Shown: positions 1 through 64,000 of the stretch, in pieces
Layout of the letters: the number at the start of each line of letters is the position of its first letter
How positions within the stretch are numbered: position 1 is the stretch's first letter
Virus record (IMG/VR): IMGVR_UViG_3300008107_000202
DNA from: a virus
Lineage: Duplodnaviria > Heunggongvirae > Uroviricota > Caudoviricetes
Direction: 5' to 3' (one strand)
Length of the DNA stretch: 64,000 bases
The notes under the pieces: model-generated
Databases searched by the model: none
Told to the model about the DNA's origin: nothing
Seen by the model: only the letters and a program-made list of their open reading frames with translations
Program-made: the position numbers and the translations under genes

Positions 1-6971: not shown

Positions 6972-7361
6972 CTATTCTATCATGACTTTCTTGTTTGTCA
7001 AGTAGTTCCAGACTACTATTTGTAACTTTTTGTTTCTAGCAGTTTCAATCATGTTGCGAGTGCCAGGACTTTTTTCATCCCACAATGCAATAAGACCTTG
7101 TGCTACATTTGCCATTTGCGAATTGCGAACATGACCAGCACCTTTGAAGAATTTACCGTTAGGATACCAGTCAGCAGGATACTTGTCAACTGGAATTTGT
7201 CGCATTTCTGCAAACAACTCACCGACACGATCTGCTCCGCGAGCACAACCAGAGACTACTTCCGTGATTTTACCATAACGCTGCTCGAAGTCAAGCACTG
7301 CTGCTTTGCACTGTCGAACTTGCTCTGGTACGTCACGACTACCTGCGATGATTACTTTCAT
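6972..7361 (-). CDS. SLOG-family Rossmann protein (DUF2493/YspA-like)
   Basis: MKVIIAGSRD ... VVSGCARGADRVGE, a close match to the DUF2493 consensus. Confidence 0.65.
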   Translation of the reverse strand: MKVIIAGSRDVPEQVRQCKAAVLDFEQRYGKITEVVSGCARGADRVGELFAEMRQIPVDKYPADWYPNGKFFKGAGHVRNSQMANVAQGLIALWDEKSPGTRNMIETARNKKLQIVVWNYLTNKKVMIE

Positions 7362-7687
7362 ACTTTTTCGTAAGTAAATTCGGACTCTTCCAAGTAGTAA
7401 TACGTTTTATCATGCCTGTTGTACTCACAGGTGAGTGTACCCCTGTACATGACACCATCTACGATAAATTCTTGCCTGTACTCGTCGCATCCGACATTGT
7501 ATGCACCTTGACAGTCTTGGTATGCTCTTTGCTCAAGCATTTCTTCCACTTCACGCAAAGCAACGTCAAGAGATTCAAACACATTGTTTTCAGCTTTTGA
7601 TTCAAAGTCAAACAGTTCAGCCTCTGCATCTTCTAGTTGTTTTTTTGCAAGTGCAATTTGAGTTTTCAGTTCGTTCAGTGTTTTCAT
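7358..7687 (-). CDS. hypothetical protein (coiled-coil N-terminus)
   Basis: ORF with a 4-nt overlap with its neighbours. Confidence 0.4.
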   Translation of the reverse strand: MKTLNELKTQIALAKKQLEDAEAELFDFESKAENNVFESLDVALREVEEMLEQRAYQDCQGAYNVGCDEYRQEFIVDGVMYRGTLTCEYNRHDKTYYYLEESEFTYEKV

Positions 7688-8193
7688 TTTATACCTTTCT
7701 TAAAGCTCATCTGTGTACGTTGGATATACTCAGGCACTTCACGACCAAGAAGAACTTCTAAGAATTCTTCAGGTAGCTTCACGTTTTCAGAACGACCAGC
7801 AAACATCGGTGCAATGTCTTCTGCCTTATGACCAGCAAGACCACAACCGATGGCAGTTACCATGAACTCTAGGTTCGGATTATCACGAGCAAATCGGATG
7901 AACAGATCAACGTAGAAGCTGATGACTCCAAGTTCAAGAGTATCACTAGGAATGGCTCGACCTTCGTACTTGGTAGGGATACCATACGACTGACCTTGCA
8001 GACCAAGACCTTGACCGTAGATCGCACCGTATTTGTCAAGCGCAACTTTAGCTGCACCACTACCGTGACGACCACGACGGTTTGATCCGAATACGAAGAT
8101 TTGATTAGGTTTCAACATGATGTACTTGAACTCCTGATTGTTTGAGAAGATTGATACCATCTTCGGACTTATATACTTCACCATAGAATACAC
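7684..8193 (-). CDS. Rossmann-like protein with Gly-rich FVFGSNRRGRHGSGAA motif (LOG/SLOG-like?), function unknown
   Basis: Motif reading only. Confidence 0.35.
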   Translation of the reverse strand: MYSMVKYISPKMVSIFSNNQEFKYIMLKPNQIFVFGSNRRGRHGSGAAKVALDKYGAIYGQGLGLQGQSYGIPTKYEGRAIPSDTLELGVISFYVDLFIRFARDNPNLEFMVTAIGCGLAGHKAEDIAPMFAGRSENVKLPEEFLEVLLGREVPEYIQRTQMSFKKGIK

Positions 8194-8566
8194 TGCTTAC
8201 TCCACAGCTAAGCAGCAGCGCAGCGCAGTGCTCACAAGGTGATAGCGTAACATAGACTGTCGATCCTTTGCAAGAGATTCCTTCTCTGGCAGCTTTGATG
8301 ATGCAGTTAAGCTCAGCATGAATGACTTCTGTCTTTGTGACAAGCTCACCTGTTTTCATGTCTACTCGCTCAAGATCGTTACTACGACCTGGGGCAGTTC
8401 CATTGTAGCCAGGAAGAAGAACACCGTTGGCTGTAACCAGCAGTGCTCCTACTTTAGCTCTGACACCTTTGGAGCGTCGAGCATACATCAAAGCCTGCTG
8501 CATATGCAAGCTGTGTTCTTCTGGTTTCATTATCCCATGATCCTTTCGGCTTGAGGTACAACACAC
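8105..8566 (-). CDS. dCMP deaminase (cytidine/deoxycytidylate deaminase zinc-binding fold)
   Basis: HAELNCI ... SPCEHCAALL (H-x-E and PCxxC). Confidence 0.8.
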   Translation of the reverse strand: MCCTSSRKDHGIMKPEEHSLHMQQALMYARRSKGVRAKVGALLVTANGVLLPGYNGTAPGRSNDLERVDMKTGELVTKTEVIHAELNCIIKAAREGISCKGSTVYVTLSPCEHCAALLLSCGVSSVFYGEVYKSEDGINLLKQSGVQVHHVET

Positions 8567-8847
8567 TTTGGTTTTGGTTTATCCCAACCATTAGTAACAG
8601 TCAAAATGTACTCGTCGTTATCGTCACCCGTCAAGTCCTGAAGCTGAAGAATAAGTTCTTCGATTCGGTGCTTGGCTACTGTCAGGTCTTTCTCGGGTGA
8701 GAGTCGAATGACTGCATAGCCGTTTGGACCCGACACTATCATCGTTCGTGAACTCATCGGATTTAAAGTACCCGTGGACTCTGTAGTTTCTGCTGTCGTC
8801 TCTGAAGTAGTCGTTGAAGTCATCGTCCTCCACCATTTTCTCTCCAT
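8530..8847 (-). CDS. hypothetical protein
   Basis: ORF only. Confidence 0.3.
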   Translation of the reverse strand: MERKWWRTMTSTTTSETTAETTESTGTLNPMSSRTMIVSGPNGYAVIRLSPEKDLTVAKHRIEELILQLQDLTGDDNDEYILTVTNGWDKPKPKCVVPQAERIMG

Positions 8848-9047
8848 AATTTTACTCTGTAGATGAACTCTTGGTAATCAGGTGAATCGGATGCAAAAAT
8901 GTGAGCAATAACAACCACTGCAATAATGACTGCGGGAATCATCATGTATGCACTGTTAAAAACTGCTCCAAGAAATAGTGCAGCAATCCAAACTGAAATA
9001 CCTGTTACTTTCAAAAGATACATCCAAGGAAGATCACGCAGTTGCAT
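8820..9047 (-). CDS. small membrane protein
   Basis: Two hydrophobic segments. Confidence 0.35.
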   Translation of the reverse strand: MQLRDLPWMYLLKVTGISVWIAALFLGAVFNSAYMMIPAVIIAVVVIAHIFASDSPDYQEFIYRVKLWRENGGGR

Positions 9048-9049
9048 GA

Positions 9050-9319
9050 TTACCCCTTGATCATCTTCTTCAGCGACTTCTGAATGCGTTCTTGGTTGGC
9101 GCGGAATTGCTTACCAGTGCGAATCGAGTCACGAACAATGTTCATGATATGGAAGTTCGCTTCGGTTTCAGGCTTCGTCTTGTCAACCTGATCGTACAGC
9201 GTGTTAGCGATACCCTTCAGTTGGAACAGACGTTCGTTGGTGGTGCGCAGAAGACGCCGGTTGAACGTGATAAGGCGAGCGATGTCACCTTCGGTCAGAT
9301 GGTTAGTACGATTTGTCAT
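9050..9319 (-). CDS. hypothetical protein
   Basis: ORF only. Confidence 0.35.
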   Translation of the reverse strand: MTNRTNHLTEGDIARLITFNRRLLRTTNERLFQLKGIANTLYDQVDKTKPETEANFHIMNIVRDSIRTGKQFRANQERIQKSLKKMIKG

Positions 9320-9462
9320 TTGTATCTCCTAGTTGAGTTGAGGAAGCATCAGTTTATAGCAGCATGAATAGAAAAGCAAGCATGAAAGTGTAACAGGATC
9401 ATATACTTAGATGAATCAATGAATAGATAGATGAATACTTAAATTTTGAGTATTCCAGCGTC

Positions 9463-10002
9463 TCAAGCAAATCTAGCAAACTCGCCATACACATTCATTG
9501 CGGCAGCACAATACGCAGAGTGAGCAGATTCCTTGTCAGCAAAGTAGCCGAGGTGATGAATAACACCATTGATTGATATACATGATTTCCATTTTGATTT
9601 ACGTTTATCAAAATATACACCTTTGTATCCGCTAGTATTGTTACTTCCTAATTTCTGATTACAGTTATTTTGCATACGTGTTGCAATCCTGAGATTTGAG
9701 ATTCGATTGTCCAGCTTGTTGCAGTTAATATGATCGGTATCGTATCCGTCAGGAGCATTTATGATCAATCTGTGCATCAATATTTTTTGCCAACTACCGT
9801 CAGATTTCCTTACATCCGTAGCAGCGTATCCACTATTGAAATACCAGTTGTACTTTTCAACCAATGGAATGCTAACAATACCAATAACTGTTTCATAACC
9901 TTTTGTTAAAGGAACAATTGCTATGTCTTCACATATTTTAACTTGTCTTAGTTTCATAAATACTCCTGTAATGCTAAATACTGTTATTACTATACTTAAC
10001 AC
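9463..10002 (-). CDS. HNH endonuclease with C-terminal AP2 DNA-binding domain
   Basis: DTDHINCNKLDNRISNLR (HNH) and YKGVYFDKRKSKWKSCISINGVIHHLGYF (AP2). Confidence 0.7.
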   Translation of the reverse strand: MLSIVITVFSITGVFMKLRQVKICEDIAIVPLTKGYETVIGIVSIPLVEKYNWYFNSGYAATDVRKSDGSWQKILMHRLIINAPDGYDTDHINCNKLDNRISNLRIATRMQNNCNQKLGSNNTSGYKGVYFDKRKSKWKSCISINGVIHHLGYFADKESAHSAYCAAAMNVYGEFARFA

Positions 10003-10306
10003 ACTGATATTATTCTATACTTTAAATGTTTCGTTGTAGGAAAAGACAAGCCTTCTACAACGGCGTGATACAAAATCACCCTGTAGCGGCTCGGTCTTGG
10101 ATACTCTCGTTGTGAGGGTTCTCTAATCCTGTTATCCATCGAGGTCAGTGACTTGTCGATGTCCTTCTAGTCCAGGATTAACTTGTGCTACTGCTCAAGT
10201 CAAGTGTAACTAGGGATTCTTGGTGAATTGCACACACCCGAGAGCCTTACGGACTTCCCATACCCTTGCTGGCATTGTAACCGATCACAAAGTTGAAGTC
10301 AACCCC

Positions 10307-10334
10307 TTGACAATCCCAGAAGTCATGATATGAT
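10307..10334 (+). promoter_or_regulatory. sigma70-like promoter TTGACA-N16-TATGAT for the rightward early block
   Basis: Read directly from the divergent intergenic region 10003-10360. Confidence 0.4.
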
Positions 10335-10360
10335 GCCAACCCTTACAACTTGGAGGAACC

Positions 10361-10774
10361 ATGCCATTGCCTGACAAAAACCTAATCGTAGTCAACTCCA
10401 TCGTTACACCTGATGGCACTCGACTGTACTCTCATCATCGTCACGACTACAAGTCACACATTGACAAGAACGGTCGATACTACGCTGTAGATGGTGGTCG
10501 AGATTATCTCAAGAGAAATTACGATGAGCTAGACTATATGGAAGCTAGTCTGTCCTACGGTGATCCTCATTCTGAAATTCGTAAACATTTCATGTGGTTT
10601 TCCAGTGATGGTCGAAAGACTCTTCTGAAGGACTTGACTGCTGAACACCTTCAGGCTATCATCGCTACTCAACATCATCTTCCCGCTTACATCCATGAGC
10701 AATTTCTAAACGAAGTAGCATGGAGAGCAGAAGAATCAATCGTCAAACATGTGGAGGTACGTAAACGTGGTTAA
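10361..10774 (+). CDS. hypothetical protein
   Basis: ORF; first gene of the plus-strand block. Confidence 0.4.
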   Translation: MPLPDKNLIVVNSIVTPDGTRLYSHHRHDYKSHIDKNGRYYAVDGGRDYLKRNYDELDYMEASLSYGDPHSEIRKHFMWFSSDGRKTLLKDLTAEHLQAIIATQHHLPAYIHEQFLNEVAWRAEESIVKHVEVRKRG

Positions 10775-10937
10775 ACTTCTTGTTGCATTTCTACTTGCAA
10801 TGCTCGTTGTCTTTGTGGTAGCATACTTCGGTGCGGTAAACAAAAGCCGCTCAACTTTCTGGAAATATGTCGGTATCGGTACTACACTAGCAATTGGTGC
10901 ATTTGCTTTGCTGACAGGTGTTGTTGTATTGTTCTAA
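10749..10937 (+). CDS. small membrane protein
   Basis: Hydrophobic 62-aa ORF. Confidence 0.35.
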   Translation: MWRYVNVVKLLVAFLLAMLVVFVVAYFGAVNKSRSTFWKYVGIGTTLAIGAFALLTGVVVLF

Positions 10938-10950
10938 CTAAAGGAGAAAC

Positions 10951-11760
10951 ATGAACATTCGTAATATTGGTCGTACTCTTGCAATCGCTCTGATTGCTAT
11001 TTCTGCTGCTGCTTGTACTCGTGTCGAAACGGGTGAAGTTGGTCTGCGTGTTGACATGTCGAAACAGGTACAGATGGGTGAACTGATGCCCGGTAGCTGG
11101 AACCAGACTCTTGTTGGTGATGTGCTGACGTTCCCTGTGCGAGACATTGGTGGTAGTCTTGAAGACAAACGTCCGCTTACCAAAGATGATGTTGCACTGA
11201 AGCAAGTTGACCTGTCGTATGTATACGGTGTTAGTCCTACCGCTGTTGCTGAACTTTGGACTAAGCAACCACGCTCGTTTCACTTTGTAGATACCAAGTC
11301 AGGTGACACGTTCCTGATGGCAGTTCGAATGCAAACTCTCGTTAACAACGCCCTCTATGAAGCTGTTCGCAAGTACGGCACCAAAGAAGTTAACGACAAG
11401 CGACAAGCAATTGAACAAGATGTAAACGACATCGTTGCTCGAACTCTGAAGAACGACAAGCTCGAAGGTGTGTTGACACTGACTAGTGTACAAGTTCGTG
11501 CAATTGATCTTCCTGACAACATTCGTGACAGTGCAGCAGAAGTTGTGCGTTCACAGAATATGCTTGCTGTGAAAGCCAACGAAGTTGCGATTGCTGAAAA
11601 AGAAGCCGAACGTATGCGTGCTCTGAGTGCTAACTCTGGTCAGTCGATTGCATACATGGACGCACAAGCTCGGTTGAATATCTCTGAGGCTGTGAAGCTC
11701 GGTAAGGTTTCGACTATCGTCGTGCCGCACGACTTCAAGGGTTTCGTGAACGTTAAGTAA
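10951..11760 (+). CDS. SPFH/band-7 (HflK/prohibitin-like) lipoprotein
   Basis: Signal peptide with lipobox AAAC, then an SPFH-like core (GEVGLRV...TKDDVAL..VDLSYVYGV). Confidence 0.45.
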   Translation: MNIRNIGRTLAIALIAISAAACTRVETGEVGLRVDMSKQVQMGELMPGSWNQTLVGDVLTFPVRDIGGSLEDKRPLTKDDVALKQVDLSYVYGVSPTAVAELWTKQPRSFHFVDTKSGDTFLMAVRMQTLVNNALYEAVRKYGTKEVNDKRQAIEQDVNDIVARTLKNDKLEGVLTLTSVQVRAIDLPDNIRDSAAEVVRSQNMLAVKANEVAIAEKEAERMRALSANSGQSIAYMDAQARLNISEAVKLGKVSTIVVPHDFKGFVNVK

Positions 11761-11764
11761 ACCA

Positions 11765-11787
11765 GGGAGCTTCGGCTCCCTTCTTTT
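11765..11787 (+). terminator. Rho-independent terminator GGGAGC-TTCG-GCTCCC + TTCTTTT
   Basis: Hairpin plus U-run. Confidence 0.55.
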
Positions 11788-11799
11788 GATTGGAAAAAC

Positions 11800-12036
11800 A
11801 TGTGGAACTATCGACTAGTACAAATTGAAGAACTTGGTGACATTACAGTAGAAGTCTGTGAGGTTTACTACGACCACGATCAAGTGCCTCACGGTTACTG
11901 TGCTGCTAAGCTATTCACAACTCCCGACACAGACGGTGATCCGAAGGCTTCTATCCGATGGACACTTGACCGCATGCAGGAAGCTGTGCAGAAACCCATT
12001 CTGCATTATCCCCAAGACTTTACAGGAAAAAGTTGA
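11800..12036 (+). CDS. hypothetical protein
   Basis: ORF only. Confidence 0.35.
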   Translation: MWNYRLVQIEELGDITVEVCEVYYDHDQVPHGYCAAKLFTTPDTDGDPKASIRWTLDRMQEAVQKPILHYPQDFTGKS

Positions 12037-12120
12037 CACCGAACCAGCAAGCTGCTATCATTCACAGCATCAACATCGTACTCGGTGTTTTGAACAACCA
12101 GATTCAATAAAGGAAACATA

Positions 12121-13182
12121 ATGACAGAACGTGCTCTAGCTACCATCCGTAAGATTGAAGAAATTGCCCCCATTGAAGGGGCAGACAAGATCGAAGTTGC
12201 CCGTGTTGGTGGCTGGCGTGTTGTCGTGAAGAAGGGTGAATTCCAAGTCGGTCAACTCGCTGTATACTTCGAAATCGACTCGTGGATTCCTCACGATCTT
12301 GCTCCGTTCCTGACTCGTCCTGGCAAGGAACCTGCTGAGTTCAATGGTGTCAAGGGTCAGCGTCTGCGCACGGTTCGTCTGCGTGGTCAAATCTCGCAAG
12401 GTCTACTGCTGCCCATTATTGACACATGTGGAATGGACTTTATTGGTTTTACTGTTAATGGTTTTTTTGTTACAGGTAACTATAACGAAGGTGATGATTT
12501 CACTGAAAAGTTGAATGTTCAGAAGTGGGAAAAGCCTATTCCTTCGAACATGCAAGGTATCATGCGTGGTAACTTCCCTTCGTGTGTACCGAAGACTGAT
12601 CAAGAGCGTGTGCAAAACATCAAGACTTCCGTTCTTGAGCAGTACGTTGGTCATCATTTCGAAGTAACTGAAAAGATGGACGGTTCAAGCTGTACCATGC
12701 TGCTTGACTCTGAAGGTCTGTTTCATGTATGCTCTCGTAACGTTGACCTCGAACGTGATGAGTCGAATGTCTACTGGCAAATGGCTATCAAGTATGATGT
12801 TAAAGCTAAGCTTCGTGAACTGATTGCTCTTGGTGGTTCAATGGCTATTCAAGGTGAAATCTGCGGTCCTGGTATTCAAGGCAATCAGTATGAATTTACT
12901 GAACCGGATTTCTTTGTGTACGACATGTATGACCCCGGTACTGCAACATATTGTCCTCCAGGTATTCGACAATCCATTGTGGAGGCACTAGGTCTAAAGC
13001 ATGTTCCTGTTATCGTGATGGGTACACTACAAAGTGCTAATCGTGATGTGCTACTGGAAGACGCCAAGGATTGTTCAGTGTTTAATAAAACACCACGAGA
13101 AGGTCTGGTGTTCAAGCTGAATTCTAAGGATCGTTTTAGCTTCAAGGTAATCAGCAACGACTGGCTGGAGAAGTACGAATAG
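12121..13182 (+). CDS. ATP-dependent RNA ligase, Rnl5 (Naegleria/Deinococcus)-like: N-terminal domain plus C-terminal nucleotidyltransferase
   Basis: Motif I EKMDGSS, motif IV EGLVFK, motif V FKVIS; no C-terminal OB domain. Confidence 0.5.
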   Translation: MTERALATIRKIEEIAPIEGADKIEVARVGGWRVVVKKGEFQVGQLAVYFEIDSWIPHDLAPFLTRPGKEPAEFNGVKGQRLRTVRLRGQISQGLLLPIIDTCGMDFIGFTVNGFFVTGNYNEGDDFTEKLNVQKWEKPIPSNMQGIMRGNFPSCVPKTDQERVQNIKTSVLEQYVGHHFEVTEKMDGSSCTMLLDSEGLFHVCSRNVDLERDESNVYWQMAIKYDVKAKLRELIALGGSMAIQGEICGPGIQGNQYEFTEPDFFVYDMYDPGTATYCPPGIRQSIVEALGLKHVPVIVMGTLQSANRDVLLEDAKDCSVFNKTPREGLVFKLNSKDRFSFKVISNDWLEKYE

Positions 13183-13192
13183 GAGGTACATC

Positions 13193-14908
13193 ATAGGAAT
13201 TTTCGTAAGACACACATCTTGTGACTCCTGTGGAAGCTCAGACGGGCGAGCCCTCTACCAAGACGGCTCGTTTTATTGTTGGGTTTGCCAAAAAGGTAAA
13301 GCATCACAGGAATACATAGAGTCACTAGGTGGTGACAAGTCTAAACCAAAACGACAGGAGAAGCCATTGCTTGACCTAACAATCAAACCTAGCGGTAAAG
13401 AACGAATCAGTGCAGAAGATTGGCAGAATATCAAAGATAATACCACAACGGATGTTTCTTATCGTGGTATTCGTCCAGAGACTAATCGTAAATTCGGAGT
13501 ACGATACGCTGTAGACGCAGAAGGTAACGTTCTCACGCAGTATTGCCCTATCACAAAAGGCGGTGAGCTATCCGGCCTGAAGCGTCGGGATCACCCGAAA
13601 GAATTCTCAGGTATTGCTGTGACAGGCGCAGAGTGCGATCTGTTTATGCAGCACAAGTTCAAGTCAGGAGGCAAGTACGTTGTCCTTACGGAAGGTGAAA
13701 TCGATGCGCTCTCAGCGTATCAAATGCTCAACGACTACAACCGTTCGCGTGGTTCCGATTTCGAGACTGCCGTGGTTTCTGCGACAACTGGCGCGAATAG
13801 CTATAAGCAAATTGCTGCGCAGTATAAGTTCTTTGACTCGTTCGACAACATCATCCTCTGTCTTGATACAGACGAAGCTGGTCAGGATGCCCAGGAGCAA
13901 ATCGTCAAGGTTCTCCCAAAGGGTAAGATCAAGGTAATGAAGCTGAAGTTCAAGGATGCTAACGAATACCTCAAGCGTGAGAATCCTAGAGACTTTATCA
14001 CAGCGTTCTATGACGCACAACCTTATGTCCCTCTTGGTGTAGTAGGCTCTGGTTCTCTGTATGATGCTGTGTTGAATCAAGCACTGATGAAACGTATTCC
14101 GTTTCCGAAGTTCATGGGTGAAGCGAACATCATGCTCTGTGGTGGTATTCCACTTGGACACATCATCAACCTTGCAGCACTGACTGGTGCAGGTAAGACG
14201 ACTGTAGTTAACGAAATCATCTACGAGTGGATTTTCACTTCACCACATATGCTCGGTATTGTGAGTCTGGAACTCGACAAGGGTCAGTATGGTGAAGCAC
14301 TGCTTAGCCGACACTTGAGCCGCAAGATTGCCCTGTTCTCTGACGACGAAGCACGCATGCGATTCCTTACCTCAGAAGAGGTCAAGACTAAAGCTACAGA
14401 ATTGTTTATGAAGGATGGTAGCAATCACCGCTTCTACGTCCTAGATAACCGAGACGGAAGTGTTGAAGAAATCCAAGCTGCCATCGAGGAACTGATCGTT
14501 GCGTGTGGTTGTCGTGTGATCGTTCTAGACCCATTGCAGGATATCATGGCTGGTGTTTCGGTTGAAAAGCAGGAAGAGTTCATGCAGTGGATGAAAGGTA
14601 TGATCAAGAGCCACAAGGTTTCTTTCATTCTGATTAACCACATCCGAAAGTCAGCGGCTGGTTCCAACAGTGGTGAATTCGGTGAAGAAGATATTCAAGG
14701 TAGTTCGACCATCATCAAGTCGGCTTCTGTGACTATTCTTCTGTATCGTGATAAGAACCACGAAGACCCTGTTATGCGAAACACAACAAGAATGGTCATG
14801 CCGAAGAATCGTATCACAGGTATTACTGGTCCTGCTGGTGAAATCTACTACGACAATGAAACCCATACTCTGTTTAACAAGGCAGAGTTCTTTGGTGGAA
14901 CGACATGA
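13193..14908 (+). CDS. T7 gp4-like primase-helicase (Zn ribbon, TOPRIM, DnaB-like helicase); translation must start upstream of the first canonical start (13367)
   Basis: In-frame CDSCGSSDGRALYQDGSFYCWVCQ matches the T7 gp4 N-terminus. Walker A LTGAGKTT. SD AGGAGG at 13181-13186 is followed by ATC/ATA only. Confidence 0.8.
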   Translation: MGIFVRHTSCDSCGSSDGRALYQDGSFYCWVCQKGKASQEYIESLGGDKSKPKRQEKPLLDLTIKPSGKERISAEDWQNIKDNTTTDVSYRGIRPETNRKFGVRYAVDAEGNVLTQYCPITKGGELSGLKRRDHPKEFSGIAVTGAECDLFMQHKFKSGGKYVVLTEGEIDALSAYQMLNDYNRSRGSDFETAVVSATTGANSYKQIAAQYKFFDSFDNIILCLDTDEAGQDAQEQIVKVLPKGKIKVMKLKFKDANEYLKRENPRDFITAFYDAQPYVPLGVVGSGSLYDAVLNQALMKRIPFPKFMGEANIMLCGGIPLGHIINLAALTGAGKTTVVNEIIYEWIFTSPHMLGIVSLELDKGQYGEALLSRHLSRKIALFSDDEARMRFLTSEEVKTKATELFMKDGSNHRFYVLDNRDGSVEEIQAAIEELIVACGCRVIVLDPLQDIMAGVSVEKQEEFMQWMKGMIKSHKVSFILINHIRKSAAGSNSGEFGEEDIQGSSTIIKSASVTILLYRDKNHEDPVMRNTTRMVMPKNRITGITGPAGEIYYDNETHTLFNKAEFFGGTT

Positions 14909-15135
14909 GACTAAGATGGAAAATCCAGAGTGATGTTCCAAACTCTAGACCTGTGCTACAGTTCTGGCAACGGGAATCCATCATGAGTGAATTGTCAGGA
15001 TTAGACTATTCAGAAAATGGTAGATGGGTGAATGTCCCTGTGGTGATTGAACCTAGTGGACCAGGGGAAACACCATCGTGTTGTGATGGTGGTAATTGGT
15101 GGGGACATCATGAATCTTGCCCAAACGTGCGCTAG
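14905..15135 (+). CDS. hypothetical Cys-rich small protein
   Basis: ORF only. Confidence 0.3.
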   Translation: MRLRWKIQSDVPNSRPVLQFWQRESIMSELSGLDYSENGRWVNVPVVIEPSGPGETPSCCDGGNWWGHHESCPNVR

Positions 15136-15142
15136 ACAAATA

Positions 15143-15173
15143 GCCTACCCGTGTGGTAGGCTTTCCTTTTTTA
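15143..15173 (+). terminator. Rho-independent terminator AGCCTACC-CGTGT-GGTAGGCT + TTCCTTTTTT
   Basis: Hairpin plus U-run. Confidence 0.6.
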
Positions 15174-15176
15174 CAC

Positions 15177-15205
15177 TTGACTTTTCTGTATTTATGATGT
15201 AGAAT
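15177..15205 (+). promoter_or_regulatory. sigma70-like promoter TTGACT-N17-TAGAAT
   Basis: Read directly; precedes the ORF at 15243. Confidence 0.5.
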
Positions 15206-15242
15206 AGTATTCTTTGTCTTTAACCACCTTACAGGAATATCA

Positions 15243-15794
15243 ATGAAACAATGTAAAGACTGCAAAGAATATCGAAGCCTCACAGACTACTATATCTGCA
15301 ATAAAAAACCTCTGCGTTACTACTCGTCGTGTAAAGAATGTACAAAATTAAAGTCTAGAAGTAAATACGCAAATCTATCAGAAGAGCAAAAAAACATAGA
15401 ACGAAAGAAAAGACTTGATAGTCTCGATAGAGAAAGAGCAAAAGCTAGAAGTACAAAACACTATTCCACAGTAGAAGGTAGGGCCAAGACTCTATTGAAA
15501 GGTGTCAAGGATAGAGATGTTTCTCACGATCTTGATCTACAATGGTTCATTGACAAGCTTCAGGTCGGTAAGTGTGAAGTTACAGGTATTCCGTTTGATT
15601 TCAACCCTCACCCTGTTTACAAGAAGAACCCAATGTCACCATCTATCGACAGAATCAACTCATCTCTTGGTTATCAAAAAGAAAACTGTAGAATGGTAGT
15701 GTGGCAATATAATATGGGCAAAGGTGAAACGTCCGACTCGGAATTCTTAGAGTTTTGTAGAAAACTCGTATCAAAATACAAGGAAGAACAATGA
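15243..15794 (+). CDS. Zn-finger / His-Me-finger (HNH-family) endonuclease-like protein
   Basis: N-terminal CxxC..CxxC; C-terminal SIDRINSSLGYQKENCRMVVWQYNMGKG. Confidence 0.45.
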   Translation: MKQCKDCKEYRSLTDYYICNKKPLRYYSSCKECTKLKSRSKYANLSEEQKNIERKKRLDSLDRERAKARSTKHYSTVEGRAKTLLKGVKDRDVSHDLDLQWFIDKLQVGKCEVTGIPFDFNPHPVYKKNPMSPSIDRINSSLGYQKENCRMVVWQYNMGKGETSDSEFLEFCRKLVSKYKEEQ

Positions 15795-17950
15795 CACTTA
15801 AATACTGGATTTGGGATATTGAAACGTACCCTAACTGTTTCACCATCAGCATCATTCGTCAAGACGGTAAGCACCTTCGTTCTTTCGAGTGCAGTCGTCG
15901 GAAGAATGATTTCGCCAAAATTCGCACCTGTGTGGAATATCTCGAAGAAAACGATGCAGTCATGGTCGGTTTCAACAACCTGGGATTCGACTATCCTGTC
16001 CTGCATGGTCTACTGCTGCATCCTGGCGTTGACCAAATGTCAGGTCTTGGTGTAGCAAAGCTGGCGTATAAGCTAGCTCAGGCACAGATTGATTCAACCA
16101 AGCAAGGTTTCCCTAAGACCGTTCCTGTGTACGACTGGATTGTTCCCCAGGTAGATTTGTATAAGATTTGGCACTTCGACAACAAGGCCAAGGCTACAGG
16201 TCTGAAGATGCTTGAGTTTAACATGCGCTCAGACAATATTGAAGACCTTCCGTATGCTGTCGGCACCGAACTGGAAGACCATGAGATTGATGTGTTGATT
16301 CATTACAACCAGCACGATATCAAGGAAACTCTGAAGTTCTTCGGTCATAGTCTTACTCAAATTCACTTCCGTGAAGAACTGACTGCTAAGTATGGTCGCA
16401 ATTTCATGAACCATAACGACACGAAGATCGGTAAAGACTACTTCATCATGGAGCTAGAGAAGCAAGGTGTGAAGTGCTATATCAAGCAAAACGGTAAGAC
16501 TGCGCCTGTACAAACTCGTCGTCCTTACATCAATATCGCAGACTGCTTGTTTGATTACTATGACTTCAAGCGTCCTGAGTTCATTGCAATTCTGGAATGG
16601 TTCAAGCACCAACGCATTCGTGAAACCAAAGGTGTGTTTGCTGATATTGCAGAGCATCGTCTTGGTGAAGTTGCGAAGTATGCGAAGATGCGTACCAAAC
16701 GTCAACGTTATCCAATGAAGCCTAGTGAGATTGTAGAAAACCTGTTCAAGAATGAGTATCCCTGCGGATGGATTGACGAAGTAGAACTGAAGCAGAAACT
16801 CAAGGGTGAGTTCAAGAAGAGTTACTGGAAGTGCTGGAACGTGGCAGACAACCTGAACGTGGTAGTTGATGGTTTTCAATTCGACTTTGGTACAGGTGGT
16901 ATTCACGGTAGCCTAGAGTTCACGCTGGTGGAAGCTGACAGTGAATACGAGATTGTAGATGCTGACGTTAGCTCAATGTATCCTAATCTGGCTATCTCCA
17001 ATGACGTTTACCCTGAACACCTTGGTATTGAATTCTGTACGATTTACAAAGCAGTGTATGAAATGCGTAAGTCCTACAAGAAAGGTACACCTGAGAACCT
17101 GATGCTCAAGCTGGCTCTGAACGGTGTTTACGGTGACTCGAATAACCAGTACAGTCCGTTCTATGATCCTAAGTACACGATGACGATTACGATTAACGGA
17201 CAGCTCACACTCTGTCTACTTGCTGAAAAGCTGATGACAATCGAAGGTCTGCAACTGATCCAAGTCAACACTGACGGTGTTACTGTGAAGATTCCTCGTG
17301 CCAAGCGTGCTGAGTACAACGCAGTATGTGAAGCATGGCAAAAGCAAGTTAAGCTTGAGCTTGAGTATGCGGAGTATTCGAAGATGTTCATTAGAGATTG
17401 CAATAACTATATCGCGGTGTACACTAACGGTAAGGTCAAGCGTAAAGGTGTGTATCAGTACGAAGACCTGGGTTGGCACCAAAACCAGGGCGGTCTGGTT
17501 ATCGCCAAGGCTGCTGAAGCTGCAATGGTTCATGGTACAGATATCGAAGAGTTCATCAAGGCGCATACTGACAAGTATGACTTCCTGATGCGTACAAAGG
17601 TGCCTCGTAGCTCAAGTCTATATCTTGAGAAAGATGAACTGGATGCTGAAGACAAACCTGTCAGAGTAAAGCAACAGAATATCTGTCGATACTACGTGTC
17701 AAAGTCTCCTGACAGTGGTAAGCTGATCAAGGTCATGCCTCCACTACCGAAGAAACCCGATGACGTTCGTGAAATCGGCATCGAGTCAGCTTGGAAGGTG
17801 AAGACTTGCAACAACATGCTTGACTTCGACGGACAGATCGACTATGCTTACTACGTTCATGAAGCAAGAAAGCTTCTGGTACCACCTGTGTTTACTCGTG
17901 AAGAACTTGCCAAGATGGCAGAAGGGAAAGACGATGAGTTTGAAGAATGA
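15791..17950 (+). CDS. DNA polymerase, family B (3'-5' exonuclease plus polymerase)
   Basis: Exo I WDIETYP; motif A DADVSSMYPNLAI; motif B KLALNGVYGDS; motif C QVNTDGVTV. Confidence 0.85.
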   Translation: MTLKYWIWDIETYPNCFTISIIRQDGKHLRSFECSRRKNDFAKIRTCVEYLEENDAVMVGFNNLGFDYPVLHGLLLHPGVDQMSGLGVAKLAYKLAQAQIDSTKQGFPKTVPVYDWIVPQVDLYKIWHFDNKAKATGLKMLEFNMRSDNIEDLPYAVGTELEDHEIDVLIHYNQHDIKETLKFFGHSLTQIHFREELTAKYGRNFMNHNDTKIGKDYFIMELEKQGVKCYIKQNGKTAPVQTRRPYINIADCLFDYYDFKRPEFIAILEWFKHQRIRETKGVFADIAEHRLGEVAKYAKMRTKRQRYPMKPSEIVENLFKNEYPCGWIDEVELKQKLKGEFKKSYWKCWNVADNLNVVVDGFQFDFGTGGIHGSLEFTLVEADSEYEIVDADVSSMYPNLAISNDVYPEHLGIEFCTIYKAVYEMRKSYKKGTPENLMLKLALNGVYGDSNNQYSPFYDPKYTMTITINGQLTLCLLAEKLMTIEGLQLIQVNTDGVTVKIPRAKRAEYNAVCEAWQKQVKLELEYAEYSKMFIRDCNNYIAVYTNGKVKRKGVYQYEDLGWHQNQGGLVIAKAAEAAMVHGTDIEEFIKAHTDKYDFLMRTKVPRSSSLYLEKDELDAEDKPVRVKQQNICRYYVSKSPDSGKLIKVMPPLPKKPDDVREIGIESAWKVKTCNNMLDFDGQIDYAYYVHEARKLLVPPVFTREELAKMAEGKDDEFEE

Positions 17951-18119
17951 AGGTCCAATCTGTAGTGCAGACGGTTGTTCTCGTCGTGAACCGTGTGGTT
18001 TTGCCTGTCGTGATGAAGGCAACTTTGATGTTCCAATTTGGAAACAGCGAGTAGACCAACTGATTGAAGAAGTGCTAGACTTTGAACCTGTTGTATTCAA
18101 AGAAAAAGGTAAAAAGTGA
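17934..18119 (+). CDS. small Cys-rich protein overlapping the polymerase 3' end
   Basis: ATG 17934 in-frame within the ORF 17820..18119. Confidence 0.3.
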   Translation: MSLKNEGPICSADGCSRREPCGFACRDEGNFDVPIWKQRVDQLIEEVLDFEPVVFKEKGKK

Positions 18120-18346
18120 ACATTCGATACAAATGGTTTTACAAAAATCATCGTGGTGAACTTGAAGAAGTTACAGGTCAACGAGTACCGTTTTCTGAAA
18201 TTGAAAACATTAATGTTTCGTATTCCATAGATGGTCTTGGGTTCAAGACAGTTGGAATGGCACTAGATGCCATGCAAAAGTTTATTGACAACGGTAACTG
18301 GAGTGGGAACACTCCTGCCATGTTAATTCTAGTTCACGGGAGGTAA
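18116..18346 (+). CDS. hypothetical protein
   Basis: ORF only. Confidence 0.35.
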   Translation: MNIRYKWFYKNHRGELEEVTGQRVPFSEIENINVSYSIDGLGFKTVGMALDAMQKFIDNGNWSGNTPAMLILVHGR

Positions 18347-18349
18347 CAA

Positions 18350-19174
18350 ATGACTATTACAACTAAACCTTATGGTTTCAAGCACTGGAAGTTCCCAGGT
18401 GGTGAAATCGGTGTAAAGCTTGATCCTGAGTGGTTGACGCATCCTCACGATGTTCCACTTGCAGCTACCATTGAACATCGTGGTCTGGTTGATCATGAAG
18501 AGCTTTTCATTATCATGAATCTGTGTGATGCAATCGCTCGTGCTACTGCAAATCGAAAGAATCGTGAACCTGTATATCTGGACATGCCTTACCTTCCTTA
18601 TTCTCGTCAAGACCGAATGTGTCATCCGGGTGAATCTTTTGCACTTGCTGTTTTCTTGCGTGCAATTCCATCCTACGTTCGGTTGATTACAACGGATGTT
18701 CATAGTGACGTTTATGCAAATATCAATAGCTCTGAAAAACCTTACATCCAAAACATTGGTCAAAACACTGTTGCATTTGAAACGGTGAAGAAGCACTTCA
18801 AGGCAGACTGGCTCGTCGGACCCGATGAAGGTTCTACCAGAAAGATCAACGTACTTTCGCGTGAAACCTTTGTACCGTATGTCACGCTGACTAAGACTCG
18901 TAAAGAGGGTAAGGTTCACCATGAAGACTTGACACCTGATACTCTTTCAGGTAAAGTCCTGATTGTGGACGATATTGGAGACGGTATGGCGACTTTTATT
19001 AGTGCAGCACAGATGCTGAAAGCTACACAGCCTCGTATCACTAAACTTGGAGTGATGGTCACACATGGTATCTTTTCAAAAGGATTGGACATTCTAAACG
19101 GTATGTTCGATGTTGTTTACACCTATAATCTGATGAATCCAGATGTTGCAGACCATCCTCTTCTGGCAAAATAG
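18350..19174 (+). CDS. ribose-phosphate pyrophosphokinase (Prs)-like
   Basis: YLPYSRQDR (Prs PYxxYARQDR motif) and PRPP-binding VLIVDDIGDGMAT. Confidence 0.6.
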   Translation: MTITTKPYGFKHWKFPGGEIGVKLDPEWLTHPHDVPLAATIEHRGLVDHEELFIIMNLCDAIARATANRKNREPVYLDMPYLPYSRQDRMCHPGESFALAVFLRAIPSYVRLITTDVHSDVYANINSSEKPYIQNIGQNTVAFETVKKHFKADWLVGPDEGSTRKINVLSRETFVPYVTLTKTRKEGKVHHEDLTPDTLSGKVLIVDDIGDGMATFISAAQMLKATQPRITKLGVMVTHGIFSKGLDILNGMFDVVYTYNLMNPDVADHPLLAK

Positions 19175-19724
19175 CACTGTCCCAGGATATGAAGTTTCTT
19201 CTTGCGGTAAGATTCGTTCTGTAAATAGACTAGTAAGCAAAACAAACGGTAATATTGCTCTTCTAACCGGAAAAGAGCTTAAAACGCAAATAGACAGAAA
19301 TGGTTATGTGCGAGCAAGATTGTCTCATTCTAACAAAAAAATCACGATCAGAATGCATCGTGAAGTAGCTATTGTGTTCATACCTAATCCAGAAAACAAA
19401 CCTCAAGTTAACCATAAAGACGGTAACAAACAAAACAACAGTGTCAGTAATCTTGAGTGGTGTGACAACTCTCAAAATCAAATTCATGCAATAGAATCAG
19501 GACTAAAAACAATTTCGTATGCAGAAAAAGCACCTAGAACCAAATTCAAAGTGCTTGTATTTGATAAGTCTGGAAACCACAAGCTCACATTGTGTGGCAA
19601 TAAAGAAATGAAACTGCATGGGTTCGACTTCAGACTTGTCAATGCTTGTCTGCAAGGTAAACGAAAATATCACAAGGAACATTACTTCAAGTCTCAACCA
19701 CTTGACAACACTCAACCTCAGTGA
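19143..19724 (+). CDS. HNH homing endonuclease (NUMOD4 plus HNH_3)
   Basis: GYEVSSCGKIRS; VNHKDGNKQNNSVSNLEWCDNSQN. Confidence 0.8.
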   Translation: MLQTILFWQNSTVPGYEVSSCGKIRSVNRLVSKTNGNIALLTGKELKTQIDRNGYVRARLSHSNKKITIRMHREVAIVFIPNPENKPQVNHKDGNKQNNSVSNLEWCDNSQNQIHAIESGLKTISYAEKAPRTKFKVLVFDKSGNHKLTLCGNKEMKLHGFDFRLVNACLQGKRKYHKEHYFKSQPLDNTQPQ

Positions 19725-19760
19725 TACAGTTCTGCATCGCAATAACGAAAGGAAAAGTAA

Positions 19761-21284
19761 ATGTTTCAACCTAACCCAATTCTCGCTGCTGACTTCTACA
19801 AAATCGGTCACGTTTTCCAGTATCCGCTTGGTACCAGCGAAATCTATTCCAACCTGACTGCTCGTTCGAACAAGCGTGCTCCGCTTGCAAACGGTCGATA
19901 CATTGACAAGGTTGTATTTGTTGGTTTGCAAGTATTCCTGATGCAATTCCTGCAAGAGCAATTCCAAAAGCTTTTCTTTGATAAGCCAAAGGCTGATGTT
20001 GTTGCTGAGTTCAATCGTCGTAATGATGGTGCTCTCGGTCCTGGCTCGGTTGATAGCTCGCACATTGCTGCGCTGCACGACCTGGGTTACCTGCCTCTGG
20101 AAATCAAGGCACTTCCTGAAGGCTCGCTCGTTCCGATGGGTGTCCCGATGTTGACTGTTCACAATACTCTGCCTGAGTTCTACTGGCTGACGAACTTCAT
20201 CGAAACTGCTCTCAGTGCTGAAATCTGGAAGATTATTACTTGCGCAACTGTCGCGTTCGAATACCGTAAACTGCTTGAGCGTTGGGCTAAGCGAACTGGT
20301 TCTCCGAAGGATTTCGTTCTGTGGCAAGGTCACGACTTCTCGATGCGTGGTATGTCGGGTATCTCCGATGCTGCTCAATCTGGCATGGGCCACCTATTCA
20401 GCTTCCTTGGTACTGACACGATCCCTGCAATCGAAGCTATCGAAAAGTTCTACAACGGTCTTGCAACCTTCGTCGGTGGTTCGGTTCCTGCAACTGAACA
20501 CAGTGTGATGTGTGCTGGTGGCATGGAAGATGAGAAGGAAACCATTCGTCACCTGATTCAAGATGTTTATCCGAGTGGTGTTGTGTCGGTTGTTTCTGAC
20601 ACCTGGGACTTCTTCAAGGTTGTTACTGAAACTGCTACTGAACTCAAGGATGTTATCCTGAATCGTCAACCGAATGCACTTGGTCTTGCCAAGGTTGTGT
20701 TCCGTCCTGACAGTGGTAATCCTGCTGACATTCTCTGTGGTGATCCGAAGGCTCCTGCTGGTAGTCCTGAGTCGAAGGGTGCTGTGGAATGTCTGTGGGA
20801 AATCTTCAGTGGTACTGAGACTGAAACTGGTCACAAGCTTCTGAATCAACGTGTGGGTCTGATCTACGGTGATAGCATCACGCTCGAACGTGCTGAAGAA
20901 ATCATGCAGCGTTTGCACCTGAAGGGATTCGCTTCCGCTAACGTGGTGTTCGGTATCGGTAGCTTCACGTATCAGTACCTGACTCGTGACACTTTCGGCA
21001 TGGCAATGAAGGCTACTTCTGCTGTGGTGAATGGTCAACGTCGCGCACTGTTCAAAGACCCCAAGACTGACGATGGTCTGAAGCGTAGTGCTCGCGGTCT
21101 GCTGAAGGTTCAAGAGCTTGACAACGGTAACTTTGTCCTGCACAATGACTGCACGGTTGAACAAGAACAGACTGGTGCTTTGCAGACGGTGTTCCTCAAC
21201 GGTCGAATCACCAAGATGTTTACCATCGATGAGATTCGAGCTAAGGTCAACACTGCTGTTGACAAGTATCTGCTGACGGTATAA
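19761..21284 (+). CDS. nadV: nicotinamide phosphoribosyltransferase (NAMPT/NadV)
   Basis: The N-terminus ILAADFYKIGHVFQYP and overall length are typical of NAMPT. Confidence 0.85.
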   Translation: MFQPNPILAADFYKIGHVFQYPLGTSEIYSNLTARSNKRAPLANGRYIDKVVFVGLQVFLMQFLQEQFQKLFFDKPKADVVAEFNRRNDGALGPGSVDSSHIAALHDLGYLPLEIKALPEGSLVPMGVPMLTVHNTLPEFYWLTNFIETALSAEIWKIITCATVAFEYRKLLERWAKRTGSPKDFVLWQGHDFSMRGMSGISDAAQSGMGHLFSFLGTDTIPAIEAIEKFYNGLATFVGGSVPATEHSVMCAGGMEDEKETIRHLIQDVYPSGVVSVVSDTWDFFKVVTETATELKDVILNRQPNALGLAKVVFRPDSGNPADILCGDPKAPAGSPESKGAVECLWEIFSGTETETGHKLLNQRVGLIYGDSITLERAEEIMQRLHLKGFASANVVFGIGSFTYQYLTRDTFGMAMKATSAVVNGQRRALFKDPKTDDGLKRSARGLLKVQELDNGNFVLHNDCTVEQEQTGALQTVFLNGRITKMFTIDEIRAKVNTAVDKYLLTV

Positions 21285-21408
21285 ACTAGTTTTGTGATGT
21301 GTGAGAGTGCAGGTGCAGTCAAGACTCCCGCTTAACCGGAGACATTGACAAGTAACGTGAGTTACGGAGCAGAGTCCACACATCACTTCTTAACATAAAG
21401 GAAATCAT

Positions 21409-21801
21409 ATGAGTAAGTTTGAGCAAAACTTTAAAGCTAAATATGGTGATACAGGTGAAGCATTTGTCCAAAAGTGGGTTAATGGGCTTGAAAGTGGCAA
21501 GATTAAGCGAATCGGTGGAGCACTAAATAACGGTAACGGTATGTGCTGCCTTGGTCTTGCATGTGATATCCTTGCTGAAGATGGATTGGTGTCAAAGAAA
21601 GTTTTGGCATCTGGTACCGTTCACTACAGCAATGAGCATGAAATGCCTACCGATACTGTGCAAAAAGTAATCGACAGTCTTCTTAATAGACACACTGATT
21701 GCACACACCTTGCGTCTAGAAATGATGAAGGTCGTACTTTCAAGAAAACCGCAGCAGTCATTCGTACTGCAATGAAAAAGCAAGGTATTATCCTCAAATG
21801 A
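21409..21801 (+). CDS. hypothetical protein
   Basis: ORF only. Confidence 0.4.
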   Translation: MSKFEQNFKAKYGDTGEAFVQKWVNGLESGKIKRIGGALNNGNGMCCLGLACDILAEDGLVSKKVLASGTVHYSNEHEMPTDTVQKVIDSLLNRHTDCTHLASRNDEGRTFKKTAAVIRTAMKKQGIILK

Positions 21802-22025
21802 GACGTATCTGCGAAGTCGCTGCTGAAATCATCAACGTATGGAAAAAGCCGTACTTTGGTGCAGTACCATACTTGCAAGCAATGTTGTGTCTAGTCGATA
21901 AAAACGACAAGTACGGACTTGACAGCGCAGAGTCAATCGTGCAATACTTTCTTGGTAATGCAAACACTTTCCGTGGCGAAGATGCTCGCCGTCTTAAACT
22001 CGAACTGAAGGAACTAATCAAATGA
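21798..22025 (+). CDS. hypothetical protein
   Basis: ORF only. Confidence 0.35.
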   Translation: MRRICEVAAEIINVWKKPYFGAVPYLQAMLCLVDKNDKYGLDSAESIVQYFLGNANTFRGEDARRLKLELKELIK

Positions 22026-22312
22026 AAAACCTGTCCGCTAACTTTACCGCTGGTCAACTCGTGGCACTCAGTGCCATGTTTGACACGTTTCCCGATAACG
22101 TTGAAGCTATTGCTCAGTTCTATCTGGCTAACATGGCAAAAGTGGTTGCATTAGCAATGAAGGATCGCATTGAATCCGGCGAACCTCTTTCTGATGAATG
22201 GATGGGTGTGTTGCTGTCCTCGATGCTTGCTGACTCCGCTAAGCAGAAGCCTGTTGCGATGAGTGAAGGTCAAGTCGAATTGCTGAAGACGATGGATATC
22301 GATAACCTGTAA
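22022..22312 (+). CDS. hypothetical protein
   Basis: ORF only. Confidence 0.35.
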   Translation: MKNLSANFTAGQLVALSAMFDTFPDNVEAIAQFYLANMAKVVALAMKDRIESGEPLSDEWMGVLLSSMLADSAKQKPVAMSEGQVELLKTMDIDNL

Positions 22313-22320
22313 GGGTAAAA

Positions 22321-22743
22321 ATGAACATCAAAGACATGATTGATAAACCGTTCATGCTTATCATCCGGGGTCTTCCCGGCTCCGGTAAGAGTACGTTTGC
22401 TGAACTGATTTCACACATGACAGTTGAACCCATTGTCATTGCCGAAGCTGATCAATACTTTGTCGAAAAGTTTGATGGTGTTTTTGAACCTCGACGTATT
22501 GCAGATGCTCATGCTTGGTGTCGTCAGAAAGTCCAACGTGCAATTGATGACAGGAATAATGTTATTGTGTCCAACACTTTCACCCGTGAGTGGGAATACG
22601 ATGAATACTTGACGATGGCATCAAGAGCAAACTACAATATCTTTGTCATTACGATGAACAACATCCACGGTAATAAGTCCACTCACGGTGTTCCTGAAGA
22701 AACTGTCACCAAGATGCGTGATAGGTTCGAACACAGTCTCTGA
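22321..22743 (+). CDS. small P-loop kinase (polynucleotide 5'-kinase-like; alternatively NR-kinase-like)
   Basis: Walker A IIRGLPGSGKSTFA; 140 aa. Confidence 0.5.
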   Translation: MNIKDMIDKPFMLIIRGLPGSGKSTFAELISHMTVEPIVIAEADQYFVEKFDGVFEPRRIADAHAWCRQKVQRAIDDRNNVIVSNTFTREWEYDEYLTMASRANYNIFVITMNNIHGNKSTHGVPEETVTKMRDRFEHSL

Positions 22744-22880
22744 TGAAAAAGTTCATCTTTACACTCCTGATCGGTGTCTTTGGGGCATTGACAGGAGTTC
22801 TTTTCACTGTATCATACCTCGATCCTGGCATTCGATTAATGATCGGTTTCTTCTTAGCTAACCTCGGAGTCTACTACTAA
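22743..22880 (+). CDS. small membrane protein (45 aa)
   Basis: ATGA overlaps on both sides; hydrophobic. Confidence 0.3.
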   Translation: MKKFIFTLLIGVFGALTGVLFTVSYLDPGIRLMIGFFLANLGVYY

Positions 22881-23731
22881 TGAACTACCCGTCCCTCAAG
22901 CAGATGCAGCAACTCGTCGCAGATAAGCTTGCTATTCAGAAGCTTTATGGTGACGATCTGGTAATGTTTAAGTATTCACGCAAGGCTATGTTCGACTACA
23001 TGTGGTTCAAGCGACCTGAACTCATGGAGTGTCGTGGTCATGTGTACCGTCTTTCGACTGGTGAGCGTGTGGTACATGCTCCCCGTAAGTCGTTCAATTA
23101 TCTTGAGAATGATTGGTGGAAAGATGTTCCATTGAACACCGAAGTCCGTATCGACAAAAAGTTTAATGGTTATATGGCATGTGTAACCTTGGTGGATGGT
23201 GACTGGTTGATTACGACTACTGGTAGTTTCGATAGTGAATACGTCAAGCATGCGCAGAATATGCTGACTGGTCATCCTGCTCTTGAAAACGAAGACAACA
23301 TTGATTGCACACTGGTATTTGAAATCTGCGACAGTAAGTTTGATCCACACATTGTTGAGGAACAAGATGGTGCTCACTATCTTGGTTCTCGCATTTCTAA
23401 CGGAAATTGGCTTGCTTATTCGACTTCCAATACTGTGATTGGAATTACCCTCGGTGAAGCAATTCAACTTGCTGAGCGTGATCACGGTGAAGGTTTCATG
23501 GTCTATCAGCTACAGGGTGATCCTCTGTACAATCGTCCATGTAAGCTGAAGAGTCCGTATTACATTGGTAAGAAAATGCTGATGCGTGCTACTCCGTATT
23601 TTAAGATTGATCGACTACCAAAAATGTGGAAAAATGCACCATATTTGATTCAAGATCATTATCTGTGGTCAGATTGGTGTGAACTACCCGAACAAGAACG
23701 TCGTCTATTTTTGGAGAATCACTATGGATAA
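22880..23731 (+). CDS. Rnl2-like RNA ligase (nucleotidyltransferase)
   Basis: Motif I DKKFNGYMA (KxNG), motif IV EGFMVYQ, motif V CKLKS; the N-terminus resembles T4 Rnl2. Confidence 0.5.
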   Translation: MNYPSLKQMQQLVADKLAIQKLYGDDLVMFKYSRKAMFDYMWFKRPELMECRGHVYRLSTGERVVHAPRKSFNYLENDWWKDVPLNTEVRIDKKFNGYMACVTLVDGDWLITTTGSFDSEYVKHAQNMLTGHPALENEDNIDCTLVFEICDSKFDPHIVEEQDGAHYLGSRISNGNWLAYSTSNTVIGITLGEAIQLAERDHGEGFMVYQLQGDPLYNRPCKLKSPYYIGKKMLMRATPYFKIDRLPKMWKNAPYLIQDHYLWSDWCELPEQERRLFLENHYG

Positions 23732-24308
23732 ATACACCGTGATCGTAAGCGTAATGCGTCAGCTAATTGTTAAGCATTTTCATAATGCTCCATGCCGACC
23801 TGTAGGTAGCAGCTACATCATGCAATGTGTAAACAATGATGTAGACATGATCGTTGCCTATCCTGACTTTGGACTGAAGGATGAATTCGAGGTTACTCAA
23901 GACCTTGGGTGGGAATTCAACGGTTCGAAGATGGATGACGGTACAGAGTTTGTGTCGTTCAAAACTGACATTGATGGTGTTGTGGGCAACTTCGTCTTCG
24001 TCATCAGTCGAACCGAGTATGATATGTTTGGTCACGCTGCTGACGTATGCCGACTTCTGCACGAGTCAGGTGTGACGCTTGACAAGCCTCTGCGTTGTGA
24101 TGTACACTCGATGCTGCGTCAGATGATGACATGGGAAGAATTTCAAACATACAAACATTTAAAAAGGAATGCACATGAAATGGTTCACAAGCGACCTGCA
24201 CTTCTCGCATCGAAATATTGTACGATTCACGAATCGGGGACGGGATACTTCGCAAGATTCTCACGATATGTGGTTGGTAAACTTACTCAACTCTTTCGTT
24301 CGACCTGA
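23724..24308 (+). CDS. hypothetical protein; 3' end overlaps the next gene by ~140 nt
   Basis: ORF; the overlap is read directly. Confidence 0.3.
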   Translation: MDKYTVIVSVMRQLIVKHFHNAPCRPVGSSYIMQCVNNDVDMIVAYPDFGLKDEFEVTQDLGWEFNGSKMDDGTEFVSFKTDIDGVVGNFVFVISRTEYDMFGHAADVCRLLHESGVTLDKPLRCDVHSMLRQMMTWEEFQTYKHLKRNAHEMVHKRPALLASKYCTIHESGTGYFARFSRYVVGKLTQLFRST

Positions 24309-24771
24309 AGACACTCTGTATCACCTGGGTGACTTCTCGTTTGCGCGAGACAAGCGAGACACCCGAGCTATTGTAGATGATCTGCACTGCAACGACATTC
24401 GATTGTTCAAGGGTAACCACGACCGATTCGAAGATCTGTTGTGGCTCAAGCAAGAATGCAGTAATGTAACTCGTGTCAAAGACTACGAAGAAATTCGGAT
24501 TGGTGATAAGAGCGTAGTTCTATTTCACTTTCCAATCGCATCATGGCATAAACAAGGTCATGGTAGCTGGCACCTTCATGGTCATTGTCACGGTAACCTC
24601 AAGCCTGAGTTCTCTCAAGGTAAAGTGCTAGACGTTGGTTTGGATAATGCTTTCAATCTGTACGGTGTACATCGACCGTTTGCAGAGGAAGACATTGTTC
24701 GATACATGGAAAACCGAGACGTTCGAATCAATGATCATCATAAGGATTACACTAATGCAAATCACAGCTAA
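24169..24771 (+). CDS. calcineurin-like metallophosphoesterase
   Basis: SDLHFSH, HLGDF, GNHD and HGHxH motifs. Confidence 0.75.
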   Translation: MHMKWFTSDLHFSHRNIVRFTNRGRDTSQDSHDMWLVNLLNSFVRPEDTLYHLGDFSFARDKRDTRAIVDDLHCNDIRLFKGNHDRFEDLLWLKQECSNVTRVKDYEEIRIGDKSVVLFHFPIASWHKQGHGSWHLHGHCHGNLKPEFSQGKVLDVGLDNAFNLYGVHRPFAEEDIVRYMENRDVRINDHHKDYTNANHS

Positions 24772-25666
24772 AGTTCTACTCAAAACCAAGAACGTTTTCA
24801 CAGGAGACGTTGCAACCACCTTCGAACTAGAGTATCCTCGGTTCATCCATAGCGAGTTCATGACTCACCGGATGTTCAGTCGCAATGCTGCTAGTTCGAG
24901 GGCTATTCCTGTTGCTAAGACAATCGAAATGGTTCGCTCTGATCCTGCGATGCCGGTGCATTGGGGTAAGAATCAACCTGGGATGCAGGCTAATGAAGAG
25001 CTACAAGGAAATGAACTTGCAATGGTTAAGGGTGATTGGATTAATTCAGCAGAACAGGCTTCTATTGTTGCTGAACGCATGTCGCATTACCAAGCACACA
25101 AACAAATCGTTAACAGAATCCTAGAGCCCTACGTGTGGATGAAGGTTGTCGTTACCGCTACCGAGTGGAATAACTTCTGGTGGTTGCGTGATCACAAGGA
25201 TGCTCAACCTGAAATCCGACAGCTTGCTAAGGTTATGCACAAAGCGTACAATCAAGCTAAAGCTATGAATCTGTACGATGGTGAATGGCACCTGCCTTAC
25301 CTCGATCTTGTTCGTGGTACAGGTATGAATCTGAAACTGCATTACTGCATCGGTAATGAAGAACTTAGCACTGAAGATGCTAAGAAAGTTTCTGCTAGTC
25401 TATGTGCCCAAGTATCTTACCGTAAGCTAGACTTCAGCGTAGAAAAAGCTAAAGTAATCTTTGATCGACTAATCGAGTCTGAGCCTGTACATGCTAGCCC
25501 TGTAGAGCACCAATTGCTTGTACGAAATCCTAAAGAATATCCAATCCCTTCTGCTAGGACGCAAGGATGGACGCACATGGACTTCGACGGTAACTACTGG
25601 TCAGGTAATATCAAAGGGTATATTCAGTATCGTCAACTGATTCCTAATCACGTAAAGCGAGGCTAA
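24755..25666 (+). CDS. thyX: flavin-dependent thymidylate synthase ThyX
   Basis: ThyX signature HRMFSRNAASSR; start ATG 24755 chosen, overlapping the previous stop. Confidence 0.8.
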   Translation: MQITAKVLLKTKNVFTGDVATTFELEYPRFIHSEFMTHRMFSRNAASSRAIPVAKTIEMVRSDPAMPVHWGKNQPGMQANEELQGNELAMVKGDWINSAEQASIVAERMSHYQAHKQIVNRILEPYVWMKVVVTATEWNNFWWLRDHKDAQPEIRQLAKVMHKAYNQAKAMNLYDGEWHLPYLDLVRGTGMNLKLHYCIGNEELSTEDAKKVSASLCAQVSYRKLDFSVEKAKVIFDRLIESEPVHASPVEHQLLVRNPKEYPIPSARTQGWTHMDFDGNYWSGNIKGYIQYRQLIPNHVKRG

Positions 25667-26014
25667 ATGGCTAGAGTAAAACGCAATCGACCTAAAGTGA
25701 CGGACCATCAGCTGATCAAGCTGATTTCCGCTCACAGTAAATACCATGAGTATGAAGTGCGTGATATTCTACGTGCAATGGTATACATTACTCAATCTGA
25801 ACTAGTGAAGGGTAATACTGTTCAGATTCGTGGACTAGGTACGTGGGCAACCTTTCTGATTCCAGAGAGGTCGTGGTACAATGCTCATCTGGATTTGCAC
25901 ATGACTAAACCTGAAGAGTATAGAGTCGGGTATCGTTGTGATGCAGACATTAAGGGTGCAGTGAAGAAAGATAGTATTCTCAGGCAGGATATTGAATCGA
26001 AAGGAAGTAAATGA
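25667..26014 (+). CDS. hypothetical protein
   Basis: ORF only. Confidence 0.35.
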   Translation: MARVKRNRPKVTDHQLIKLISAHSKYHEYEVRDILRAMVYITQSELVKGNTVQIRGLGTWATFLIPERSWYNAHLDLHMTKPEEYRVGYRCDADIKGAVKKDSILRQDIESKGSK

Positions 26015-26541
26015 ACGTAAAAGACCCACCGTATTGGATGACAGCAGAACCACCCAAGGATGATGATATCCTAATCAATGATCCTCATGATGTATTCAAA
26101 GCAAAAGAACTACCTTCGTTTGTCTATCGTGCAGCACACCATGTAATCAATACCGGTTATCTAAACACCGTAGAGTTCTTCAAGGATTTGACTGAGCTTG
26201 AGTCATCGTTCCTTTGTGAAATGTGTAAGCTTAACGCTTCCATTCTTATGGGTGAAGCTACTGCTGTAAACCAGTCTCAACTTCATACGTTTGCAATTGT
26301 ACTAGAGTCGAGCAGGCTTACCGTACAGATGCTACACGCAGGTATCGGTGAAACAACAATCGAAAAGTCAAAACTGATTGACAGATTCACCAACCTGTAT
26401 AGAATGGCAGTTGCTCATCATCAGGCTCTTGTCAATGATGCAGTCTGTCACTATGAAAAGTTCGACATTCTAGCAGAACCTTCTGAGGGTAGACTTTTCT
26501 CTGACAAAAAACCCTCTGAACCTGACGGGAAAGGGGGTTGA
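26011..26541 (+). CDS. hypothetical protein
   Basis: ORF only. Confidence 0.35.
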   Translation: MNVKDPPYWMTAEPPKDDDILINDPHDVFKAKELPSFVYRAAHHVINTGYLNTVEFFKDLTELESSFLCEMCKLNASILMGEATAVNQSQLHTFAIVLESSRLTVQMLHAGIGETTIEKSKLIDRFTNLYRMAVAHHQALVNDAVCHYEKFDILAEPSEGRLFSDKKPSEPDGKGG

Positions 26542-26544
26542 CAG

Positions 26545-26730
26545 ATGCCCAAAAAAAAGAAACAATCTGATCCATTCGCTGAAGACTTTGACCTGTACGA
26601 CGATACTTTCGAAAAAGACGCAGTACAGCAGTTGACAAATCGAACAAGACAGCGTACATTCTACGAAGACACTTTCGATCAATCTAACCAAGAGGTAAAT
26701 TCACTATGGAAAACAAGCGGTTCGTGGTAA
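26545..26730 (+). CDS. small acidic protein
   Basis: ORF only. Confidence 0.3.
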   Translation: MPKKKKQSDPFAEDFDLYDDTFEKDAVQQLTNRTRQRTFYEDTFDQSNQEVNSLWKTSGSW

Positions 26731-26857
26731 AGTTCAACAACGGTGTGTGGAAGGCTTTCGACACTCATACTTTCACCGACATGGAACTCTTTCGTTTAAA
26801 GCGTGAAGCTGATGAAAAGGTCAAGTCAGTCAATGATCGTATTGCTCGGGAAAAGCA

Positions 26858-27061
26858 ATGACTAAGTTCGTAATCGGTGGTCGCTATAACTGGATTGGTC
26901 AACCTGAGCGGTTGATCTATCTTGGTGATAACTTCAGTGGTAATGGCTTCTGGCATCAATTCGCTAAGGTTGATAAACCTGATGTTGTTTGGTGTGAAGT
27001 CAAGGGTAACCAACTTGATCAATTCGAAGAAACCAAAGACCCTACAGTTGACAAGGTTTAA
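26858..27061 (+). CDS. hypothetical protein
   Basis: ORF only. Confidence 0.3.
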   Translation: MTKFVIGGRYNWIGQPERLIYLGDNFSGNGFWHQFAKVDKPDVVWCEVKGNQLDQFEETKDPTVDKV

Positions 27062-27111
27062 GTTCTAAGCTATAGTTCATTTCTCTGTTCAACAACCTCT
27101 AGGAGATTCAA

Positions 27112-27279
27112 TTGAAAGAAATTCATATCGTTCGTAACGCTAGCATCCCGCGTCTGTTCAACGTTGTCGAGGCTGACTTCGAAAACGAATCGGTTCGCAC
27201 GCTGTTCGAACGTCTGGAATACGATGACGCTGTGATGAAGAAGGAAGCAGTGGAAGCTCTGATGACGGAGTGTGCGTAA
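27112..27279 (+). CDS. small protein (TTG start after SD AGGAGA); preferred over the antisense ORFs 27123..27398
   Basis: RBS plus start; the rest of the block is on the plus strand. Confidence 0.3.
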   Translation: MKEIHIVRNASIPRLFNVVEADFENESVRTLFERLEYDDAVMKKEAVEALMTECA

Positions 27280-27553
27280 TGCAAGGCACGTTCACTGAGC
27301 GAATCGTTCGACCGAAGAACGCCAAGATGCGTCGGGAGCAGCGTGACCCAAAGCGTGACAAGCGCAATGATCGTGACTTCTCTCGGCAGCGTGAACAAAA
27401 GCGAGGGTGGAATTCTGAATCAACCGAATGAAATACCTCAGAATTGGCCTTTCCCTACTTACAAAGGGGTCTTGTTGCAGCAGGTTAGAAAGCGTGATAC
27501 ACTAGATCATGTTCCTGAATTCGACAAACTCTCAGACAAAGTAGGAGATACCA

Positions 27554-28096
27554 ATGCTGAACAAGAAGCTCTTTTTTAAGCCTCTGACGGGCTTGCTTTT
27601 GCTGCTCTGCCTTGTCCCTGTTACACTCAACCCTGGTCCCGAAAGGTACTGGTTTCAGTCACAACAGGCACGAGCAGAGCAGTTTTTTTTGGACTATCAC
27701 TGCATGGTTGAAGCCTTGTGGTTTGAAGCTCGCAATGACAATGAAATCGGCAAGCGTGCTGTAGCTACAGTAATTATCAACCGTGTCCAGAGCCCCAGGT
27801 TTAGCAATACGATCTGCGGTGTCATCCAGCAACACATGCAGTTCTCTTATAGAAATCGTCTAAAGAATCGCAAAGCTATCCTGCAACCGAAGCCTCAACC
27901 CTCTGAAAAAACCAAGCTAGAAATGATTAAGAGTATTGCATATGAAGTTGCGAGTGGTAAATTCAAGCCTGTGTTGCCATCAAACGTACTGTGGTATCAT
28001 ACCTACAGTGTAAACCCTGTGTGGAATCGAAAGATGAAAGCTGTTATGCTTCCTGGCTCCAAACATGTATTCCTGAAAGGAAATGACCGTGGTTAA
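27554..28096 (+). CDS. secreted SleB/CwlJ-family cell-wall hydrolase (candidate endolysin)
   Basis: Signal peptide; ALWFEARNDNEIGKRAVATVIINRV typical of Hydrolase_2. Confidence 0.65.
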   Translation: MLNKKLFFKPLTGLLLLLCLVPVTLNPGPERYWFQSQQARAEQFFLDYHCMVEALWFEARNDNEIGKRAVATVIINRVQSPRFSNTICGVIQQHMQFSYRNRLKNRKAILQPKPQPSEKTKLEMIKSIAYEVASGKFKPVLPSNVLWYHTYSVNPVWNRKMKAVMLPGSKHVFLKGNDRG

Positions 28097-28394
28097 ACCA
28101 ATCGTTCGAATCAAAGATGCTTTTCTGCAACGAAGTGTCGTTTGGTCTGATGCAAACACAAAGCAATGCTACGTTCTAATTGGAACGGTGCTAGACTATC
28201 CTGAACAACACATGGCTTTTCCTGGCTGTGTTGAGAATCACCAACAAGTCCAGACAAGTGAAGTCCTTGAGGTCAAGGGTGACATTGTGATCACTGCACG
28301 CACTGAATATCATGTACAAAACTGGTTGACAGAGCCGACGTTTCAGACTACACTTGCTGCTCACTTCGGTAAAGAAGGTCTTACATCGTACTGA
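28083..28394 (+). CDS. hypothetical protein
   Basis: ORF only. Confidence 0.35.
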   Translation: MTVVKPIVRIKDAFLQRSVVWSDANTKQCYVLIGTVLDYPEQHMAFPGCVENHQQVQTSEVLEVKGDIVITARTEYHVQNWLTEPTFQTTLAAHFGKEGLTSY

Positions 28395-28404
28395 AAGGTA
28401 AATT

Positions 28405-28857
28405 ATGCGCAAAGGTGAAATGCTCGACAAAGCGATTCTGATTGCAACCAATGCTCACGCTGGTCAATTCGACAAGGGTGGTCGTCCGTACATCCTGCAT
28501 CCTCTTGCTGTGATGCACATTCTGAACACTGAAATCGAAGAGTTGAACAGTGCAGCAGTTCTTCATGATGTAATCGAAGACACCAAAGTTACATATGCCG
28601 ATCTTCGTGCTGCAGGTATTAACGAGTCAGTAATTGCAATTGTCCGAATTCTTACGAAAGTTCCCGGTGAAACCTACGATGAATACAAGGCTCGTGTTAT
28701 GGAAAGCCCCGATGCCATGAGGGTTAAGCTTGCGGACTTGACACACAACAGCGATATCCGTAGACTCAAGGGTGTGTCTGAAAAAGACATTGTACGGATG
28801 GCTAAGTATCATGCTTTCTATCTGGAAATCACCGCTAAGCTGGAAGGAAAATCGTGA
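28405..28857 (+). CDS. HD-domain (p)ppGpp hydrolase (Mesh1/SpoT small alarmone hydrolase-like)
   Basis: AHAGQFDKGGRPYILHPLAV ... AAVLHDVIEDT. Confidence 0.75.
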   Translation: MRKGEMLDKAILIATNAHAGQFDKGGRPYILHPLAVMHILNTEIEELNSAAVLHDVIEDTKVTYADLRAAGINESVIAIVRILTKVPGETYDEYKARVMESPDAMRVKLADLTHNSDIRRLKGVSEKDIVRMAKYHAFYLEITAKLEGKS

Positions 28858-29084
28858 TTCATCTTGCACACATTGTCAGCACTCCTTCTCTGAAGGGTTA
28901 TCTTTGGCAGAAGTCCATCGCAGGTTATCACTACGAAATGGAAGTGCTTGACAATCAAGGAACCAAAGTCTACACTGAAGAGCTTCACGACAAGTCTTTC
29001 GAACAAGCCGTGAGTGAAATCCAGAGTGTCATGCAGGTTCTTACCTTCAGCGACGAACTGCGAATCTACGAAGAATTCGCTTGA
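28854..29084 (+). CDS. hypothetical protein
   Basis: ORF only. Confidence 0.3.
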   Translation: MIHLAHIVSTPSLKGYLWQKSIAGYHYEMEVLDNQGTKVYTEELHDKSFEQAVSEIQSVMQVLTFSDELRIYEEFA

Positions 29085-29108
29085 CAAGCTGAGTAGTTCT
29101 GCTAAAGT
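29081..29108 (+). promoter_or_regulatory. A-type promoter TTGACA-N16-TAAAGT
   Basis: Member of a six-copy family (also at 30762, 32189, 33462, 34125, 34684), each followed by a conserved leader and AGGAGA RBS. Confidence 0.55.
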
Positions 29109-29143
29109 ACAACCCATCGTAATTAACCAACAGGAGATACCAA

Positions 29144-29902
29144 ATGCGTTTCAAGACTCTTACCGCTACCATCCTTCGCAACGCTGCAATGCGTGTTCAA
29201 GAAAGTTCACTTCCGATGTGTTGGGCAATTCGTAATGAACTGCGTGAGAACGGTTTCGGTTACAGTGAAGCAATCAGGATTGTCGCAGTAGAATTCGAAA
29301 GCCTGCTTGAAAAAATGAATGTTCCTACCAATGGTTGGTTGTGGCTGAGTGGTAAGACGTGGGAAGAACGCCAAGGTCGTCGTTGGGACACCGATCCTGA
29401 ACTTCGTGAAGCTCGCGTCATGTTCCTGCTAATGTTGGCTGATGCTGTTGCGTATAAGACCGAGCGTGTCAAATCCAATGATGGTTGGATCGATGGTAGC
29501 ATCAAGCCTGAAAAGCCGGGTGTGTATCAGCGTGAATTTGATACTCTGGATCATGTTCAGTTTGGTTACTTCGACGGGGTTTGGCACTACGGCAGTCGAA
29601 CTGTTGAAGATACACTGAGTCGATTTAAGAGTCAGTCGTTTGTAGCAATTAATCAAAACCGTCGCTGGAAGCACATTGAGCAGAAACCTGCGAACCTTGT
29701 TTCGTTCAGTGTCAATCCTGTTGAGCCGGGTGTGTATGCTGTGCAACACAAAAATAAAGTCATTCACTACTCTAAGTGGAATGGTAAGTTCTGGTGCCTG
29801 ACTGATGATATTGAAGGTGCAAAAAGTCAAAAACGAAAGTCGTTTGGTATTTATGACGACAATGCATACACCGGCTGGTACGCAACTCGACTTGACAACT
29901 GA
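29144..29902 (+). CDS. hypothetical protein; paralog of 32860..33465
   Basis: Shared MRFKxLTAT..RNxA.R and FLLMLADA(V/I)AYKT blocks. Confidence 0.45.
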   Translation: MRFKTLTATILRNAAMRVQESSLPMCWAIRNELRENGFGYSEAIRIVAVEFESLLEKMNVPTNGWLWLSGKTWEERQGRRWDTDPELREARVMFLLMLADAVAYKTERVKSNDGWIDGSIKPEKPGVYQREFDTLDHVQFGYFDGVWHYGSRTVEDTLSRFKSQSFVAINQNRRWKHIEQKPANLVSFSVNPVEPGVYAVQHKNKVIHYSKWNGKFWCLTDDIEGAKSQKRKSFGIYDDNAYTGWYATRLDN

Positions 29903-30251
29903 ACCAAAGGAAGCTAACATGCTGCACGTTCTAACAAATGTTCTGGCAATCATTGCAGCGGGTGTTCCTCTGATGATTGTGGATGCGCTACGTTCGATTC
30001 AATTCTTCAAGGCACGAAAGGTAAAGTAATGTACACTCTGTATTTCTTTCATGATGAAACGACTCAAGACTCCATGAGTTACGAGTTCGATAACCGCAAT
30101 GAAGCTCTTGAGGTTGCTATTGCTACCGTCAGGACTGAAGAAATCTTCCCGATTGCAGAGATTCGTGATGAAGATGGAGTGCTTGTCAACCGCATCACTC
30201 CTGCTGTATAATCTCTGATTTCCACACACAAACTACGAAAGGAAACCTACC

Positions 30252-30521
30252 ATGTCTACTCGTCTGCAAACTATCCGTAATCTTATCGCGTCCAGCCAAG
30301 GTCGATTCTTCACTGCTACCTTCGTGAAGAAGAACGGTGAAGTCCGAGTGATGAACGCTCGAATCGGTGTCAAGTCGCACTCTGCTGGTGGCACGCCTTC
30401 GACTGCTGCTCATGAGCAATACATGACTGTGTTCGATGCGAAGATCAATGCATATCGCACACTCAACCTTGAGACGATTTCGAAGCTCAAGATCAACGGT
30501 GTCACGTTCGAGGTACAATGA
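30252..30521 (+). CDS. hypothetical protein
   Basis: ORF only. Confidence 0.3.
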   Translation: MSTRLQTIRNLIASSQGRFFTATFVKKNGEVRVMNARIGVKSHSAGGTPSTAAHEQYMTVFDAKINAYRTLNLETISKLKINGVTFEVQ

Positions 30522-30724
30522 TGAAGTATCGATTGCAGGTTATTACTCCGCTTGGTACCTTCTACAGCAAGTGGTTTGAAAACCAAGCTGCCGTTCGAGT
30601 GTCTGAAATTGAATTCGAAAAGCTTGGTAATCTAAAGATGCCTGCTGAAGATGGCAGTATCATTCGAATCCCGGAAGGTACTTACCTAAATAGTATCGTC
30701 ATCGTCGAAAAGTCCGAACAGTGA
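30518..30724 (+). CDS. hypothetical protein
   Basis: ORF only. Confidence 0.3.
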   Translation: MMKYRLQVITPLGTFYSKWFENQAAVRVSEIEFEKLGNLKMPAEDGSIIRIPEGTYLNSIVIVEKSEQ

Positions 30725-30730
30725 AGAAGA

Positions 30731-30756
30731 CCCTGCCAAGTGCAGGGTTTTTTCTT
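30731..30756 (+). terminator. Rho-independent terminator CCCTGC-CAAGT-GCAGGG + TTTTTTC
   Basis: Immediately followed by promoter TTGACA-N16-TAAAGT (30762-30789). Confidence 0.6.
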
Positions 30757-30820
30757 TTTACTTGACACTTTCTGTGATTCTGTTAAAGTAACACCCATCG
30801 CAACACACAGGAGATATCCA

Positions 30821-31189
30821 GTGATCAACCAAATCCTCGGTCGTGCTACTCTCGGTCAACCTGATCCGGTGGTTGGTATGGGTGCAACTCTGCTGTACAT
30901 GACTGACCGCTACCCTGCGACGATATTCCGTGTGTTCACCTATCGTAAGTGCATGGCTGTGGAAGTGCGCGAGGATGAATACTCACACATTGGTGAAGGT
31001 TACCTGGGTGACTTCAAGACCTGCGTGCGAGCTACCCCTAAGTATTTCGTCTTCAAGAAAGGTGTGTGGGTCCGTCTGCAAGTCGAAGATAATGATGTAG
31101 AGTTTGCTAAGAAGAAGTTCAGCACTACTACTGAGCGTGGTGGTCTGCGGATTGGTCAACGTGACGGTTATCAAGACCCTCATTTCTGA
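30821..31189 (+). CDS. hypothetical protein (GTG start after AGGAGA)
   Basis: Leader conserved with the other A-type cassettes. Confidence 0.4.
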   Translation: MINQILGRATLGQPDPVVGMGATLLYMTDRYPATIFRVFTYRKCMAVEVREDEYSHIGEGYLGDFKTCVRATPKYFVFKKGVWVRLQVEDNDVEFAKKKFSTTTERGGLRIGQRDGYQDPHF

Positions 31190-31322
31190 AAGGAAATCAA
31201 GTGAACATTACCTGCTCTGACATGAAACAGTTCATCGAAGTGATTGCTGGTCTTGTCCGCGAAGGCTTGACGTTTAATGCAGATGCTGATAGACTCGTGA
31301 TCAATCTTACAGGAGGTCACTG

Positions 31323-31748
31323 ATGAAAGTCTTCGTCTACTTCAACCTGCATCGCAAGTGCTTCAGCGTCAAGGCTCTCGAAGGCGCACTCAAGGGTCGT
31401 GTAATCATCCATGCCTCCTACGTTAATCTTTACAATTGTGCTTTCAAAGTATCAGAAGCCGGTCGTCAACGTGTCCTGCGTGAGAAGCGTAAAAATGTCC
31501 ACGCGGGTGTTGTAGGCAATCTTCAGTCGTTTACGTTCGTTGATCAACAAAACAACATGGCAGAGTTTCGCAAAGATTGCACTTATGCTCTCGCTTTTGA
31601 AAAACCCCACAACCGAGTCAAGTATAATCCGTACAAACTTGACAAGTTCTACCGAGAGGAAGACAATGCATGCATTCCGGTTGAAAAGCACCAGCTTGTT
31701 TCCCTGGCAAAGCTCGAAGGTCAACCTCCTGTAATCTATTTGCACTAA
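31323..31748 (+). CDS. hypothetical protein
   Basis: ORF only. Confidence 0.4.
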   Translation: MKVFVYFNLHRKCFSVKALEGALKGRVIIHASYVNLYNCAFKVSEAGRQRVLREKRKNVHAGVVGNLQSFTFVDQQNNMAEFRKDCTYALAFEKPHNRVKYNPYKLDKFYREEDNACIPVEKHQLVSLAKLEGQPPVIYLH

Positions 31749-31757
31749 GGAATCAAT

Positions 31758-32180
31758 ATGCCGTTCATCGAAAATGTCAGTCTAGACGATGCCCGTAAAG
31801 CTTGGCATTTCGACCCTGGCCCGAACTCTCTGCTGATCCGAATCATTGATCCTGACATGGAGTTTGGTCAGGTCAAGTTGCCGTTCAAGGAAACTGCCAA
31901 GTTCAAGTTCCTCGATTCTGAGGACGGTGACGGTATCCCTGAGCACTTTAAGATCAATGAAAGTGAAGCTGATCATATTGTCGAACGGTTGATCCATGCT
32001 CGTAACAACCACATGAACGTCATCGTGCATTGTGTCGCGGGTGTCTGCCGCAGTGGTGCTGTGGTAGAATTCGCTGTTGCAGCCCTTGGTTTCCAAGACA
32101 CTGAAAAGTTCAGGCAACCGAACCTTCGGGTCAAGCGGATGCTGTTCGAAGCGTATGAAAGAATTGCTAGCGGAAATTAA
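31758..32180 (+). CDS. dual-specificity/tyrosine protein phosphatase (CX5R)
   Basis: VIVHCVAGVCRSGA P-loop. Confidence 0.75.
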   Translation: MPFIENVSLDDARKAWHFDPGPNSLLIRIIDPDMEFGQVKLPFKETAKFKFLDSEDGDGIPEHFKINESEADHIVERLIHARNNHMNVIVHCVAGVCRSGAVVEFAVAALGFQDTEKFRQPNLRVKRMLFEAYERIASGN

Positions 32181-32223
32181 CCATTCGCTTGACTCAACTA
32201 TTACCTTCTGCTAAAGTCCTGAC

Positions 32224-32367
32224 ATGACAACTCAACGCCAACGCAAAATGAAGATCAAGATCAAGCAGCAGAAGCCTCGTAATCCGACTGTAGAAGTCGT
32301 GATGCGTAAACCTGTGCAAAAGCACCGCAATCGCAAGCGTGATGCTAAGATGCAACCTGTGGAGTAA
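32224..32367 (+). CDS. small highly basic protein (47 aa) behind an A-type promoter
   Basis: ATG 9 nt after TAAAGT; preferred over the antisense ORF 32232..32414. Confidence 0.3.
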   Translation: MTTQRQRKMKIKIKQQKPRNPTVEVVMRKPVQKHRNRKRDAKMQPVE

Positions 32368-32369
32368 CC

Positions 32370-32816
32370 ATGAACTTTCTGCAAAACCGTGATCTGTACA
32401 TTGACCATACTCATCCTGATTACAAGTATCTAAAGAGCACTTTCAAGTTGCCGACATTTGGTCAATGGGAAACCGATACTTCAGTTAAAGAGGTATCAGA
32501 TACTGAATTGTGGCAACAGTTGACAATGTTCAGTTTCGCAGCCAGCACTGTTGTTTGCAGTGAAAACGTGGACAATGGAGTGTGGTGTAAGATCAAGGCA
32601 TTTTACGTCGCTGATGATCAATCGTGGATCATTGTTGCGTACCCATACTCTACCTTCGGTTCCAGCAAAGATTCAAAGTGGAAGCTTGACAAACCCCGCT
32701 ACTTCAAGTACCAAAAATGCAACCATGAATTTACCAGTCGTTCTGTCGGTCGTTGCATCACTGAATACACCTGCAAGCTGTGTGGTTTTGTGAATGTAGT
32801 TGACAGCAGCGACTGA
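32370..32816 (+). CDS. hypothetical protein with C-terminal Cys cluster (Zn ribbon)
   Basis: CNHEF..CITEYTCKLCGF. Confidence 0.4.
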   Translation: MNFLQNRDLYIDHTHPDYKYLKSTFKLPTFGQWETDTSVKEVSDTELWQQLTMFSFAASTVVCSENVDNGVWCKIKAFYVADDQSWIIVAYPYSTFGSSKDSKWKLDKPRYFKYQKCNHEFTSRSVGRCITEYTCKLCGFVNVVDSSD

Positions 32817-32859
32817 AGTCTGTACAGTTCACATCATCGTAATCAACAGGAGATATCAA

Positions 32860-33465
32860 ATGCGTTTCAAGTTCCTCACTGCTACCCTTGTGCGTAATAC
32901 TGCACTGCGTATGCGTAGTATCAAAATGAATACCGAAGGTGACGAATTCATGTGCAACGCATTGGTTCGTGAAGCTACGTCACAAGGCTTTGAAAATGGC
33001 TCACGTCAAATGAATGGTGTAAAACGGGAATTTCACAATGTTCTAAAAGAAATGCAAGTTAGCACTGCCGGTAGTCTTTCTCATCCTGAACGAACGGATC
33101 GTGAAGCACGTACGTATGAGTGGAGAAGTGAAGCTCGTATTCTGTTCCTCTTGATGTTGGCAGATGCTATCGCATACAAGACGAACGGTGGTAAGAAAGT
33201 CAAGCCGGTTCCGCCTCCTATCATTCTCCCTGATCCGGGCATGGTCTTCATCAAAGAAATTGGTGTTGATCGGTATACTGCAAAGAATGCATACGGTACG
33301 TTCGTGATGCAACGTGGTAACCCCAATGCTCGTGAACTGAAAGCAAAAACCGACCGTTGGTGTCTGATTGATCCAAATGGACAAGTGATCGTGGACGATG
33401 AAGTTTTCCGCAACCAGATTGCGTTCGATTACCATCTTGTACTTCAACGACAATACTGGGCTTGA
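32860..33465 (+). CDS. hypothetical protein; paralog of 29144..29902
   Basis: Shared sequence blocks. Confidence 0.45.
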   Translation: MRFKFLTATLVRNTALRMRSIKMNTEGDEFMCNALVREATSQGFENGSRQMNGVKREFHNVLKEMQVSTAGSLSHPERTDREARTYEWRSEARILFLLMLADAIAYKTNGGKKVKPVPPPIILPDPGMVFIKEIGVDRYTAKNAYGTFVMQRGNPNARELKAKTDRWCLIDPNGQVIVDDEVFRNQIAFDYHLVLQRQYWA

Positions 33466-33524
33466 CTCAACAATAGCTTTCAGTTAAAGTACAACCCGTC
33501 CAAACAACCCGTAGGAGAAACCTG

Positions 33525-33839
33525 ATGATCAAGAGTACCGTTAGCCGTGCGAAGCGGCGTGCATTTGTCAAGTTCTACAAACAGCGCCTGAAAAATATTG
33601 GTTGGCATTACATCTGTTGGGCTGCTGACTCGTACACGAACGACTTCGAAGTTCGCCATGATGTCATGAAATCTGTCGAACATACTCTCAGTCGTTCGAA
33701 CTGCAATACAATCCCGAGTGTCTTCGATACCCACGGTGAAAAAGAACGTCAACAAGTTCGCAACAAGTGGCTGCGAATCTATGCTGAACAAGGTGTAGCG
33801 TATCACTGGCAAGACACTGATCAACCTTACACCAAGTAA
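33525..33839 (+). CDS. hypothetical protein; paralog of 34184..34675
   Basis: KSTxSRxxRRxxVK and (W/F)LR(I/L)YAEQG(V/I)AY blocks shared. Confidence 0.4.
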   Translation: MIKSTVSRAKRRAFVKFYKQRLKNIGWHYICWAADSYTNDFEVRHDVMKSVEHTLSRSNCNTIPSVFDTHGEKERQQVRNKWLRIYAEQGVAYHWQDTDQPYTK

Positions 33840-33870
33840 TCACAACCCCTCAACTCATAAAGGAAATCAA

Positions 33871-34116
33871 ATGCAAATCGTTAACACTGTCAAGTCTTTA
33901 TTCGCTCCTACCACTCCGAAGGTCACGGTTGCTACCGTCCTGGCACAATTCAGTCAGACTGTCGCTCAACTTGAGCAGGTTCGTGCTGAGAGTGAAGCTG
34001 CTGCGGATGCCGCTGCTGCTACCATCGCTGAACTGGAAGTTCAACGTGCTGATTCGCTGAAGGAAGCCGGTCGTGCTGCCTCGGTTGCTGCGAAGATTTC
34101 TGCTCTGCTGGATTAA
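33871..34116 (+). CDS. Ala-rich small protein
   Basis: ORF only. Confidence 0.3.
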   Translation: MQIVNTVKSLFAPTTPKVTVATVLAQFSQTVAQLEQVRAESEAAADAAAATIAELEVQRADSLKEAGRAASVAAKISALLD

Positions 34117-34183
34117 CCTTGCGCTTGACTCAGGTATCTGAGTCTGTTAAAGTACATCCATCGCAACACACACAGGAGATTTC

Positions 34184-34675
34184 ATGTACAAGAGTACCCT
34201 CAGTCGTCAAGCCCGTCGCAACGCAGTTAAGGCAATCAAGTCTGCTGCGTTGAAGGATGGTAATCCGAATTTCGACGGTGGAATCTGCCAGTACATCAGT
34301 TCTGTGGCTGTACCGGAACAAAAGCATCGATTAGACATTCGTGGTGCAATCAATACAACGCTAGGTAGGGAAGCATTTCTTCCTGATGCTGTGATTCCTC
34401 ACCCTGTTTGTTATCAACCAAAGCTTCGTACCGCAATGCGAATGAAGTTTCTTCGACTCTACGCTGAACAAGGTATTGCATATACTCCGTTCGAATGGTT
34501 GAACAAGGTTGACTCTCGCTTTGCGAAGTGGAAATCTGAAGTCAACAAGATTGCTGCAAAACACAACCTTGTGCCCGCTGTCAATCCTTCTGTCTCTGAG
34601 CAAGAGACGTGGACGAAGCATTACATGAACAATTTGACTCCGAAGCAAGCTTGGGATGCAACTCCCTGGCGATAA
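34184..34675 (+). CDS. hypothetical protein; paralog of 33525..33839
   Basis: Shared sequence blocks. Confidence 0.4.
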   Translation: MYKSTLSRQARRNAVKAIKSAALKDGNPNFDGGICQYISSVAVPEQKHRLDIRGAINTTLGREAFLPDAVIPHPVCYQPKLRTAMRMKFLRLYAEQGIAYTPFEWLNKVDSRFAKWKSEVNKIAAKHNLVPAVNPSVSEQETWTKHYMNNLTPKQAWDATPWR

Positions 34676-34748
34676 CCACACGCTTGACTCGGGTACTCTT
34701 TCAAGCTAAACTCTAGTCTTCTGTTAAACAACCTCTAGGAGAAAACAC

Positions 34749-34976
34749 ATGGAAATCATCGGTAACGCAATCATCGGCACCGCCCGCGAATTCGAAGAGA
34801 ACAAGGTGGAACTCAATGGTGTGGCACTCACGCAAGTCACAATCAATGCCCTCGGTGCCCACAAGGTCATCGAATACTTCGGTGAAGGCCCCAAGCCTGC
34901 CCGTGGCAAGACCCCGAAGGTATACAAGGCTGAGAGCAAGGAAGGTATGGTGTTCAAGCTTCCTGAGTCGGAATGA
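34749..34976 (+). CDS. hypothetical protein
   Basis: ORF only. Confidence 0.3.
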   Translation: MEIIGNAIIGTAREFEENKVELNGVALTQVTINALGAHKVIEYFGEGPKPARGKTPKVYKAESKEGMVFKLPESE

Positions 34977-35111
34977 GCTACAACAGCAGTCAGTACGCTG
35001 CCCAATTGATTTATGATCGGGCTATTCGTGAAGCATGCGGCAAAGTTCCTGCGAGTGAACCGAGTCAATGTCACCAGCCGGTGACTAAAGTAAAGCAAAA
35101 GGAAAAAACCA

Positions 35112-35309
35112 ATGAAGGAACTGCTCGTAATCCTAATGGCAATCACGCTGGTTAGTGCCTTCGTGTTTGCGGGGTATGTTTTCGGTGCTGTCATCGGTAC
35201 ACTGCTGATTTTGTTCTGCGCTGTGGTCTTCAGTGGCTTCCTGATCTTCCTTGCAATCGAAAGCTTGTGGGGTGTACTGAAGTCTCTGTTCAAGCAAAAG
35301 ACCAAGTAA
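35112..35309 (+). CDS. small two-TM membrane protein (holin-like size)
   Basis: Hydrophobic 65-aa ORF. Confidence 0.3.
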   Translation: MKELLVILMAITLVSAFVFAGYVFGAVIGTLLILFCAVVFSGFLIFLAIESLWGVLKSLFKQKTK

Positions 35310-35321
35310 TTCTGTCAGGAT

Positions 35322-35351
35322 TTGACAGCATAGTCTGAATCGCTGTATACT
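35322..35351 (+). promoter_or_regulatory. B-type promoter cassette (TTGACA/TTGCAG-N18-TGTATACT plus conserved leader TCTATCGCAAC..AGGAGA)
   Basis: Four near-identical ~90-nt copies, at 35307-35385, 35888-35935, 36790-36866 and 37358-37436. Confidence 0.55.
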
Positions 35352-35382
35352 GCGTCTATCGCAACAGACAGGAGATAGACAG

Positions 35383-35889
35383 ATGGGATTCCTCTTCGAA
35401 ACTAAGTCGTGCAGCCGTTGTGGTGGTTCTGGTCGCTATAGCTTCAACCTGATGAACGGTGATCGATGCTTCGGTTGCGGCGGCACTGGTCTGCAGCACA
35501 CCAAGCGTGGTTCTGCTGCCCGTGCGTTCTTCCACAAAAGTCTGGAAAAGCCGCTGAGTGAAGTCAAGGTTGGTGATTACATCCTCTTCGACACTTCCAT
35601 GTTCGGTGGCCCTGAACGTTGGTGCAAGGTGGAAGCAATTGAAGCCGGTCAGTCTCCCTACATCATCAATGGTGTACGTGACGAGTCGATTCGCTACAGT
35701 CTGAAGCTGAGCCGCAAGGGCAAGGAAGTCTGCGGATGGAGTGGTCTTGCGTTGGATCACATGTTGAAGTCCGTCAAAAATGATGAAGAATTGAATGCTC
35801 GCAAGGCTGCTGCTATTGCCTACCAGGGCACGTTGAGTGAAAAGACTGGTAAGCCTGTGAAACAAAAAGTCCAGGCGATTTCCGAGTAA
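35383..35889 (+). CDS. Zn-ribbon protein
   Basis: CSRCGGSGRY..CFGCGGTG. Confidence 0.4.
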   Translation: MGFLFETKSCSRCGGSGRYSFNLMNGDRCFGCGGTGLQHTKRGSAARAFFHKSLEKPLSEVKVGDYILFDTSMFGGPERWCKVEAIEAGQSPYIINGVRDESIRYSLKLSRKGKEVCGWSGLALDHMLKSVKNDEELNARKAAAIAYQGTLSEKTGKPVKQKVQAISE

Positions 35890-35937
35890 TTTTGTCGGGA
35901 TTTGCAGAAGTCTTCAGAACTAGTGTATACTGCGTTT

Positions 35938-36139
35938 GTTGAGTCGTTCTTCTAGTGGCCCAGGAAATGTTCCCGTCTTGTGGACAGAACGCAGGTTCGA
36001 ATCCTGCACGACTCGACACCTTAACTTAGTTCCTAGTTTAACGGCCAAAAACGAAGCCTCTATCCCGTTCGATTCGGGTAATCTGCATGATGGTCGCAGG
36101 GGTTGTATCCAAGGTTCGATTCCTTGGGGAACTAAGTTA
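35938..36139 (+). ncRNA. Structured tRNA-like RNA driven by B-type promoter copy 2: element 1 (35938-36011) with acceptor GAGTCGT/ACGACTC and T-arm GCAGG-TTCGAAT-CCTGC; element 2 (36018-36139) closed by a perfect 15-bp stem and containing two T-arm mimics
   Basis: Stems and T-loops read directly. No plausible ORF, so the overlapping table ORFs were rejected. Confidence 0.35.
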
Positions 36140-36161
36140 AGGTAATCAACAGGAGAACACA

Positions 36162-36782
36162 TTGGAAAAAATCGTTGACATTCTCGGGCAAGAAATCAAA
36201 GTTGGTGATGTAGTTGTTGCCACAAACCAAAGCACGATCTACAATCAAGTTCACGTTGTGACTCGTCTTGGTTCTGCTGACAAAATTCAAGTCAACGGGT
36301 CAAGCTATGCTAAGGCTGTGTACCTGATGGTCATCAATGAACAATACAAGATTGCCAAGGGTGAAGAAAAATTCGACGCTCTGCGCATGCAACATGAAGA
36401 GTACATGAACGAAGAACGTGTGGTCAAAAAGCCGCATACCCCTCGCTTCCTTGTTCTGCGATATGCTGATTACCCTCGCAATGTGAACGGTAAATACACC
36501 GTTGATCAGTGTCCGGTCTTTTACGTGATAGGTACCTGCGCAACAATTCAGGATACAGTCAAGAAAATCAACGATATTACCAAGGATTGCAGTAAGGGTG
36601 AATACTTCGAACGTAAGAATCTGAAACCCAAGAACATGCAGTTTAGTTATTCGGACTTCAGCAAGGACTTCAGTCGAAAGGCTCTCGTTGAGATTGACAT
36701 GGACCTTGAATTGTGGGTTGATCAACGTGTGAGTGAAGACTCTGAAACATACAAAAAGCTTCTGACGCTGCAAAACCGATAA
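36162..36782 (+). CDS. hypothetical protein
   Basis: ORF only. Confidence 0.4.
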   Translation: MEKIVDILGQEIKVGDVVVATNQSTIYNQVHVVTRLGSADKIQVNGSSYAKAVYLMVINEQYKIAKGEEKFDALRMQHEEYMNEERVVKKPHTPRFLVLRYADYPRNVNGKYTVDQCPVFYVIGTCATIQDTVKKINDITKDCSKGEYFERKNLKPKNMQFSYSDFSKDFSRKALVEIDMDLELWVDQRVSEDSETYKKLLTLQNR

Positions 36783-36862
36783 CCCTACATTTTTGTCGGG
36801 ATTTGCAGAAGTCTCAGGAACTGGTGTACAATGCGTTTATCGCATCGCAAACAGGAGATTGA

Positions 36863-37357
36863 TTGATGGCTCGCACTCGTACTGTTGTTCGCCCCCTCTG
36901 TGCTGGTGAAGAGGCAATGCAAGGTCGTGAAAGCATGCAAGAAACGAAGGATTGCATCGTTCGTGCAATCACGAATGCTGCCTGCGGTGAGTACACCTAC
37001 GAAGAAGTTCACGCTGTTTGCCGCCAGCATGGTCGTGTGAACAACCAAGGTATGACTGCTGACATGTATTTCCCTCTGCTTGTCAAGCTTGGTTTCGAAC
37101 TGAAGTTCGTTTGTGGCACCACCAATGCTGCAATGTATGCAGATCGTGTTGCCAAGGAAATGCAACTGCAGTATCGTCGCGTCAAGGGTGTTACTCTTGA
37201 GCGTGCTCGCTGTGGTCTTGGTAAGGGTTCATTCTTCGTTGCTATCATCGGACATGCTACGTGTGTCGTGAACGGTAACATCTACGATAGGGGCGCGATG
37301 AAGGGTGGTTGCAGTGTCACTCATGTGTGGAAGTTCAAAGGTAAGCCGCAAACTTGA
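36863..37357 (+). CDS. hypothetical protein
   Basis: ORF only. Confidence 0.4.
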   Translation: MMARTRTVVRPLCAGEEAMQGRESMQETKDCIVRAITNAACGEYTYEEVHAVCRQHGRVNNQGMTADMYFPLLVKLGFELKFVCGTTNAAMYADRVAKEMQLQYRRVKGVTLERARCGLGKGSFFVAIIGHATCVVNGNIYDRGAMKGGCSVTHVWKFKGKPQT

Positions 37358-37434
37358 GTAATTCTGTCGGGATTTGCAGAAGTCTCAGGAACTGGTGTAT
37401 ACTGCGTCTATCGCAACGCACATAGGAGAAAACA

Positions 37435-37860
37435 ATGGCTTGGTTCAGCAAAGAAAACATGCAGTCGAAGCGCCCCCTGGTCAATGCTGTACTCAAGAAG
37501 TACGACATGAAAGGCACGCTCAGCGGTACGAACACTTCAGGTGTCACGCTCACGATTACCGAAGGTCCGCTGAATTTCATGGAAAATTGCGCGCATAAGA
37601 TGGAAAACGACGCGCATGGTCGTCCTGCGAACGCTGTGACGCCTGATGAAATTCGTGCTCGCAAGTACATGGATGTGAACCGGTACTGGTACCATGAGCA
37701 TTTCGACGGTCAGTGTCTGGAATTCCTCAAGAAAATCATGCAAGTGCTCGACGATGGTAACCACGACAACAGTGATCCAATGACGGATTACTTTGATGTG
37801 GGTTGGTATGTGTACGTCAAGATTGGCAAGTGGGAGAAACCCTATGTTCTTCGAAAGTAA
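37435..37860 (+). CDS. hypothetical protein
   Basis: ORF only. Confidence 0.4.
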   Translation: MAWFSKENMQSKRPLVNAVLKKYDMKGTLSGTNTSGVTLTITEGPLNFMENCAHKMENDAHGRPANAVTPDEIRARKYMDVNRYWYHEHFDGQCLEFLKKIMQVLDDGNHDNSDPMTDYFDVGWYVYVKIGKWEKPYVLRK

Positions 37861-38461
37861 AAAACCCTTGCGGGTGCTGGTAGCATGTGAGACTTCTGGC
37901 ACCGTTCGTAATGCCTTCGCTAGTCGAGGGCATTCTGTCATGTCAGTTGACCTACTGCCTGCATCCGATGGTGTACAATCCGGCATCCATGTCGTTTGTG
38001 ATGTGTTGGAATTCATCAAGTGGAATGGTTACAAGTTCGACCTGATGATTGCGCATCCTCCATGCACTCACCTAGCTGTGTCGGGTGCTCGGTGGTTCAA
38101 GGATAAGCAGGAAGAGCAAAAGAATGCTGTAGACTTTTTCCTGAAGCTTACACAGGTGCAGATACCCGCATGGTGCATTGAGAATCCTGTATCGGTCATG
38201 TCAACGCACTATCGCAAGCCTGATCAACGCATTCAACCCTGGCAACACGGGCATCAGATGCAGAAGACCACATGCCTTTGGTTAAAGAATCTCCCTCTGT
38301 TGCAGCCTACAAACGTTGTTGACAAGGGTGAGTTTCATGTGACAAAATCAGGCAGGCGAATTCCTGCTTGGTACAATCTACCTGAGCGAAAGTCCAGATG
38401 GCAAGAGCGCAGCAAGACGTTCGAAGGGGTGGCACAGGCTATGGCTGTACAGTGGGGGTGA
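37844..38461 (+). CDS. short C5-cytosine methyltransferase-like protein (motifs I-like ACETSGT, IV PPC, VI ENP); lacks a target-recognition domain
   Basis: AHPPCTHLAVSG; WCIENPVS. Confidence 0.4.
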   Translation: MFFESKKPLRVLVACETSGTVRNAFASRGHSVMSVDLLPASDGVQSGIHVVCDVLEFIKWNGYKFDLMIAHPPCTHLAVSGARWFKDKQEEQKNAVDFFLKLTQVQIPAWCIENPVSVMSTHYRKPDQRIQPWQHGHQMQKTTCLWLKNLPLLQPTNVVDKGEFHVTKSGRRIPAWYNLPERKSRWQERSKTFEGVAQAMAVQWG

Positions 38462-39480
38462 TCAAAAACCCATAGGGCTAAAGTTGACTAAAAAACCCTT
38501 GGGGGGTGCTTGACAAAATGCATCCCTGGTGGTGGTTAACCTGGGCCAGATTCGGCGGCCAGCGTTCCGCATGGTGAGAAGCCGTTTCATGATGCGAAAA
38601 GCACGCCGAAGCCCGGGATTCCACAATGTAGAACGTAACACCACGATATGAAACGCTGACTAGCATAAAATCAATCCCTTGTCAAACGTAGGGTCTTTTC
38701 ATATGGTGAAATCCATATAGCACGGAATGTAAACCCCTGTCAAGCGCAGGGGCTTTTCGCATTGTGAAACGTCCAGGCGGCAGCGTGACTAAGCAGTCAC
38801 AGACAAAACCGAAGAGTCACAAAGTATACTGGCACGGATTCTGCTAGTAGCAAACCGCATGCCAGCTTTTGCATACCCCCTACGGGTACCCCTATATACC
38901 CCCGTGGGGTACCCCCTCAATTTACCTAGGGCAGCGCATACCCTACCCCCTATTTTTTACAGATACCCTAGAGGGGGTCGATCTTTTTTTGCCAAGGGTA
39001 GGACAAGGGAAAGCAGGAAAACGGCGCCAAAGCCCGATTAGACCCATCCGTGGGCATTCTCACGATATGAAACGGTCTGACAATCGACTATCTACAGGTT
39101 ATCCACAGAATGCAGGCATGAGACTTGCTAAAGAATCTGCATTAACCCTGCAATTGCGTAGGGTATTGTTTACATGCTAGAATTCTATACGGTCAGAGCA
39201 AATGTCGTATTTATACAACAAACGCGCAGGCTCCACGTCCACCCCAGTCGCTTTCGAATAGAACGATTGTACTACAGAATCCAGGCGCACAAGCAATACC
39301 CGACAAAAACACAGGGACAAATAAAACGCTTGACAGTCCAGGCGGAAACGTAGTAATCGCATGCGCCAGCGTCTAGATGAACAGCACCAGGGAACCTAGG
39401 GTTTACACCTATTCCCTTACAGTTGACAAGGTTATTGTTCGGGTTCACAATAGACCCATCGAATCAAGAAACGGATACAG
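38462..39480. repeat. ~1-kb non-coding region rich in short direct repeats (CACGATATGAAACG x2, GTCCAGGCGG x2, TACCCCC x4) and hairpins (CCCCTG-N7-CAGGGG + CTTTTC)
   Basis: No ORF with an RBS. Repeats read directly. Confidence 0.5.
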
Positions 39481-39664
39481 AGATGCACCCCGACTATCTG
39501 CTTTTCCTAGTGCCCGTGGCTCTGATTTGTGGCATCATCGCCATCGATTTGATTAACAGGTAAGTTTTGCATATCCCCTAAACAGGGGGTTGCATCGATA
39601 AGGGTTCACTGACAGAATCCTAATCAATGCAGCAACAGTGCCGCAGAAACCGAAAGGGTTAATC

Positions 39665-39799
39665 ATGTTTGAAGTGACAATTGTTTGGGAGGGTGAATTC
39701 TTCGCCCATGAAGCCACCACGGAAACCGAAGCGCGGGAATGGCTCGCGCAGTATCCGAATGGCGCACAATGTCGCGGCAGAATCTGGCGCTTGTGGTAA
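39665..39799 (+). CDS. small protein (44 aa) in the GC-rich island
   Basis: RBS-like AAAGGG plus ATG. Confidence 0.3.
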   Translation: MFEVTIVWEGEFFAHEATTETEAREWLAQYPNGAQCRGRIWRLW

Positions 39800-39872
39800 T
39801 GTAGCGGATAGCCCCTAGCAGTGGGGGCTATACGATGCAAACCCGCATCAGTCAACCATAGGACAATGAACC

Positions 39873-40037
39873 ATGTTCAATAAGCCGGACCCTCTCGCAC
39901 TCCGTGACGTAATCGACCGGGAGAACACCCGCAAACGCGACGAAGCAGGGCAGCGCCGCAAGGCACAATCCGCATTCCGCAAGGCCCGCAAGGCGCACAG
40001 CCGCAACAGCGTTTGCGCTTTCGTCAACGCCGACTGA
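39873..40037 (+). CDS. small basic protein (54 aa); preferred over the antisense ORF 39848..40048
   Basis: ATG with upstream AGGACAA. Confidence 0.3.
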   Translation: MFNKPDPLALRDVIDRENTRKRDEAGQRRKAQSAFRKARKAHSRNSVCAFVNAD

Positions 40038-40062
40038 TCAACCAGCACAAGGAGTTAGAACC

Positions 40063-40317
40063 ATGTTTCAACGTTTCACCAGTACCCGTCTGATTTCCAC
40101 CGATGCCGAGTGCCAGGGCATGCGCCCGGGTCAGTGGGTGACCCTCACGAGCGGCGCCCGGGGTCAGTATCTGGGAACGACCCGCGCGGGTGTTACCGTC
40201 ATTCGTTGGCAGTCCGGCCGCTTCGCCAGCACCAGCAGCGGCGGAACGACCCCGCAGGATGACGCCCGCAACAATCGCCCGCTTCGTCAGTACGCCAAGC
40301 GATACGGGGCCAAGTGA
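40063..40317 (+). CDS. hypothetical protein (GC-rich island)
   Basis: ORF with GC-rich codon usage. Confidence 0.4.
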   Translation: MFQRFTSTRLISTDAECQGMRPGQWVTLTSGARGQYLGTTRAGVTVIRWQSGRFASTSSGGTTPQDDARNNRPLRQYAKRYGAK

Positions 40318-40464
40318 TGCGAGCAGCCCTTAACGTGGTTTGCATTCTCGCGGCCTATACGTGGGCCATCCTGACCGGTAACACCTGACCGGGTGAACCC
40401 GTCAAGCCTCCGCCATCATGGGGGCTTAGGGGTGCATCCTCGCACTACAACCGGAGCCGCTAGC

Positions 40465-40773
40465 ATGGCTGCAATTTCAACCCGCTACATACCCCCGACG
40501 AACACCAAACCCGCCCGCGTCAAAGCATGGCGAACGGGGCACAAGGAAGGCCCATCGGTGACCGTGGACTTTCACGGTGATGCAACTCTCCCGGGTGAAC
40601 CCGTGCAATGCCCGCATGCCCGCGCAGCATGGCGCCTCGTGCTGAAGCTTGACCCGTGGTTTCATGGTCGGCCGTGGTTTCTCGCAGCTTCCACCGACGA
40701 CCAGCGCGGGTATCTGTTCGCAGTCAACGCAGCAGGCAGCGCCACGGAATTCATTGTTCCCCCTCAAGCCTGA
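40465..40773 (+). CDS. hypothetical protein (GC-rich island)
   Basis: ORF with an internal ATG start. Confidence 0.4.
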   Translation: MAAISTRYIPPTNTKPARVKAWRTGHKEGPSVTVDFHGDATLPGEPVQCPHARAAWRLVLKLDPWFHGRPWFLAASTDDQRGYLFAVNAAGSATEFIVPPQA

Positions 40774-40788
40774 AGGAAACCCGACACC

Positions 40789-41583
40789 ATGCACAAGAAT
40801 CTGACCCCCGGTCAACTTCCCGCGAAACCTTACCGCTTCGTTAGGGTCAGTAGCAACCGCAAAACAGGGCCGATCCCGGTAACGTCAACCGCTGCACAGT
40901 CCTGTCCCATGGCATGCCCGATGCGAACCGATGCGGTCGGCGGATGCTATGCCGCCAGCGGGAACAGCGCGATCCATTGGCGGGCACTGTCCGAAGGCCG
41001 GGCCGCTACTGCCCTGGACTTGCAAGGGTTGACCGATGCAATCCGGGCTTTGCCCCGGGGTCAACTGTGGCGGATGAACGAGGCAGGCGACCTGCCCACC
41101 ACGGACGGCCGCAGCATCGATGCCGATTCACTGCGGGCCATCGTTGACGCCAACCGGGGCCGGCGCGGGTTCACCTACACGCACCATGACCCGATGGCCA
41201 GTAGCGGCCCGGGTTCACTCACCAATGCAGCATTCATCGATGCCGCGAACGTGCAAGGGTTCACCGTGAACCTATCCGCGAACAATCCAGCCCATGCCGA
41301 TGCCCTCGCATCCCTCGGGATTGGTGCGCCCGTGGTGACACTCATGGAGCCGGGTGCATGGAAGGGCAAGCACTTCGCCAGCACTCCCGCAGGCAGGCAC
41401 ATCGTGCAGTGTCCCGCAGAGTATGCCGAGGGCATGACTTGCGCACAGTGTGAACTCTGCGCCAATCGTGAACGCCGCTCGATTGTCGGGTTTACGGCAC
41501 ACGGCAGCAGTAAGCGCCGGGTTATCGGGATTGTGAATGCTGGCAGTGTGAAGCGCCAGGATGCACGCCAGGGGGTTGTTTGA
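40789..41583 (+). CDS. hypothetical Cys-rich protein (CPMACPM..GGC ; CPAEY..CAQCELC), GC-rich island
   Basis: ORF only. Confidence 0.45.
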   Translation: MHKNLTPGQLPAKPYRFVRVSSNRKTGPIPVTSTAAQSCPMACPMRTDAVGGCYAASGNSAIHWRALSEGRAATALDLQGLTDAIRALPRGQLWRMNEAGDLPTTDGRSIDADSLRAIVDANRGRRGFTYTHHDPMASSGPGSLTNAAFIDAANVQGFTVNLSANNPAHADALASLGIGAPVVTLMEPGAWKGKHFASTPAGRHIVQCPAEYAEGMTCAQCELCANRERRSIVGFTAHGSSKRRVIGIVNAGSVKRQDARQGVV

Positions 41584-41735
41584 TGTTTGACACCAAACAT
41601 GCCGCCGCCGTCACGCTGCTAGTAATCGGGGCCGCCCTACTCTGGATCATCCCCACAATCGCCGCTTGGTTCATCCGACGCTATCCACCCGGTAACCCGC
41701 AGCAACCGCCGCCAACTGACCCGCCCGCATCGTAG
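41583..41735 (+). CDS. small membrane protein (50 aa), ATGA-coupled
   Basis: One TM segment plus Pro-rich tail; followed by hairpin GCCCCAGG..CCCGGGGC. Confidence 0.35.
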   Translation: MFDTKHAAAVTLLVIGAALLWIIPTIAAWFIRRYPPGNPQQPPPTDPPAS

Positions 41736-42287
41736 CGAGCAGCATAAGCCCCAGGTATCACGCCCGGGGCTTAGTCGTTTGAATTGTCGTCGGATAATGC
41801 CTAGGGTGACAATTGCCGCTTCGCCTGGACTATAGCCCGAGCCTATCACCGCCTGGATACCGATAGAGTGTAACTATCGCGCGCCCTCGCTATCGCTCGG
41901 GTGTCGCTTCGCTCCTATCGTGTCAGTGGATGCTGTCGCTTTGCTGTCGGATGATGCTGTCGGTGTCACCACCCGGTGACTATCTAGATGGACGATGGGT
42001 TTTCTGTCCGTGGATATTTGCGAATTGCTGGAGGGTATGGTGGAGGGTGGTAGGCTGCGCATCAAGCACATTCTCCAAACTGCTGGTTAATCGACCCAAC
42101 GGTCGGGTAATACACCAGTGTTACTATGATATTTTCTGTGCGGTTTATCCGTTTATAGATACATGTACTTATTTCTATAGGATATTTTGGTAAGCAAAGT
42201 CACTCAGGTACTACCCCGTCTCTTCAAACGCTAGGAATAATTTATAAGAATTACTATCAGCTATCCTAGCAGAGTCATCAGACAAAG

Positions 42288-42316
42288 AAAAAACCCCCAG
42301 GAGTTAACCAGGGGGT
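42288..42316 (-). terminator. Terminator for the leftward ClpP/PhoH operon (CCCCCAGG-N6-CCAGGGGG preceded by A-run on plus, which is a T-run on minus)
   Basis: Hairpin plus T-run on the minus strand. Confidence 0.45.
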
Positions 42317-42368
42317 CTATGTGGTGTAGTGTTATAACTCAGGTTATAACGTTGCTTTTATACAACAC

Positions 42369-43007
42369 TTATTCTTTCTTACGTGCTGCTCTTTTTGCAG
42401 CAACTGACGCTTTCTTAGCAGCAGCTTGTTGGATTTCGTGTCGCTTCTCCAGTCGAGCTTTGACCTCTTCGGTATCGAACCAGTAGTCTTGACCGATCTT
42501 CAGTTTCTGAATTTCTTCTTCAGTCAGGAAGTTCTTGTAGGCTTCAAGCATGATCTTTTCAGTATGCTTTCGCATGAACTCTACGTTCGATACTACGTCA
42601 CCGACTTTACCTCCTGCACCGAAACTGGCATTGTGCAGCATCATGGTTGCACGCTCACCAACCACTAGCTTAGGAGCAGTCAAGGCAATAATCGAAGCTG
42701 CACTAGCTGCCATACCTGTGACGATTACAGTAATGTCACCTTGGGTATTCTGGATAGCATCAATGATATCGAGCATACTGTCTACTCTTCCACCTTCGCA
42801 GTTAACCCAGATTCGCATCTGATCGTGCTTTTCCATACTACGGATGAAATGCAGCATCTGTCTGTACTTAACAGGAGGACCAATTGGTTCATCCAGATAC
42901 ACATCAACGTCGTTAACCTTGAAGGGATCATTGAACATCGTAAGGTTATACGGCTCTGCCGTATCAGGGTCACTCTCATCGAGCTTTCGTTTGATTTCTG
43001 TTGTCAT
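42369..43007 (-). CDS. ClpP-like serine protease (S14 family)
   Basis: TGMAASAASIIA around the catalytic Ser; His/Asp downstream. Confidence 0.65.
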   Translation of the reverse strand: MTTEIKRKLDESDPDTAEPYNLTMFNDPFKVNDVDVYLDEPIGPPVKYRQMLHFIRSMEKHDQMRIWVNCEGGRVDSMLDIIDAIQNTQGDITVIVTGMAASAASIIALTAPKLVVGERATMMLHNASFGAGGKVGDVVSNVEFMRKHTEKIMLEAYKNFLTEEEIQKLKIGQDYWFDTEEVKARLEKRHEIQQAAAKKASVAAKRAARKKE

Positions 43008-43016
43008 ATAGCTCCT

Positions 43017-43748
43017 TTAAGAATAAGCTCTGATTACTCGTTTTACTAGATCGCTTCTCTGTACGTCTTCTACATCGAATCCTTGATACTCAATACCTTC
43101 GTACTTAGGTACAAACCCGGCATCGAAGAACCGAGGGATTGCATCCAGTAGAGCATTACGACCTCTAGCGTCAACGTATAGCTGAGTGTTGTCACCCATT
43201 ACTACCACCTTGGAATTAACACCTGTACGCTCAAGCAGAAGCTTTAGGATGAGTGGAGGAAGTTGTTGTGCTTCATCAATCAGGATAAGACTGTTGTCGA
43301 AGGTTGCTCCCAAGCAGAAGTTAGGAATCTTGAATTGAATACGATGATCTAGGTCTGTCTCGACTTTACCCTTAGTCAGCAGCATTTCAAGTAAACTCTT
43401 GGTGCTAGCGAAGTGCGGTTCAGTCTTCTCCATCAATCCATCAGGTAGTGCTCCAATCTTATCCATACCGGCTTCAACTGGTGTGCGAATCACGATGATA
43501 CGAAGGCTGTGATCCTGCAAGTACAGCTTGCTAAACGTGTGCAAAGCTGCTAGAGTCTTGCCTGTACCTGCTGGTCCGACACAGAACACAAGGTCGTTTA
43601 AGAGAATCTTATCAGCGAATCTCTTTTGTTCTGTTGTCAGAGTGATATTGTTCAACCCAAAGCTTTCTGTCCACTGAGGCTTGGAAGCCTTGACTACCCG
43701 ACCTTCGGTAGTCTTTACTCGTCTGGTCGCTTTAGGAAGCTGCTTCAT
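43017..43748 (-). CDS. phoH: PhoH-like ATPase
   Basis: Walker A VFCVGPAGTGKTLAA and PhoH architecture. Confidence 0.85.
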   Translation of the reverse strand: MKQLPKATRRVKTTEGRVVKASKPQWTESFGLNNITLTTEQKRFADKILLNDLVFCVGPAGTGKTLAALHTFSKLYLQDHSLRIIVIRTPVEAGMDKIGALPDGLMEKTEPHFASTKSLLEMLLTKGKVETDLDHRIQFKIPNFCLGATFDNSLILIDEAQQLPPLILKLLLERTGVNSKVVVMGDNTQLYVDARGRNALLDAIPRFFDAGFVPKYEGIEYQGFDVEDVQRSDLVKRVIRAYS

Positions 43749-44041
43749 TCAGCAGCACCTGACTTTCTGCTAACTTTAGGTACTTTTGGTTCAGAAGAAG
43801 GCTTGTCTTGTACTTTTTCTTCAACTTGTGGTTTTTCTACAACAAGTTCAGTAGGAAGAACTTCACTCTCAGGAGTAGCAATCATGTAAGCAACAAACAT
43901 TGTTCCATAGCTCATTGGTGCTCTAACGTTACTAGTCAGATCGATTTCATAACCCTGCTTGATGAGTTCTTGAATCTTAGAGCAGAAAGCAAAAAGACCA
44001 TACTCATTAACTTCAATTACTTCTTGTTTGTTGTTGAACAT
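43745..44041 (-). CDS. hypothetical protein
   Basis: ORF only. Confidence 0.4.
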   Translation of the reverse strand: MFNNKQEVIEVNEYGLFAFCSKIQELIKQGYEIDLTSNVRAPMSYGTMFVAYMIATPESEVLPTELVVEKPQVEEKVQDKPSSEPKVPKVSRKSGAAE

Positions 44042-44187
44042 AAGTTACTCCTATGAAAGTTAAGATTATTCCGAATCCACTGATTCGTTACATCTATTAT
44101 ACCACAAACTAGGGATAAGTCAACCTGTGATAATTTATAGGTAATAAGCGATATTGCATTATTATCGGTTTAGGATGATACAGACGT

Positions 44188-44210
44188 AAAAAAACCCGCG
44201 CGAGGCGGGC
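44188..44210 (-). terminator. Strong minus-strand Rho-independent terminator (GCCCGCCTCGCGCGGG + TTTTTTT)
   Basis: Read directly. Confidence 0.55.
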
Positions 44211-44728
44211 ATGGTAGCGTTCAGCAACGCTGTCGGTATAGCTGTCAGCACATAGGTCGGTATAACGGGCATAGTAGCTGTCAGCAGTGATAGGTATGGA
44301 TGAAGATCACTCGCTTGCTCACTGACCATTCGTATATAGGTCATAATACCATACGTAGTGTTGTATTTCAACAACATCATTGTAGGTAACGGACGGTACG
44401 ACTTTTAGGCAAACCAACCAAAAAAGATGGACTCTCGTCCTTCGGTCAGTTGCACTAAAAGTCGGTCGTTACTTTGGAGCAAAACAGCCGTAGCTGTCAT
44501 CATTGTGAGGTGCCCGCATTCTCATTCAACCATCAACCAGGGGAGTGATCCAACCGCTTGATGACCTTTTAGCCTAGAGAATATCTCTGCTACCGTCAAG
44601 TGCAGAGAAACGATTCGGCAGGGATTATCCGTCAATGTCCAGACGCTCGGTGCTTACGCTTGGTCAGGCAAGACTTGGTGAATGCCCACTCAGGTGCCGT
44701 CTCCACGACACACTAGACCCCGAGGTTA

Positions 44729-45211
44729 ATGTTGCAAGAAAACAACAATCAGCAAGTATTGAAGACTCTAGACGATGGACGAAAACTTGTCAAGGGTAGA
44801 TTGGCGAACATTACACCTGAAGGGTTCATCATTTATGTCTGTGTGTGCTCGGAAAAGACAATTAAGCTTAAGGCAATTAGAGTTGCCTATGAAATGTTCT
44901 ACAATTGTAAGAGGCCCAATGGGATGGTGATCTACCCAAAGGACTTGCAGAGTAGCAACTTCAAGATTGCAAACATTGGTACAGTCAATGCAGCAGTGTG
45001 GCAAAACATCAAAGATGCAGTCTATAACATTCAAGATGGTATCAAGATCAAGCCACATCCGACAAATGCTTACACTTTTGTAGTGAAATACAGGCAATAT
45101 GGTCGAGTTATGCAGAAAACTGTACATGATATCACGCAAGCACTGCAGTTTAAGCGCAATTTGATCATCAAATGCAGTAAAATTGTCACCAAATACACTG
45201 TTTCCAATTGA
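44729..45211 (+). CDS. hypothetical protein
   Basis: ORF only. Confidence 0.4.
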   Translation: MLQENNNQQVLKTLDDGRKLVKGRLANITPEGFIIYVCVCSEKTIKLKAIRVAYEMFYNCKRPNGMVIYPKDLQSSNFKIANIGTVNAAVWQNIKDAVYNIQDGIKIKPHPTNAYTFVVKYRQYGRVMQKTVHDITQALQFKRNLIIKCSKIVTKYTVSN

Positions 45212-45443
45212 CTTTTATTGTTTTATGTGATATAATTGCTTGTTTTTTCGTGTTTAAGGTGCTCTATTGAGTGAAAAACGAAGGTAAACGTGCATTCTAA
45301 GCGTGCAAAGGCTGCTTTCGACTCCAAGTAACTCAACTTCACACCTTGAAGAACCGCAAGTGAAAAGTGGGATTTCTCTCTCCTTTTTCCCGGCTCTCGG
45401 CTTGTCTGGAACCGTAACCAGAACTAATTTGATAAGAGGAACT

Positions 45444-45647
45444 ATGAATTGTAAGTATTGTGGTGCTAAATTCAGGCTATCTGCACTCCACCCTGATCCG
45501 TCAGCGTGTCTTGAGTGCAGCGGTGTAGCCGATGACTTAACTATCAGCGATGAAGAAATCGCAATCGATGTGTGGCAACTGTCTAACCCTGCGGGTAGGA
45601 CTAAGCCTAAGTTCGATGAACAAGACGCAGACACTACTTGCACTTAA
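45444..45647 (+). CDS. small Zn-ribbon protein
   Basis: CKYCG..CLEC; RBS AAGAGGA. Confidence 0.35.
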   Translation: MNCKYCGAKFRLSALHPDPSACLECSGVADDLTISDEEIAIDVWQLSNPAGRTKPKFDEQDADTTCT

Positions 45648-45659
45648 CCGGAGATAAAT

Positions 45660-46034
45660 ATGTTTAAAAAAGGTGATCCTAACATCAATCGTTCAGGACG
45701 ACCAACTGTAGCTGAGAAAATCATCAAAGATCGTGAAGCAGGTAAAGCTGTGAGTCGTCGTGCCTTGATGGATCGTGAGCTACTGCTGCTTCTACGTAAG
45801 CTTCGCCCTCACGTTGCTGACAGTGTATTGACTGCTGCTGGAATTATGCAGAATGAGGAAGCCAGTCACCAGAACAAGTTGAAGGCTTCAACGATCATTC
45901 TTGATGCTTATCGCAAGCTGGTCATTGATGTGTACGGTACAGAGGTTGATGAAGACCCTGAAGAAATTCAACAGAATAACGCTCCTGTGTTCAGCCTTAA
46001 GGTTGTAGGACAGGATGGAGAATCCAAGGAATGA
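45660..46034 (+). CDS. terminase small subunit-like protein
   Basis: KGDPNINRSGRP resembles the GNPNGRPKG motif of P27-type TerS; lies upstream of TerL. Confidence 0.4.
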   Translation: MFKKGDPNINRSGRPTVAEKIIKDREAGKAVSRRALMDRELLLLLRKLRPHVADSVLTAAGIMQNEEASHQNKLKASTIILDAYRKLVIDVYGTEVDEDPEEIQQNNAPVFSLKVVGQDGESKE

Positions 46035-46531
46035 CACTGAACAAGATTTGTAAAATTTGTAATATTGAAAAACCACTTTTTGATTTTTACAAGAGTGATG
46101 GGACGAAAGATAAACGTCACAGTTATTGCAAATCTTGTTGTAGCGAAAGAGCGAGATTGAACCATATCAAAAATCATGAAGTTAATCTTGCTAGAAATAA
46201 AAAATACTATATCGACAACCATGAAAAACAAAAAGAAGCAAGACGAGATTACTATAGACGAAACAAGAAAGTCTATCTTGTAAATTTTTATAAGAGAGAT
46301 GCCAGAATTAAGCAGGCTACTCCTTCTTGGTTGTCAGAAGAAATGTTGTCTGAAATAAAACAAATATACAAAAAGTGCGAAACAATCACTATTGAGTCAG
46401 GAACAGTTCATCATGTAGATCATATTGTACCGATAAACGGTAAGACGGTTTGTGGATTGCATGTGCCTTGGAATCTCAGAATTATTACAGCAAGTGAAAA
46501 CTTGAGAAAGAGCAACAAGCATGAAAGTTAG
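46031..46531 (+). CDS. HNH endonuclease (terminase-associated)
   Basis: HHVDHIVPI..NLRIITASENLRKSNK; N-terminal Cys cluster. Confidence 0.75.
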   Translation: MTLNKICKICNIEKPLFDFYKSDGTKDKRHSYCKSCCSERARLNHIKNHEVNLARNKKYYIDNHEKQKEARRDYYRRNKKVYLVNFYKRDARIKQATPSWLSEEMLSEIKQIYKKCETITIESGTVHHVDHIVPINGKTVCGLHVPWNLRIITASENLRKSNKHES

Positions 46532-48026
46532 ACCTGAACAAAAACAGCAAATCATAATTGGACCATCCAGTAAGAAGCAGGAAATGTTTCTTAATTCAGA
46601 TGCAACAATTACTGTTGCCGGCGGAGCAGCGGGCTCGGGTAAGAGTTACACATCCTTGTTGATTGCATTAAAATTCATGAGTGTGCCAAGATCGACGGGT
46701 GTTATCTTTCGTAGAACGTCTAAGATGATTACAGCTCCAGGGTCGATCTGGCATGAGGCAGTTCAGCTTTTTACAACTGTATACCCAAATCTCAAGATTC
46801 GTCATCGTGAAAACGAAATCGTATTTCCAAACGGTTCATTTTTGAAGTTTTCACATATGCAGCACTCATCAGATAAGTACAGTCATAAAGGAGCGCAGTA
46901 CAGTCTGGTTATCTTTGACGAAGCAACAGACTTCGAAGAAGAAATGGTTGTGTATCTGCTGTCTCGTATGCGTAACGTAAACGTACCGTACCAGCCTCAG
47001 ATGTTCCTAATGACAAACCCTGACTATAACAGTTTCCTTAGATTGTGGATTCAGGACTTCTATCTCGACAATACAGGTATTCCTATCCCTGAGAAGAGTG
47101 GTCACCAAAGATCGTTCTTCAGAGAGGGTAACACAATGGTGTGGTATAACAGCAGAGAAGAAGCAGAAGCTGTACACGGTGTTGGTACAGACAATGGTGT
47201 TTCTACGTTCACCTTCATTGGTGCTAACGTTTATGACAATCCCATTCTGATTAAGAATAACCCAAGCTATTTGACTCGTCTACAGAACCTTCCTCGTGTT
47301 GAGAAGGAACGACTACTTTATGGTTCATGGTTTGCAAGACAAGAGTCTGCTGGATTCTTCAAGCGTGAGTGGTGCAAGGAAGTTGATTTCCCTAACGCTT
47401 TAGCTCGTAAGAGAATTCGTGCATGGGACTTTGCTTTCACTAAGCCTTCTGACCAATACCCGAACCCTGACTGGACTCGTGGTACTCTGATTTCGAAAGA
47501 CAAGTCAGGAGTTTACACAGTTGAAGACTTGGTGTCAATCCGTGATCGTGTGCATGAAGTCGAAAGATTGATCTTCGATACCGCAAGACGAGACGGTCAA
47601 GGTGTCACGATTAGCATTCCATTGGACCCTGCTGCTGCTGCTGGTGCATACGCCAGAGATTTGCAACGTCAACTTGCTGAGATGGGATTCCATTGCAAGC
47701 TCTCTAAGCCTGTGAAGTCAAAGCTTACTCGATTCGCTCCGTTCTCAAGTCTAGCACAAGCTGGATTTGTCAATATTGTGAAAGCCCCTTGGAATGGTGA
47801 ATTCTATGATGAACTTGAGTTGTTTGACGGTGAGAACAAGAGACTGAAGGACGACATTGTAGACACATGCTCAGATGCTGTGTTGCACCTTAACAAAGAG
47901 CTTCAGATTCCTAACTTCACGATGCCTAACTTGGACAAGAGTGGTACTTTCGGATTCCAGAACAATCATATTCAGAAAGATGGTGGTGTGCTAAGTGTAG
48001 CAGTGCCTCAGAACATTACAGGATAA
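46521..48026 (+). CDS. terminase large subunit
   Basis: Walker A VAGGAAGSGKSY; C-terminal nuclease domain. Confidence 0.8.
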   Translation: MKVRPEQKQQIIIGPSSKKQEMFLNSDATITVAGGAAGSGKSYTSLLIALKFMSVPRSTGVIFRRTSKMITAPGSIWHEAVQLFTTVYPNLKIRHRENEIVFPNGSFLKFSHMQHSSDKYSHKGAQYSLVIFDEATDFEEEMVVYLLSRMRNVNVPYQPQMFLMTNPDYNSFLRLWIQDFYLDNTGIPIPEKSGHQRSFFREGNTMVWYNSREEAEAVHGVGTDNGVSTFTFIGANVYDNPILIKNNPSYLTRLQNLPRVEKERLLYGSWFARQESAGFFKREWCKEVDFPNALARKRIRAWDFAFTKPSDQYPNPDWTRGTLISKDKSGVYTVEDLVSIRDRVHEVERLIFDTARRDGQGVTISIPLDPAAAAGAYARDLQRQLAEMGFHCKLSKPVKSKLTRFAPFSSLAQAGFVNIVKAPWNGEFYDELELFDGENKRLKDDIVDTCSDAVLHLNKELQIPNFTMPNLDKSGTFGFQNNHIQKDGGVLSVAVPQNITG

Positions 48027-48029
48027 AAC

Positions 48030-49478
48030 ATGGCTACTAGAAAACCAGCAACAAAACCAAAGTCTTCACAGATGACAGAAGTCGGATACTCAGGTTTGAG
48101 AATGTTCGATGGTGTTACTGCAGAAGAGACAATGCGAGAGTTGAATTTCCCAAGATCGAATAAGGTCTTCAAGGAAATGTCATACCACCCTGCAATCAAC
48201 ACTGCTCTTTCTCTTTACAATAGCATGATTGGTAAAGCAACCTTCAGGTTTGTACCTCCGAAAGATGCAACAGCAAGAGAAGTAAAGCAAGCTGAAATGG
48301 TCGAGTCGATGTTTACTGACATGGACAGACCTATCGAAGAAGTAATGATCGACATCATGACGATGGCTACATACGGTTTCTGTGTGCTTGAGAAAGTCTA
48401 CAAGATTCGTAAGAAGAGTAAAGGTAGTCTGTACGACGACGGTATTGTTGGTATCAAAAAGCTAGCGTATCGTTCACAGGAAAGCATCGACAAGTTCGAA
48501 TTCGATGACGACGGTAACAACATTGTTGCAGTCAAACAGAATCTGAGTCTGATTGCTGACCCTTACCTTCGTTACTCTCGTCGCCCACACATGGAAATCA
48601 TTCTCCCTCGTGAGAAGTTCCTGTTGTTTAACATGGGTAGAAACACAAGTAATCCATACGGTCAGAGTCCACTGCGTGACGTTTACGTTCCCTGGAAATA
48701 CCTGACAAGTATCGAAGAGCTTGAAGCAATGGGTGTAGCTAAAGACCTACAAGGTCTTCCTGTGCTATATCTTCCCGCTCAATACATGAGTGAAGACGCA
48801 AGTCCTGAACAGAAAGCGATCTTTGATCAATTTAAGAATGTCATCAGAAACCTACAACAAAACAGTCAATCCGGTGTCATCCTTCCTAGCGCAGTTGACC
48901 CTGACACTCGTGCTCAATTGTTCAAACTTGAGCTACTATCAACCGAGGGTGGTAAGAAGTCTTACGACACAACAAAAGTCAAGGATTACTATCGTGCGAT
49001 GATCTTCATCGGTATGAATGCTGACATTCTACTGATGGGCAACACCGAAACTGGTTCATTTGCACTTGGTAGCCTTAAGAGTTCACTGACTGGTTCATTC
49101 GTAGAGTCAGTTCTTCAGCGTATTGTTCGTGTGTTTAATGACGATCTGATCAAACAAGTCTACGAACTCAACGGTTGGGATGTTTCTCGTCGTTGCAAGA
49201 TGGACTACGAAGGATTTGAAGACACTAACCTTGATGAATTCTCGAAAGCTGTTCAACGAATCGGTGCTGTCGGATACCTACCTAAGACAATTGAAGTTGT
49301 CAACAAGGTTCTGAGTGCAATGAGTATTGACACTCTTCCTGACGACACGGATGTTAAATCCATTCTACCTGAACAAGATACAAAAGCTGGTGAAGGAATG
49401 AAAGAGGGAATGGGATCAGGTACTGGCTCATCTAATGGTTCTTCAGGTGACCAAACATCATCTAACAACGATAACTGA
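48030..49478 (+). CDS. portal protein
   Basis: Size and position after TerL. Confidence 0.65.
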   Translation: MATRKPATKPKSSQMTEVGYSGLRMFDGVTAEETMRELNFPRSNKVFKEMSYHPAINTALSLYNSMIGKATFRFVPPKDATAREVKQAEMVESMFTDMDRPIEEVMIDIMTMATYGFCVLEKVYKIRKKSKGSLYDDGIVGIKKLAYRSQESIDKFEFDDDGNNIVAVKQNLSLIADPYLRYSRRPHMEIILPREKFLLFNMGRNTSNPYGQSPLRDVYVPWKYLTSIEELEAMGVAKDLQGLPVLYLPAQYMSEDASPEQKAIFDQFKNVIRNLQQNSQSGVILPSAVDPDTRAQLFKLELLSTEGGKKSYDTTKVKDYYRAMIFIGMNADILLMGNTETGSFALGSLKSSLTGSFVESVLQRIVRVFNDDLIKQVYELNGWDVSRRCKMDYEGFEDTNLDEFSKAVQRIGAVGYLPKTIEVVNKVLSAMSIDTLPDDTDVKSILPEQDTKAGEGMKEGMGSGTGSSNGSSGDQTSSNNDN

Positions 49479-49486
49479 GATTCATA

Positions 49487-51688
49487 ATGGAAAAGCTAGC
49501 CACAGAACTAACATTGAGATCACTTCTCGATGCAATTAGAAACAATAACAACTCAACGAGTGTTAACTCAACATCGGGTATACCAATGGGAAAAATTGCA
49601 ACAGAAGACACCCTTCTTGAGTTATTGGCTGTGGTTAGCAGCGACGGACTAGGCGACAGTGGTGAATCCAGCAAGAGTTATCTTAACTTCACAGGTGGAG
49701 AAGATGGCTCTGATGTTACTGCAGAACTACAGGCAATGTGTACTCTGGCTAACTCGCTAGGTATTCCTGTCAGACTCCCAGGTTGGGATTTGCATTTCAG
49801 TAGTACCCTCTTTGCTAATCAACTCATTGGTACAAGAGGTAAGACTAGACTTATTCCTTCTCAGACTTTTACTACAGCAGGATTTGCTAACGAATTCCTG
49901 ATTATCAACAGTAACTTCAGTCAAGGCTTCGATGAAGCCACAGCTAATTATGTTGTGTACAGAGACTTTGATGTTGAAATCACACCTAGTGATTCCACAA
50001 GAGGTAAATCACTGATCGGACTGGGTGGTGTTAAAGGTGGTGTAATCAGTGGTCTAAGATTGACCGCTAAACGAGTAATCGGTACAGACGGTGAACCAAT
50101 TAGATTCTTCCAGCTTATCGATGTATATTGCACTACTCGTAATCTGCACATCTACGGAAACGAATTCAGACAACTAACTGGTGCATGGGGTGCAGGTACA
50201 CCTATCCAGGCTGACGGTGGTGGCTGTCTAAACATTCGTAATCTGAGAGGCGGTCTAGCATCAGATGCTGAGAACTACGTTACACAAGACATTTTCATCC
50301 ACCACAATTACTTCGAACACCTTACGAGCGACGAATGTTTTGCCGTGTACGGAGTAAGAGGTATTACTCGTAGAATCAAAGTTCACCACAATGTATTCAG
50401 AGGTCTACCTACAACTGCAGACAAGGTTTACAACACTACGTTTATCGCTTTTTTCCCTCTCAATGATGGAAGCGGTGTGAACCTTGGTGCGACTGCTGCA
50501 GTATACGACTGTGAATTTTCTAACAATTACGTAGAGTCAGCTTGTACTCTTTACGATCTGTTCAGAATCGGTAATACACCTGACGCGAACAACAAATGTT
50601 ACAACAATAGAAGCAGTGATAACTACTTCCTGCACAAGATCAGTTTTGATCCAGTGACAGGTGCAGTTGCTGCAGCTACAGAGTTTGGTGCTCCAATCTC
50701 TCCAGTGATTGCTTCATCTGGCGCAAGATGTATTGATGGTAACTTCGGTGTTGCTTACCTGGGTGATGCGAGTGGTAACACTAGCACTAACGACATGGTT
50801 GTGCATTTGCAGGACGCTTTCGGTTCTGTAGTTGCTTCAGCTTTTACTGGTTTTCAGCTAATCAACAACCCGATCTGTTACGGTTCAATCGTGACTGCTA
50901 TCTCTTCTTGCCGAAATGTTAGCGGTGGACAGGTTGAATGTTTCGCTAGAGCTTTCTACAACTGCAGAAGCGTTGTAGGTACAAGCTGGCGTGTTAACGG
51001 TAGAAATGCAATCTACGTAGGATATGATGTTGACTCAAATGATGGTAGTCAGTATTCAATGACAAACACGAACGGTTTCAGTCAAGGTGGATTCGCAAGA
51101 ATCAGCAATAACATGAACGAAGCAAGTAGAGTTAACTTCTACAACAATACAGCTACGATCTACAGCAACACTCTTGAGCCTGTTATTTCAAGAGTAGCGG
51201 TGGATTACAGTTCTCTGAGCACAACCGCTACATTTAGACTGAACGAAATCAACGGTAGTCTTTCAACCATTAACTCAGGTCTACCACAACGTGTAAAACT
51301 GTGGATTCAATCTACAGCACCGACTGCAGAGAATCCTAAAGACTTGTGGATTGACACATCAGGTACTCCTGTTCTCAAGCGATGGGTTGATCCTACATGG
51401 ATTACTGCTACAGATAGAACTGGTGCAGCCATTGTGCTTTCACTTGGTGCAACTGAAGCTGGTGGTGACAATATCCTTAACGTTTTCGTTCAAGAAACAC
51501 CTTCCGGTGCAACACCGGCAGAAGGTGATGTACAAAGTAAACCATCCGAAGGTTATAAACTGTATAGGTTTACCTCTGGATCATGGGTGGATCACCCTAA
51601 CACTGCTTTCGCCACCGGACTGCTTACTGTTTCGGGTGTTGGAAGACTAAGAAGAAGTCTAAACAATTGGGGTGGAGTGGAGGATTAA
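49487..51688 (+). CDS. large structural protein with beta-helix-like repeats (fibre/spike candidate)
   Basis: 733 aa, Gly/Asn/Ser/Thr-rich repeats. Confidence 0.35.
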   Translation: MEKLATELTLRSLLDAIRNNNNSTSVNSTSGIPMGKIATEDTLLELLAVVSSDGLGDSGESSKSYLNFTGGEDGSDVTAELQAMCTLANSLGIPVRLPGWDLHFSSTLFANQLIGTRGKTRLIPSQTFTTAGFANEFLIINSNFSQGFDEATANYVVYRDFDVEITPSDSTRGKSLIGLGGVKGGVISGLRLTAKRVIGTDGEPIRFFQLIDVYCTTRNLHIYGNEFRQLTGAWGAGTPIQADGGGCLNIRNLRGGLASDAENYVTQDIFIHHNYFEHLTSDECFAVYGVRGITRRIKVHHNVFRGLPTTADKVYNTTFIAFFPLNDGSGVNLGATAAVYDCEFSNNYVESACTLYDLFRIGNTPDANNKCYNNRSSDNYFLHKISFDPVTGAVAAATEFGAPISPVIASSGARCIDGNFGVAYLGDASGNTSTNDMVVHLQDAFGSVVASAFTGFQLINNPICYGSIVTAISSCRNVSGGQVECFARAFYNCRSVVGTSWRVNGRNAIYVGYDVDSNDGSQYSMTNTNGFSQGGFARISNNMNEASRVNFYNNTATIYSNTLEPVISRVAVDYSSLSTTATFRLNEINGSLSTINSGLPQRVKLWIQSTAPTAENPKDLWIDTSGTPVLKRWVDPTWITATDRTGAAIVLSLGATEAGGDNILNVFVQETPSGATPAEGDVQSKPSEGYKLYRFTSGSWVDHPNTAFATGLLTVSGVGRLRRSLNNWGGVED

Positions 51689-52519
51689 ATGTGGACAACC
51701 AGCAACCTTAAACCTGAAATTCAATCTAAACCATTAGAGCACAGAGAAGCGTTTGTCACAGCAGCTAATGCTGCCCTTAAGAAAGGTCGAACGCTCTCTG
51801 AAGCTGAGTTTGCTGGTGAAGCGGCACTTGCTGCTTTATTGAAAGCAAAAGCTAGAAGTTCTCAGACTTTGCTGAACGAAGAAGTAAAGCTGAGACAACC
51901 TCCCCCTCATCTTGCTGCAATTCTTAAAGCTGCAGAGCTTAAGAAGAAAGCACTGGTTGAGAAAGTAGAAGAACCACAGCCTGTTGAAGTCAGACCTACC
52001 GTGGTAGAGCTTCGTTTCGACAGAGAAGGGTATTTGATTGTCAAATTTTCTGACGGCAAGATCGTAAGGTCTAAGAACGCAGTAAAGAAAGACGAACAAA
52101 TCACACAGAATCTGACCGTACAGACATCAGGTAGAGGCAATGGTACTTCTGAATTCTCAACTGAAAGTGAACTAAGTAGACAGTATTACTATGATGTATC
52201 TGAGAACCTAATCAGAATTGAATACGTATCTGGCAACTTCAAAACATTCGAATACAACTCAATCACTGGACTGCTTTCGATAGAAAACTATATCAAAGGT
52301 AGTACCAACTACCGTAAGACATATTTGTACGATTCAGCACAAAGACTGATTGAAATCATCTATGAGGTCGTAGTGTATACACCACCAGTCTTTACGGGAT
52401 TCTTTATTCCTCAGTATTCTGAGCCGCAATCTTTAGTGTTTAGTGGTAACTTCACAAGTCAATACTCTGAACCGGAAACCTTAGTATTTGATGGTCTTCT
52501 TGGACCTCAATACAGTTAA
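51689..52519 (+). CDS. structural protein (hypothetical)
   Basis: ORF only. Confidence 0.3.
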   Translation: MWTTSNLKPEIQSKPLEHREAFVTAANAALKKGRTLSEAEFAGEAALAALLKAKARSSQTLLNEEVKLRQPPPHLAAILKAAELKKKALVEKVEEPQPVEVRPTVVELRFDREGYLIVKFSDGKIVRSKNAVKKDEQITQNLTVQTSGRGNGTSEFSTESELSRQYYYDVSENLIRIEYVSGNFKTFEYNSITGLLSIENYIKGSTNYRKTYLYDSAQRLIEIIYEVVVYTPPVFTGFFIPQYSEPQSLVFSGNFTSQYSEPETLVFDGLLGPQYS

Positions 52520-52532
52520 TTGGAGAAAACAA

Positions 52533-55500
52533 GTGCCAGCAATTTTTTCGCAACAAAGAGTGTTTGCGTCAGCTACACCACCACCTTCGCCCCCTCCACC
52601 GCCGCCACCCCCACCGCCTCCTGCTGCTCCTGGCTTGACGGTCAGTGCTGGCGCTTCCAGTGGTACGGCTGGTGGTGGCACAGTCAGTGGTCCAACATTG
52701 ACTGCCCCAGGTGGAAACCTTTCGTCGGTGAACTGGTCTGCTTCAGCTTCTCCTTCAGGACTGACGATTAGTCCATCAAGTGGAACACTGACTCCGGGTC
52801 AAAGTGTAACTCCAACCCTTAGTTCCATTACTGCTGCTATTTATGCAATTACGGTTGCCAATAACAGTGGTGGTACGATTACAGGTTCAGCGGGTAATGT
52901 TCAGTTCTACGCACCAGTTCCACCGCCACCACCTGCGCCCGCCCCATCGGGTGGAGTTATGCAACTCACCTTGACCAGCGCCACCAGTGGTACGCTACCA
53001 TTTGCGGCTGGTTATACCTTCCGCCAAGGCGACATCCCAGCCGGTCAGGGTGTTGTCGTGTCAGGCGCCACCGCTCAAGCCACGATCAAGAGCACCTGGC
53101 CCGATGGCTCGGCGCGCATCGCCGTCATCGCGGGCACGTACACCAGCGCGGGCAGCCCGGTGACGCTGACGATGAGCGCGGGCACTGCCAGCACGGGAAC
53201 GGTGCTCACCACGTCCGACCTCGATGCAGCCCTGGCGGGCAACAACGTGATCGTGGACGCAGGCGGCCTGGGGCTGGCCTCGTGGAGTGCTGGCGCCGAC
53301 TGGGCGAGCCCCTTCGCCACCTGGGTGAGCGGGCATCGGATGTCGTCGTGGATTTACCGCAAGCCGGTGGGCAGCGACACGCACCTTGTCGCGTGGCTCG
53401 AAGTGCGGCTCTACGCGGGCGGCGCCGTCGAAATCCTGCCTTGGATCGAGAACGGCTATCTGAACGTAGCCTCGCCGACGAACAAGAGCGCCACCTACAC
53501 CTTCAGCATGGGCGGCACGACGCGATTCAGCGGCGTGATCGACCTCAAGCACCACCAGCGCACACCCCTCATCAGCGGCACGGGCCTGTCGCACTGGCTC
53601 GGCACCGACCCGGGCGTGACGATGCGGCACGACGTGGCGTACCTCATGAGCACGGAGATGGTGCCCACGTACCGCGCGCTTACGCCGGCCGGCGCTTCGG
53701 TTGTCAGCTCAGTCTGCCCGACCACCTTTGCGCCGCTGCAGCAGGGCGGGTACACCTACCAATCCGACAGCATGAGCAGCGGCGGCGCAGCCGGGCCCAT
53801 TGGCCTGCTGCCAACGCATGACGTGCTGTATCTGACCTGTGCCGCTGCTGACGCTGCGCGGGTTTACAAGGCGGTTGTCTTCAACGGCTACTCTGCTGGC
53901 CGCTATCGCCACCACTACCGTGACGAGACGACCAACCGGCCGCCGTTGACGAGCGCTTACCCAACCCTCTGGATTGACAACAACACGCCCACGCCCAGCG
54001 GCGGCGAAGGCCCGGAGCGCGACATCGCGCACCATCCCTCTGTCGGCTTCATGGCGTATCTTGTCACCGGGCGCTGGTACTTCATGGAAGAAGCTGCTCT
54101 GTCGGCGAGCTTCAATCACTTCGTCAAGAGCTTCAACTCGGTCATGCGCGACGGGTCGAAGGGCCTGTTCCAGTCCTGCTTCGGCGCGTGGCAGACCCGC
54201 TCAGCCGCTTGGACGATGCGGACCTGGGCGCAGGCCCTGGCGATCATTCCCGACGCCGACACAACACTGAAGGCTGATTACCTTCAGGTCTGGCACGAGA
54301 ACGTGGACAAGTTCCACGCGCAGTACGTCGTCCAGCCCGGCAACCCCTGGGGCTGGGTCGAGCCGGGTGAGGAGTACGACGCCACCTTCCGACTCGGCCA
54401 CGGCGCACCCTGGCAGCAAGATTTTGTTAGTGCAGCGGTGGGCTACTCGCGGGCGCTCGACCTCACGACCGACGCCACGCGCAAAGCCCGCTGGCAGGCG
54501 TTTCACGAGTGGAAGGCACAGTCAACCATCAAGCGCCTGGGCCCGTCCGACGCCTTCTGGTACATCAACGGCGGCGTGTATGGCCAGCGCATCAGCCCGT
54601 CAGCACTGACCGCGGACGACTACCGCAACGGCACCGGCACGTTCTACACCCCGGCGCAGAGCTACGCTCAGATCGTCGCGGGACTGACTGCTGCCTCGGC
54701 CCCGACAGGCTGGATCGGCACGACCGAGGGTGTGCTGAACGGCGAAATCATGCCGGGCGAGTCGGCCATGTGGGGCAACCTGACGCCATCGCTGGCCTAT
54801 GCGGTGCGGTTCGGTATCAGCGGTGCTCTGGCTGCGTATCAGCGGCTTGTTGGCGCGGGCAACTGGATCCCGCTTGCTGCTGCTTTTAATGCGCAGCCGG
54901 TGTGGTCTGTGCTCCCGGCCAGTGGTGCGCTGCCGACGTGGCTTGCTTCGCAGCCGCTGAACACCTGGATTGAGATTCCAAACACGAATGGTCGCGTTAC
55001 CACTGCAGTGGTTAACGGCGTATCTGAGCCTGTGCTGACAACCGGAGATGGGGCATTTGAAGCTTGGGGCGCATTCACGGTAAAAGGTGACACCAGTGAG
55101 CTTTTCATTGCAGCTTCTGGTGGGCACGGTGATAGCTCCGATAATCGCGTGGTCAGTATTTCTCTGTCAAGTGATACCCCGACTTGGGTTCTACGCAGCC
55201 AACCTTCGACAGTAGTGCAACTTGACCGCACAAGTGGTTACTACCTCGACGGTAAGCCCACTTCTCGTCACCTATATGACGATATTTTCTATTTACCGCA
55301 ACTACAAAGGGTGATGATGGTAGGTGGTCGCGCTATTTATGGTGGAGGTGGGCCTGAAACGCCTGCTGTCACTGGATTTGATGTGAACAGCAATACCTGG
55401 GACACTGAAGGAAAGTTTACAAGTGTCGTGCAGAGTGGCGGCACACCTTTTGGTATGGTGATGAATAAGCGGACAGGTGCAGTTTTCACCACAATCTTGG

Positions 55501-56048
55501 GTGCGGTCAGTGGTCGCTGGTCCCCTCCAGTATCAACTACAGGAACCGGGTTAGGTACATTCACAAGCAACGCTGTTACGGGCTTCTCAGCCGTCAACAA
55601 CCGTTGGCCGGGAGCTTGGGATGGAAGTCGCAGTCAGTGCTTTGTTCTAAATCTTGGCAACGGGGAGGGTGGCAACGTCGATTTTGGCCTGCGTGCCTAT
55701 CGCTGGAGTGACACAGGTGGTGTGGCTAATACTATCACGTTTAACACCAGTGCGACATACACCGCTTGGGTGGCTTCAGTACCCGAATATGCAGCGATGG
55801 ATTACGACCCAGACAATGACTGTTATCTGTTTATGCACAAAAAGCAGGCACCTGCTATTCAACGTATTAAACCTAACAGTGGTACAGTGTGGGATATGGA
55901 CACGTTGACTGTGGCAGGCGGCCCACCAACGGCTCGACCATCAGGTAATTATGGGCCTCAAGGCTCATTCAAATACGTGCCAGCGCTTCGCGGTTTCGCG
56001 TATCTGCCACGCGCAAATAGTAACATTTGGTTCATAAGGACGGCCTGA
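52533..56048 (+). CDS. large tail fibre/adhesin-like protein with poly-Pro linker and a central GC-rich (foreign-looking) domain
   Basis: GTG start after GGAGAA. PPPPSPPPPPPPPPPAAP; Ig-like Ser/Thr repeats. The central ~1.9 kb is visibly GC-rich. Confidence 0.5.
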   Translation: MPAIFSQQRVFASATPPPSPPPPPPPPPPPAAPGLTVSAGASSGTAGGGTVSGPTLTAPGGNLSSVNWSASASPSGLTISPSSGTLTPGQSVTPTLSSITAAIYAITVANNSGGTITGSAGNVQFYAPVPPPPPAPAPSGGVMQLTLTSATSGTLPFAAGYTFRQGDIPAGQGVVVSGATAQATIKSTWPDGSARIAVIAGTYTSAGSPVTLTMSAGTASTGTVLTTSDLDAALAGNNVIVDAGGLGLASWSAGADWASPFATWVSGHRMSSWIYRKPVGSDTHLVAWLEVRLYAGGAVEILPWIENGYLNVASPTNKSATYTFSMGGTTRFSGVIDLKHHQRTPLISGTGLSHWLGTDPGVTMRHDVAYLMSTEMVPTYRALTPAGASVVSSVCPTTFAPLQQGGYTYQSDSMSSGGAAGPIGLLPTHDVLYLTCAAADAARVYKAVVFNGYSAGRYRHHYRDETTNRPPLTSAYPTLWIDNNTPTPSGGEGPERDIAHHPSVGFMAYLVTGRWYFMEEAALSASFNHFVKSFNSVMRDGSKGLFQSCFGAWQTRSAAWTMRTWAQALAIIPDADTTLKADYLQVWHENVDKFHAQYVVQPGNPWGWVEPGEEYDATFRLGHGAPWQQDFVSAAVGYSRALDLTTDATRKARWQAFHEWKAQSTIKRLGPSDAFWYINGGVYGQRISPSALTADDYRNGTGTFYTPAQSYAQIVAGLTAASAPTGWIGTTEGVLNGEIMPGESAMWGNLTPSLAYAVRFGISGALAAYQRLVGAGNWIPLAAAFNAQPVWSVLPASGALPTWLASQPLNTWIEIPNTNGRVTTAVVNGVSEPVLTTGDGAFEAWGAFTVKGDTSELFIAASGGHGDSSDNRVVSISLSSDTPTWVLRSQPSTVVQLDRTSGYYLDGKPTSRHLYDDIFYLPQLQRVMMVGGRAIYGGGGPETPAVTGFDVNSNTWDTEGKFTSVVQSGGTPFGMVMNKRTGAVFTTILGAVSGRWSPPVSTTGTGLGTFTSNAVTGFSAVNNRWPGAWDGSRSQCFVLNLGNGEGGNVDFGLRAYRWSDTGGVANTITFNTSATYTAWVASVPEYAAMDYDPDNDCYLFMHKKQAPAIQRIKPNSGTVWDMDTLTVAGGPPTARPSGNYGPQGSFKYVPALRGFAYLPRANSNIWFIRTA

Positions 56049-56049
56049 C

Positions 56050-58158
56050 ATGGCAATCACACTAAACGGTATAAATCAATACCTCGACATCGCTCAGAGG
56101 GTTGTCGGCTCATCGTTTCCATTCACCATCGTCGCATATGTGGCGAACGTAGGGTCTGAAACTAACGGTGGCTCGGAACGCACAGTCGTTTCAATGAGCC
56201 AACTATCAGCGGACAAGTGGGTCCGCATGTCTATCGGCGGCGGCAATAGTAGTAAGTTCGCCGGTCTTCGTTACAACACAGACGCAAATGCCACTAAGAC
56301 CACACCTCCCGACTTCTCAGATTCCAACTGGAATCTTCAGATGGGTGTTTACAATACGACTTCACAAGCTGTCTGGTTTGGCGACACCAGCGAAGAAGTT
56401 AACCCTGCTACAGTAACCGATCAAACCGGCGACCTGAACACAACCAGTATCGGCGTAATTCAGCGCAACACGAGTGAGAAAATTCTCTACTACAAGGGTT
56501 CGATTGCGGAGGTGCATTTCTACAACCGAGCATTGACCGACACTGATTACATAGCGCTGACGACTGGTACGCTCCCAGAGAACGTCGCAGATTGGATTGA
56601 CGGTTGGACGCTGCTGAATAACTCAGATTTGACCAGCATCAGCGGTACGCGCACGTTGTCAGCGTACAACTCGCCGACGACTTCGGCTCTACCACACCCA
56701 ATCAGTCGTGGCGTTCCAACTCTTTCCGCTCCAACAGTCGTAAGCACTGGCAATACCATTTCTACAGTTAGAGTAACAACCGACGTTGCACCTTCTGGTT
56801 CTTCAACATTGGCAATTCAAGTTCTACCTGCTGCTACAGCTACACCTACTGCTGCTGCTATTCTTGCAGCACCTACTTTGACAATCACTAGTGGTGCAAC
56901 TGGTGCTCGTGATTTCAACCTGACTGGTCTTACTAACGGTACAGCTTATCGAGCGCACTTTGCTCAAACTGGCCCAAGTAACGTTGTAAGTACAGCAAGT
57001 TTTACTCCGAGTACAGTCCCTGGTGCTCCAACAATTGGTACTGCTACAGTAGGTAATGCTCAAGCAACGGTAAACGGTACTGCTCCTGCAAGTAATGGTG
57101 GTTCAGCAATTACTGGATATCGTTCAACAGCGACACCCGGTGGTAGTACGGTAACTGGTGTTTCATTGCCAATTACTCACACTGGACTTACTAACGGTAC
57201 AGCTTATACCTTCACGCTTGCTGCACAAAACGCTAACGGTTTTGGAGCAGAGAGTGCGTCGTCCAATAGTGTAACACCGACTAGTGGTGGTGATACGACT
57301 AACCCGACAATGACAGGTGTAGTCTCATCGTCAGGTATTACATCTGCTGGTGCGACAATTAGCTGGTCAGCAGGTAGCGACAACGTTGCAGTTACAGGAT
57401 ACGAGTATAGACTGAACGGTGGTTCTTATGTTTCAGTAGGAAACGTTCTGACTACTGCATTGTCTGGACTTACACCTTCGACTGCTTACACGGTGGATGT
57501 TCGTGCATTCGACGCTGCTGGCAATAGAAGTACAGCTATCACAGGTAACTTCACAACGAGTGCTGCTTCGGACACCACGCCTCCTACGCTAACTGGTTCA
57601 ATTACGGTTGGAACAGTTACAGCTAGTTCTGTTCAGATTAGCTGGCCTGCGGGTAGCGACAACGTTGCGGTTACAGCGTATGAAGTAAGTTCGAACGGTG
57701 GAACCTCGTACTCAAACGTAGGTAATGTTCTGACATTTACATTTACAGGTCTTTCACCTAGCACTTCTTACTCATTCAGAGTAAGAGCTAGAGACGCTGC
57801 TGGTAACGTAAGTTCTGCACTTTCTGTAACTCAGTCAACAAACGCTGGCTCATCAATAATTCTTAAACGAATTGTTGTGGTTCTTACTACAAACGGAACT
57901 GCACCAGCTGCTTCACTTGTTAACCTCAAGTGGGCTTTCTTTGATGAGAATCGTCCTGACCTGTTCAACGGTCCAAGTTGTCAAGGTGCTACAGAGATTA
58001 CTGACCTGAGTGGTGTTCTTGAAATCGACGTTACAGACTCAAGCTTGGCAATTGGACAGACTGGATGGCTGATCATTACCGACAGTGATGGTACGGTATT
58101 CCAGAATCCTCCTGCTAAAGCTTTTAGTGCTCCAGTACAAGTAATTGCCGCTTCATGA
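56050..58158 (+). CDS. tail fibre/adhesin with N-terminal ConA/LamG-like lectin domain and fibronectin type III repeats
   Basis: Repeated SWSAGSDNVAVTGYEY..GLTPSTAYTVDVRAFDAAGN FN3 units. Confidence 0.5.
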   Translation: MAITLNGINQYLDIAQRVVGSSFPFTIVAYVANVGSETNGGSERTVVSMSQLSADKWVRMSIGGGNSSKFAGLRYNTDANATKTTPPDFSDSNWNLQMGVYNTTSQAVWFGDTSEEVNPATVTDQTGDLNTTSIGVIQRNTSEKILYYKGSIAEVHFYNRALTDTDYIALTTGTLPENVADWIDGWTLLNNSDLTSISGTRTLSAYNSPTTSALPHPISRGVPTLSAPTVVSTGNTISTVRVTTDVAPSGSSTLAIQVLPAATATPTAAAILAAPTLTITSGATGARDFNLTGLTNGTAYRAHFAQTGPSNVVSTASFTPSTVPGAPTIGTATVGNAQATVNGTAPASNGGSAITGYRSTATPGGSTVTGVSLPITHTGLTNGTAYTFTLAAQNANGFGAESASSNSVTPTSGGDTTNPTMTGVVSSSGITSAGATISWSAGSDNVAVTGYEYRLNGGSYVSVGNVLTTALSGLTPSTAYTVDVRAFDAAGNRSTAITGNFTTSAASDTTPPTLTGSITVGTVTASSVQISWPAGSDNVAVTAYEVSSNGGTSYSNVGNVLTFTFTGLSPSTSYSFRVRARDAAGNVSSALSVTQSTNAGSSIILKRIVVVLTTNGTAPAASLVNLKWAFFDENRPDLFNGPSCQGATEITDLSGVLEIDVTDSSLAIGQTGWLIITDSDGTVFQNPPAKAFSAPVQVIAAS

Positions 58159-58188
58159 AAAAAATGGGGGTGAAATTCCCCCATTTAC

Positions 58189-58217
58189 TTGACATTTTGT
58201 TGTTTTTATGATACAAT
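58189..58217 (+). promoter_or_regulatory. sigma70-like promoter TTGACA-N17-TACAAT, preceded by hairpin AATGGGGG..CCCCCATT
   Basis: Read directly. Confidence 0.5.
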
Positions 58218-58249
58218 AGCGTCTCACAGTTATGTAATGGAGGAAATGT

Positions 58250-58990
58250 ATGCAAGAGACAAGAAAGTACACTCCACCGGATGCTGTGCTAAAGAACATG
58301 CGTCGAGGTCGAAGCATTGCAGTCATGAAAAACCGCAAGCCTACCATCGACAAATTGAGCACTGAGTTTAGTCTAAATGATATTAAAGAACTCTACACGA
58401 AGCAAACGAAGTTTATCGGTAAGTCGATTAACCCACTTGCTCGACTAGCAGATGGTGGACCGTCTGATGGTTTTCTTGAGTTTCTTACGACTGGCGGAAA
58501 AGCAGGTTTAGCTTGGACTCGAAAAGTGCTTAAAGAAAATGGAGTTCTGAAAAGCTACGGTGACACCATCACTGAAGCTGAACTCAACACAGAAGAAAAA
58601 GTTGTAGGTTTCGATCTTCCAATTGAGAAACAACACAATGATGAACTGATGCAGGTAACTTATGTTGCAATGCTCCCCGACTCTACCGATCTGACTGGTG
58701 ACTATACATCAGCAGAAGACGTTCGTAAAGCGATGGAATCATTTAACAAAAGTGCAATGCGAGCTAATCTTTTCCACAGAGTCATGACTGATAAGTTTCA
58801 TGTTGTGGAATCATATCTCGCACCTACCGATTTTGTGCTCAATGAAATTCCGGTAACAAAAGGCACTTGGCTCATGACTTTCCAGATTAATGATGAGAAT
58901 ATCTGGAAGATGATTAAGTCTGGTGATATCACAGGTATCAGCATTGGTGCCCGCGCAACAGTCGAAACCTTAGAGGATGATGATGACTAA
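58250..58990 (+). CDS. head morphogenesis protein (possible prohead protease)
   Basis: Position immediately before the scaffold gene; no motif confirmed. Confidence 0.3.
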   Translation: MQETRKYTPPDAVLKNMRRGRSIAVMKNRKPTIDKLSTEFSLNDIKELYTKQTKFIGKSINPLARLADGGPSDGFLEFLTTGGKAGLAWTRKVLKENGVLKSYGDTITEAELNTEEKVVGFDLPIEKQHNDELMQVTYVAMLPDSTDLTGDYTSAEDVRKAMESFNKSAMRANLFHRVMTDKFHVVESYLAPTDFVLNEIPVTKGTWLMTFQINDENIWKMIKSGDITGISIGARATVETLEDDDD

Positions 58991-59972
58991 ACCGAAACGA
59001 ACTCTAAAGAACATCGACTTCAGTAAAGAAGACAGCCACATCGCACTGGTTGGTCCCGCTGTAGGTGGACCAGCAAATGGTGCTGATTATGCACTAGTGA
59101 TGAAAGCAGTAAGTTTTAGTGAAGAAGCTATTGAGAAGATGCAGTCGATCAAGGTCACAATGAGTGTGCCTGATTTCCTACGCAAATTCTTTGGTCTTTA
59201 CTACGAAGACGCTGAAGTTCTAGCTCGTGTCATGGGTTATGTTCCGCCTGAGTCTGACGAATCAGATTCTGAGACATCTTACGAAGACTGGATTCAATCC
59301 AAGGTTGAATCGTTCGAGATTCTGAAGTCACTTCAAGAGTCAACGGATGTTGAAACGCGATTGTCTGAACTAGATGAAGAACAATACATGTCTTTCATGC
59401 TTGATCAAGAAACCATTGAGAAGGCACTGAAGAAGTATGAAAAAGATTCCAAGGCTACTGCCAAACCAAAGGCTAGAGTCAAGGATGCCTCACCCGCTAG
59501 CGAGGAAAGAAAAGAAGAGGCGTCTGCCTCTGGTTCAAAACCAAATGTGGAGAAATCTATGACAAAAACTATCGAAACCGAAGTTACGGTTGAAATGGTT
59601 GAAAAGTCAGCCCTGGAAAACATTCAAAAGTCTCTGACTGAGACGATGGAAGAACTTCAGAAGGCTAAGGACGAAGTAAATCAATTCCGCAAAGAACGTG
59701 CAGAAGCTATTCGCAAGTCTCGCTTTGACGCACTGAAGACTGCAGTCAAGGATGAAGCAAAAGCTGAAGTTCTTTTCAAAGCTGTAAGTCTAGTAGAGAA
59801 ACAAGAAGACTTTGACGCTGTTGTCAAGGTTCTTGCTGAGATGAATAGTGCTGTTGAAAAGTCAGCATTGTTTGAAGAAAAAGGTGCAAGTGCAGAAACG
59901 ACTACGACTCTCGTGAAAGAGAATCCTATCGTCAAGGCTCTTCGCGCACAAAAAATCATTAATGAAAAGTAA
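58977..59972 (+). CDS. scaffold protein
   Basis: Acidic, coiled-coil, Glu/Lys-rich. Confidence 0.5.
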   Translation: MMMTKPKRTLKNIDFSKEDSHIALVGPAVGGPANGADYALVMKAVSFSEEAIEKMQSIKVTMSVPDFLRKFFGLYYEDAEVLARVMGYVPPESDESDSETSYEDWIQSKVESFEILKSLQESTDVETRLSELDEEQYMSFMLDQETIEKALKKYEKDSKATAKPKARVKDASPASEERKEEASASGSKPNVEKSMTKTIETEVTVEMVEKSALENIQKSLTETMEELQKAKDEVNQFRKERAEAIRKSRFDALKTAVKDEAKAEVLFKAVSLVEKQEDFDAVVKVLAEMNSAVEKSALFEEKGASAETTTTLVKENPIVKALRAQKIINEK

Positions 59973-59986
59973 ACGAGGAATAAATC

Positions 59987-60388
59987 ATGCCTGCTCCATT
60001 TGCTACTGATACCTTCCGTTTTAGCCACCTTGTGAAGCACGAATATGAGCCGAACTTCGCTTACTGCCGCGATGTTCTTGTTGCTAACGAAGCCGGTGCT
60101 CGTACCTATGTTGTAGGTACTGTACTTGGTCGCGTTACTGCAAACGGTAAAGTTCGTATTGCTGTACAAACTGCCTCAGACGGTTCACAAAACGCTTTCG
60201 CCATCTGCCTTGAAGACAGAGCTATTCCTGCTACCACAGACACTCGTGTACTGTGCCTAGTTCGTGGTCCAGCTATTGTTTCCAAGTTCGCTCTGGTACT
60301 CGACGCAACGTTCGACCTTCTGGCTGAACAGAATGCGCTGTACGCACAGCTTGAAGCTCTCGGCATTCGTGTAAACGACGCTGTTTAA
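59987..60388 (+). CDS. head decoration protein (lambda gpD-like)
   Basis: Size and position before the major capsid gene. Confidence 0.4.
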   Translation: MPAPFATDTFRFSHLVKHEYEPNFAYCRDVLVANEAGARTYVVGTVLGRVTANGKVRIAVQTASDGSQNAFAICLEDRAIPATTDTRVLCLVRGPAIVSKFALVLDATFDLLAEQNALYAQLEALGIRVNDAV

Positions 60389-60415
60389 TTCTAACTACAA
60401 CTAAGGACTATTACA

Positions 60416-61432
60416 ATGCCTACAGTTCGTTCATTTGAAAAGCCGTTTGAGCTTGTAGACTATACCGAAGAACTGAATCTGATTCCCAATACCTGGGGTC
60501 TGATCAATGAGCTTGGTATTTTCCGTAGTGAGCCTGTTGCTCAGCACAGCATCACTATCGAATCTAAAGCTGGTACTCTCGGTGTAATCACTGACCAAGT
60601 TCGCGGTGCTCGTAACCTTGTCAACAGAGACGAAGTTGCTGCCCTGCGTTCATTCGCAATCCCTCACTTCCCGCTTGACGATGCTGTCAGCCCGCAAGAC
60701 CTTCAAGGTAAGCGTGCTTATGGTACCGCTGACCAAGCTGAAACGGAAGCTGCTGTAATCGCTCGTAAGCTGGCTCGTATTCGTATGAACCACGCAGTTA
60801 CGATGGAAACTGCTCGCGCATTTGCCATCACGAACGGTGCAGTTTACGCTCCCAACGGTACGGTTGTTGGTAACTACTACAGTGACTTCGGTGTTACTCG
60901 TCGTGAAGTTGACTTCGTGCTTGGTACCGCAGGTACTGACGTTATCGCTAAGGCTGAAGAAGTTATCGCGCACATTCAGGACAACATTCTGAGTGGTGAA
61001 AGCGTAACGAGTGTCGTGGCTCTTTGCAGCCCTGCATTCTTCGGCAAGCTGATTGCTCAAGCTGGTATCAAGGAAGCTTACAAGTTCTACACTTCGACAC
61101 AAGAACCTCTGCGCCAGCGCCTTGGTTCAGGTCTGTTCCGCCGCTTCGAACACGGTGGTGTGGAGTTTATCGAGTACCGTGGTTCATACAACGGTGTTCC
61201 TCTGATTCCTGCAAACGATGCTTACTTCGTTCCGCGTGGTACTGCTGACATGTTCATCAGCTACTTCTCGCCTGCGAACAAGTTCTCGCACGTTAACACG
61301 CTTGGTGAGGAAGCTTACGCCTTCTCATACCGTGATAGTAAGGATGAAAAGATTGAACTTCAGACTGAGCACAACGCTCTTCACCTGATCCGTCGTCCTG
61401 CTGCGGTTGTCCGTGGCTTCACAAGCAACTAA
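60416..61432 (+). CDS. major capsid protein (lambda gpE-like family)
   Basis: 338 aa; followed by a strong terminator. Confidence 0.6.
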   Translation: MPTVRSFEKPFELVDYTEELNLIPNTWGLINELGIFRSEPVAQHSITIESKAGTLGVITDQVRGARNLVNRDEVAALRSFAIPHFPLDDAVSPQDLQGKRAYGTADQAETEAAVIARKLARIRMNHAVTMETARAFAITNGAVYAPNGTVVGNYYSDFGVTRREVDFVLGTAGTDVIAKAEEVIAHIQDNILSGESVTSVVALCSPAFFGKLIAQAGIKEAYKFYTSTQEPLRQRLGSGLFRRFEHGGVEFIEYRGSYNGVPLIPANDAYFVPRGTADMFISYFSPANKFSHVNTLGEEAYAFSYRDSKDEKIELQTEHNALHLIRRPAAVVRGFTSN

Positions 61433-61449
61433 TCACTGCTTGTACGACA

Positions 61450-61473
61450 GAGCCCCTTCGGGGGCTCTTATTA
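61450..61473 (+). terminator. Rho-independent terminator AGAGCCCC-TTCG-GGGGCTCT + TATT
   Basis: Read directly. Confidence 0.55.
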
Positions 61474-61512
61474 AAGTATTCATGTGAGTGCTTTACTAAG
61501 AGAGGAAACACA

Positions 61513-61932
61513 ATGGCTACACCAGAACAAATTCAACAAGTAAGATATGAACTGGCAGACACGGACGTTGGTTTCCCGATGTTGTCAGATCAAGAGTACA
61601 CATACTTCATTGACAAAAACAACTCAAGCATTCGTCGTGCAATGATCGATGCAGCTAAGAGTATCCTGTTTAAGCTATCGATGCGTGGTGATGAAACCGT
61701 TGACATCTTCAGTGTAAAAGGATCGAAAGCTGCTGAACAGTATCGAATGGCTCTACAGTTGTTCATTAAGAATCCTGACTTCAATCCTGCACTGACACTC
61801 GCTGGCGCTTATGCTGGTGGTATCTCCAAACAGGATATGCGTGAGAACATCCTTAACGAAGACAACAACGCTGTGCTTGTACCAACTGACCCAAAGACTT
61901 ATCCTGATAACTATTTTGAGGTACCGGAATGA
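61513..61932 (+). CDS. head-tail connector/completion protein (hypothetical)
   Basis: Gene order only. Confidence 0.3.
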   Translation: MATPEQIQQVRYELADTDVGFPMLSDQEYTYFIDKNNSSIRRAMIDAAKSILFKLSMRGDETVDIFSVKGSKAAEQYRMALQLFIKNPDFNPALTLAGAYAGGISKQDMRENILNEDNNAVLVPTDPKTYPDNYFEVPE

Positions 61933-62285
61933 ATCTCTTTGTAATCTCTACAAACAGAATGATTGACCGCTTTGGTGCAAACGTTACGTTCAGGAGAATT
62001 GTAAACGGAGCATACGACTTCGATACAGGCGCTGTTAGTTCGACACAAGTTGATACTACAGCCAAAGCTTACAAGAGACAGATTGAGGCTAGTCAATACA
62101 ACTACCCGAATCTGATCGGTAAAGAGGTTGCTGAGTTCTATGCTAAAGCTGCACTATTCACAGAGAAACCAACCGTCAACGACAAGGTTGTCTCTGGAAC
62201 TGACACGTACACTGTGCAACGAGTTTCCGAGCATGGTGCGATGGGTGAAGTTATTCTATATCGACTTCTCTGTGTGAAAACATGA
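61929..62285 (+). CDS. head-tail joining protein (hypothetical)
   Basis: Gene order only. Confidence 0.3.
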   Translation: MNLFVISTNRMIDRFGANVTFRRIVNGAYDFDTGAVSSTQVDTTAKAYKRQIEASQYNYPNLIGKEVAEFYAKAALFTEKPTVNDKVVSGTDTYTVQRVSEHGAMGEVILYRLLCVKT

Positions 62286-62890
62286 TTGATATGAATCTGG
62301 ATGAAGTGCTAAAGAGTCTTGTGAAAGTTGAAGAGACTTTCGTGCGTAAGCTCGATTTCATGTTCACCGGATTCTTCTATGAGCTTACCGAAAAAGCTGT
62401 AATGAATACACCTTTCGGTAATTCTGACACTAATGCAGACAAGTATGAAGCCAGAAGCTATACGTTCTTCGGTCGAATGCTACCAACTACAGAAGGTACT
62501 GCACGTAACTCGTGGCGTTTCTCTGCTCCTGTTGGTGCTGGTGATGTTCGTAACGCTAACTTCTTGTTTACCTCACCAAGCTCTACTTATCTAGGTGGAT
62601 GGCTTGCTGGTGATGAACAAGGAAGTGTGTCTCTAGGTAGAGTAAAGACTCAAATCTCAGACTTCGATGTAATGAAGAATGGATTCGTTGTCATCTACAA
62701 CAACGCACCTTACATCACGAAGAACAAAGGTTATTTCCCTAGTGGACGAGATTGGTCGGGTGCGACAATGGGTCTAGAACAAGGTCATTCTACTCAAGCT
62801 CCTTCTGGTATTACAAAGCCTACAATTGCTGATATTCAAGCAATCTACAAAGCGTCAGGCAAGTTCAAATCACTATTCGATCAGGGGTAA
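62282..62890 (+). CDS. tail completion protein (hypothetical)
   Basis: Gene order only. Confidence 0.3.
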   Translation: MIDMNLDEVLKSLVKVEETFVRKLDFMFTGFFYELTEKAVMNTPFGNSDTNADKYEARSYTFFGRMLPTTEGTARNSWRFSAPVGAGDVRNANFLFTSPSSTYLGGWLAGDEQGSVSLGRVKTQISDFDVMKNGFVVIYNNAPYITKNKGYFPSGRDWSGATMGLEQGHSTQAPSGITKPTIADIQAIYKASGKFKSLFDQG

Positions 62891-62891
62891 C

Positions 62892-63305
62892 ATGCCAGAT
62901 ACTGTACTAAAAACAATTCTTACTCTACAGAAAGCGATTAGAGACGTAGTGTCTCCGATTCCTCTTGCTGTGGAAAGTGTAGAGTTTGATCCTCCAGATG
63001 ATGCACTTTATGTTCGTTGTCAGATCATTCCTACAGCAGTAGAAGACCCTGTATTCGGATCGAAGTACAGACGAGAACTTTACCAAGTTCAACTCTTTAT
63101 TGTTGGTCCAATCAATCAGGGTGTGGCTGCAACAATGCAAACTGCCGGTAATCTTAGATCGACATTTGCTCGTGGATACGAAATCATTAAAGACAATCTT
63201 CGCATTAGAGTTTTCACTACACCTAACATGGGTGGAAATCTAATTCTAGACAATGCGGTGGTAACACCCTTGGTTGTGCCTGTGACTGTCGAAGTATACG
63301 ACTAG
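62892..63305 (+). CDS. tail terminator-like protein (hypothetical)
   Basis: ATG immediately after the upstream stop. Confidence 0.3.
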   Translation: MPDTVLKTILTLQKAIRDVVSPIPLAVESVEFDPPDDALYVRCQIIPTAVEDPVFGSKYRRELYQVQLFIVGPINQGVAATMQTAGNLRSTFARGYEIIKDNLRIRVFTTPNMGGNLILDNAVVTPLVVPVTVEVYD

Positions 63306-63385
63306 GGTTTCAGGTTTTGTCGAGTGTACCTAAAACATTCGAACTCTTTGCAAAGTGAAACAAACTAATACATAAGGAATCTGAC

Positions 63386-64000
63386 ATGCCAATTGCAACA
63401 GGTGTAAACAAGCAGGTTGGTTACAAGCAAGAAACGACATGGGGTACACTTGCGGGTGCTGCTTCTGGCAAACTGCTACGTCGTGTTACAGCTAACTTTA
63501 ACCTGACAAAAGAAACGTATGAATCTGGTGAGATTCGTACTGACTATCAAATCGCAGACATGCGTCACGGTGTTCGCAGCGTTGACGGTAGTCTAAGTGG
63601 TGAACTTTCTCCCGGTAGCTACGCTGATTTCTTCGGTGCTGCTCTATCCCGTGACTTCGCTACTGTAGCTCCTATCACTACTCTGAGCATCACAATCGCA
63701 ACAGGTGTAGCAATCGGTAGCGTTTCAACATGGAACGTAACTCGTGCTGCTGGTTCATGGTTGACGGATGGCATTAAGATCGGTGACGTAATTCGATTTA
63801 CTGCTGGTACTTTCCAAGCCGCTAACACTGCCAAGAACATGGTTGTGCTTTCTGTAACTGGTACTGTGCTGAACGTTATCCCGTTGAACGGTGTAGCGAT
63901 GGCAGTAGAAGGTTCTGCAGTTACTGGTGCTACAGTTGCCGTAATTGGTAAGAAGACTTTTGCTCCTACCAGTGGTCACGTTGACCGTTCATACACGTTC
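63386..64000 (+). CDS. major tail (tube) protein, 3'-truncated by the window end
   Basis: RBS TAAGGAA plus ATG; open to the window end; Ser/Thr/Gly/Val-rich. Confidence 0.45.
   Translation, partial: MPIATGVNKQVGYKQETTWGTLAGAASGKLLRRVTANFNLTKETYESGEIRTDYQIADMRHGVRSVDGSLSGELSPGSYADFFGAALSRDFATVAPITTLSITIATGVAIGSVSTWNVTRAAGSWLTDGIKIGDVIRFTAGTFQAANTAKNMVVLSVTGTVLNVIPLNGVAMAVEGSAVTGATVAVIGKKTFAPTSGHVDRSYTF

Follow-up and report, generated by a model that had tools for sequence, protein, structure and literature searches.

A conserved gene-free region with origin-like architecture in a group of freshwater tailed phages

The window analysed here is the full 64-kb stretch of DNA from an uncultivated, tailed, freshwater phage, and the region of interest within it is a gap of about 1 kb (38462-39483, no strand assigned) that lies between the early genes and a GC-rich island. 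The genes that define its surroundings are arranged as follows.

1-10 kb, - strand: genes including 13 tRNA genes
10.3-38.4 kb, + strand: early and replication block, with RNA ligase, primase-helicase, DNA polymerase, PRPP synthetase, NAMPT and thymidylate synthase
13367-14908: primase-helicase
15791-17950: DNA polymerase
37435-37860: gene of a 141-aa protein that has homologues and is the conserved neighbour of the gap
37844-38461: DNA methyltransferase gene, whose stop codon is the left border of the gap
39484-39564: 26-codon ORF, whose ATG at 39484 is the right border of the gap
from 39665: next solid gene after the 26-codon ORF
from near 44.7 kb: structural module
46031-48026: terminase genes (large terminase 46521-48026)

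On the 3' side of the gap a few small genes are followed by the GC-rich island, which carries a DUF7227 gene, and after the island come ClpP and PhoH on the - strand. Some 30 near-consensus promoters of the form TTGACA-17-TAnAnT are distributed through the early block. When the gap was compared by DNA similarity with 50,697 phage records, no match was found. Judged by protein identity, its nearest relatives in culture are Limnohabitans phage DC31 (74% identity for the terminase and 55% for the polymerase) and Curvibacter phage P26059A (about 47% and 55%, respectively), and because these are the closest cultured relatives the host is probably a freshwater bacterium of the Comamonadaceae.

The initial annotation had described this region as free of ORFs over approximately 1 kb, and that description holds. 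The open frames in the gap are at most 103 aa long, rich in arginine and proline, and resemble random translation, and substitutions in the gap relative to other members of the group have no codon periodicity. Gene calls on 10 independent, near-identical metagenome contigs from other samples leave approximately 1030 nt empty, the exception being a single 62-aa call in one contig. Open frames of 190 aa do span the core of the gap in two relatives, L040 and L125, and were considered as possible genes. Substitutions in the gap are flat over the three codon positions (15/14/21 in L040 and 21/20/24 in L125), whereas those in the methyltransferase control are periodic (13/12/38 and 27/20/96), and 1-nt indels fall within the 190-aa frames. 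The coding reading of these frames was therefore rejected, and we take the gap to be non-coding. If the 26-codon ORF is merely a swappable cassette, the control region would extend functionally to 39664.

Variation within the lineage was followed in contigs L030-L039 (99.7% identical), in L029, L040 and L043 (about 82-97%), and in L125, the one useful relative to come from a scan of JGI metagenomes, whose methyltransferase region is 74% identical at the DNA level. The core of the gap (38751-39440) is retained in the relatives. The block to its left is variable, with 38543-38750 absent from L040, and in L043, L125 and L041 it has given way to different units together with an additional TACCCC cluster. 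Between the window and L125, 21% of core sites differ, as against 47% of the third codon positions of the methyltransferase, so that the core, which evolves at about half that rate, is under purifying selection. Invariant blocks of 24-30 nt, such as GGGCATTCTCACGATATGAAACGG, lie within the gap.

Outside the lineage, gene-free gaps of 0.65-0.93 kb lie at the same map position in both cultured relatives and in an 80-kb IMG/VR contig, L148.

DC31, 19819-20751: orthologous gap
P26059A, 71990-72647: orthologous gap
L148, 5430-6338: orthologous gap

In all four phages the gap comes after the last early genes (the phrog_10415 homologue, with a methyltransferase in addition in the window lineage) and precedes ClpP/PhoH; in DC31, P26059A and L148 it follows directly on the homologue of the 141-aa protein. 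The region is non-coding, under purifying selection and, in all four phage lineages, placed alike on the map. The motif set common to the window and the outside gaps includes AAAAACC(C/T) at the left edge and AAATAAAAYG..CTT, and a stretch of about 42 nt at the left edge is nearly identical in P26059A. Motifs of the type TTCAC-N3-GTGAA occur three times in L148, where they flank its DnaA boxes, and twice in P26059A; genome-wide this palindrome is not enriched (45 vs 44.6 expected), its enrichment being local only. P26059A also has two hairpin units of the kind described below, and the DC31 gap has seven (G/T)CAGTCA repeats. The motif set persists in phages that have only about 50-75% protein identity.

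A scan of IMG/VR for the left-edge motif returned P26059A-like contigs only. Among 28 distant methyltransferase relatives in IMG/VR loci none had a comparable gap, and the methyltransferase is therefore no useful anchor. The region goes unmentioned in the papers on DC31 and P26059A, and its orthology to gene-free gaps of Limnohabitans and Curvibacter phages, as judged by sequence and map position, is new here.

Read from left to right, the gap of the window contains the following elements.

38464..38503, +: left-edge motif pair AAAAACCC(ATAGGG) and AAAAAACCC(TTGGGG), at 38464 and 38491, 27 nt apart, with TTGACT between them
38583..38602, -: inverted TTCRCRWTRTGAAAY motif, which reads GCTTTTCGCATCATGAAACG on the - strand
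38600..38773, +: three degenerate 58-nt tandem units, b, c and d
38771..38780, +: first copy of GTCCAGGCGG, with further copies of TCCAGGCG at 39280 and 39337
38785..38820, +: short AGTCAC repeats (GTGACT, inverted, at 38785-90; AGTCAC at 38795-800 and 38815-820)
38830..38864: overlapping, opposed sigma-54-type -24/-12 elements, TGGCACGGATTCTGCT at 38830-38845 (+) and TGGCATGCGGTTTGCT at 38864-38849 (-)
38874..38978, +: TACCC(CC) cluster, 7 direct and 2 inverted copies
38965..38990, +: terminator-like hairpin ACCCTAGAGGGGGT (stem 38965-38978) followed by a run of seven Ts
39055..39076, +: second copy of CACGATATGAAACG, inside the 24-nt block GGGCATTCTCACGATATGAAACGG, which is invariant in L040 and L125
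39088..39107, +: degenerate DnaA box CTATCTACA (39088-39096) and exact consensus DnaA box TTATCCACA (39099-39107), together closing a strongly conserved block
39114..39129, +: third sigma-54-type element, AGGCATGAGACTTGCT, 7 nt past the DnaA box
39139..39183, +: unit f, hairpin ACCCTGCAATTGCGTAGGGT (39145-39164) with a T-run, then an extended -10 TGCTAGAAT (39175-39183)
39319..39345, +: block AAATAAAACG-CTTGACA-GTCCAGGCGG, as a whole AAATAAAACGCTTGACAGTCCAGGCGG, invariant within the window lineage
39423..39451, +: early sigma-70 promoter TTGACA-17-CACAAT, typical, with the leader CCCATCG usual for the phage

All three repeats listed in the initial annotation, two pairs and TACCCCC, are present and non-random. 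There are exactly two copies of CACGATATGAAACG, at 38642 and 39061, where 0.39 would be expected even with two mismatches allowed; those of GTCCAGGCGG lie at 38771 and 39336; and TCCAGGCG occurs six times in the window (1.07 expected), three of these in the gap. Four of the five TACCCCC copies in the whole window fall within 77 nt, and the shorter core TACCC has nine copies in 95 nt (38874-38968) with T-runs next to them.

The 14-mer CACGATATGAAACG proved to be one member of a larger family, TTCRCRWTRTGAAAY, of five to six copies. Three sit inside the 58-nt tandem units, the first copy of CACGATATGAAACG (38642-38655) belonging to unit b, and the others include one at 39058 and the inverted one at 38583. 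In each 58-nt unit a CCC..GGG hairpin, whose loop contains GTCAA, is followed by a T-run and then by TTCRCRWTRTGAAAC, in which a -10-like CATTGT or TATGGT stands 17 nt after TTGTCA or CTGTCA. Tandem Repeats Finder reported nothing in the gap because the units are too degenerate, and a profile search with nhmmer found no significant copy of the unit elsewhere in the window, in DC31 or in P26059A. The AGTCAC repeats are invariant in L040 and L043. The TACCC(CC) cluster makes short palindromes, TACCCCCGTGGGGTA, and is kept in L040, L043 and L125; its complement is one of just two G-quadruplex-type motifs in the 64 kb (38876-38916, - strand). A scan of IMG/VR for the TACCCCC palindrome gave 72 loci, none related to the window phage. 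Part of the block at 39319..39345, AAATAAAACGCTT, is present also in DC31.

DnaA boxes are common to the four gaps, each of them containing at least one exact box. The copy of TTATCCACA at 39099 is the sole exact one in the 64-kb window; it is kept in L029 and L040 and reads TTGTCCACA in L125. Both DC31 and L148 have five exact copies, and in each case all five lie in the gap, where 0.50 would be expected in 40 kb of DC31 and 0.17 in L148. P26059A has one exact box and TTATGCACA, convergent around an AT-rich palindrome, CTCTTATATAAGA. Degenerate DnaA boxes in the gap of the window are at background density. AT-rich TATATAAGC repeats lie beside the DnaA boxes of DC31 and L148, and the window lineage has its C-rich TACCC array in their place. 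The A+T content of the window gap, taken per 40 nt, reaches at most 67.5%, the 95th percentile of the window, and by this measure a classical unwinding element is missing there; an A+T-rich unwinding feature is present in the relatives DC31 and L148 only.

Three elements in the window match the sigma-54 consensus geometry, TGGCAC-N5-TTGC(W) with GG and GC one helical turn apart, at 38830, 38864 and 39114. The arms of the first two share TGGCA-N7-TGCTA, and because their N7 spacers are not mutually complementary we read this imperfect palindrome as two opposed consensus matches and not as a true hairpin. The GG and GC of the element at 39114 are kept in L029, L040 and L125 despite differing spacers. 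Elements of this type occur in three of the four gaps: DC31 has a perfect sigma-54 consensus, TGGCACAGATTTTGCT, at 20122-20107 (the window version being CTGGCACGGATTCTGCT), L148 has an element at 5903-5888, and the flank common to the elements of the window, DC31 and L148 is (A)TACTGGCAC. Across 17 instances GGCA and TGC are unchanged in every one while the spacer varies (CGGATTC, CGAATCC, GGAATCC, TGAGACT, CGATGCT, TGCGGTT, TGTTGTT).

Genome-wide, sigma-54 pattern counts are at chance level, and the non-random part is location in the orthologous gaps. The in-gap share of hits with at most one mismatch is two of four in the window, two of four in DC31 (40 kb) and one of two in L148. One element directly adjoins a DnaA box in both the window and DC31, and one faces the repeat arrays in the window, DC31 and L148. 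Boxes, sigma-54-type elements and repeats alike show conservation and are restricted to the gap.

No enhancer-binding (GAFTGA) or RpoN(-box) protein is encoded in the window, DC31, P26059A or L148, no upstream activator site for the elements was identified, and an enhancer-binding activator would have to come from the host. A literature search returned neither sigma-54 promoters in lytic phage control regions nor sigma-54-driven origin activation. We consider it doubtful that these DnaA-adjoining, repeat-facing elements, conserved in the control region of lytic freshwater Comamonadaceae phages, are real promoters. If they are, the phage would couple the firing of its origin, or its change to the following set of genes, to the sigma-54 holoenzyme of the host; the coupling, through a host enhancer-binding protein, would be a link to a physiological signal of the host, and occupancy by DnaA would gate the promoter. 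Functional elements of this kind would be an unusual route for a lytic phage to read host physiology, and the conserved sigma-54-like elements next to DnaA boxes may be regarded as the most novel lead of this analysis.

The stem-loops followed by T-tracts that the initial annotation had pointed out are real in two cases on the + strand of the gap (38965 and unit f), but their number is just weakly above chance, with 7 in the 3-kb neighbourhood as against 3.6 +/- 2.2 expected from shuffles. In the hairpin at 38965 the T-run is kept in L040 and L125, and the stem is lost in L125. Unit f is homologous to the two units of P26059A. The units in general have a GC stem of 4-7 bp, a T-run, and -35/-10-like hexamers 17 nt apart, the hexamers being weak. 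At the right edge, the promoter at 39423..39451 would drive the downstream cassette genes. The small ORFs behind it differ by strain: the window has one of 26 aa and L125 one of about 68 aa, whereas L030 has none.

A structured RNA encoded by the gap was considered and rejected. Searches of Rfam at gathering and permissive thresholds gave nothing in the gap and no match above E = 0.78. The covariation term from RNAalifold was just -0.12 kcal/mol, the few double changes lying in a helix with broken pairs, and both strands fold only slightly better than shuffles (z = -2.35 and -2.38).

The main rival to an origin is a transcriptional control hub without an origin, at which expression would pass from the early block to the genes that come next. 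Host DnaA would then regulate transcription or act as a sensor, the -24/-12 elements would be driven by sigma-54 holoenzyme together with an enhancer-binding protein of the host, the hairpin/-10 units would make short non-coding or antisense RNAs, and transcription leftwards from 38849 would run antisense to transcripts that read through from the early block. The conservation of the sigma-54-type elements in the window lineage, DC31 and L148, with GG/GC invariant in all 17 instances, and their position beside DnaA boxes in the window and DC31 are consistent with such a hub, as are the 17-nt sigma-70-like spacing in the units, the terminator-like hairpins, the ordinary early promoter at the right edge, and the slight excess of folding on both strands.

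On the other hand, the negligible covariation and the blank Rfam search speak against the hub, and a leftward transcript would traverse the very block that relatives have lost or exchanged. The activator and RpoN that the hub would depend on are encoded in none of the window, DC31 and P26059A, and five exact DnaA boxes with AT-rich repeats, as found in DC31 and L148, exceed the usual need of a regulator site. We regard the hub as unlikely. The proposal in the initial annotation that the region is a transcription boundary is borne out in part by the early promoter, the terminator-like hairpins and the promoter-like elements, but it leaves 1 kb of constrained non-coding DNA unexplained.

The annotation had also offered a pac or terminal-repeat region, a claim that found no support, and we judge it very unlikely that the gap is a direct terminal repeat or packaging-initiation region at which the physical genome ends. 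The gap is repeat-rich and non-coding, and contigs do end inside it (L034 at 38973, L043 near 38960, L041 in a TACCCC cluster) or start there (L029 at 39077). These ends are scattered, however, and fall at the TACCC/G-run/hairpin cluster or at indels specific to a strain; most contigs, no fewer than 10, cross the gap, the long ones breaking at 40.3-41.3 kb; and the terminase genes are 7 kb distant. We know of no packaging role for DnaA boxes, which also counts against the proposal. In size the gap, at about 1 kb, comes near the Pakpunavirus repeats, 1165 bp (PMC12846349). The likeness to the direct terminal repeats of Pakpunavirus/Vandenendeviridae (about 1.2 kb) is one of length, with DC31 loosely linked to Pakpunavirus, whereas the relationship is distant and the contig ends in the gap are scattered. 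The terminal repeat of PaP1 was rejected as an analogue since, unlike the gap, it has annotated ORFs, and it is too distant.

Most improbable, in our view, is a functionless scar of hyperplastic recombination, a graveyard of PeSL-like promoter/terminator cassettes left by gain and loss of small genes, for although indels of relatives fall at the repeated units (the deletion in L040; the other units and extra TACCCC cluster in L043 and L125), the right edge carries alternative small ORFs, and the unit of hairpin, T-run and promoter-like element recalls that of T4-type PeSLs (PMC2839356, PMC4122927), the units are restricted to the gap and not scattered between genes, the core changes at half the rate of synonymous-type sites, and the motif set survives at only about 50-75% protein identity. 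T4-type PeSLs, which join a stem-loop and T-run to a sigma-70-like promoter, resemble the units in general composition, the hexamers of the units being weak, and in the indels found at the cassettes between close relatives (PMC2839356, PMC4122927), but they flank individual genes across hyperplastic regions, whereas the units here are tandem, gene-free and confined to one locus, with the -35 inside the hairpin loop. The real early promoters of this genome, TTGACA-17-TAnAnT, lack the 58-nt unit.

We tentatively favour, as plausible though somewhat short of probable, the reading of the gap as a cis-acting control region that contains the lytic replication origin, DnaA-assisted and iteron-type, with internal promoters. 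It is ranked first because the constraint, the conserved position, the otherwise absent DnaA boxes, the repeats found at this locus only, and the promoters directed at the repeats fit an iteron/oriLambda architecture. The origin had been one alternative in the initial annotation, and comparative evidence (conserved DnaA boxes, locus-specific arrays, four lineages) now argues for it, but the test by cumulative GC skew that the annotation itself had put forward does not: the skew tracks the direction of transcription, with a minimum near 10 kb and not at the gap, and neither in the window nor in DC31 or P26059A does it change there. Because it is confounded by transcription direction, GC skew is uninformative as an origin test here. 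Taken as a whole, that annotation was right in what it observed, the gap and its repeats; its interpretation is borne out in part, with the origin alternative favoured on comparative grounds.

Under the origin reading, host DnaA would bind two boxes, TTATCCACA at 39099 and the degenerate one at 39088, and a putative phage protein would bind the arrays made up of 58-nt hairpin/TTCRCRWTRTGAAAC units, of AGTCAC and of TACCC(CC). Internal transcription would help to open or prime the DNA; its candidate promoters are the weak sigma-70-like ones of the units, along with the sigma-54-type elements, of which that at 38864-38849 (-) would fire leftwards into the repeats. The phage primase-helicase and DNA polymerase would then take over, and the final 60 nt of the gap would be an ordinary early promoter for the next genes. 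These binding events, and the origin function itself, are predicted from sequence. Against the reading count the poor set of DnaA boxes in the window, one exact and one degenerate, and the lack of an A+T-rich element in its gap. No initiator or other DNA-binding protein was recognised beside the gap by Pfam (ten flanking proteins) or PHROGs. The 141-aa neighbour was examined as a candidate initiator and set aside, its confident structural model (pLDDT 86) giving no PDB fold match at E <1. Phages whose primase-helicase is of the T7 gp4 type are not known to require DnaA.

Few freshwater bacteria are as abundant as relatives of Limnohabitans and Curvibacter, whose phages were isolated only recently. 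Replication origins and control regions are known for hardly any environmental phages. The gap appears to be a conserved control module of this little-studied freshwater phage group, origin-like by architecture, and a conserved 1-kb module with DnaA boxes provides a concrete origin candidate for both cultured relatives, DC31 and P26059A. The boxes suggest that phages of this group rely on the host initiator or sense it. The module may also serve as a practical marker for the group, and would account for the fragmentation of assemblies around the gap.

Two kinds of known origin invite comparison. In transcription-primed origins, such as the T7 primary origin and T4 oriF/oriG, promoters lie next to a repeat or unwinding region, and T7 is, like the window phage, one with a gp4-like primase-helicase; these origins differ in using phage RNA polymerase or middle-mode promoters and in having no DnaA boxes. 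Closer in architecture are the iteron-type, DnaA-assisted origins (P1 oriR, pSC101, RK2, R6K gamma) and oriLambda with its palindromic iterons. Initiator repeats, DnaA sites and A+T-rich DNA are brought together in iteron origins, and oriLambda depends on activation by transcription (PMC5043065). The gap differs from them in that no recognised initiator gene adjoins it, in its long (58 nt), hairpin-containing repeat units, and, in the window lineage, in having a single exact DnaA box and, in place of the AT-rich repeats of its relatives, a C-rich TACCC array; the phage, moreover, is lytic and encodes both a primase-helicase and a polymerase of its own, and the likeness is drawn from sequence alone. 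What the gap and these origins have in common is a non-coding locus with replicon-specific repeat arrays, DnaA boxes that in DC31, L148 and P26059A converge around an AT-rich element, and predicted promoters directed into or past the repeats.

Between positions 10300 and 36300 of the window, the + strand carries about 30 sigma-70 promoters close to the consensus (TTGACA-17-TAnAnT). A common leader, CCCATCG...CAGGAGAT, follows many of them, and a terminator hairpin stands ahead of some. The promoters and leader amount to a genome-wide early promoter cassette, distinct from the units of the gene-free control region (the gap). Downstream of the early promoter at the right edge of the gap (39423), the content differs by strain:

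39484-39664, in the window and the related contigs L029 and L032: 26-codon hydrophobic ORF and a second promoter
L125 2364-2569: ORF of about 68 codons, downstream of a 39423-type promoter
L030 11596-11651, in L030-type strains: nothing in this place

The 39484-39664 region behaves like a small swappable gene cassette.

A tRNA-like element and a second structured element were found in tandem at 35941-36143. The former scores 38.9 bits against the Rfam tRNA model, and ARAGORN made no call for it; the latter, which follows it, is closed by a 16-bp stem formed by ACCTTAACTTAGTTCC (36018-36033) and GGAACTAAGTTAAGGT (36127-36142), and the hairpin GGTTCGATTCC inside this stem is T-arm-like. Folded as one piece of 215 nt, the two elements gave a z of -4.5; a non-coding RNA of tRNA-like or Y-RNA-like type is a possible identity. 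Elsewhere, a gene within the tRNA cluster (4659-6050, -) encodes a 463-aa protein with matches to PHROG 850 ("RNA-binding protein") as well as to Pfam DUF2828 and DUF7788, which, taken with the two RNA ligase genes (12121-13182 and 22880-23731), suggests an RNA-repair or RNA-handling toolkit.

The sequence TCCAGGCG is also present outside the gap:

41822-41857, -: two copies, intergenic, past the GC-rich island
35870, +: one copy, just upstream of the tRNA-like element

When G-quadruplex-type motifs were defined by four G-runs with loops of at most 9 nt, only two were found in the 64-kb window, at 38876-38916 (-), the complement of the TACCCCC cluster, and at 40590-40621 (-). Among related phages, three contigs have ends in or adjoining such a cluster.

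Two pairs of IMG/VR viral contigs of about 16.3-16.7 kb (L112/L065 and L102/L113), unrelated and come upon by chance with the iteron pattern, may have inverted terminal repeats, since ATACCCCC..GGGTACCCC lies about 17 nt in from each end, with the two copies inverted. In the GenBank record of Limnohabitans phage DC31 (ends L139/L140), the last 127 bp are an exact copy of the record start and look like an assembly overlap left untrimmed; the first 2972 bp contain no annotated CDS.

Two GC-rich islands, at 40000-42000 (62% G+C) and 53000-55000 (65% G+C), stand out from the rest of the window (about 44%):

40789-41583: DUF7227 gene, in the first island
52488-56048: 1186-codon ORF, enclosing the second island

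Long metagenome contigs of the window phage end recurrently at about 40.3-41.3 kb, suggesting that the first island is strain-variable, and its G+C is near the 59% reported for a Limnohabitans host.

Follow-up and report, generated by a model that had tools for sequence, protein, structure and literature searches.

Closest described systems

Morons, described by Hendrix and colleagues in lambdoid and other temperate phages, are extra units that carry their own promoter and terminator, differ in composition from their surroundings and sit between conserved genes. A preliminary description, made from the sequence alone, had read a GC-rich block in the window (the whole 64,000-nt stretch analysed here, from the caudoviral record IMGVR_UViG_3300008107_000202) as a moron cassette recently acquired from a high-GC donor. 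Among cultured relatives, Curvibacter phage P26059A is a lytic siphovirus (84 kb, 43.6% G+C) that grows on a Comamonadaceae strain (PMC5964084), and the related Limnohabitans phage DC31 has 37.6% G+C, its host 59.25% (PMC12195039). Published descriptions of the cultured relatives call them lytic (PMC5964084, PMC12195039). The homologous locus of P26059A (KY981271) comprises ORFs 112-115, all annotated as hypothetical, with ORF114 encoding a DUF7227 protein. As in the window, small ORFs precede the DUF7227 gene, a further small ORF follows it and convergent ClpP and PhoH genes come next; PhoH is 53% and the DUF7227 protein 46% identical between the two. Unlike in the window, the DUF7227 gene of P26059A is only 4-5 points richer in G+C than its genome (0.49 vs. 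0.45), and no o84 homologue was detected there.

Composition and extent of the island

The GC-rich block (island A; 39,700-42,050, 2.3 kb) has a G+C of 0.612 against 0.448 in the backbone. Its 500-bp windows exceed the backbone mean by 4.0-5.8 sd, where backbone windows have an sd of 0.036 and a maximum of 0.542. The visible G+C contrast with the flanks is thereby borne out by the sliding-window analysis, as is the preponderance of G or C at third codon positions (GC3 0.61-0.74 in the island A ORFs, about 0.42 in the backbone). The AT-rich right flank with hairpins is likewise present (42,051-42,368, G+C 0.40, with terminator hairpins). The limits, in contrast, had to be moved, from 39,480-41,740 to about 39,660 and about 42,050. 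The shift is not confined to third positions: GC1 is raised to 0.58-0.66 and GC2 to 0.57-0.62 (backbone GC2 0.36), and non-coding DNA reaches 0.57, compared with 0.39-0.48 elsewhere. The GC-normalised dinucleotide distance between island A and backbone is 160 (x1000), outside the range of 200 equally long windows drawn at random from the backbone (mean 60, maximum 113). A milder GC shoulder (0.49-0.50) extends for ~5 kb upstream. In two-fold codon boxes island A and backbone hardly differ. The window has 13 tRNA genes, and the A-ending codons served by seven of these tRNAs make up 10.6% of backbone codons and 4.5% of those in island A.

The predicted transcription unit

Island A resembles a unit running from promoter to terminator, with six + strand genes: o44, o54, o84, o102, the gene of a 264-aa DUF7227 protein and o50. 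Upstream, a consensus scan finds a sigma-70-like promoter (TTGACA-17-CACAAT, 39,423-39,451, + strand), whose -35 element and flank are kept in contigs L119, L120 and L108 despite a variable downstream spacer. Between 10.3 and 39.4 kb the + strand contains 38 TTGACA hexamers, the majority of which have a -10-like partner hexamer, and the promoter of island A is the last of this long series of about one per kilobase. A variable leader insert follows (39,440-39,664, + strand), which has a normal G+C (about 0.45) and lies outside the GC-rich block. It contains a hairpin and a 26-aa hydrophobic ORF (39,484-39,563, + strand); the window and L008 have it in full, L108 has kept no more than the ~80 nt at its 3' end, and in L119-L125 a much shorter stretch takes its place.

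The first gene of the GC-rich unit, o44 (44 aa, 39,665-39,799, + strand), has homologues in L008 (100%), L108 (93%), L004 (84%) and L005 (46%), and a weak Icd-like match (E 0.015) that falls under the cut-off. An intergenic hairpin 3' of o44 (39,808-39,831, + strand) has a 10-bp GC stem (RNA fold -23.6 kcal/mol, z -3.2). The very basic 54-aa product of o54 (39,873-40,037, + strand) is matched in L008 (83%), L004 (69%) and L108 (37%). The 84-aa product of o84 (40,063-40,317, + strand) is the constant companion of DUF7227, which it adjoins in L004, L005, L008, L022, L024, L108, L116 and L117; in L011 it stands beside a distant (26% identical) DUF7227/GP88-like gene, and it is also found in the phage-like contig L043. 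Only 16 clusters of it are known among 5.8 billion proteins, and a fold search with its AF2 model (pLDDT 70) gave no informative match. A second intergenic hairpin (40,404-40,427, + strand; RNA fold -22 kcal/mol, z -2.3) lies 5' of o102 (102 aa, 40,465-40,773, + strand). Homologues of o102 occur in L106 and L008 (92%), L004 (45%) and L024 (42%); its N-terminus weakly matches phrog_3199, and distant matches exist in two Roseobacter phages. The DUF7227 gene (40,789-41,583, + strand) is the hypervariable core of island A, and its stop codon is overlapped by the start of o50 (41,583-41,735, + strand). The latter encodes a predicted single-pass membrane protein of 50 aa, its hydrophobic core being judged from the translation, with homologues in L008 (87%), L106 (86%), L108 (76%), L107 (42%) and L009 (40%).

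A terminator-like hairpin (41,745-41,773, + strand), found by RNA folding, closes the unit. The segment 41,736-41,800 folds at -28.1 kcal/mol (z -5.1), which none of 200 shuffles equals; the hairpin is missing from the consensus scan because its U-tract is weak. Beyond it, a GC-rich non-coding tail (41,774-42,050, no strand assigned, G+C about 0.56-0.60) contains short direct repeats, among them D12 at 41,921-41,962, and stops at the AT-rich convergent-terminator region. This tail is 85-95% identical to L008, L106 and L108, which is backbone-like. At the level of sequence, island A has both a promoter-like and a terminator-like element of its own. Rfam at gathering thresholds finds only tRNAs in the window, none of them within island A.

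The DUF7227 protein

The island had been said to encode only unknown proteins, including a Cys-rich ORF of 264 aa. Searches of the six proteins against NCBIfam and PADLOC gave nothing significant, and the statement stands apart from the 264-aa ORF, which belongs to Pfam family DUF7227 (PF23872; E 1e-76, 257.8 bits vs. a cut-off of 27, residues 15-246). "Cys-rich" is too strong a term, since the protein has only seven cysteines, which form a cluster and are without exception invariant. Of 58 DUF7227 relatives, 23 also touch the related family GP88 (PF17338). A structural model suggests a radical-SAM-like barrel, although the link to radical-SAM enzymes is weak. Comparison was made with EpeE/YydG (8ai1), QueE (5tgs), spore photoproduct lyase (4fhc), viperin (5vsl) and PFL-activase (3c8f). 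Cysteines C39, C43 and C53, which follow the model strand 31-34, form CX3CX9C, and the radical-SAM motif CX3CX2C after the first barrel strand is absent. None of the 58 members matches the Radical_SAM or Fer4 families at E up to 10, the DUF7227 profile matches no PDB sequence at the same limit, and Foldseek against the PDB returns only weak generic TIM barrels. The protein is a putative Fe-S enzyme with a radical-SAM-like barrel.

Homologues number thousands in Pseudomonas, cyanobacterial and freshwater phages and are common in Comamonadaceae genome contigs (Variovorax, Polaromonas, Aquabacterium, Rhodoferax). A literature search found no paper mentioning the family, 'GP88' leading to papers on progranulin. 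In Pseudomonas phage PaoP5 and phage DSL-LC05 the neighbours of the DUF7227 gene are small hypothetical genes that reveal no functional association, and neither o84 nor o102 was found accompanying it in isolated phages. Amino-acid composition was rejected as the cause of the high G+C: in unrelated genomes DUF7227 genes are mostly within ~5 points (occasionally up to ~9) of their surroundings.

Relatives and the search for a donor

In about 17 related contigs, namely P26059A and about 16 metagenomic ones, the cassette is found at one and the same site, ahead of convergent ClpP-PhoH; these contigs belong to a family with genomes of ~80-85 kb. PhoH of these relatives is 53-99% identical to that of the window, their DUF7227 region is 4-21 points richer in G+C than the backbone, and at deep distances the cassette genes diverge broadly in step with the backbone. 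The position is fixed in every examined relative carrying the locus. A comparison of related phages finds the cassette in all those examined that carry the locus; close relatives show no presence/absence polymorphism. Among relatives only the distant DC31-like contig L012 shows no DUF7227. A DUF7227 tree speaks neither for nor against vertical descent of the GC-rich form from the P26059A form (sister grouping in 4 of 60 bootstraps).

Neither an integrase, a transposase or another mobility gene nor bounding direct or inverted repeats were found at island A. A megablast search with island A against 50,697 phage records gave no match, and the search for a GC-rich donor or reservoir genome found none: the best homologues outside the family are at most 52% identical and lie in bacterial or MAG contigs, whereas all 17 examined carriers at or above 52% identity have AT-rich backbones. 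The bacterial DUF7227 homologues are not accompanied by o84 or the other partner genes. A close homologue in a genome of donor type, as recent transfer should leave, was therefore not found for island A.

The same genome provides a positive control. Island B, a second and stronger GC island at 52.5-55.1 kb, is a module swap (52,920-55,699) within a 1,186-aa structural or fibre-like ORF, and it matches contigs of uniformly about 70% G+C at 83% nucleotide and 92% protein identity. Its import from ~70%-GC phages is the more recent event, and the high-GC donor proposed for island A fits here instead. Both islands are GC-rich segments of one AT-rich genome. In contrast to island A, island B has shifted two-fold codon boxes as well, a dinucleotide signature inside the backbone range and identifiable donor-type genomes.

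A recent insertion of island A from a high-GC donor, with too little time to ameliorate, would account for its atypical G+C and dinucleotides and for the promoter and terminator at its ends, and island B demonstrates that such imports reach this genome. It is nevertheless scarcely credible. The cassette stands at one site in all of the about 17 locus-carrying relatives, down to a PhoH identity of 53%, homologues outside the family never exceed 52% identity, mobility genes and flanking repeats were not found, and synonymous sites are fully turned over and still GC-rich (see below). The original reading is supported only in part: "recent" is abandoned and no high-GC donor was found; the likeness to a moron is retained for composition, promoter and closing hairpin, and not for presence/absence variation. 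Ancient capture from a high-GC genome is plausible.

Old alleles and recombination

The genes of island A are under purifying selection, with dN/dS of 0.05-0.2 for o84, o102 and DUF7227 (o84 vs. L008, 0.05 at a dS of 0.57; o102, 0.07-0.11). With ratios of about 0.1, the idea that fast positive selection drove the alleles apart was rejected. Synonymous divergence is large: dS is 0.8-1.4 in island A where the backbone has 0.07-0.47, and among the window, L008, L106 and L108 nucleotide identity is 72-83% in island A vs. 89-98% in the backbone. The age of the alleles far exceeds that of the backbones on which they are found. They are also shuffled among genomes otherwise 98-100% identical. Identity breakpoints are sharp, at 39,900 and 41,700 against L008 and at about 40,800-40,850 against L119; most contigs with identical o84 end inside island A. 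Homologous recombination swaps the alleles between near-identical genomes, and its breakpoints fall at the DUF7227 gene or within it. Another mosaic patch, at 43,951-44,250, is not GC-rich.

Such exchange raises the question of whether each lineage repeatedly replaces the cassette with copies from high-GC phages or prophages of the same hosts. Allele replacement clearly occurs, DUF7227 is common in Comamonadaceae, and island B proves exchange with phages of about 70% G+C. Repeated re-import is still very improbable, given the AT-rich backbones of 17 out of 17 closer carriers and the distance of the bacterial homologues, which also come without o84 and other partners. Moreover, the signature of island A is unlike that of the 70%-GC phage contigs (delta* 156).

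Silent sites at a GC-rich equilibrium

Four-fold sites are only 0.35-0.45 identical between lineages, near saturation (chance expectation 0.30), and yet GC4 remains at 0.65-0.87 in island A, the backbone having 0.13-0.30. In DUF7227, none of the 37 usable four-fold sites is constant over 13 lineages; they show 3.4 different bases per site and a mean GC of 0.67 (PhoH 0.19). Outgroup-polarised four-fold changes in island A amount to 5 S>W and 6 W>S and a looser count to 22 vs. 21, which is balanced; at 11 and 43 S<->W events both counts are low, and they come from one gene family. For the first count, backbone rates predict a W>S share of only 0.045, from which the observed share differs (binomial p 3e-6). 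These changes imply an equilibrium GC4 of 0.76-0.87 in island A, with 0.87 from the first count, and of 0.21 in the backbone. Because the four-fold sites are fully substituted yet GC-rich, and their changes balanced, this composition is an equilibrium and not a remnant. The equilibrium of synonymous sites is GC-rich in island A (GC4 about 0.7-0.85) and the reverse in the backbone (about 0.2), and the decay of silent sites toward recipient composition expected after recent transfer is absent, with no net AT-ward change at four-fold sites.

Other positions behave differently. All sites of island A together show 54 S>W vs. 29 W>S changes, a net AT-ward flux, and positions 1+2 move AT-ward by 20 vs. 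8; amino-acid-changing positions are therefore not at equilibrium. This agrees with an ancient import that ameliorates passively and slowly, the remaining G+C being preserved only by purifying selection on the proteins. The graded GC excess of +4 to +21 points among lineages is what unequal amelioration would give, and two-fold codon boxes are already backbone-like. Passive amelioration is nonetheless unlikely, as it leaves unexplained why four-fold flux is balanced around the current high GC4 and why the 37 sites, every one of them substituted, have kept their G+C.

GC-biased gene conversion, in which heteroduplex repair at a recombination hot spot favours G/C at all kinds of site, would link composition to the exchanged block, which coincides with the GC-rich core. 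The GC-rich non-coding DNA and the upstream shoulder are in keeping with it, and at positions 1+2 the relative W>S rate is roughly double the backbone value, a difference that is not significant (p 0.09). Set against this, the net flux at positions 1+2 is AT-ward, mosaic patches elsewhere, such as that at 43,951-44,250, lack elevated G+C, and two-fold boxes are barely shifted. To our knowledge, biased gene conversion is not established for phages, and we regard it as improbable here.

A conserved GC-rich unit with a proposed role in host interaction

The reading we favour, and consider probable, is that island A is an old, family-conserved unit that was captured long ago, is kept GC-rich by a force acting on silent sites and serves as a host-interaction module. 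The carrier would be a lytic phage with a genome of about 85 kb at 45% G+C, of the P26059A-like group infecting high-GC freshwater Comamonadaceae, and island A a unit of host-RNAP type, last of a long rightward early/middle operon. The source of the captured cassette may have been a genome whose G+C resembled that of the host, as happened more recently with island B, and a GC-favouring force at silent sites would since have maintained its composition. This force is most likely selection on DNA, mRNA or codon choice of the unit, rather than leftover ancestry. The module might act in takeover or counter-defence, with DUF7227 as an Fe-S enzyme of radical-SAM-like fold working together with o84; frequency-dependent selection would keep multiple allelic lineages in the population.

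Immediate-early genes read by host tRNAs were considered as the sole cause of the codon usage, an idea weakened by the promoter distribution and the two-fold boxes. Codon usage is of backbone type (GC3 0.34-0.55) in the ~29 kb of adjoining genes that share this type of promoter; the last unit of the series alone is GC-rich. The C- and T-ending codons of one box share a tRNA. Translational selection by host tRNAs is weakened by all of these points and by the GC-rich non-coding DNA.

A more specific version is that selection maintains two stable 'codon dialects' in one genome, the silent sites of island A being opposite in composition to all the others, and that ancient allelic lineages of a radical-SAM-like Fe-S enzyme and of its partner o84 are kept in the same unit. 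It is offered tentatively, as a possibility that we hold to be less probable than the favoured reading. If correct, the GC-rich state would be functional. It might let the unit evade silencing or nucleases by which a high-GC host targets AT-rich DNA, or it might adjust the stability or translation of the mRNA for a host-interaction module under balancing selection.

Atypical G+C is routinely taken as a sign of recent transfer; in island A the same signal is an old, family-wide feature. Together with the truly imported island B in one genome, it makes a clean cautionary example for anyone detecting transfer in phages by composition. Island A is also a tractable case of local G+C held against genome-wide AT-biased substitution, and DUF7227 and o84 form a conserved yet allelically diverse pair, a pattern expected of host-interaction or counter-defence genes.

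Comparison with known systems

As with the temporal codon-usage classes of phages, the genome holds two gene sets that differ clearly in their synonymous codons, with apparent selection at silent sites. Unlike those classes, the split is not one of early vs. late genes: only the 2.3-kb island A differs, its positions 1 and 2 and its non-coding DNA are shifted too, and, judged by promoter type, the codon difference does not follow expression class. Like morons, island A has promoter- and terminator-like ends, a composition (G+C and dinucleotides) unlike that of the surrounding genome and small accessory genes. In contrast to the morons of temperate phages, it belongs to a lytic family, in which it lies at the same site throughout rather than as a variable insertion. 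It varies by old alleles instead of presence or absence, and its composition is at equilibrium rather than decaying.

Phage lineage and transcriptional setting

The window derives from a tailed phage, with recognisable genes for TerL, a Mu-like portal, a ClpP-like protease, PhoH, a primase-helicase and ThyX. Four further genes (12,121-13,182; 18,350-19,174; 19,761-21,284; 22,880-23,731) encode two RNA ligases (Rnl2-like and T4 Rnl1-like), NAMPT and a PRPP-synthetase-like protein; this set for NAD salvage and RNA repair resembles known phage counter-defence sets. Among isolated phages, the closest are Limnohabitans phage DC31 and Curvibacter phage P26059A. The latter, a lytic siphovirus, has an 84-kb genome with 43.6% G+C and infects a Comamonadaceae strain (PMC5964084). 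DC31 has 37.6% G+C, and its host 59.25% (PMC12195039). The lineage is therefore one of AT-rich phages whose hosts are GC-rich, and the G+C content of the GC-rich six-gene unit considered here (island A) is host-like.

On the plus strand between 10,307 and 39,451 (10.3-39.4 kb), TTGACA-N16-18-TAnnnT sites occur about once per kilobase. TTGACA is found 38 times against ~7 expected, mostly with TAnnnT 16-18 nt downstream, and sites of this type are rare or nearly absent in the structural region. This pattern suggests a long early/middle region transcribed by the host RNA polymerase from many promoters, with island A apparently the last of many such units. The 13 tRNA genes form an array at 40-6,959 (minus strand) and 35,941-36,015 (plus strand), and Rfam adds one tRNA-like match. 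Many of these tRNAs read A-ending codons (UUA, CAA, AAA, AGA, ACA, GUA, GGA); the seven codons make up 10.6% of codons in the backbone (the window outside its two GC-rich islands) vs 4.5% in island A and 2.6% in island B, the second GC-rich segment.

Composition and anatomy of island A

The G+C anomaly reported in the preliminary description is borne out. The G+C content of 39,700-42,050 is 61.2%, compared with 46.1% for the window overall and 44.8% for the backbone, where 500-bp windows reach at most 54.2%; such windows within the island lie 4.0-5.8 sd above the backbone mean. The rise starts at ~39,660, where the first ORF begins, and stops at ~42,050, ~300 bp past the last ORF, so the coordinates first proposed were slightly shifted. 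GC3 is 0.61-0.74, GC1 is likewise high, and GC2 is 0.57-0.62 vs 0.36 in the backbone. The non-coding part (575 bases) has 57% G+C vs 39-48% in other intergenic stretches. Delta*, the GC-normalised dinucleotide signature, is 160 between island and backbone (200 randomly drawn backbone windows of equal size: mean 60, maximum 113), and the signature is near that of the homologous islands of relatives (Delta* 56-76). The right edge is an abrupt drop in G+C, unlike the graded left side, where a milder shoulder (0.49-0.50 vs 0.44-0.46) extends ~5 kb leftward (34,000-39,000). A shoulder also occurs upstream of the islands in the relatives L005 and L108.

The unit consists of six plus-strand genes: the small ORFs o44 (39,665-39,799), o54 (39,873-40,037), o84 (40,063-40,317) and o102 (40,465-40,773), the gene for the 264-aa protein DUF7227 (40,789-41,583), and o50, which encodes a membrane peptide (41,583-41,735). 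It is preceded by a sigma-70-like promoter (TTGACA-17-CACAAT, 39,423-39,451), whose -35 element is kept in relatives despite a variable spacer downstream. Strong hairpins are located 3' of o44, before o102 and at 41,745-41,773, the last (z -5.1) closing the unit. Rightward, ~300 bp of AT-rich DNA carries the terminator of the convergent ClpP-PhoH operon. A repeat and gene check found neither flanking repeats nor mobility genes at or in the island.

The spacer at 39,440-39,664 (225 bp, normal G+C) includes a hairpin and an ORF for a hydrophobic 26-aa peptide. The window and contig L008 have the complete spacer, L108 retains its last ~80 nt, and in L119-L125, otherwise 99.9% identical, a much shorter stretch replaces it. 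To the left, ~1 kb of non-coding DNA (38,462-39,420) contains repeated hairpin and promoter-like elements (e.g., 38,677-38,710 and 38,737-38,771) and tandem ATACCCCC..GGGTACCCC units (38,873-38,915); it is partially conserved in L004 and has no Rfam family match. In the GC-rich non-coding tail between the convergent operons, 41,880-41,965 holds short direct repeats, three of them GATGCTGTCG-like, and several copies of CTATCG, which could be protein-binding sites.

Distribution and age among relatives

The gene order DUF7227, convergent ClpP and PhoH, then TerL and portal is found in P26059A and in ~16 independent metagenomic contigs, whose PhoH is 53-99% identical to that of the window. All these carriers have a higher G+C in the DUF7227 region than in the backbone, by +4 to +5 points in P26059A, ~+10 in L022 and L117, +14 to +18 in L024, L116 and L118, and +16 to +21 in the window's clade. 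Where the gene occurs in unrelated genomes, its G+C usually differs from that of its surroundings by no more than ~5 points (at most ~9), so amino-acid content is not the cause of the high G+C. The partner genes of DUF7227 are conserved inside the phage family, and between distant relatives the island proteins have diverged at roughly the same pace as the backbone. In a neighbour-joining tree of 93 sequences the family stays together in 37 of 60 bootstraps; the P26059A form appears as its sister in 4 of 60, a share too low for this tree to place it.

Judged from these genomes, island A is neither recent nor variable in presence among relatives. The earlier description of it as a moron recently gained from a high-GC donor is partly supported. 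Its composition does look foreign and its layout is moron-like, but a recent arrival is contradicted by an order shared down to 53% PhoH identity, and no donor is identifiable. DUF7227 homologues in bacterial or MAG contigs reach at most 52% identity and occur without the partner genes, and every closer homologue examined has an AT-rich backbone. A GC-rich reservoir that supplies the island is likewise not supported. Elsewhere in these genomes, TerL of the relatives L005 (12,662-15,013) and L010 has 783-814 aa with a weak LAGLIDADG match, compared with 501 aa in the window, and probably contains an intein or homing-endonuclease insertion.

Alleles older than their backbones

Among the window, L008, L106 and L108, backbone DNA is 89-98% identical and DUF7227 only 76-83%. 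Synonymous divergence (dS) is 0.8-1.4 in the island vs 0.07-0.47 in the backbone, and island dN/dS is 0.05-0.2; this identifies the alleles as old and constrained by purifying selection, rather than rapidly evolving. The breakpoints are sharp. Compared with L008, identity is 99-100% up to 39,900, 72-87% up to 41,700 and 93-100% thereafter. Compared with L119, the upstream 4.5 kb and the stretch up to the end of o102 are 99.9-100% identical, and identity falls to 82-84% from ~40,800-40,850. In L123 an o84 identical to the window's is joined with a different, 273-aa DUF7227 allele. Among the contigs with identical o84 (L119-L127), most stop within the island, typically in DUF7227 or shortly upstream of it; such truncation is expected if a sample contains several alleles, which interrupt the assembly. 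To the right of the island, neither another mosaic patch (43,951-44,250; 79-82% identity to L008 amid 95-100%) nor a 194-nt indel that distinguishes the window from L002 and L008 (~44,723) is GC-rich.

Silent-site equilibrium

Four-fold degenerate sites are near saturation between the window and L004 or L005 (identity 0.35-0.45 vs 0.30 by chance). In every lineage, however, island genes keep a G+C of 0.65-0.87 at these sites, compared with 0.13-0.30 for backbone genes. Of the 37 four-fold sites of DUF7227 that could be used in a comparison of 13 lineages, none is invariant; they show 3.4 different bases per site and a mean GC of 0.67; the 39 variable four-fold sites of PhoH have a mean GC of 0.19.

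Substitutions were polarised on the terminal branches of four close alleles with L107 as outgroup. At four-fold sites the island has 5 changes from G/C to A/T and 6 in reverse, implying an equilibrium GC of 0.87 (current 0.85), and the backbone 11 and 14 (141 G/C and 678 A/T sites), implying 0.21 (current 0.17). The decisive four-fold counts are small. The GC-ward share in the island is 6/11, compared with 4.5% predicted from backbone rates (p 3e-6), and a looser count for the island gives 22 vs 21. Codon positions 1+2 drift AT-ward in both, with 20 vs 8 changes in the island (implied 0.36, current 0.59) and 24 vs 9 in the backbone (implied 0.23, current 0.44), which accounts for the net AT-ward flux over all sites (54 vs 29). 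Thus the mutation pressure is towards A/T throughout, and only the silent sites of this unit are subject to something that favours G/C. The high silent-site G+C of island A is an equilibrium.

Early expression adapted to host tRNAs, which would hold G+C high, is weakened as an explanation by four features. The remaining units that share its promoter type are AT-rich, non-coding DNA of the island is GC-rich as well, and usage within two-fold codon boxes is almost the same in island and backbone. The fourth is that the main shift is from T-ending to C-ending codons, which within a box are read by a common tRNA. Biased gene conversion would explain why the GC-rich core coincides with the exchanged block, but positions 1+2 show an AT-ward flux and mosaic patches elsewhere are AT-rich. 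Selection on the DNA or mRNA of the unit fits the data, and could act on mRNA stability or through escape from AT-directed silencing or nucleases of a GC-rich host.

Island B as a positive control

Island B (52,920-55,699) lies inside a 1,186-aa structural/fibre-like ORF (52,488-56,048) with a native N-terminus, a poly-proline linker and a weak BACON-like match. Its G+C exceeds that of island A (stronger peak at 52.5-55.1 kb), its two-fold codon boxes are also shifted, and it shares 83% DNA and 92% protein identity with the IMG/VR contigs L111 and L112, which are uniformly ~70% G+C. By these sequence comparisons, the lineage seems to have exchanged this module with a high-GC phage comparatively recently. 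In P26059A (L001), ORF119 (10,800-12,633), annotated as a membrane-anchored cell surface protein, is also GC-rich (0.57-0.60 vs 0.44), so GC-rich modules for structure or host recognition may be a recurring feature of the family.

In contrast to island B, island A has neither donor-type relatives of ~70% G+C nor shifted two-fold boxes. It is a GC-rich early unit that is conserved in the family, polymorphic in its alleles and at a silent-site equilibrium of its own. As such it is a clear caution for inferring transfer from composition, and how its local G+C is maintained poses a real puzzle.

Possible role of the encoded proteins

DUF7227 (PF23872) has 5,376 homologues and occurs in 186 phage records, mainly of Pakpunavirus, related Pseudomonas phages and cyanophages; the annotation is hypothetical in every case. 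The AlphaFold model (pLDDT 93.5) predicts a partial beta/alpha barrel, in which the invariant C39, C43 and C53 would occupy the loop following the first core strand. A second invariant cysteine cluster (C208, C218, C221, C224) lies at the C-terminus. Its constant neighbour, o84, is restricted to the window's phage family, and a fold search with the o84 model gave no useful match. Old alleles, purifying selection and shuffling together would be expected of a gene for host interaction or counter-defence, and from them we infer such a putative role.

Follow-up and report, generated by a model that had tools for sequence, protein, structure and literature searches.

In this study, we found that one gene of the window, by which we mean the whole stretch of 64,000 nucleotides analysed here, is probably a nested recombinant mosaic. 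It belongs to the host-surface-recognition cassette of a Pakpunavirus-like freshwater phage, which is low in GC, lytic and infects Burkholderiales. The gene occupies 52533..56048 on the plus strand and equals the public gene call P0001, with a product of 1171 aa. Its start is probably the GTG at 52533; the motif GGAG is found at 52522-52525, 7 nt ahead. The length of 1186 aa given in the sequence-only reading is that of the longest possible ORF, opening with TTG at 52488, and does not hold for the probable start. Residues are numbered here from the ATG at 52491, which corresponds to the public numbering plus 14. We also considered whether a frameshift fuses the gene to its upstream neighbour of 276 aa, and rejected this, since both the window and the sister phage L010 show a stop codon, a GGAG/AGGAG site and then a GTG/TTG start.

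The protein consists, in order, of a short N-terminal peptide, a polyproline linker, an Ig-like domain, a second polyproline linker, a PcRGLX/PL26-like beta-domain, an (α/α)6 toroid and a Kelch propeller. The first linker (52578..52622, plus strand) is a (CCN)n tract that encodes PPPSPPPPPPPPPPP on translation and overlaps a tandem repeat at 52576-52618. A comparably positioned tract is also present in L010 and, as read from the translation, near the N-terminus of the protein of the phage contig L005. With only ~14 aa, the peptide ahead of this linker would be an unusual anchor for a tailspike. The Ig-like domain (52623..52913, plus strand) has a low GC content at third codon positions (GC3, 0.27-0.45), low AF2 confidence and a weak Pfam match of 32 residues to BACON_2, below the cut-off (E = 0.0053, 17.1 bits against 25). 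The second linker (52914..52946, plus strand) is followed by the AT-shifted left flank of the enzyme body (52947..53045, plus strand; GC3 0.45-0.60, pS 0.72). Then comes the GC-rich patch (53046..54990, plus strand; residues ~186-835; GC3 0.85), which covers most of the beta-domain and the (α/α)6 toroid, and finally an AT-shifted 3' part (54991..56048, plus strand; GC3 0.25-0.60) encoding the propeller. According to the AF2 domain boundaries, the patch ends on the right where the linker between toroid and propeller begins, or slightly ahead of it. The downstream gene (56050..58158, plus strand; 702 aa) begins 1 nt past the stop codon in the window and in L005 alike, and its product has a LamG/sialidase-N-like N-terminal part and FN3 repeats (Pfam fn3; tail-related families of PHROGs). 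In L003, L005 and L012, the toroid and propeller genes are found together with homologues of this N-terminal part, as judged from synteny.

The switch to high G+C over ~1.9 kb inside the gene, which had been noticed in the sequence-only reading, was borne out by computation. The GC content of 53000-54900 was 0.659, whereas background windows of 1.9 kb had 0.447±0.022 (maximum 0.508; z≈9.5). Along the profile, it was ~0.38-0.46 upstream and 0.61-0.69 from ~52950 to ~54950, and then fell back to ~0.50; the 1-kb bins within 53001-55000 had values of 0.667 and 0.645, with ~0.44 elsewhere. A two-breakpoint likelihood fit gave GC3 values of 0.39, 0.85 and 0.48 along the gene (log-likelihood gain 113), with abrupt shifts at 53016-53085 on the left and 54786-54873 on the right. 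The change in composition is located at third codon positions, that is, at synonymous sites, and not in the amino-acid content.

The same switch had been held responsible for spurious antisense ORFs, and these were present as listed. They lie on the minus strand at 53061..53630 (189 aa), 53709..54119, 54201..54506 and 54600..55127, together with out-of-frame ORFs on the plus strand at 53282..53821 and 54509..54889. They appear because stop codons are less frequent, the minus-strand frequency being 0.030 in the patch versus 0.0525. With fewer stop codons and with purifying selection on the sense frame (dN 0.043 and dS 0.40 to the nearest relative; dN/dS about 0.1), the antisense ORFs were ruled out as true genes.

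The enzyme body (residue ~146 to ~1185/stop) belongs to one family, found in Burkholderiales of 65-70% GC and in the 70%-GC L005, a phage contig with head genes. A comparison with high-GC phages, which the earlier reading had suggested, revealed a donor-like relative of the patch: a gene on the contigs L001, L004 and L005, with ~70% GC throughout and identities of 93% (aa) and 89% (nt). Homology to L005 starts at 52920, while homology to L010 stops at 52939 in blastn. Along the gene, nucleotide identity to L005 was 72.6%, 89.2% and 66.8%, and by maximum likelihood the breakpoints were placed at 53025-53064 and 54984-55023. The right breakpoint by identity thus lies ~150 nt from that by GC3, and the combined support intervals of the patch boundaries are 53016-53085 and 54786-55023. 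Identity varies within the patch: the first 1.2 kb has ~92%, the following 0.6 kb ~84% and the final 0.12 kb ~95%. The patch may thus reflect more than one recombination event.

It might be argued that the whole body was acquired once from a high-GC donor and then ameliorated unevenly, with the middle staying GC-rich through weaker mutation pressure or codon/mRNA selection. In three low-GC phages, namely that of the window, L007 (0.7-0.93) and L012 (patchy, 0.25-0.73), GC3 is indeed raised over about the same region of the gene. However, the dS of 0.40 to L005 in the patch stands against synonymously saturated flanks (pS 0.72-0.83), whereas in the high-GC control pair L005-L002 dS was equal in both segments (0.75 and 0.85). 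The left flank has 80% aa identity to L005 and groups with it at the protein level, yet its nucleotide identity is 67-77%. The 3' propeller part showed 47-77% (nt) and 68% (aa) identity, saturation (pS 0.79) and no specific grouping with L005. Nearly all third-position differences in the flanks are G/C in L005 and A/T in the window. In the quartet analysis, the sites joining the window with P2, the window with P3, and P2 with P3 numbered 781, 28 and 109 in the patch but 82, 153 and 196 in the C-terminal part. Among 1000 bootstrap replicates, the closest pair was window-P2 in all 1000 for the patch and P2-P3 in 870 for the C-terminal part. The histories of the segments were therefore incongruent, also at the protein level, and each breakpoint is confined to a few tens of nt. 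These data make uneven amelioration very improbable.

As the window is a metagenomic assembly and the presumed partners are homologous at the junctions, a chimera of a low-GC and a high-GC phage was also considered. We give this explanation practically no credence, because two independent assemblies from two different samples, L021 (42 kb) and L022 (14.8 kb), reproduce both junctions at 99.99% identity. In addition, the reading frame is unbroken, the patch is 11% off the nearest high-GC sequence (dS 0.40), and flanks that match at only ~70% would not lead a k-mer assembler astray.

The comparison with the sister phage L010 revealed a second, larger level of mosaicism. L010 is collinear with the window at 86-99% nucleotide identity over 49146-64000, outside an exchangeable cassette at 52940..57350 (plus strand), which was delimited by aligning L010 to the window with blastn and blastp. 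The N-terminal peptide and the Ig-like domain form a module common to both phages (71% aa identity over residues 16-141), and in L010 a GDSL/SGNH esterase is joined to it at the second polyproline tract. The blastn and the three-way alignment place the left junction of the cassette in this linker, and the 5' part of the 702-aa gene, to ~57350, also lies within the cassette. This comparison demonstrates that heads were swapped behind a constant peptide and Ig-like module, with the crossover in the GC-rich (CCN)n linker. The earlier suggestion of domain shuffling from a high-GC source can thus be upheld as to the source, by the L005-type allele with 89% nucleotide identity, and as to shuffling at this locus, by L010. 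The shuffled unit is not the GC-rich block itself, which had been proposed; the difference from the sister phage extends over 52940-57350.

We propose a history in two layers. In one, which the comparison with L010 shows directly, enzymatic heads are exchanged at the polyproline linker, where the window phage carries the PL26-like toroid and Kelch propeller and L010 the GDSL esterase. In the other, the central ~1.95 kb (about 53050-55000) of an already AT-adapted toroid-propeller body would have been replaced via homologous recombination, the incoming DNA being the corresponding segment of a close allele carried by an L005-type phage of ~70% GC. As the patch is nested in homologous sequence of lower GC, it points to homologous replacement and not to insertion of a new domain; the pattern was observed directly, and the replacement is the event that we infer from it. 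The import would be recent, in relative terms only, because its synonymous sites retain the composition of the donor (GC3 0.85).

Reportedly, in the concept of Lawrence and Ochman, atypical GC3 marks recently imported DNA, which ameliorates toward the composition of the recipient. The present case is similar in that the homologous sequence on both sides of the patch seems to have moved toward the recipient composition. It differs in that such islands are gene insertions in a bacterial chromosome, whereas here an intragenic homologous patch lies between phage alleles ~25 GC points apart.

The resident AT-adapted copy is itself inferred, because no unconverted low-GC allele and no closer relative of the C-terminal part was found in viral contigs, the protein database or metagenome contigs. 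Searches with the C-terminal part returned only stand-alone propellers (32-42%), and no unconverted allele was found in close relatives, the sister L010 having a wholly different cassette. An opposite order of events, in which the whole body came recently from an L005-like high-GC phage and low-GC homologous sequence of phages related to the recipient then replaced ~100 nt at its 5' end and ~1 kb at its 3' end, would give an identical end pattern of identities and GC3. The low GC of the 5' part of the downstream gene, which lies in the same cassette, and the demonstrated cassette exchange among relatives agree with this order. Nevertheless, it needs two additional crossovers instead of one patch, and it requires in the population a low-GC homologue of the kind that the searches did not find; we regard it as unlikely.

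The replacement of the patch by a phage allele was also weighed against a direct capture from a host chromosome or prophage. PL26-like toroid and Kelch propeller proteins are encoded in hundreds of Burkholderiales genomes, the bacterial homologues carry Tat/lipobox signals, and in two Massilia genomes they lie within EPS biosynthesis loci. The L005-type contigs are also short and could be prophage fragments. However, the closest chromosomal homologue, P0003, has only 79% aa and ~78% nt identity in the patch versus 93% and 89% for the phage allele, and in a genome scan for a bacterial donor the species-representative genomes reached at most 52%. Moreover, the polyproline/Ig-like/polyproline architecture is common only to the window protein and the phage allele. 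Direct capture from a host therefore appears quite improbable, while the ultimate origin of the family would be a secreted bacterial enzyme.

The sequence-only reading had envisaged a receptor-binding or enzymatic domain in the GC-rich segment, and the AF2 model supports the latter, predicting a carbohydrate-active enzyme fold. Because generic propeller matches swamped the fold search with the full-length query, residues 155-835 were modelled separately. A PL26-like beta-domain and (α/α)6 toroid are predicted, and the C-terminal part is a six-bladed propeller with Kelch repeats. The PL26 exo-rhamnogalacturonan lyase PcRGLX of Penicillium chrysogenum (PDB 5XQ3/5XQG) has ~10% sequence identity to the window protein, and carries a C-terminal beta-sandwich at the position of the Kelch propeller. 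No significant Pfam match to the PcRGLX domain was obtained with the window protein, and its homologues matched PF19501 weakly, all below the cut-off (best E = 4.3e-4). PDB sequence searches gave no match with a single sequence or a profile, and no PHROGs family matched the protein or its two upstream neighbours. DNA searches of a phage collection with the gene and with 44000-52400 gave no match, and tblastn with the protein found only EBPR siphovirus 1 (25% identity).

The gene lies in a virion/structural module, between the portal gene (48030-49475) and the genes for prohead protease and capsid, and the homologues of L005 and L007 sit downstream of head genes. The sequence-only reading called the product a tail protein, a putative label for which gene position is the one support. 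Together with L010, the gene shows the depolymerase-type arrangement of a fixed N-terminal module and an interchangeable C-terminal enzymatic domain. The protein is most likely a depolymerase of exopolysaccharide or capsule, putatively associated with the virion. E. coli O-antigen tailspikes (PMC10408124) and Klebsiella depolymerase receptor-binding proteins likewise combine a fixed N-terminal module with unrelated carbohydrate-active C-terminal domains, and tailspike/depolymerase systems resemble our case in the linker-sited junction and in horizontal transfer between phage lineages. In contrast to them, the window protein has a predicted PL26-like beta-domain, (α/α)6 toroid and Kelch propeller instead of the usual trimeric beta-helix, and its "anchor" would be the ~14-aa peptide and the Ig-like domain between polyproline linkers. 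The position between portal and prohead protease also differs, and attachment to the virion is putative.

Limnohabitans phage DC31 was the nearest cultured relative (TerL 74% and major capsid protein 73% identical), and Curvibacter phage P26059A showed identities of 47% and 67%, respectively. These Pakpunavirus-like phages of Comamonadaceae share with the window the terL-portal-...-protease-capsid order, phoH and tRNAs. DC31 differs in that the genes of its portal-protease interval are unrelated and it has no homologue of the mosaic protein. The window carries 13 tRNAs, mostly for A/U-ending codons, and its phage appears to be low-GC, lytic, Pakpunavirus-like and a parasite of Burkholderiales. 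The reported GC content is 37.58% for DC31, 59.25% for its host and 64.76% for another Limnohabitans phage (PMC12195039). By analogy with DC31, the GC of the window phage would be well below that of its host. A trade across this GC gap would be possible because phages of very different GC seem to infect the same Burkholderiales hosts. A donor shared with a GC-rich island at 39.5-41.7 kb, which had been suggested as possible, was unsupported. GC3 of the island is 0.69-0.75 versus 0.85 in the patch, its main gene (DUF7227, 40789-41583) is typical of Pakpunavirus-like phages, the island is also present in the sister contig L009, and no similarity linking it to the L005-type contigs was observed.

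Taken together, the case is clear but ordinary, one of phages swapping host-recognition parts, and it does not overturn current views of receptor-binding-protein mosaicism in phages. It provides a clean, datable example of genes moving between phages that differ widely in base composition, shows polyproline linkers as splice points of domain exchange, and draws attention to an uncharacterised enzyme family as a candidate exopolysaccharide depolymerase recruited by phages. By implication, the same Burkholderiales cells are entered by both a 45%-GC lytic phage and ~70%-GC (pro)phages, and such co-occurrence helps to link uncultured freshwater phages to their hosts. As a tentative and rather doubtful extension, (CCN)n polyproline linkers may act as portable recombination joints at which phages ~25 GC points apart with common Burkholderiales hosts exchange enzymatic heads, and high-GC alleles may repeatedly re-convert AT-adapted copies, as in the window, L007 and L012, faster than amelioration proceeds. 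If this is true, intragenic GC patches could serve as a tracer of host linkage and co-infection for uncultured freshwater phages.

The gene at 52533..56048 (+ strand) changes sharply in composition along its length. The GC content climbs from ~0.44 to 0.61–0.69 between ~52950 and ~54950 and drops to ~0.50 beyond, and the segment 53000–54900 has a GC content of 0.659 against 0.447 ± 0.022 (maximum 0.508) in background windows of 1.9 kb (z = 9.5). GC3 in 60-codon windows is 0.27–0.45 in residues 1–150, 0.72–0.97 in residues ~180–780 and 0.40–0.53 in residues 810–1185; GC1 and GC2 are nearly flat, and the synonymous sites carry the shift. A two-breakpoint fit gave GC3 values of 0.39, 0.85 and 0.48, with breakpoints at 53016–53085 and 54786–54873. 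The GC-rich stretch that the sequence-only reading had placed inside this ORF, which it called a tail protein, was borne out, as the GC and codon-usage plots along the gene were not smooth. The antisense and out-of-frame ORFs that it listed were also all found, and they arise because stop codons are rarer in this GC-rich patch (frequency of 0.030 vs. 0.0525). The likely start is the GTG at 52533, which has a GGAG site upstream and gives 1171 aa, as in the public gene call P0001; residue numbers here run from the ATG at 52491.

The protein begins with a peptide of ~14 residues and a first poly-Pro linker (52578–52622), followed by an Ig-like domain with a sub-threshold BACON_2 match and a second poly-Pro linker (52914–52946). 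AF2 predicted a beta-rich domain (residues ~155–400), an all-helical toroid (~440–800) and a beta-propeller (825–1185), with a short, poorly predicted linker at residues 835–854. This body (residues ~150–1185) matches ~575 proteins at 42–48% identity, all annotated as hypothetical; their sources are Burkholderiales, Roseateles, Massilia, Rubrivivax, Pelomonas and Azohydromonas among them. P0002 (83% identical) and P0003 (73%) are far closer relatives, and their genes have a uniformly high GC3 from end to end (0.86–0.89). P0003 is encoded on a bacterial contig of 172 kb and 69% GC, and P0002 on L001 and the IMG/VR contigs L004 and L005, all of ~70% GC. Since L005 encodes head-morphogenesis and major-head genes, it is a phage or prophage, and a donor-like allele is present in this 70%-GC phage. 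The layout of P0002 (poly-Pro, PKD domain, poly-Pro, body) is like that of the window protein, except that its Ig-like domain is of another type (PKD). In both L005 and the window, the downstream gene begins 1 nt past the stop codon, and the N-terminal parts of the two downstream proteins align weakly (28% over 183 aa, E = 0.013).

The patch is sharp in divergence as well. Compared codon by codon, the nucleotide identity to L005 is 83–97% in residues 186–835, 67–77% in residues 146–185 and 47–77% in residues 846–1185, and the third-position differences in the flanks are almost all G/C in L005 to A/T in the window. Maximum likelihood applied to nucleotide identity placed the breakpoints at 53025–53064 and 54984–55023, with identities of 72.6, 89.2 and 66.8%. 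In the sense frame, the patch showed a dN of 0.043 and a dS of 0.40 against this nearest relative (Nei–Gojobori), and the flanks were saturated (pS 0.72–0.83). Intrinsic rates do not explain this contrast, because dS between L005 and the control L002 was similar in both segments (0.75 and 0.85). Judged by codon comparison, the sense frame is the frame under selection.

The segments also have incongruent histories. In the patch, the window protein groups with P0002 (93% amino acid identity, compared with 79% to P0003 and 80% between P0002 and P0003), and the quartet-informative sites joining window and P0002, window and P0003, and P0002 and P0003 number 781, 28 and 109. In the C-terminal part, the three proteins are about equidistant (68%, 71% and 74%), with 82, 153 and 196 such sites. 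The short left flank groups with P0002 (98, 8 and 3 sites) although its synonymous sites are saturated. At least two histories are therefore combined in the body, and these groupings suggest that there are probably three. An assembly artefact was ruled out as the source of these joins, as L021 (42 kb) and L022 (14.8 kb), contigs assembled from separate samples, each reproduce both junctions with one mismatch to the window. Within the patch, identity to L005 varies from ~92% (53055–54230) to ~84% (54240–54870) and ~95% (54870–54990), which suggests that the patch is itself more finely mosaic or that rates differ locally.

The sister phage L010 (IMG/VR, 45% GC) has no GC island and is collinear with the window over 49146–64000 except for 52940–57350. 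The flanking proteins are mostly 93–100% identical (nucleotide identity of 87–95%). Its gene at this position shares residues 16–141 (71% identity) and continues past the second poly-Pro tract as a GDSL/SGNH esterase. Homology to L010 stops at 52939 and homology to L005 starts at 52920, both within a (CCN)n tract, so that the sister cassette is swapped at the poly-Pro linker. From these junctions and the cassette limits, the unit that was shuffled comprises the entire enzymatic head and the 5′ portion of the following gene, and on this sequence evidence the GC-rich 1.9 kb forms a patch within that unit. Thus, the proposal of domain shuffling from a high-GC source holds as to the donor-like allele and the cassette swap, but the GC-rich segment is not itself the shuffled unit.

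A second GC island lies at 39700–42000 (GC 0.61, GC3 0.69–0.75), with a DUF7227 gene (40789–41583) and small ORFs at 40063–40317, 40393–40773 and 41580–41735. Pseudomonas Pakpunavirus-like phages and Curvibacter phage P26059A carry genes 44–48% identical to DUF7227, which is therefore lineage-typical. L009, a sister contig, also has the island, at 85% nucleotide identity compared with 92–97% in its flanks, and no link to L005-type contigs was found. A common donor for the patch and this island, as suggested earlier, was therefore unsupported. DUF7227 is GC-rich here though lineage-typical, and the island may likewise stem from homologous replacement with an allele of higher GC content. Nearby, ~1.2 kb (38460–39640) has no ORF above ~100 aa and no Rfam match, yet is ~90% conserved in L009.

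The bacterial homologues of the body carry Tat or lipoprotein signals. In two Massilia genomes (L026, L027), the homologue is embedded centrally in exosortase-type loci for EPS biosynthesis that encode Wzy_C, Wzx, several glycosyltransferases, an Asn synthase, an AMP-binding enzyme, an Orn/DAP decarboxylase and a FemAB-like acetyltransferase; in the Roseateles genome checked, it lies outside any EPS locus. Gene context hints that the Burkholderiales family natively processes the exopolysaccharide of its own cell. The window, L005 and bacteria encode the toroid and propeller as one fused protein. In L003 (59% GC; 6251–11346) and L012 (45% GC; 8864–14844), the propeller, a homologue of the 702-aa LamG/FN3 protein of the window, and the toroid are three consecutive genes, an adjacency which suggests that the three proteins may act together. 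On the 385-kb viral contig L006, a full-length homologue has a GC3 of 0.15–0.33. Two more low-GC phages have GC-elevated homologues, L012 (patchy, 0.25–0.73) and L007, an unrelated 44%-GC contig with a different portal family (phrog_1216). The L007 homologue (7450–8697, 65% amino acid identity; the contig stops within the gene) rises from a GC3 of 0.5 to 0.7–0.93 past its N-terminal ~90–150 residues, so the GC jump is a recurrent feature of independent low-GC phages.

The window is a phage with a large terminase (46521–48023) and a Mu-type portal (48030–49475), after which come four large ORFs (733, 276, 1171 and 702 aa), an S78 prohead protease, an HDPD decoration protein and a lambda-E-type capsid protein. 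DNA-level searches of the phage collection with the mosaic gene and with 44000–52400 returned no relative. The terminase and capsid protein are 74% and 73% identical to those of Limnohabitans phage DC31, and 47% and 67% to those of P26059A. DC31 has a GC content of 37.58% and its host 59.25%, and YIMV22061, a phage isolated on a Limnohabitans strain closely related to that host, has 64.76% (PMC12195039); low-GC phages of this group therefore infect much higher-GC Burkholderiales, as high-GC phages also do. The window has 13 tRNA genes (40–6959, − strand; ARAGORN), most decoding A/U-ending codons (anticodons TAA, CAA, TTG, TTT, TCT, TGT, TAC and TCC), and one further tRNA-like match at 35941–36015 (+) by Rfam alone. 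This set would be consistent with a low-GC phage on a higher-GC host. Between portal and protease, DC31 (L023/L024) has entirely unrelated genes in place of the four, and the interval resembles a hot spot of variable insertion. No Pfam or PHROG family matches the 733-aa protein (49487–51688), which is 98% identical to its L010 counterpart. The 276-aa protein (51689–52519) is 78% identical to its counterpart, compared with 98–99% for its neighbours, and its C-terminus, directly before the mosaic gene, repeats a ...PQYSEP..LVF.G... motif.

We infer that a resident AT-adapted copy of the body had its centre replaced through homologous recombination, which would have occurred in a Burkholderiales host during co-infection or upon meeting a prophage. 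Phage receptor-binding and depolymerase genes are well known to evolve in modules (e.g., PMC10408124), and the mosaic gene follows the same pattern and in addition bears the compositional signature classically left by recent transfer. What is unusual is the GC gap of ~25 points between the recombination partners, the nesting of a young patch in older homologous sequence, a junction that codes for poly-Pro, and a predicted PL26-like toroid plus Kelch propeller, not a beta-helix, whose source would be an uncharacterised Burkholderiales family. The mosaic protein is a putative virion-borne EPS or capsule depolymerase, which would ultimately derive from a secreted bacterial enzyme.
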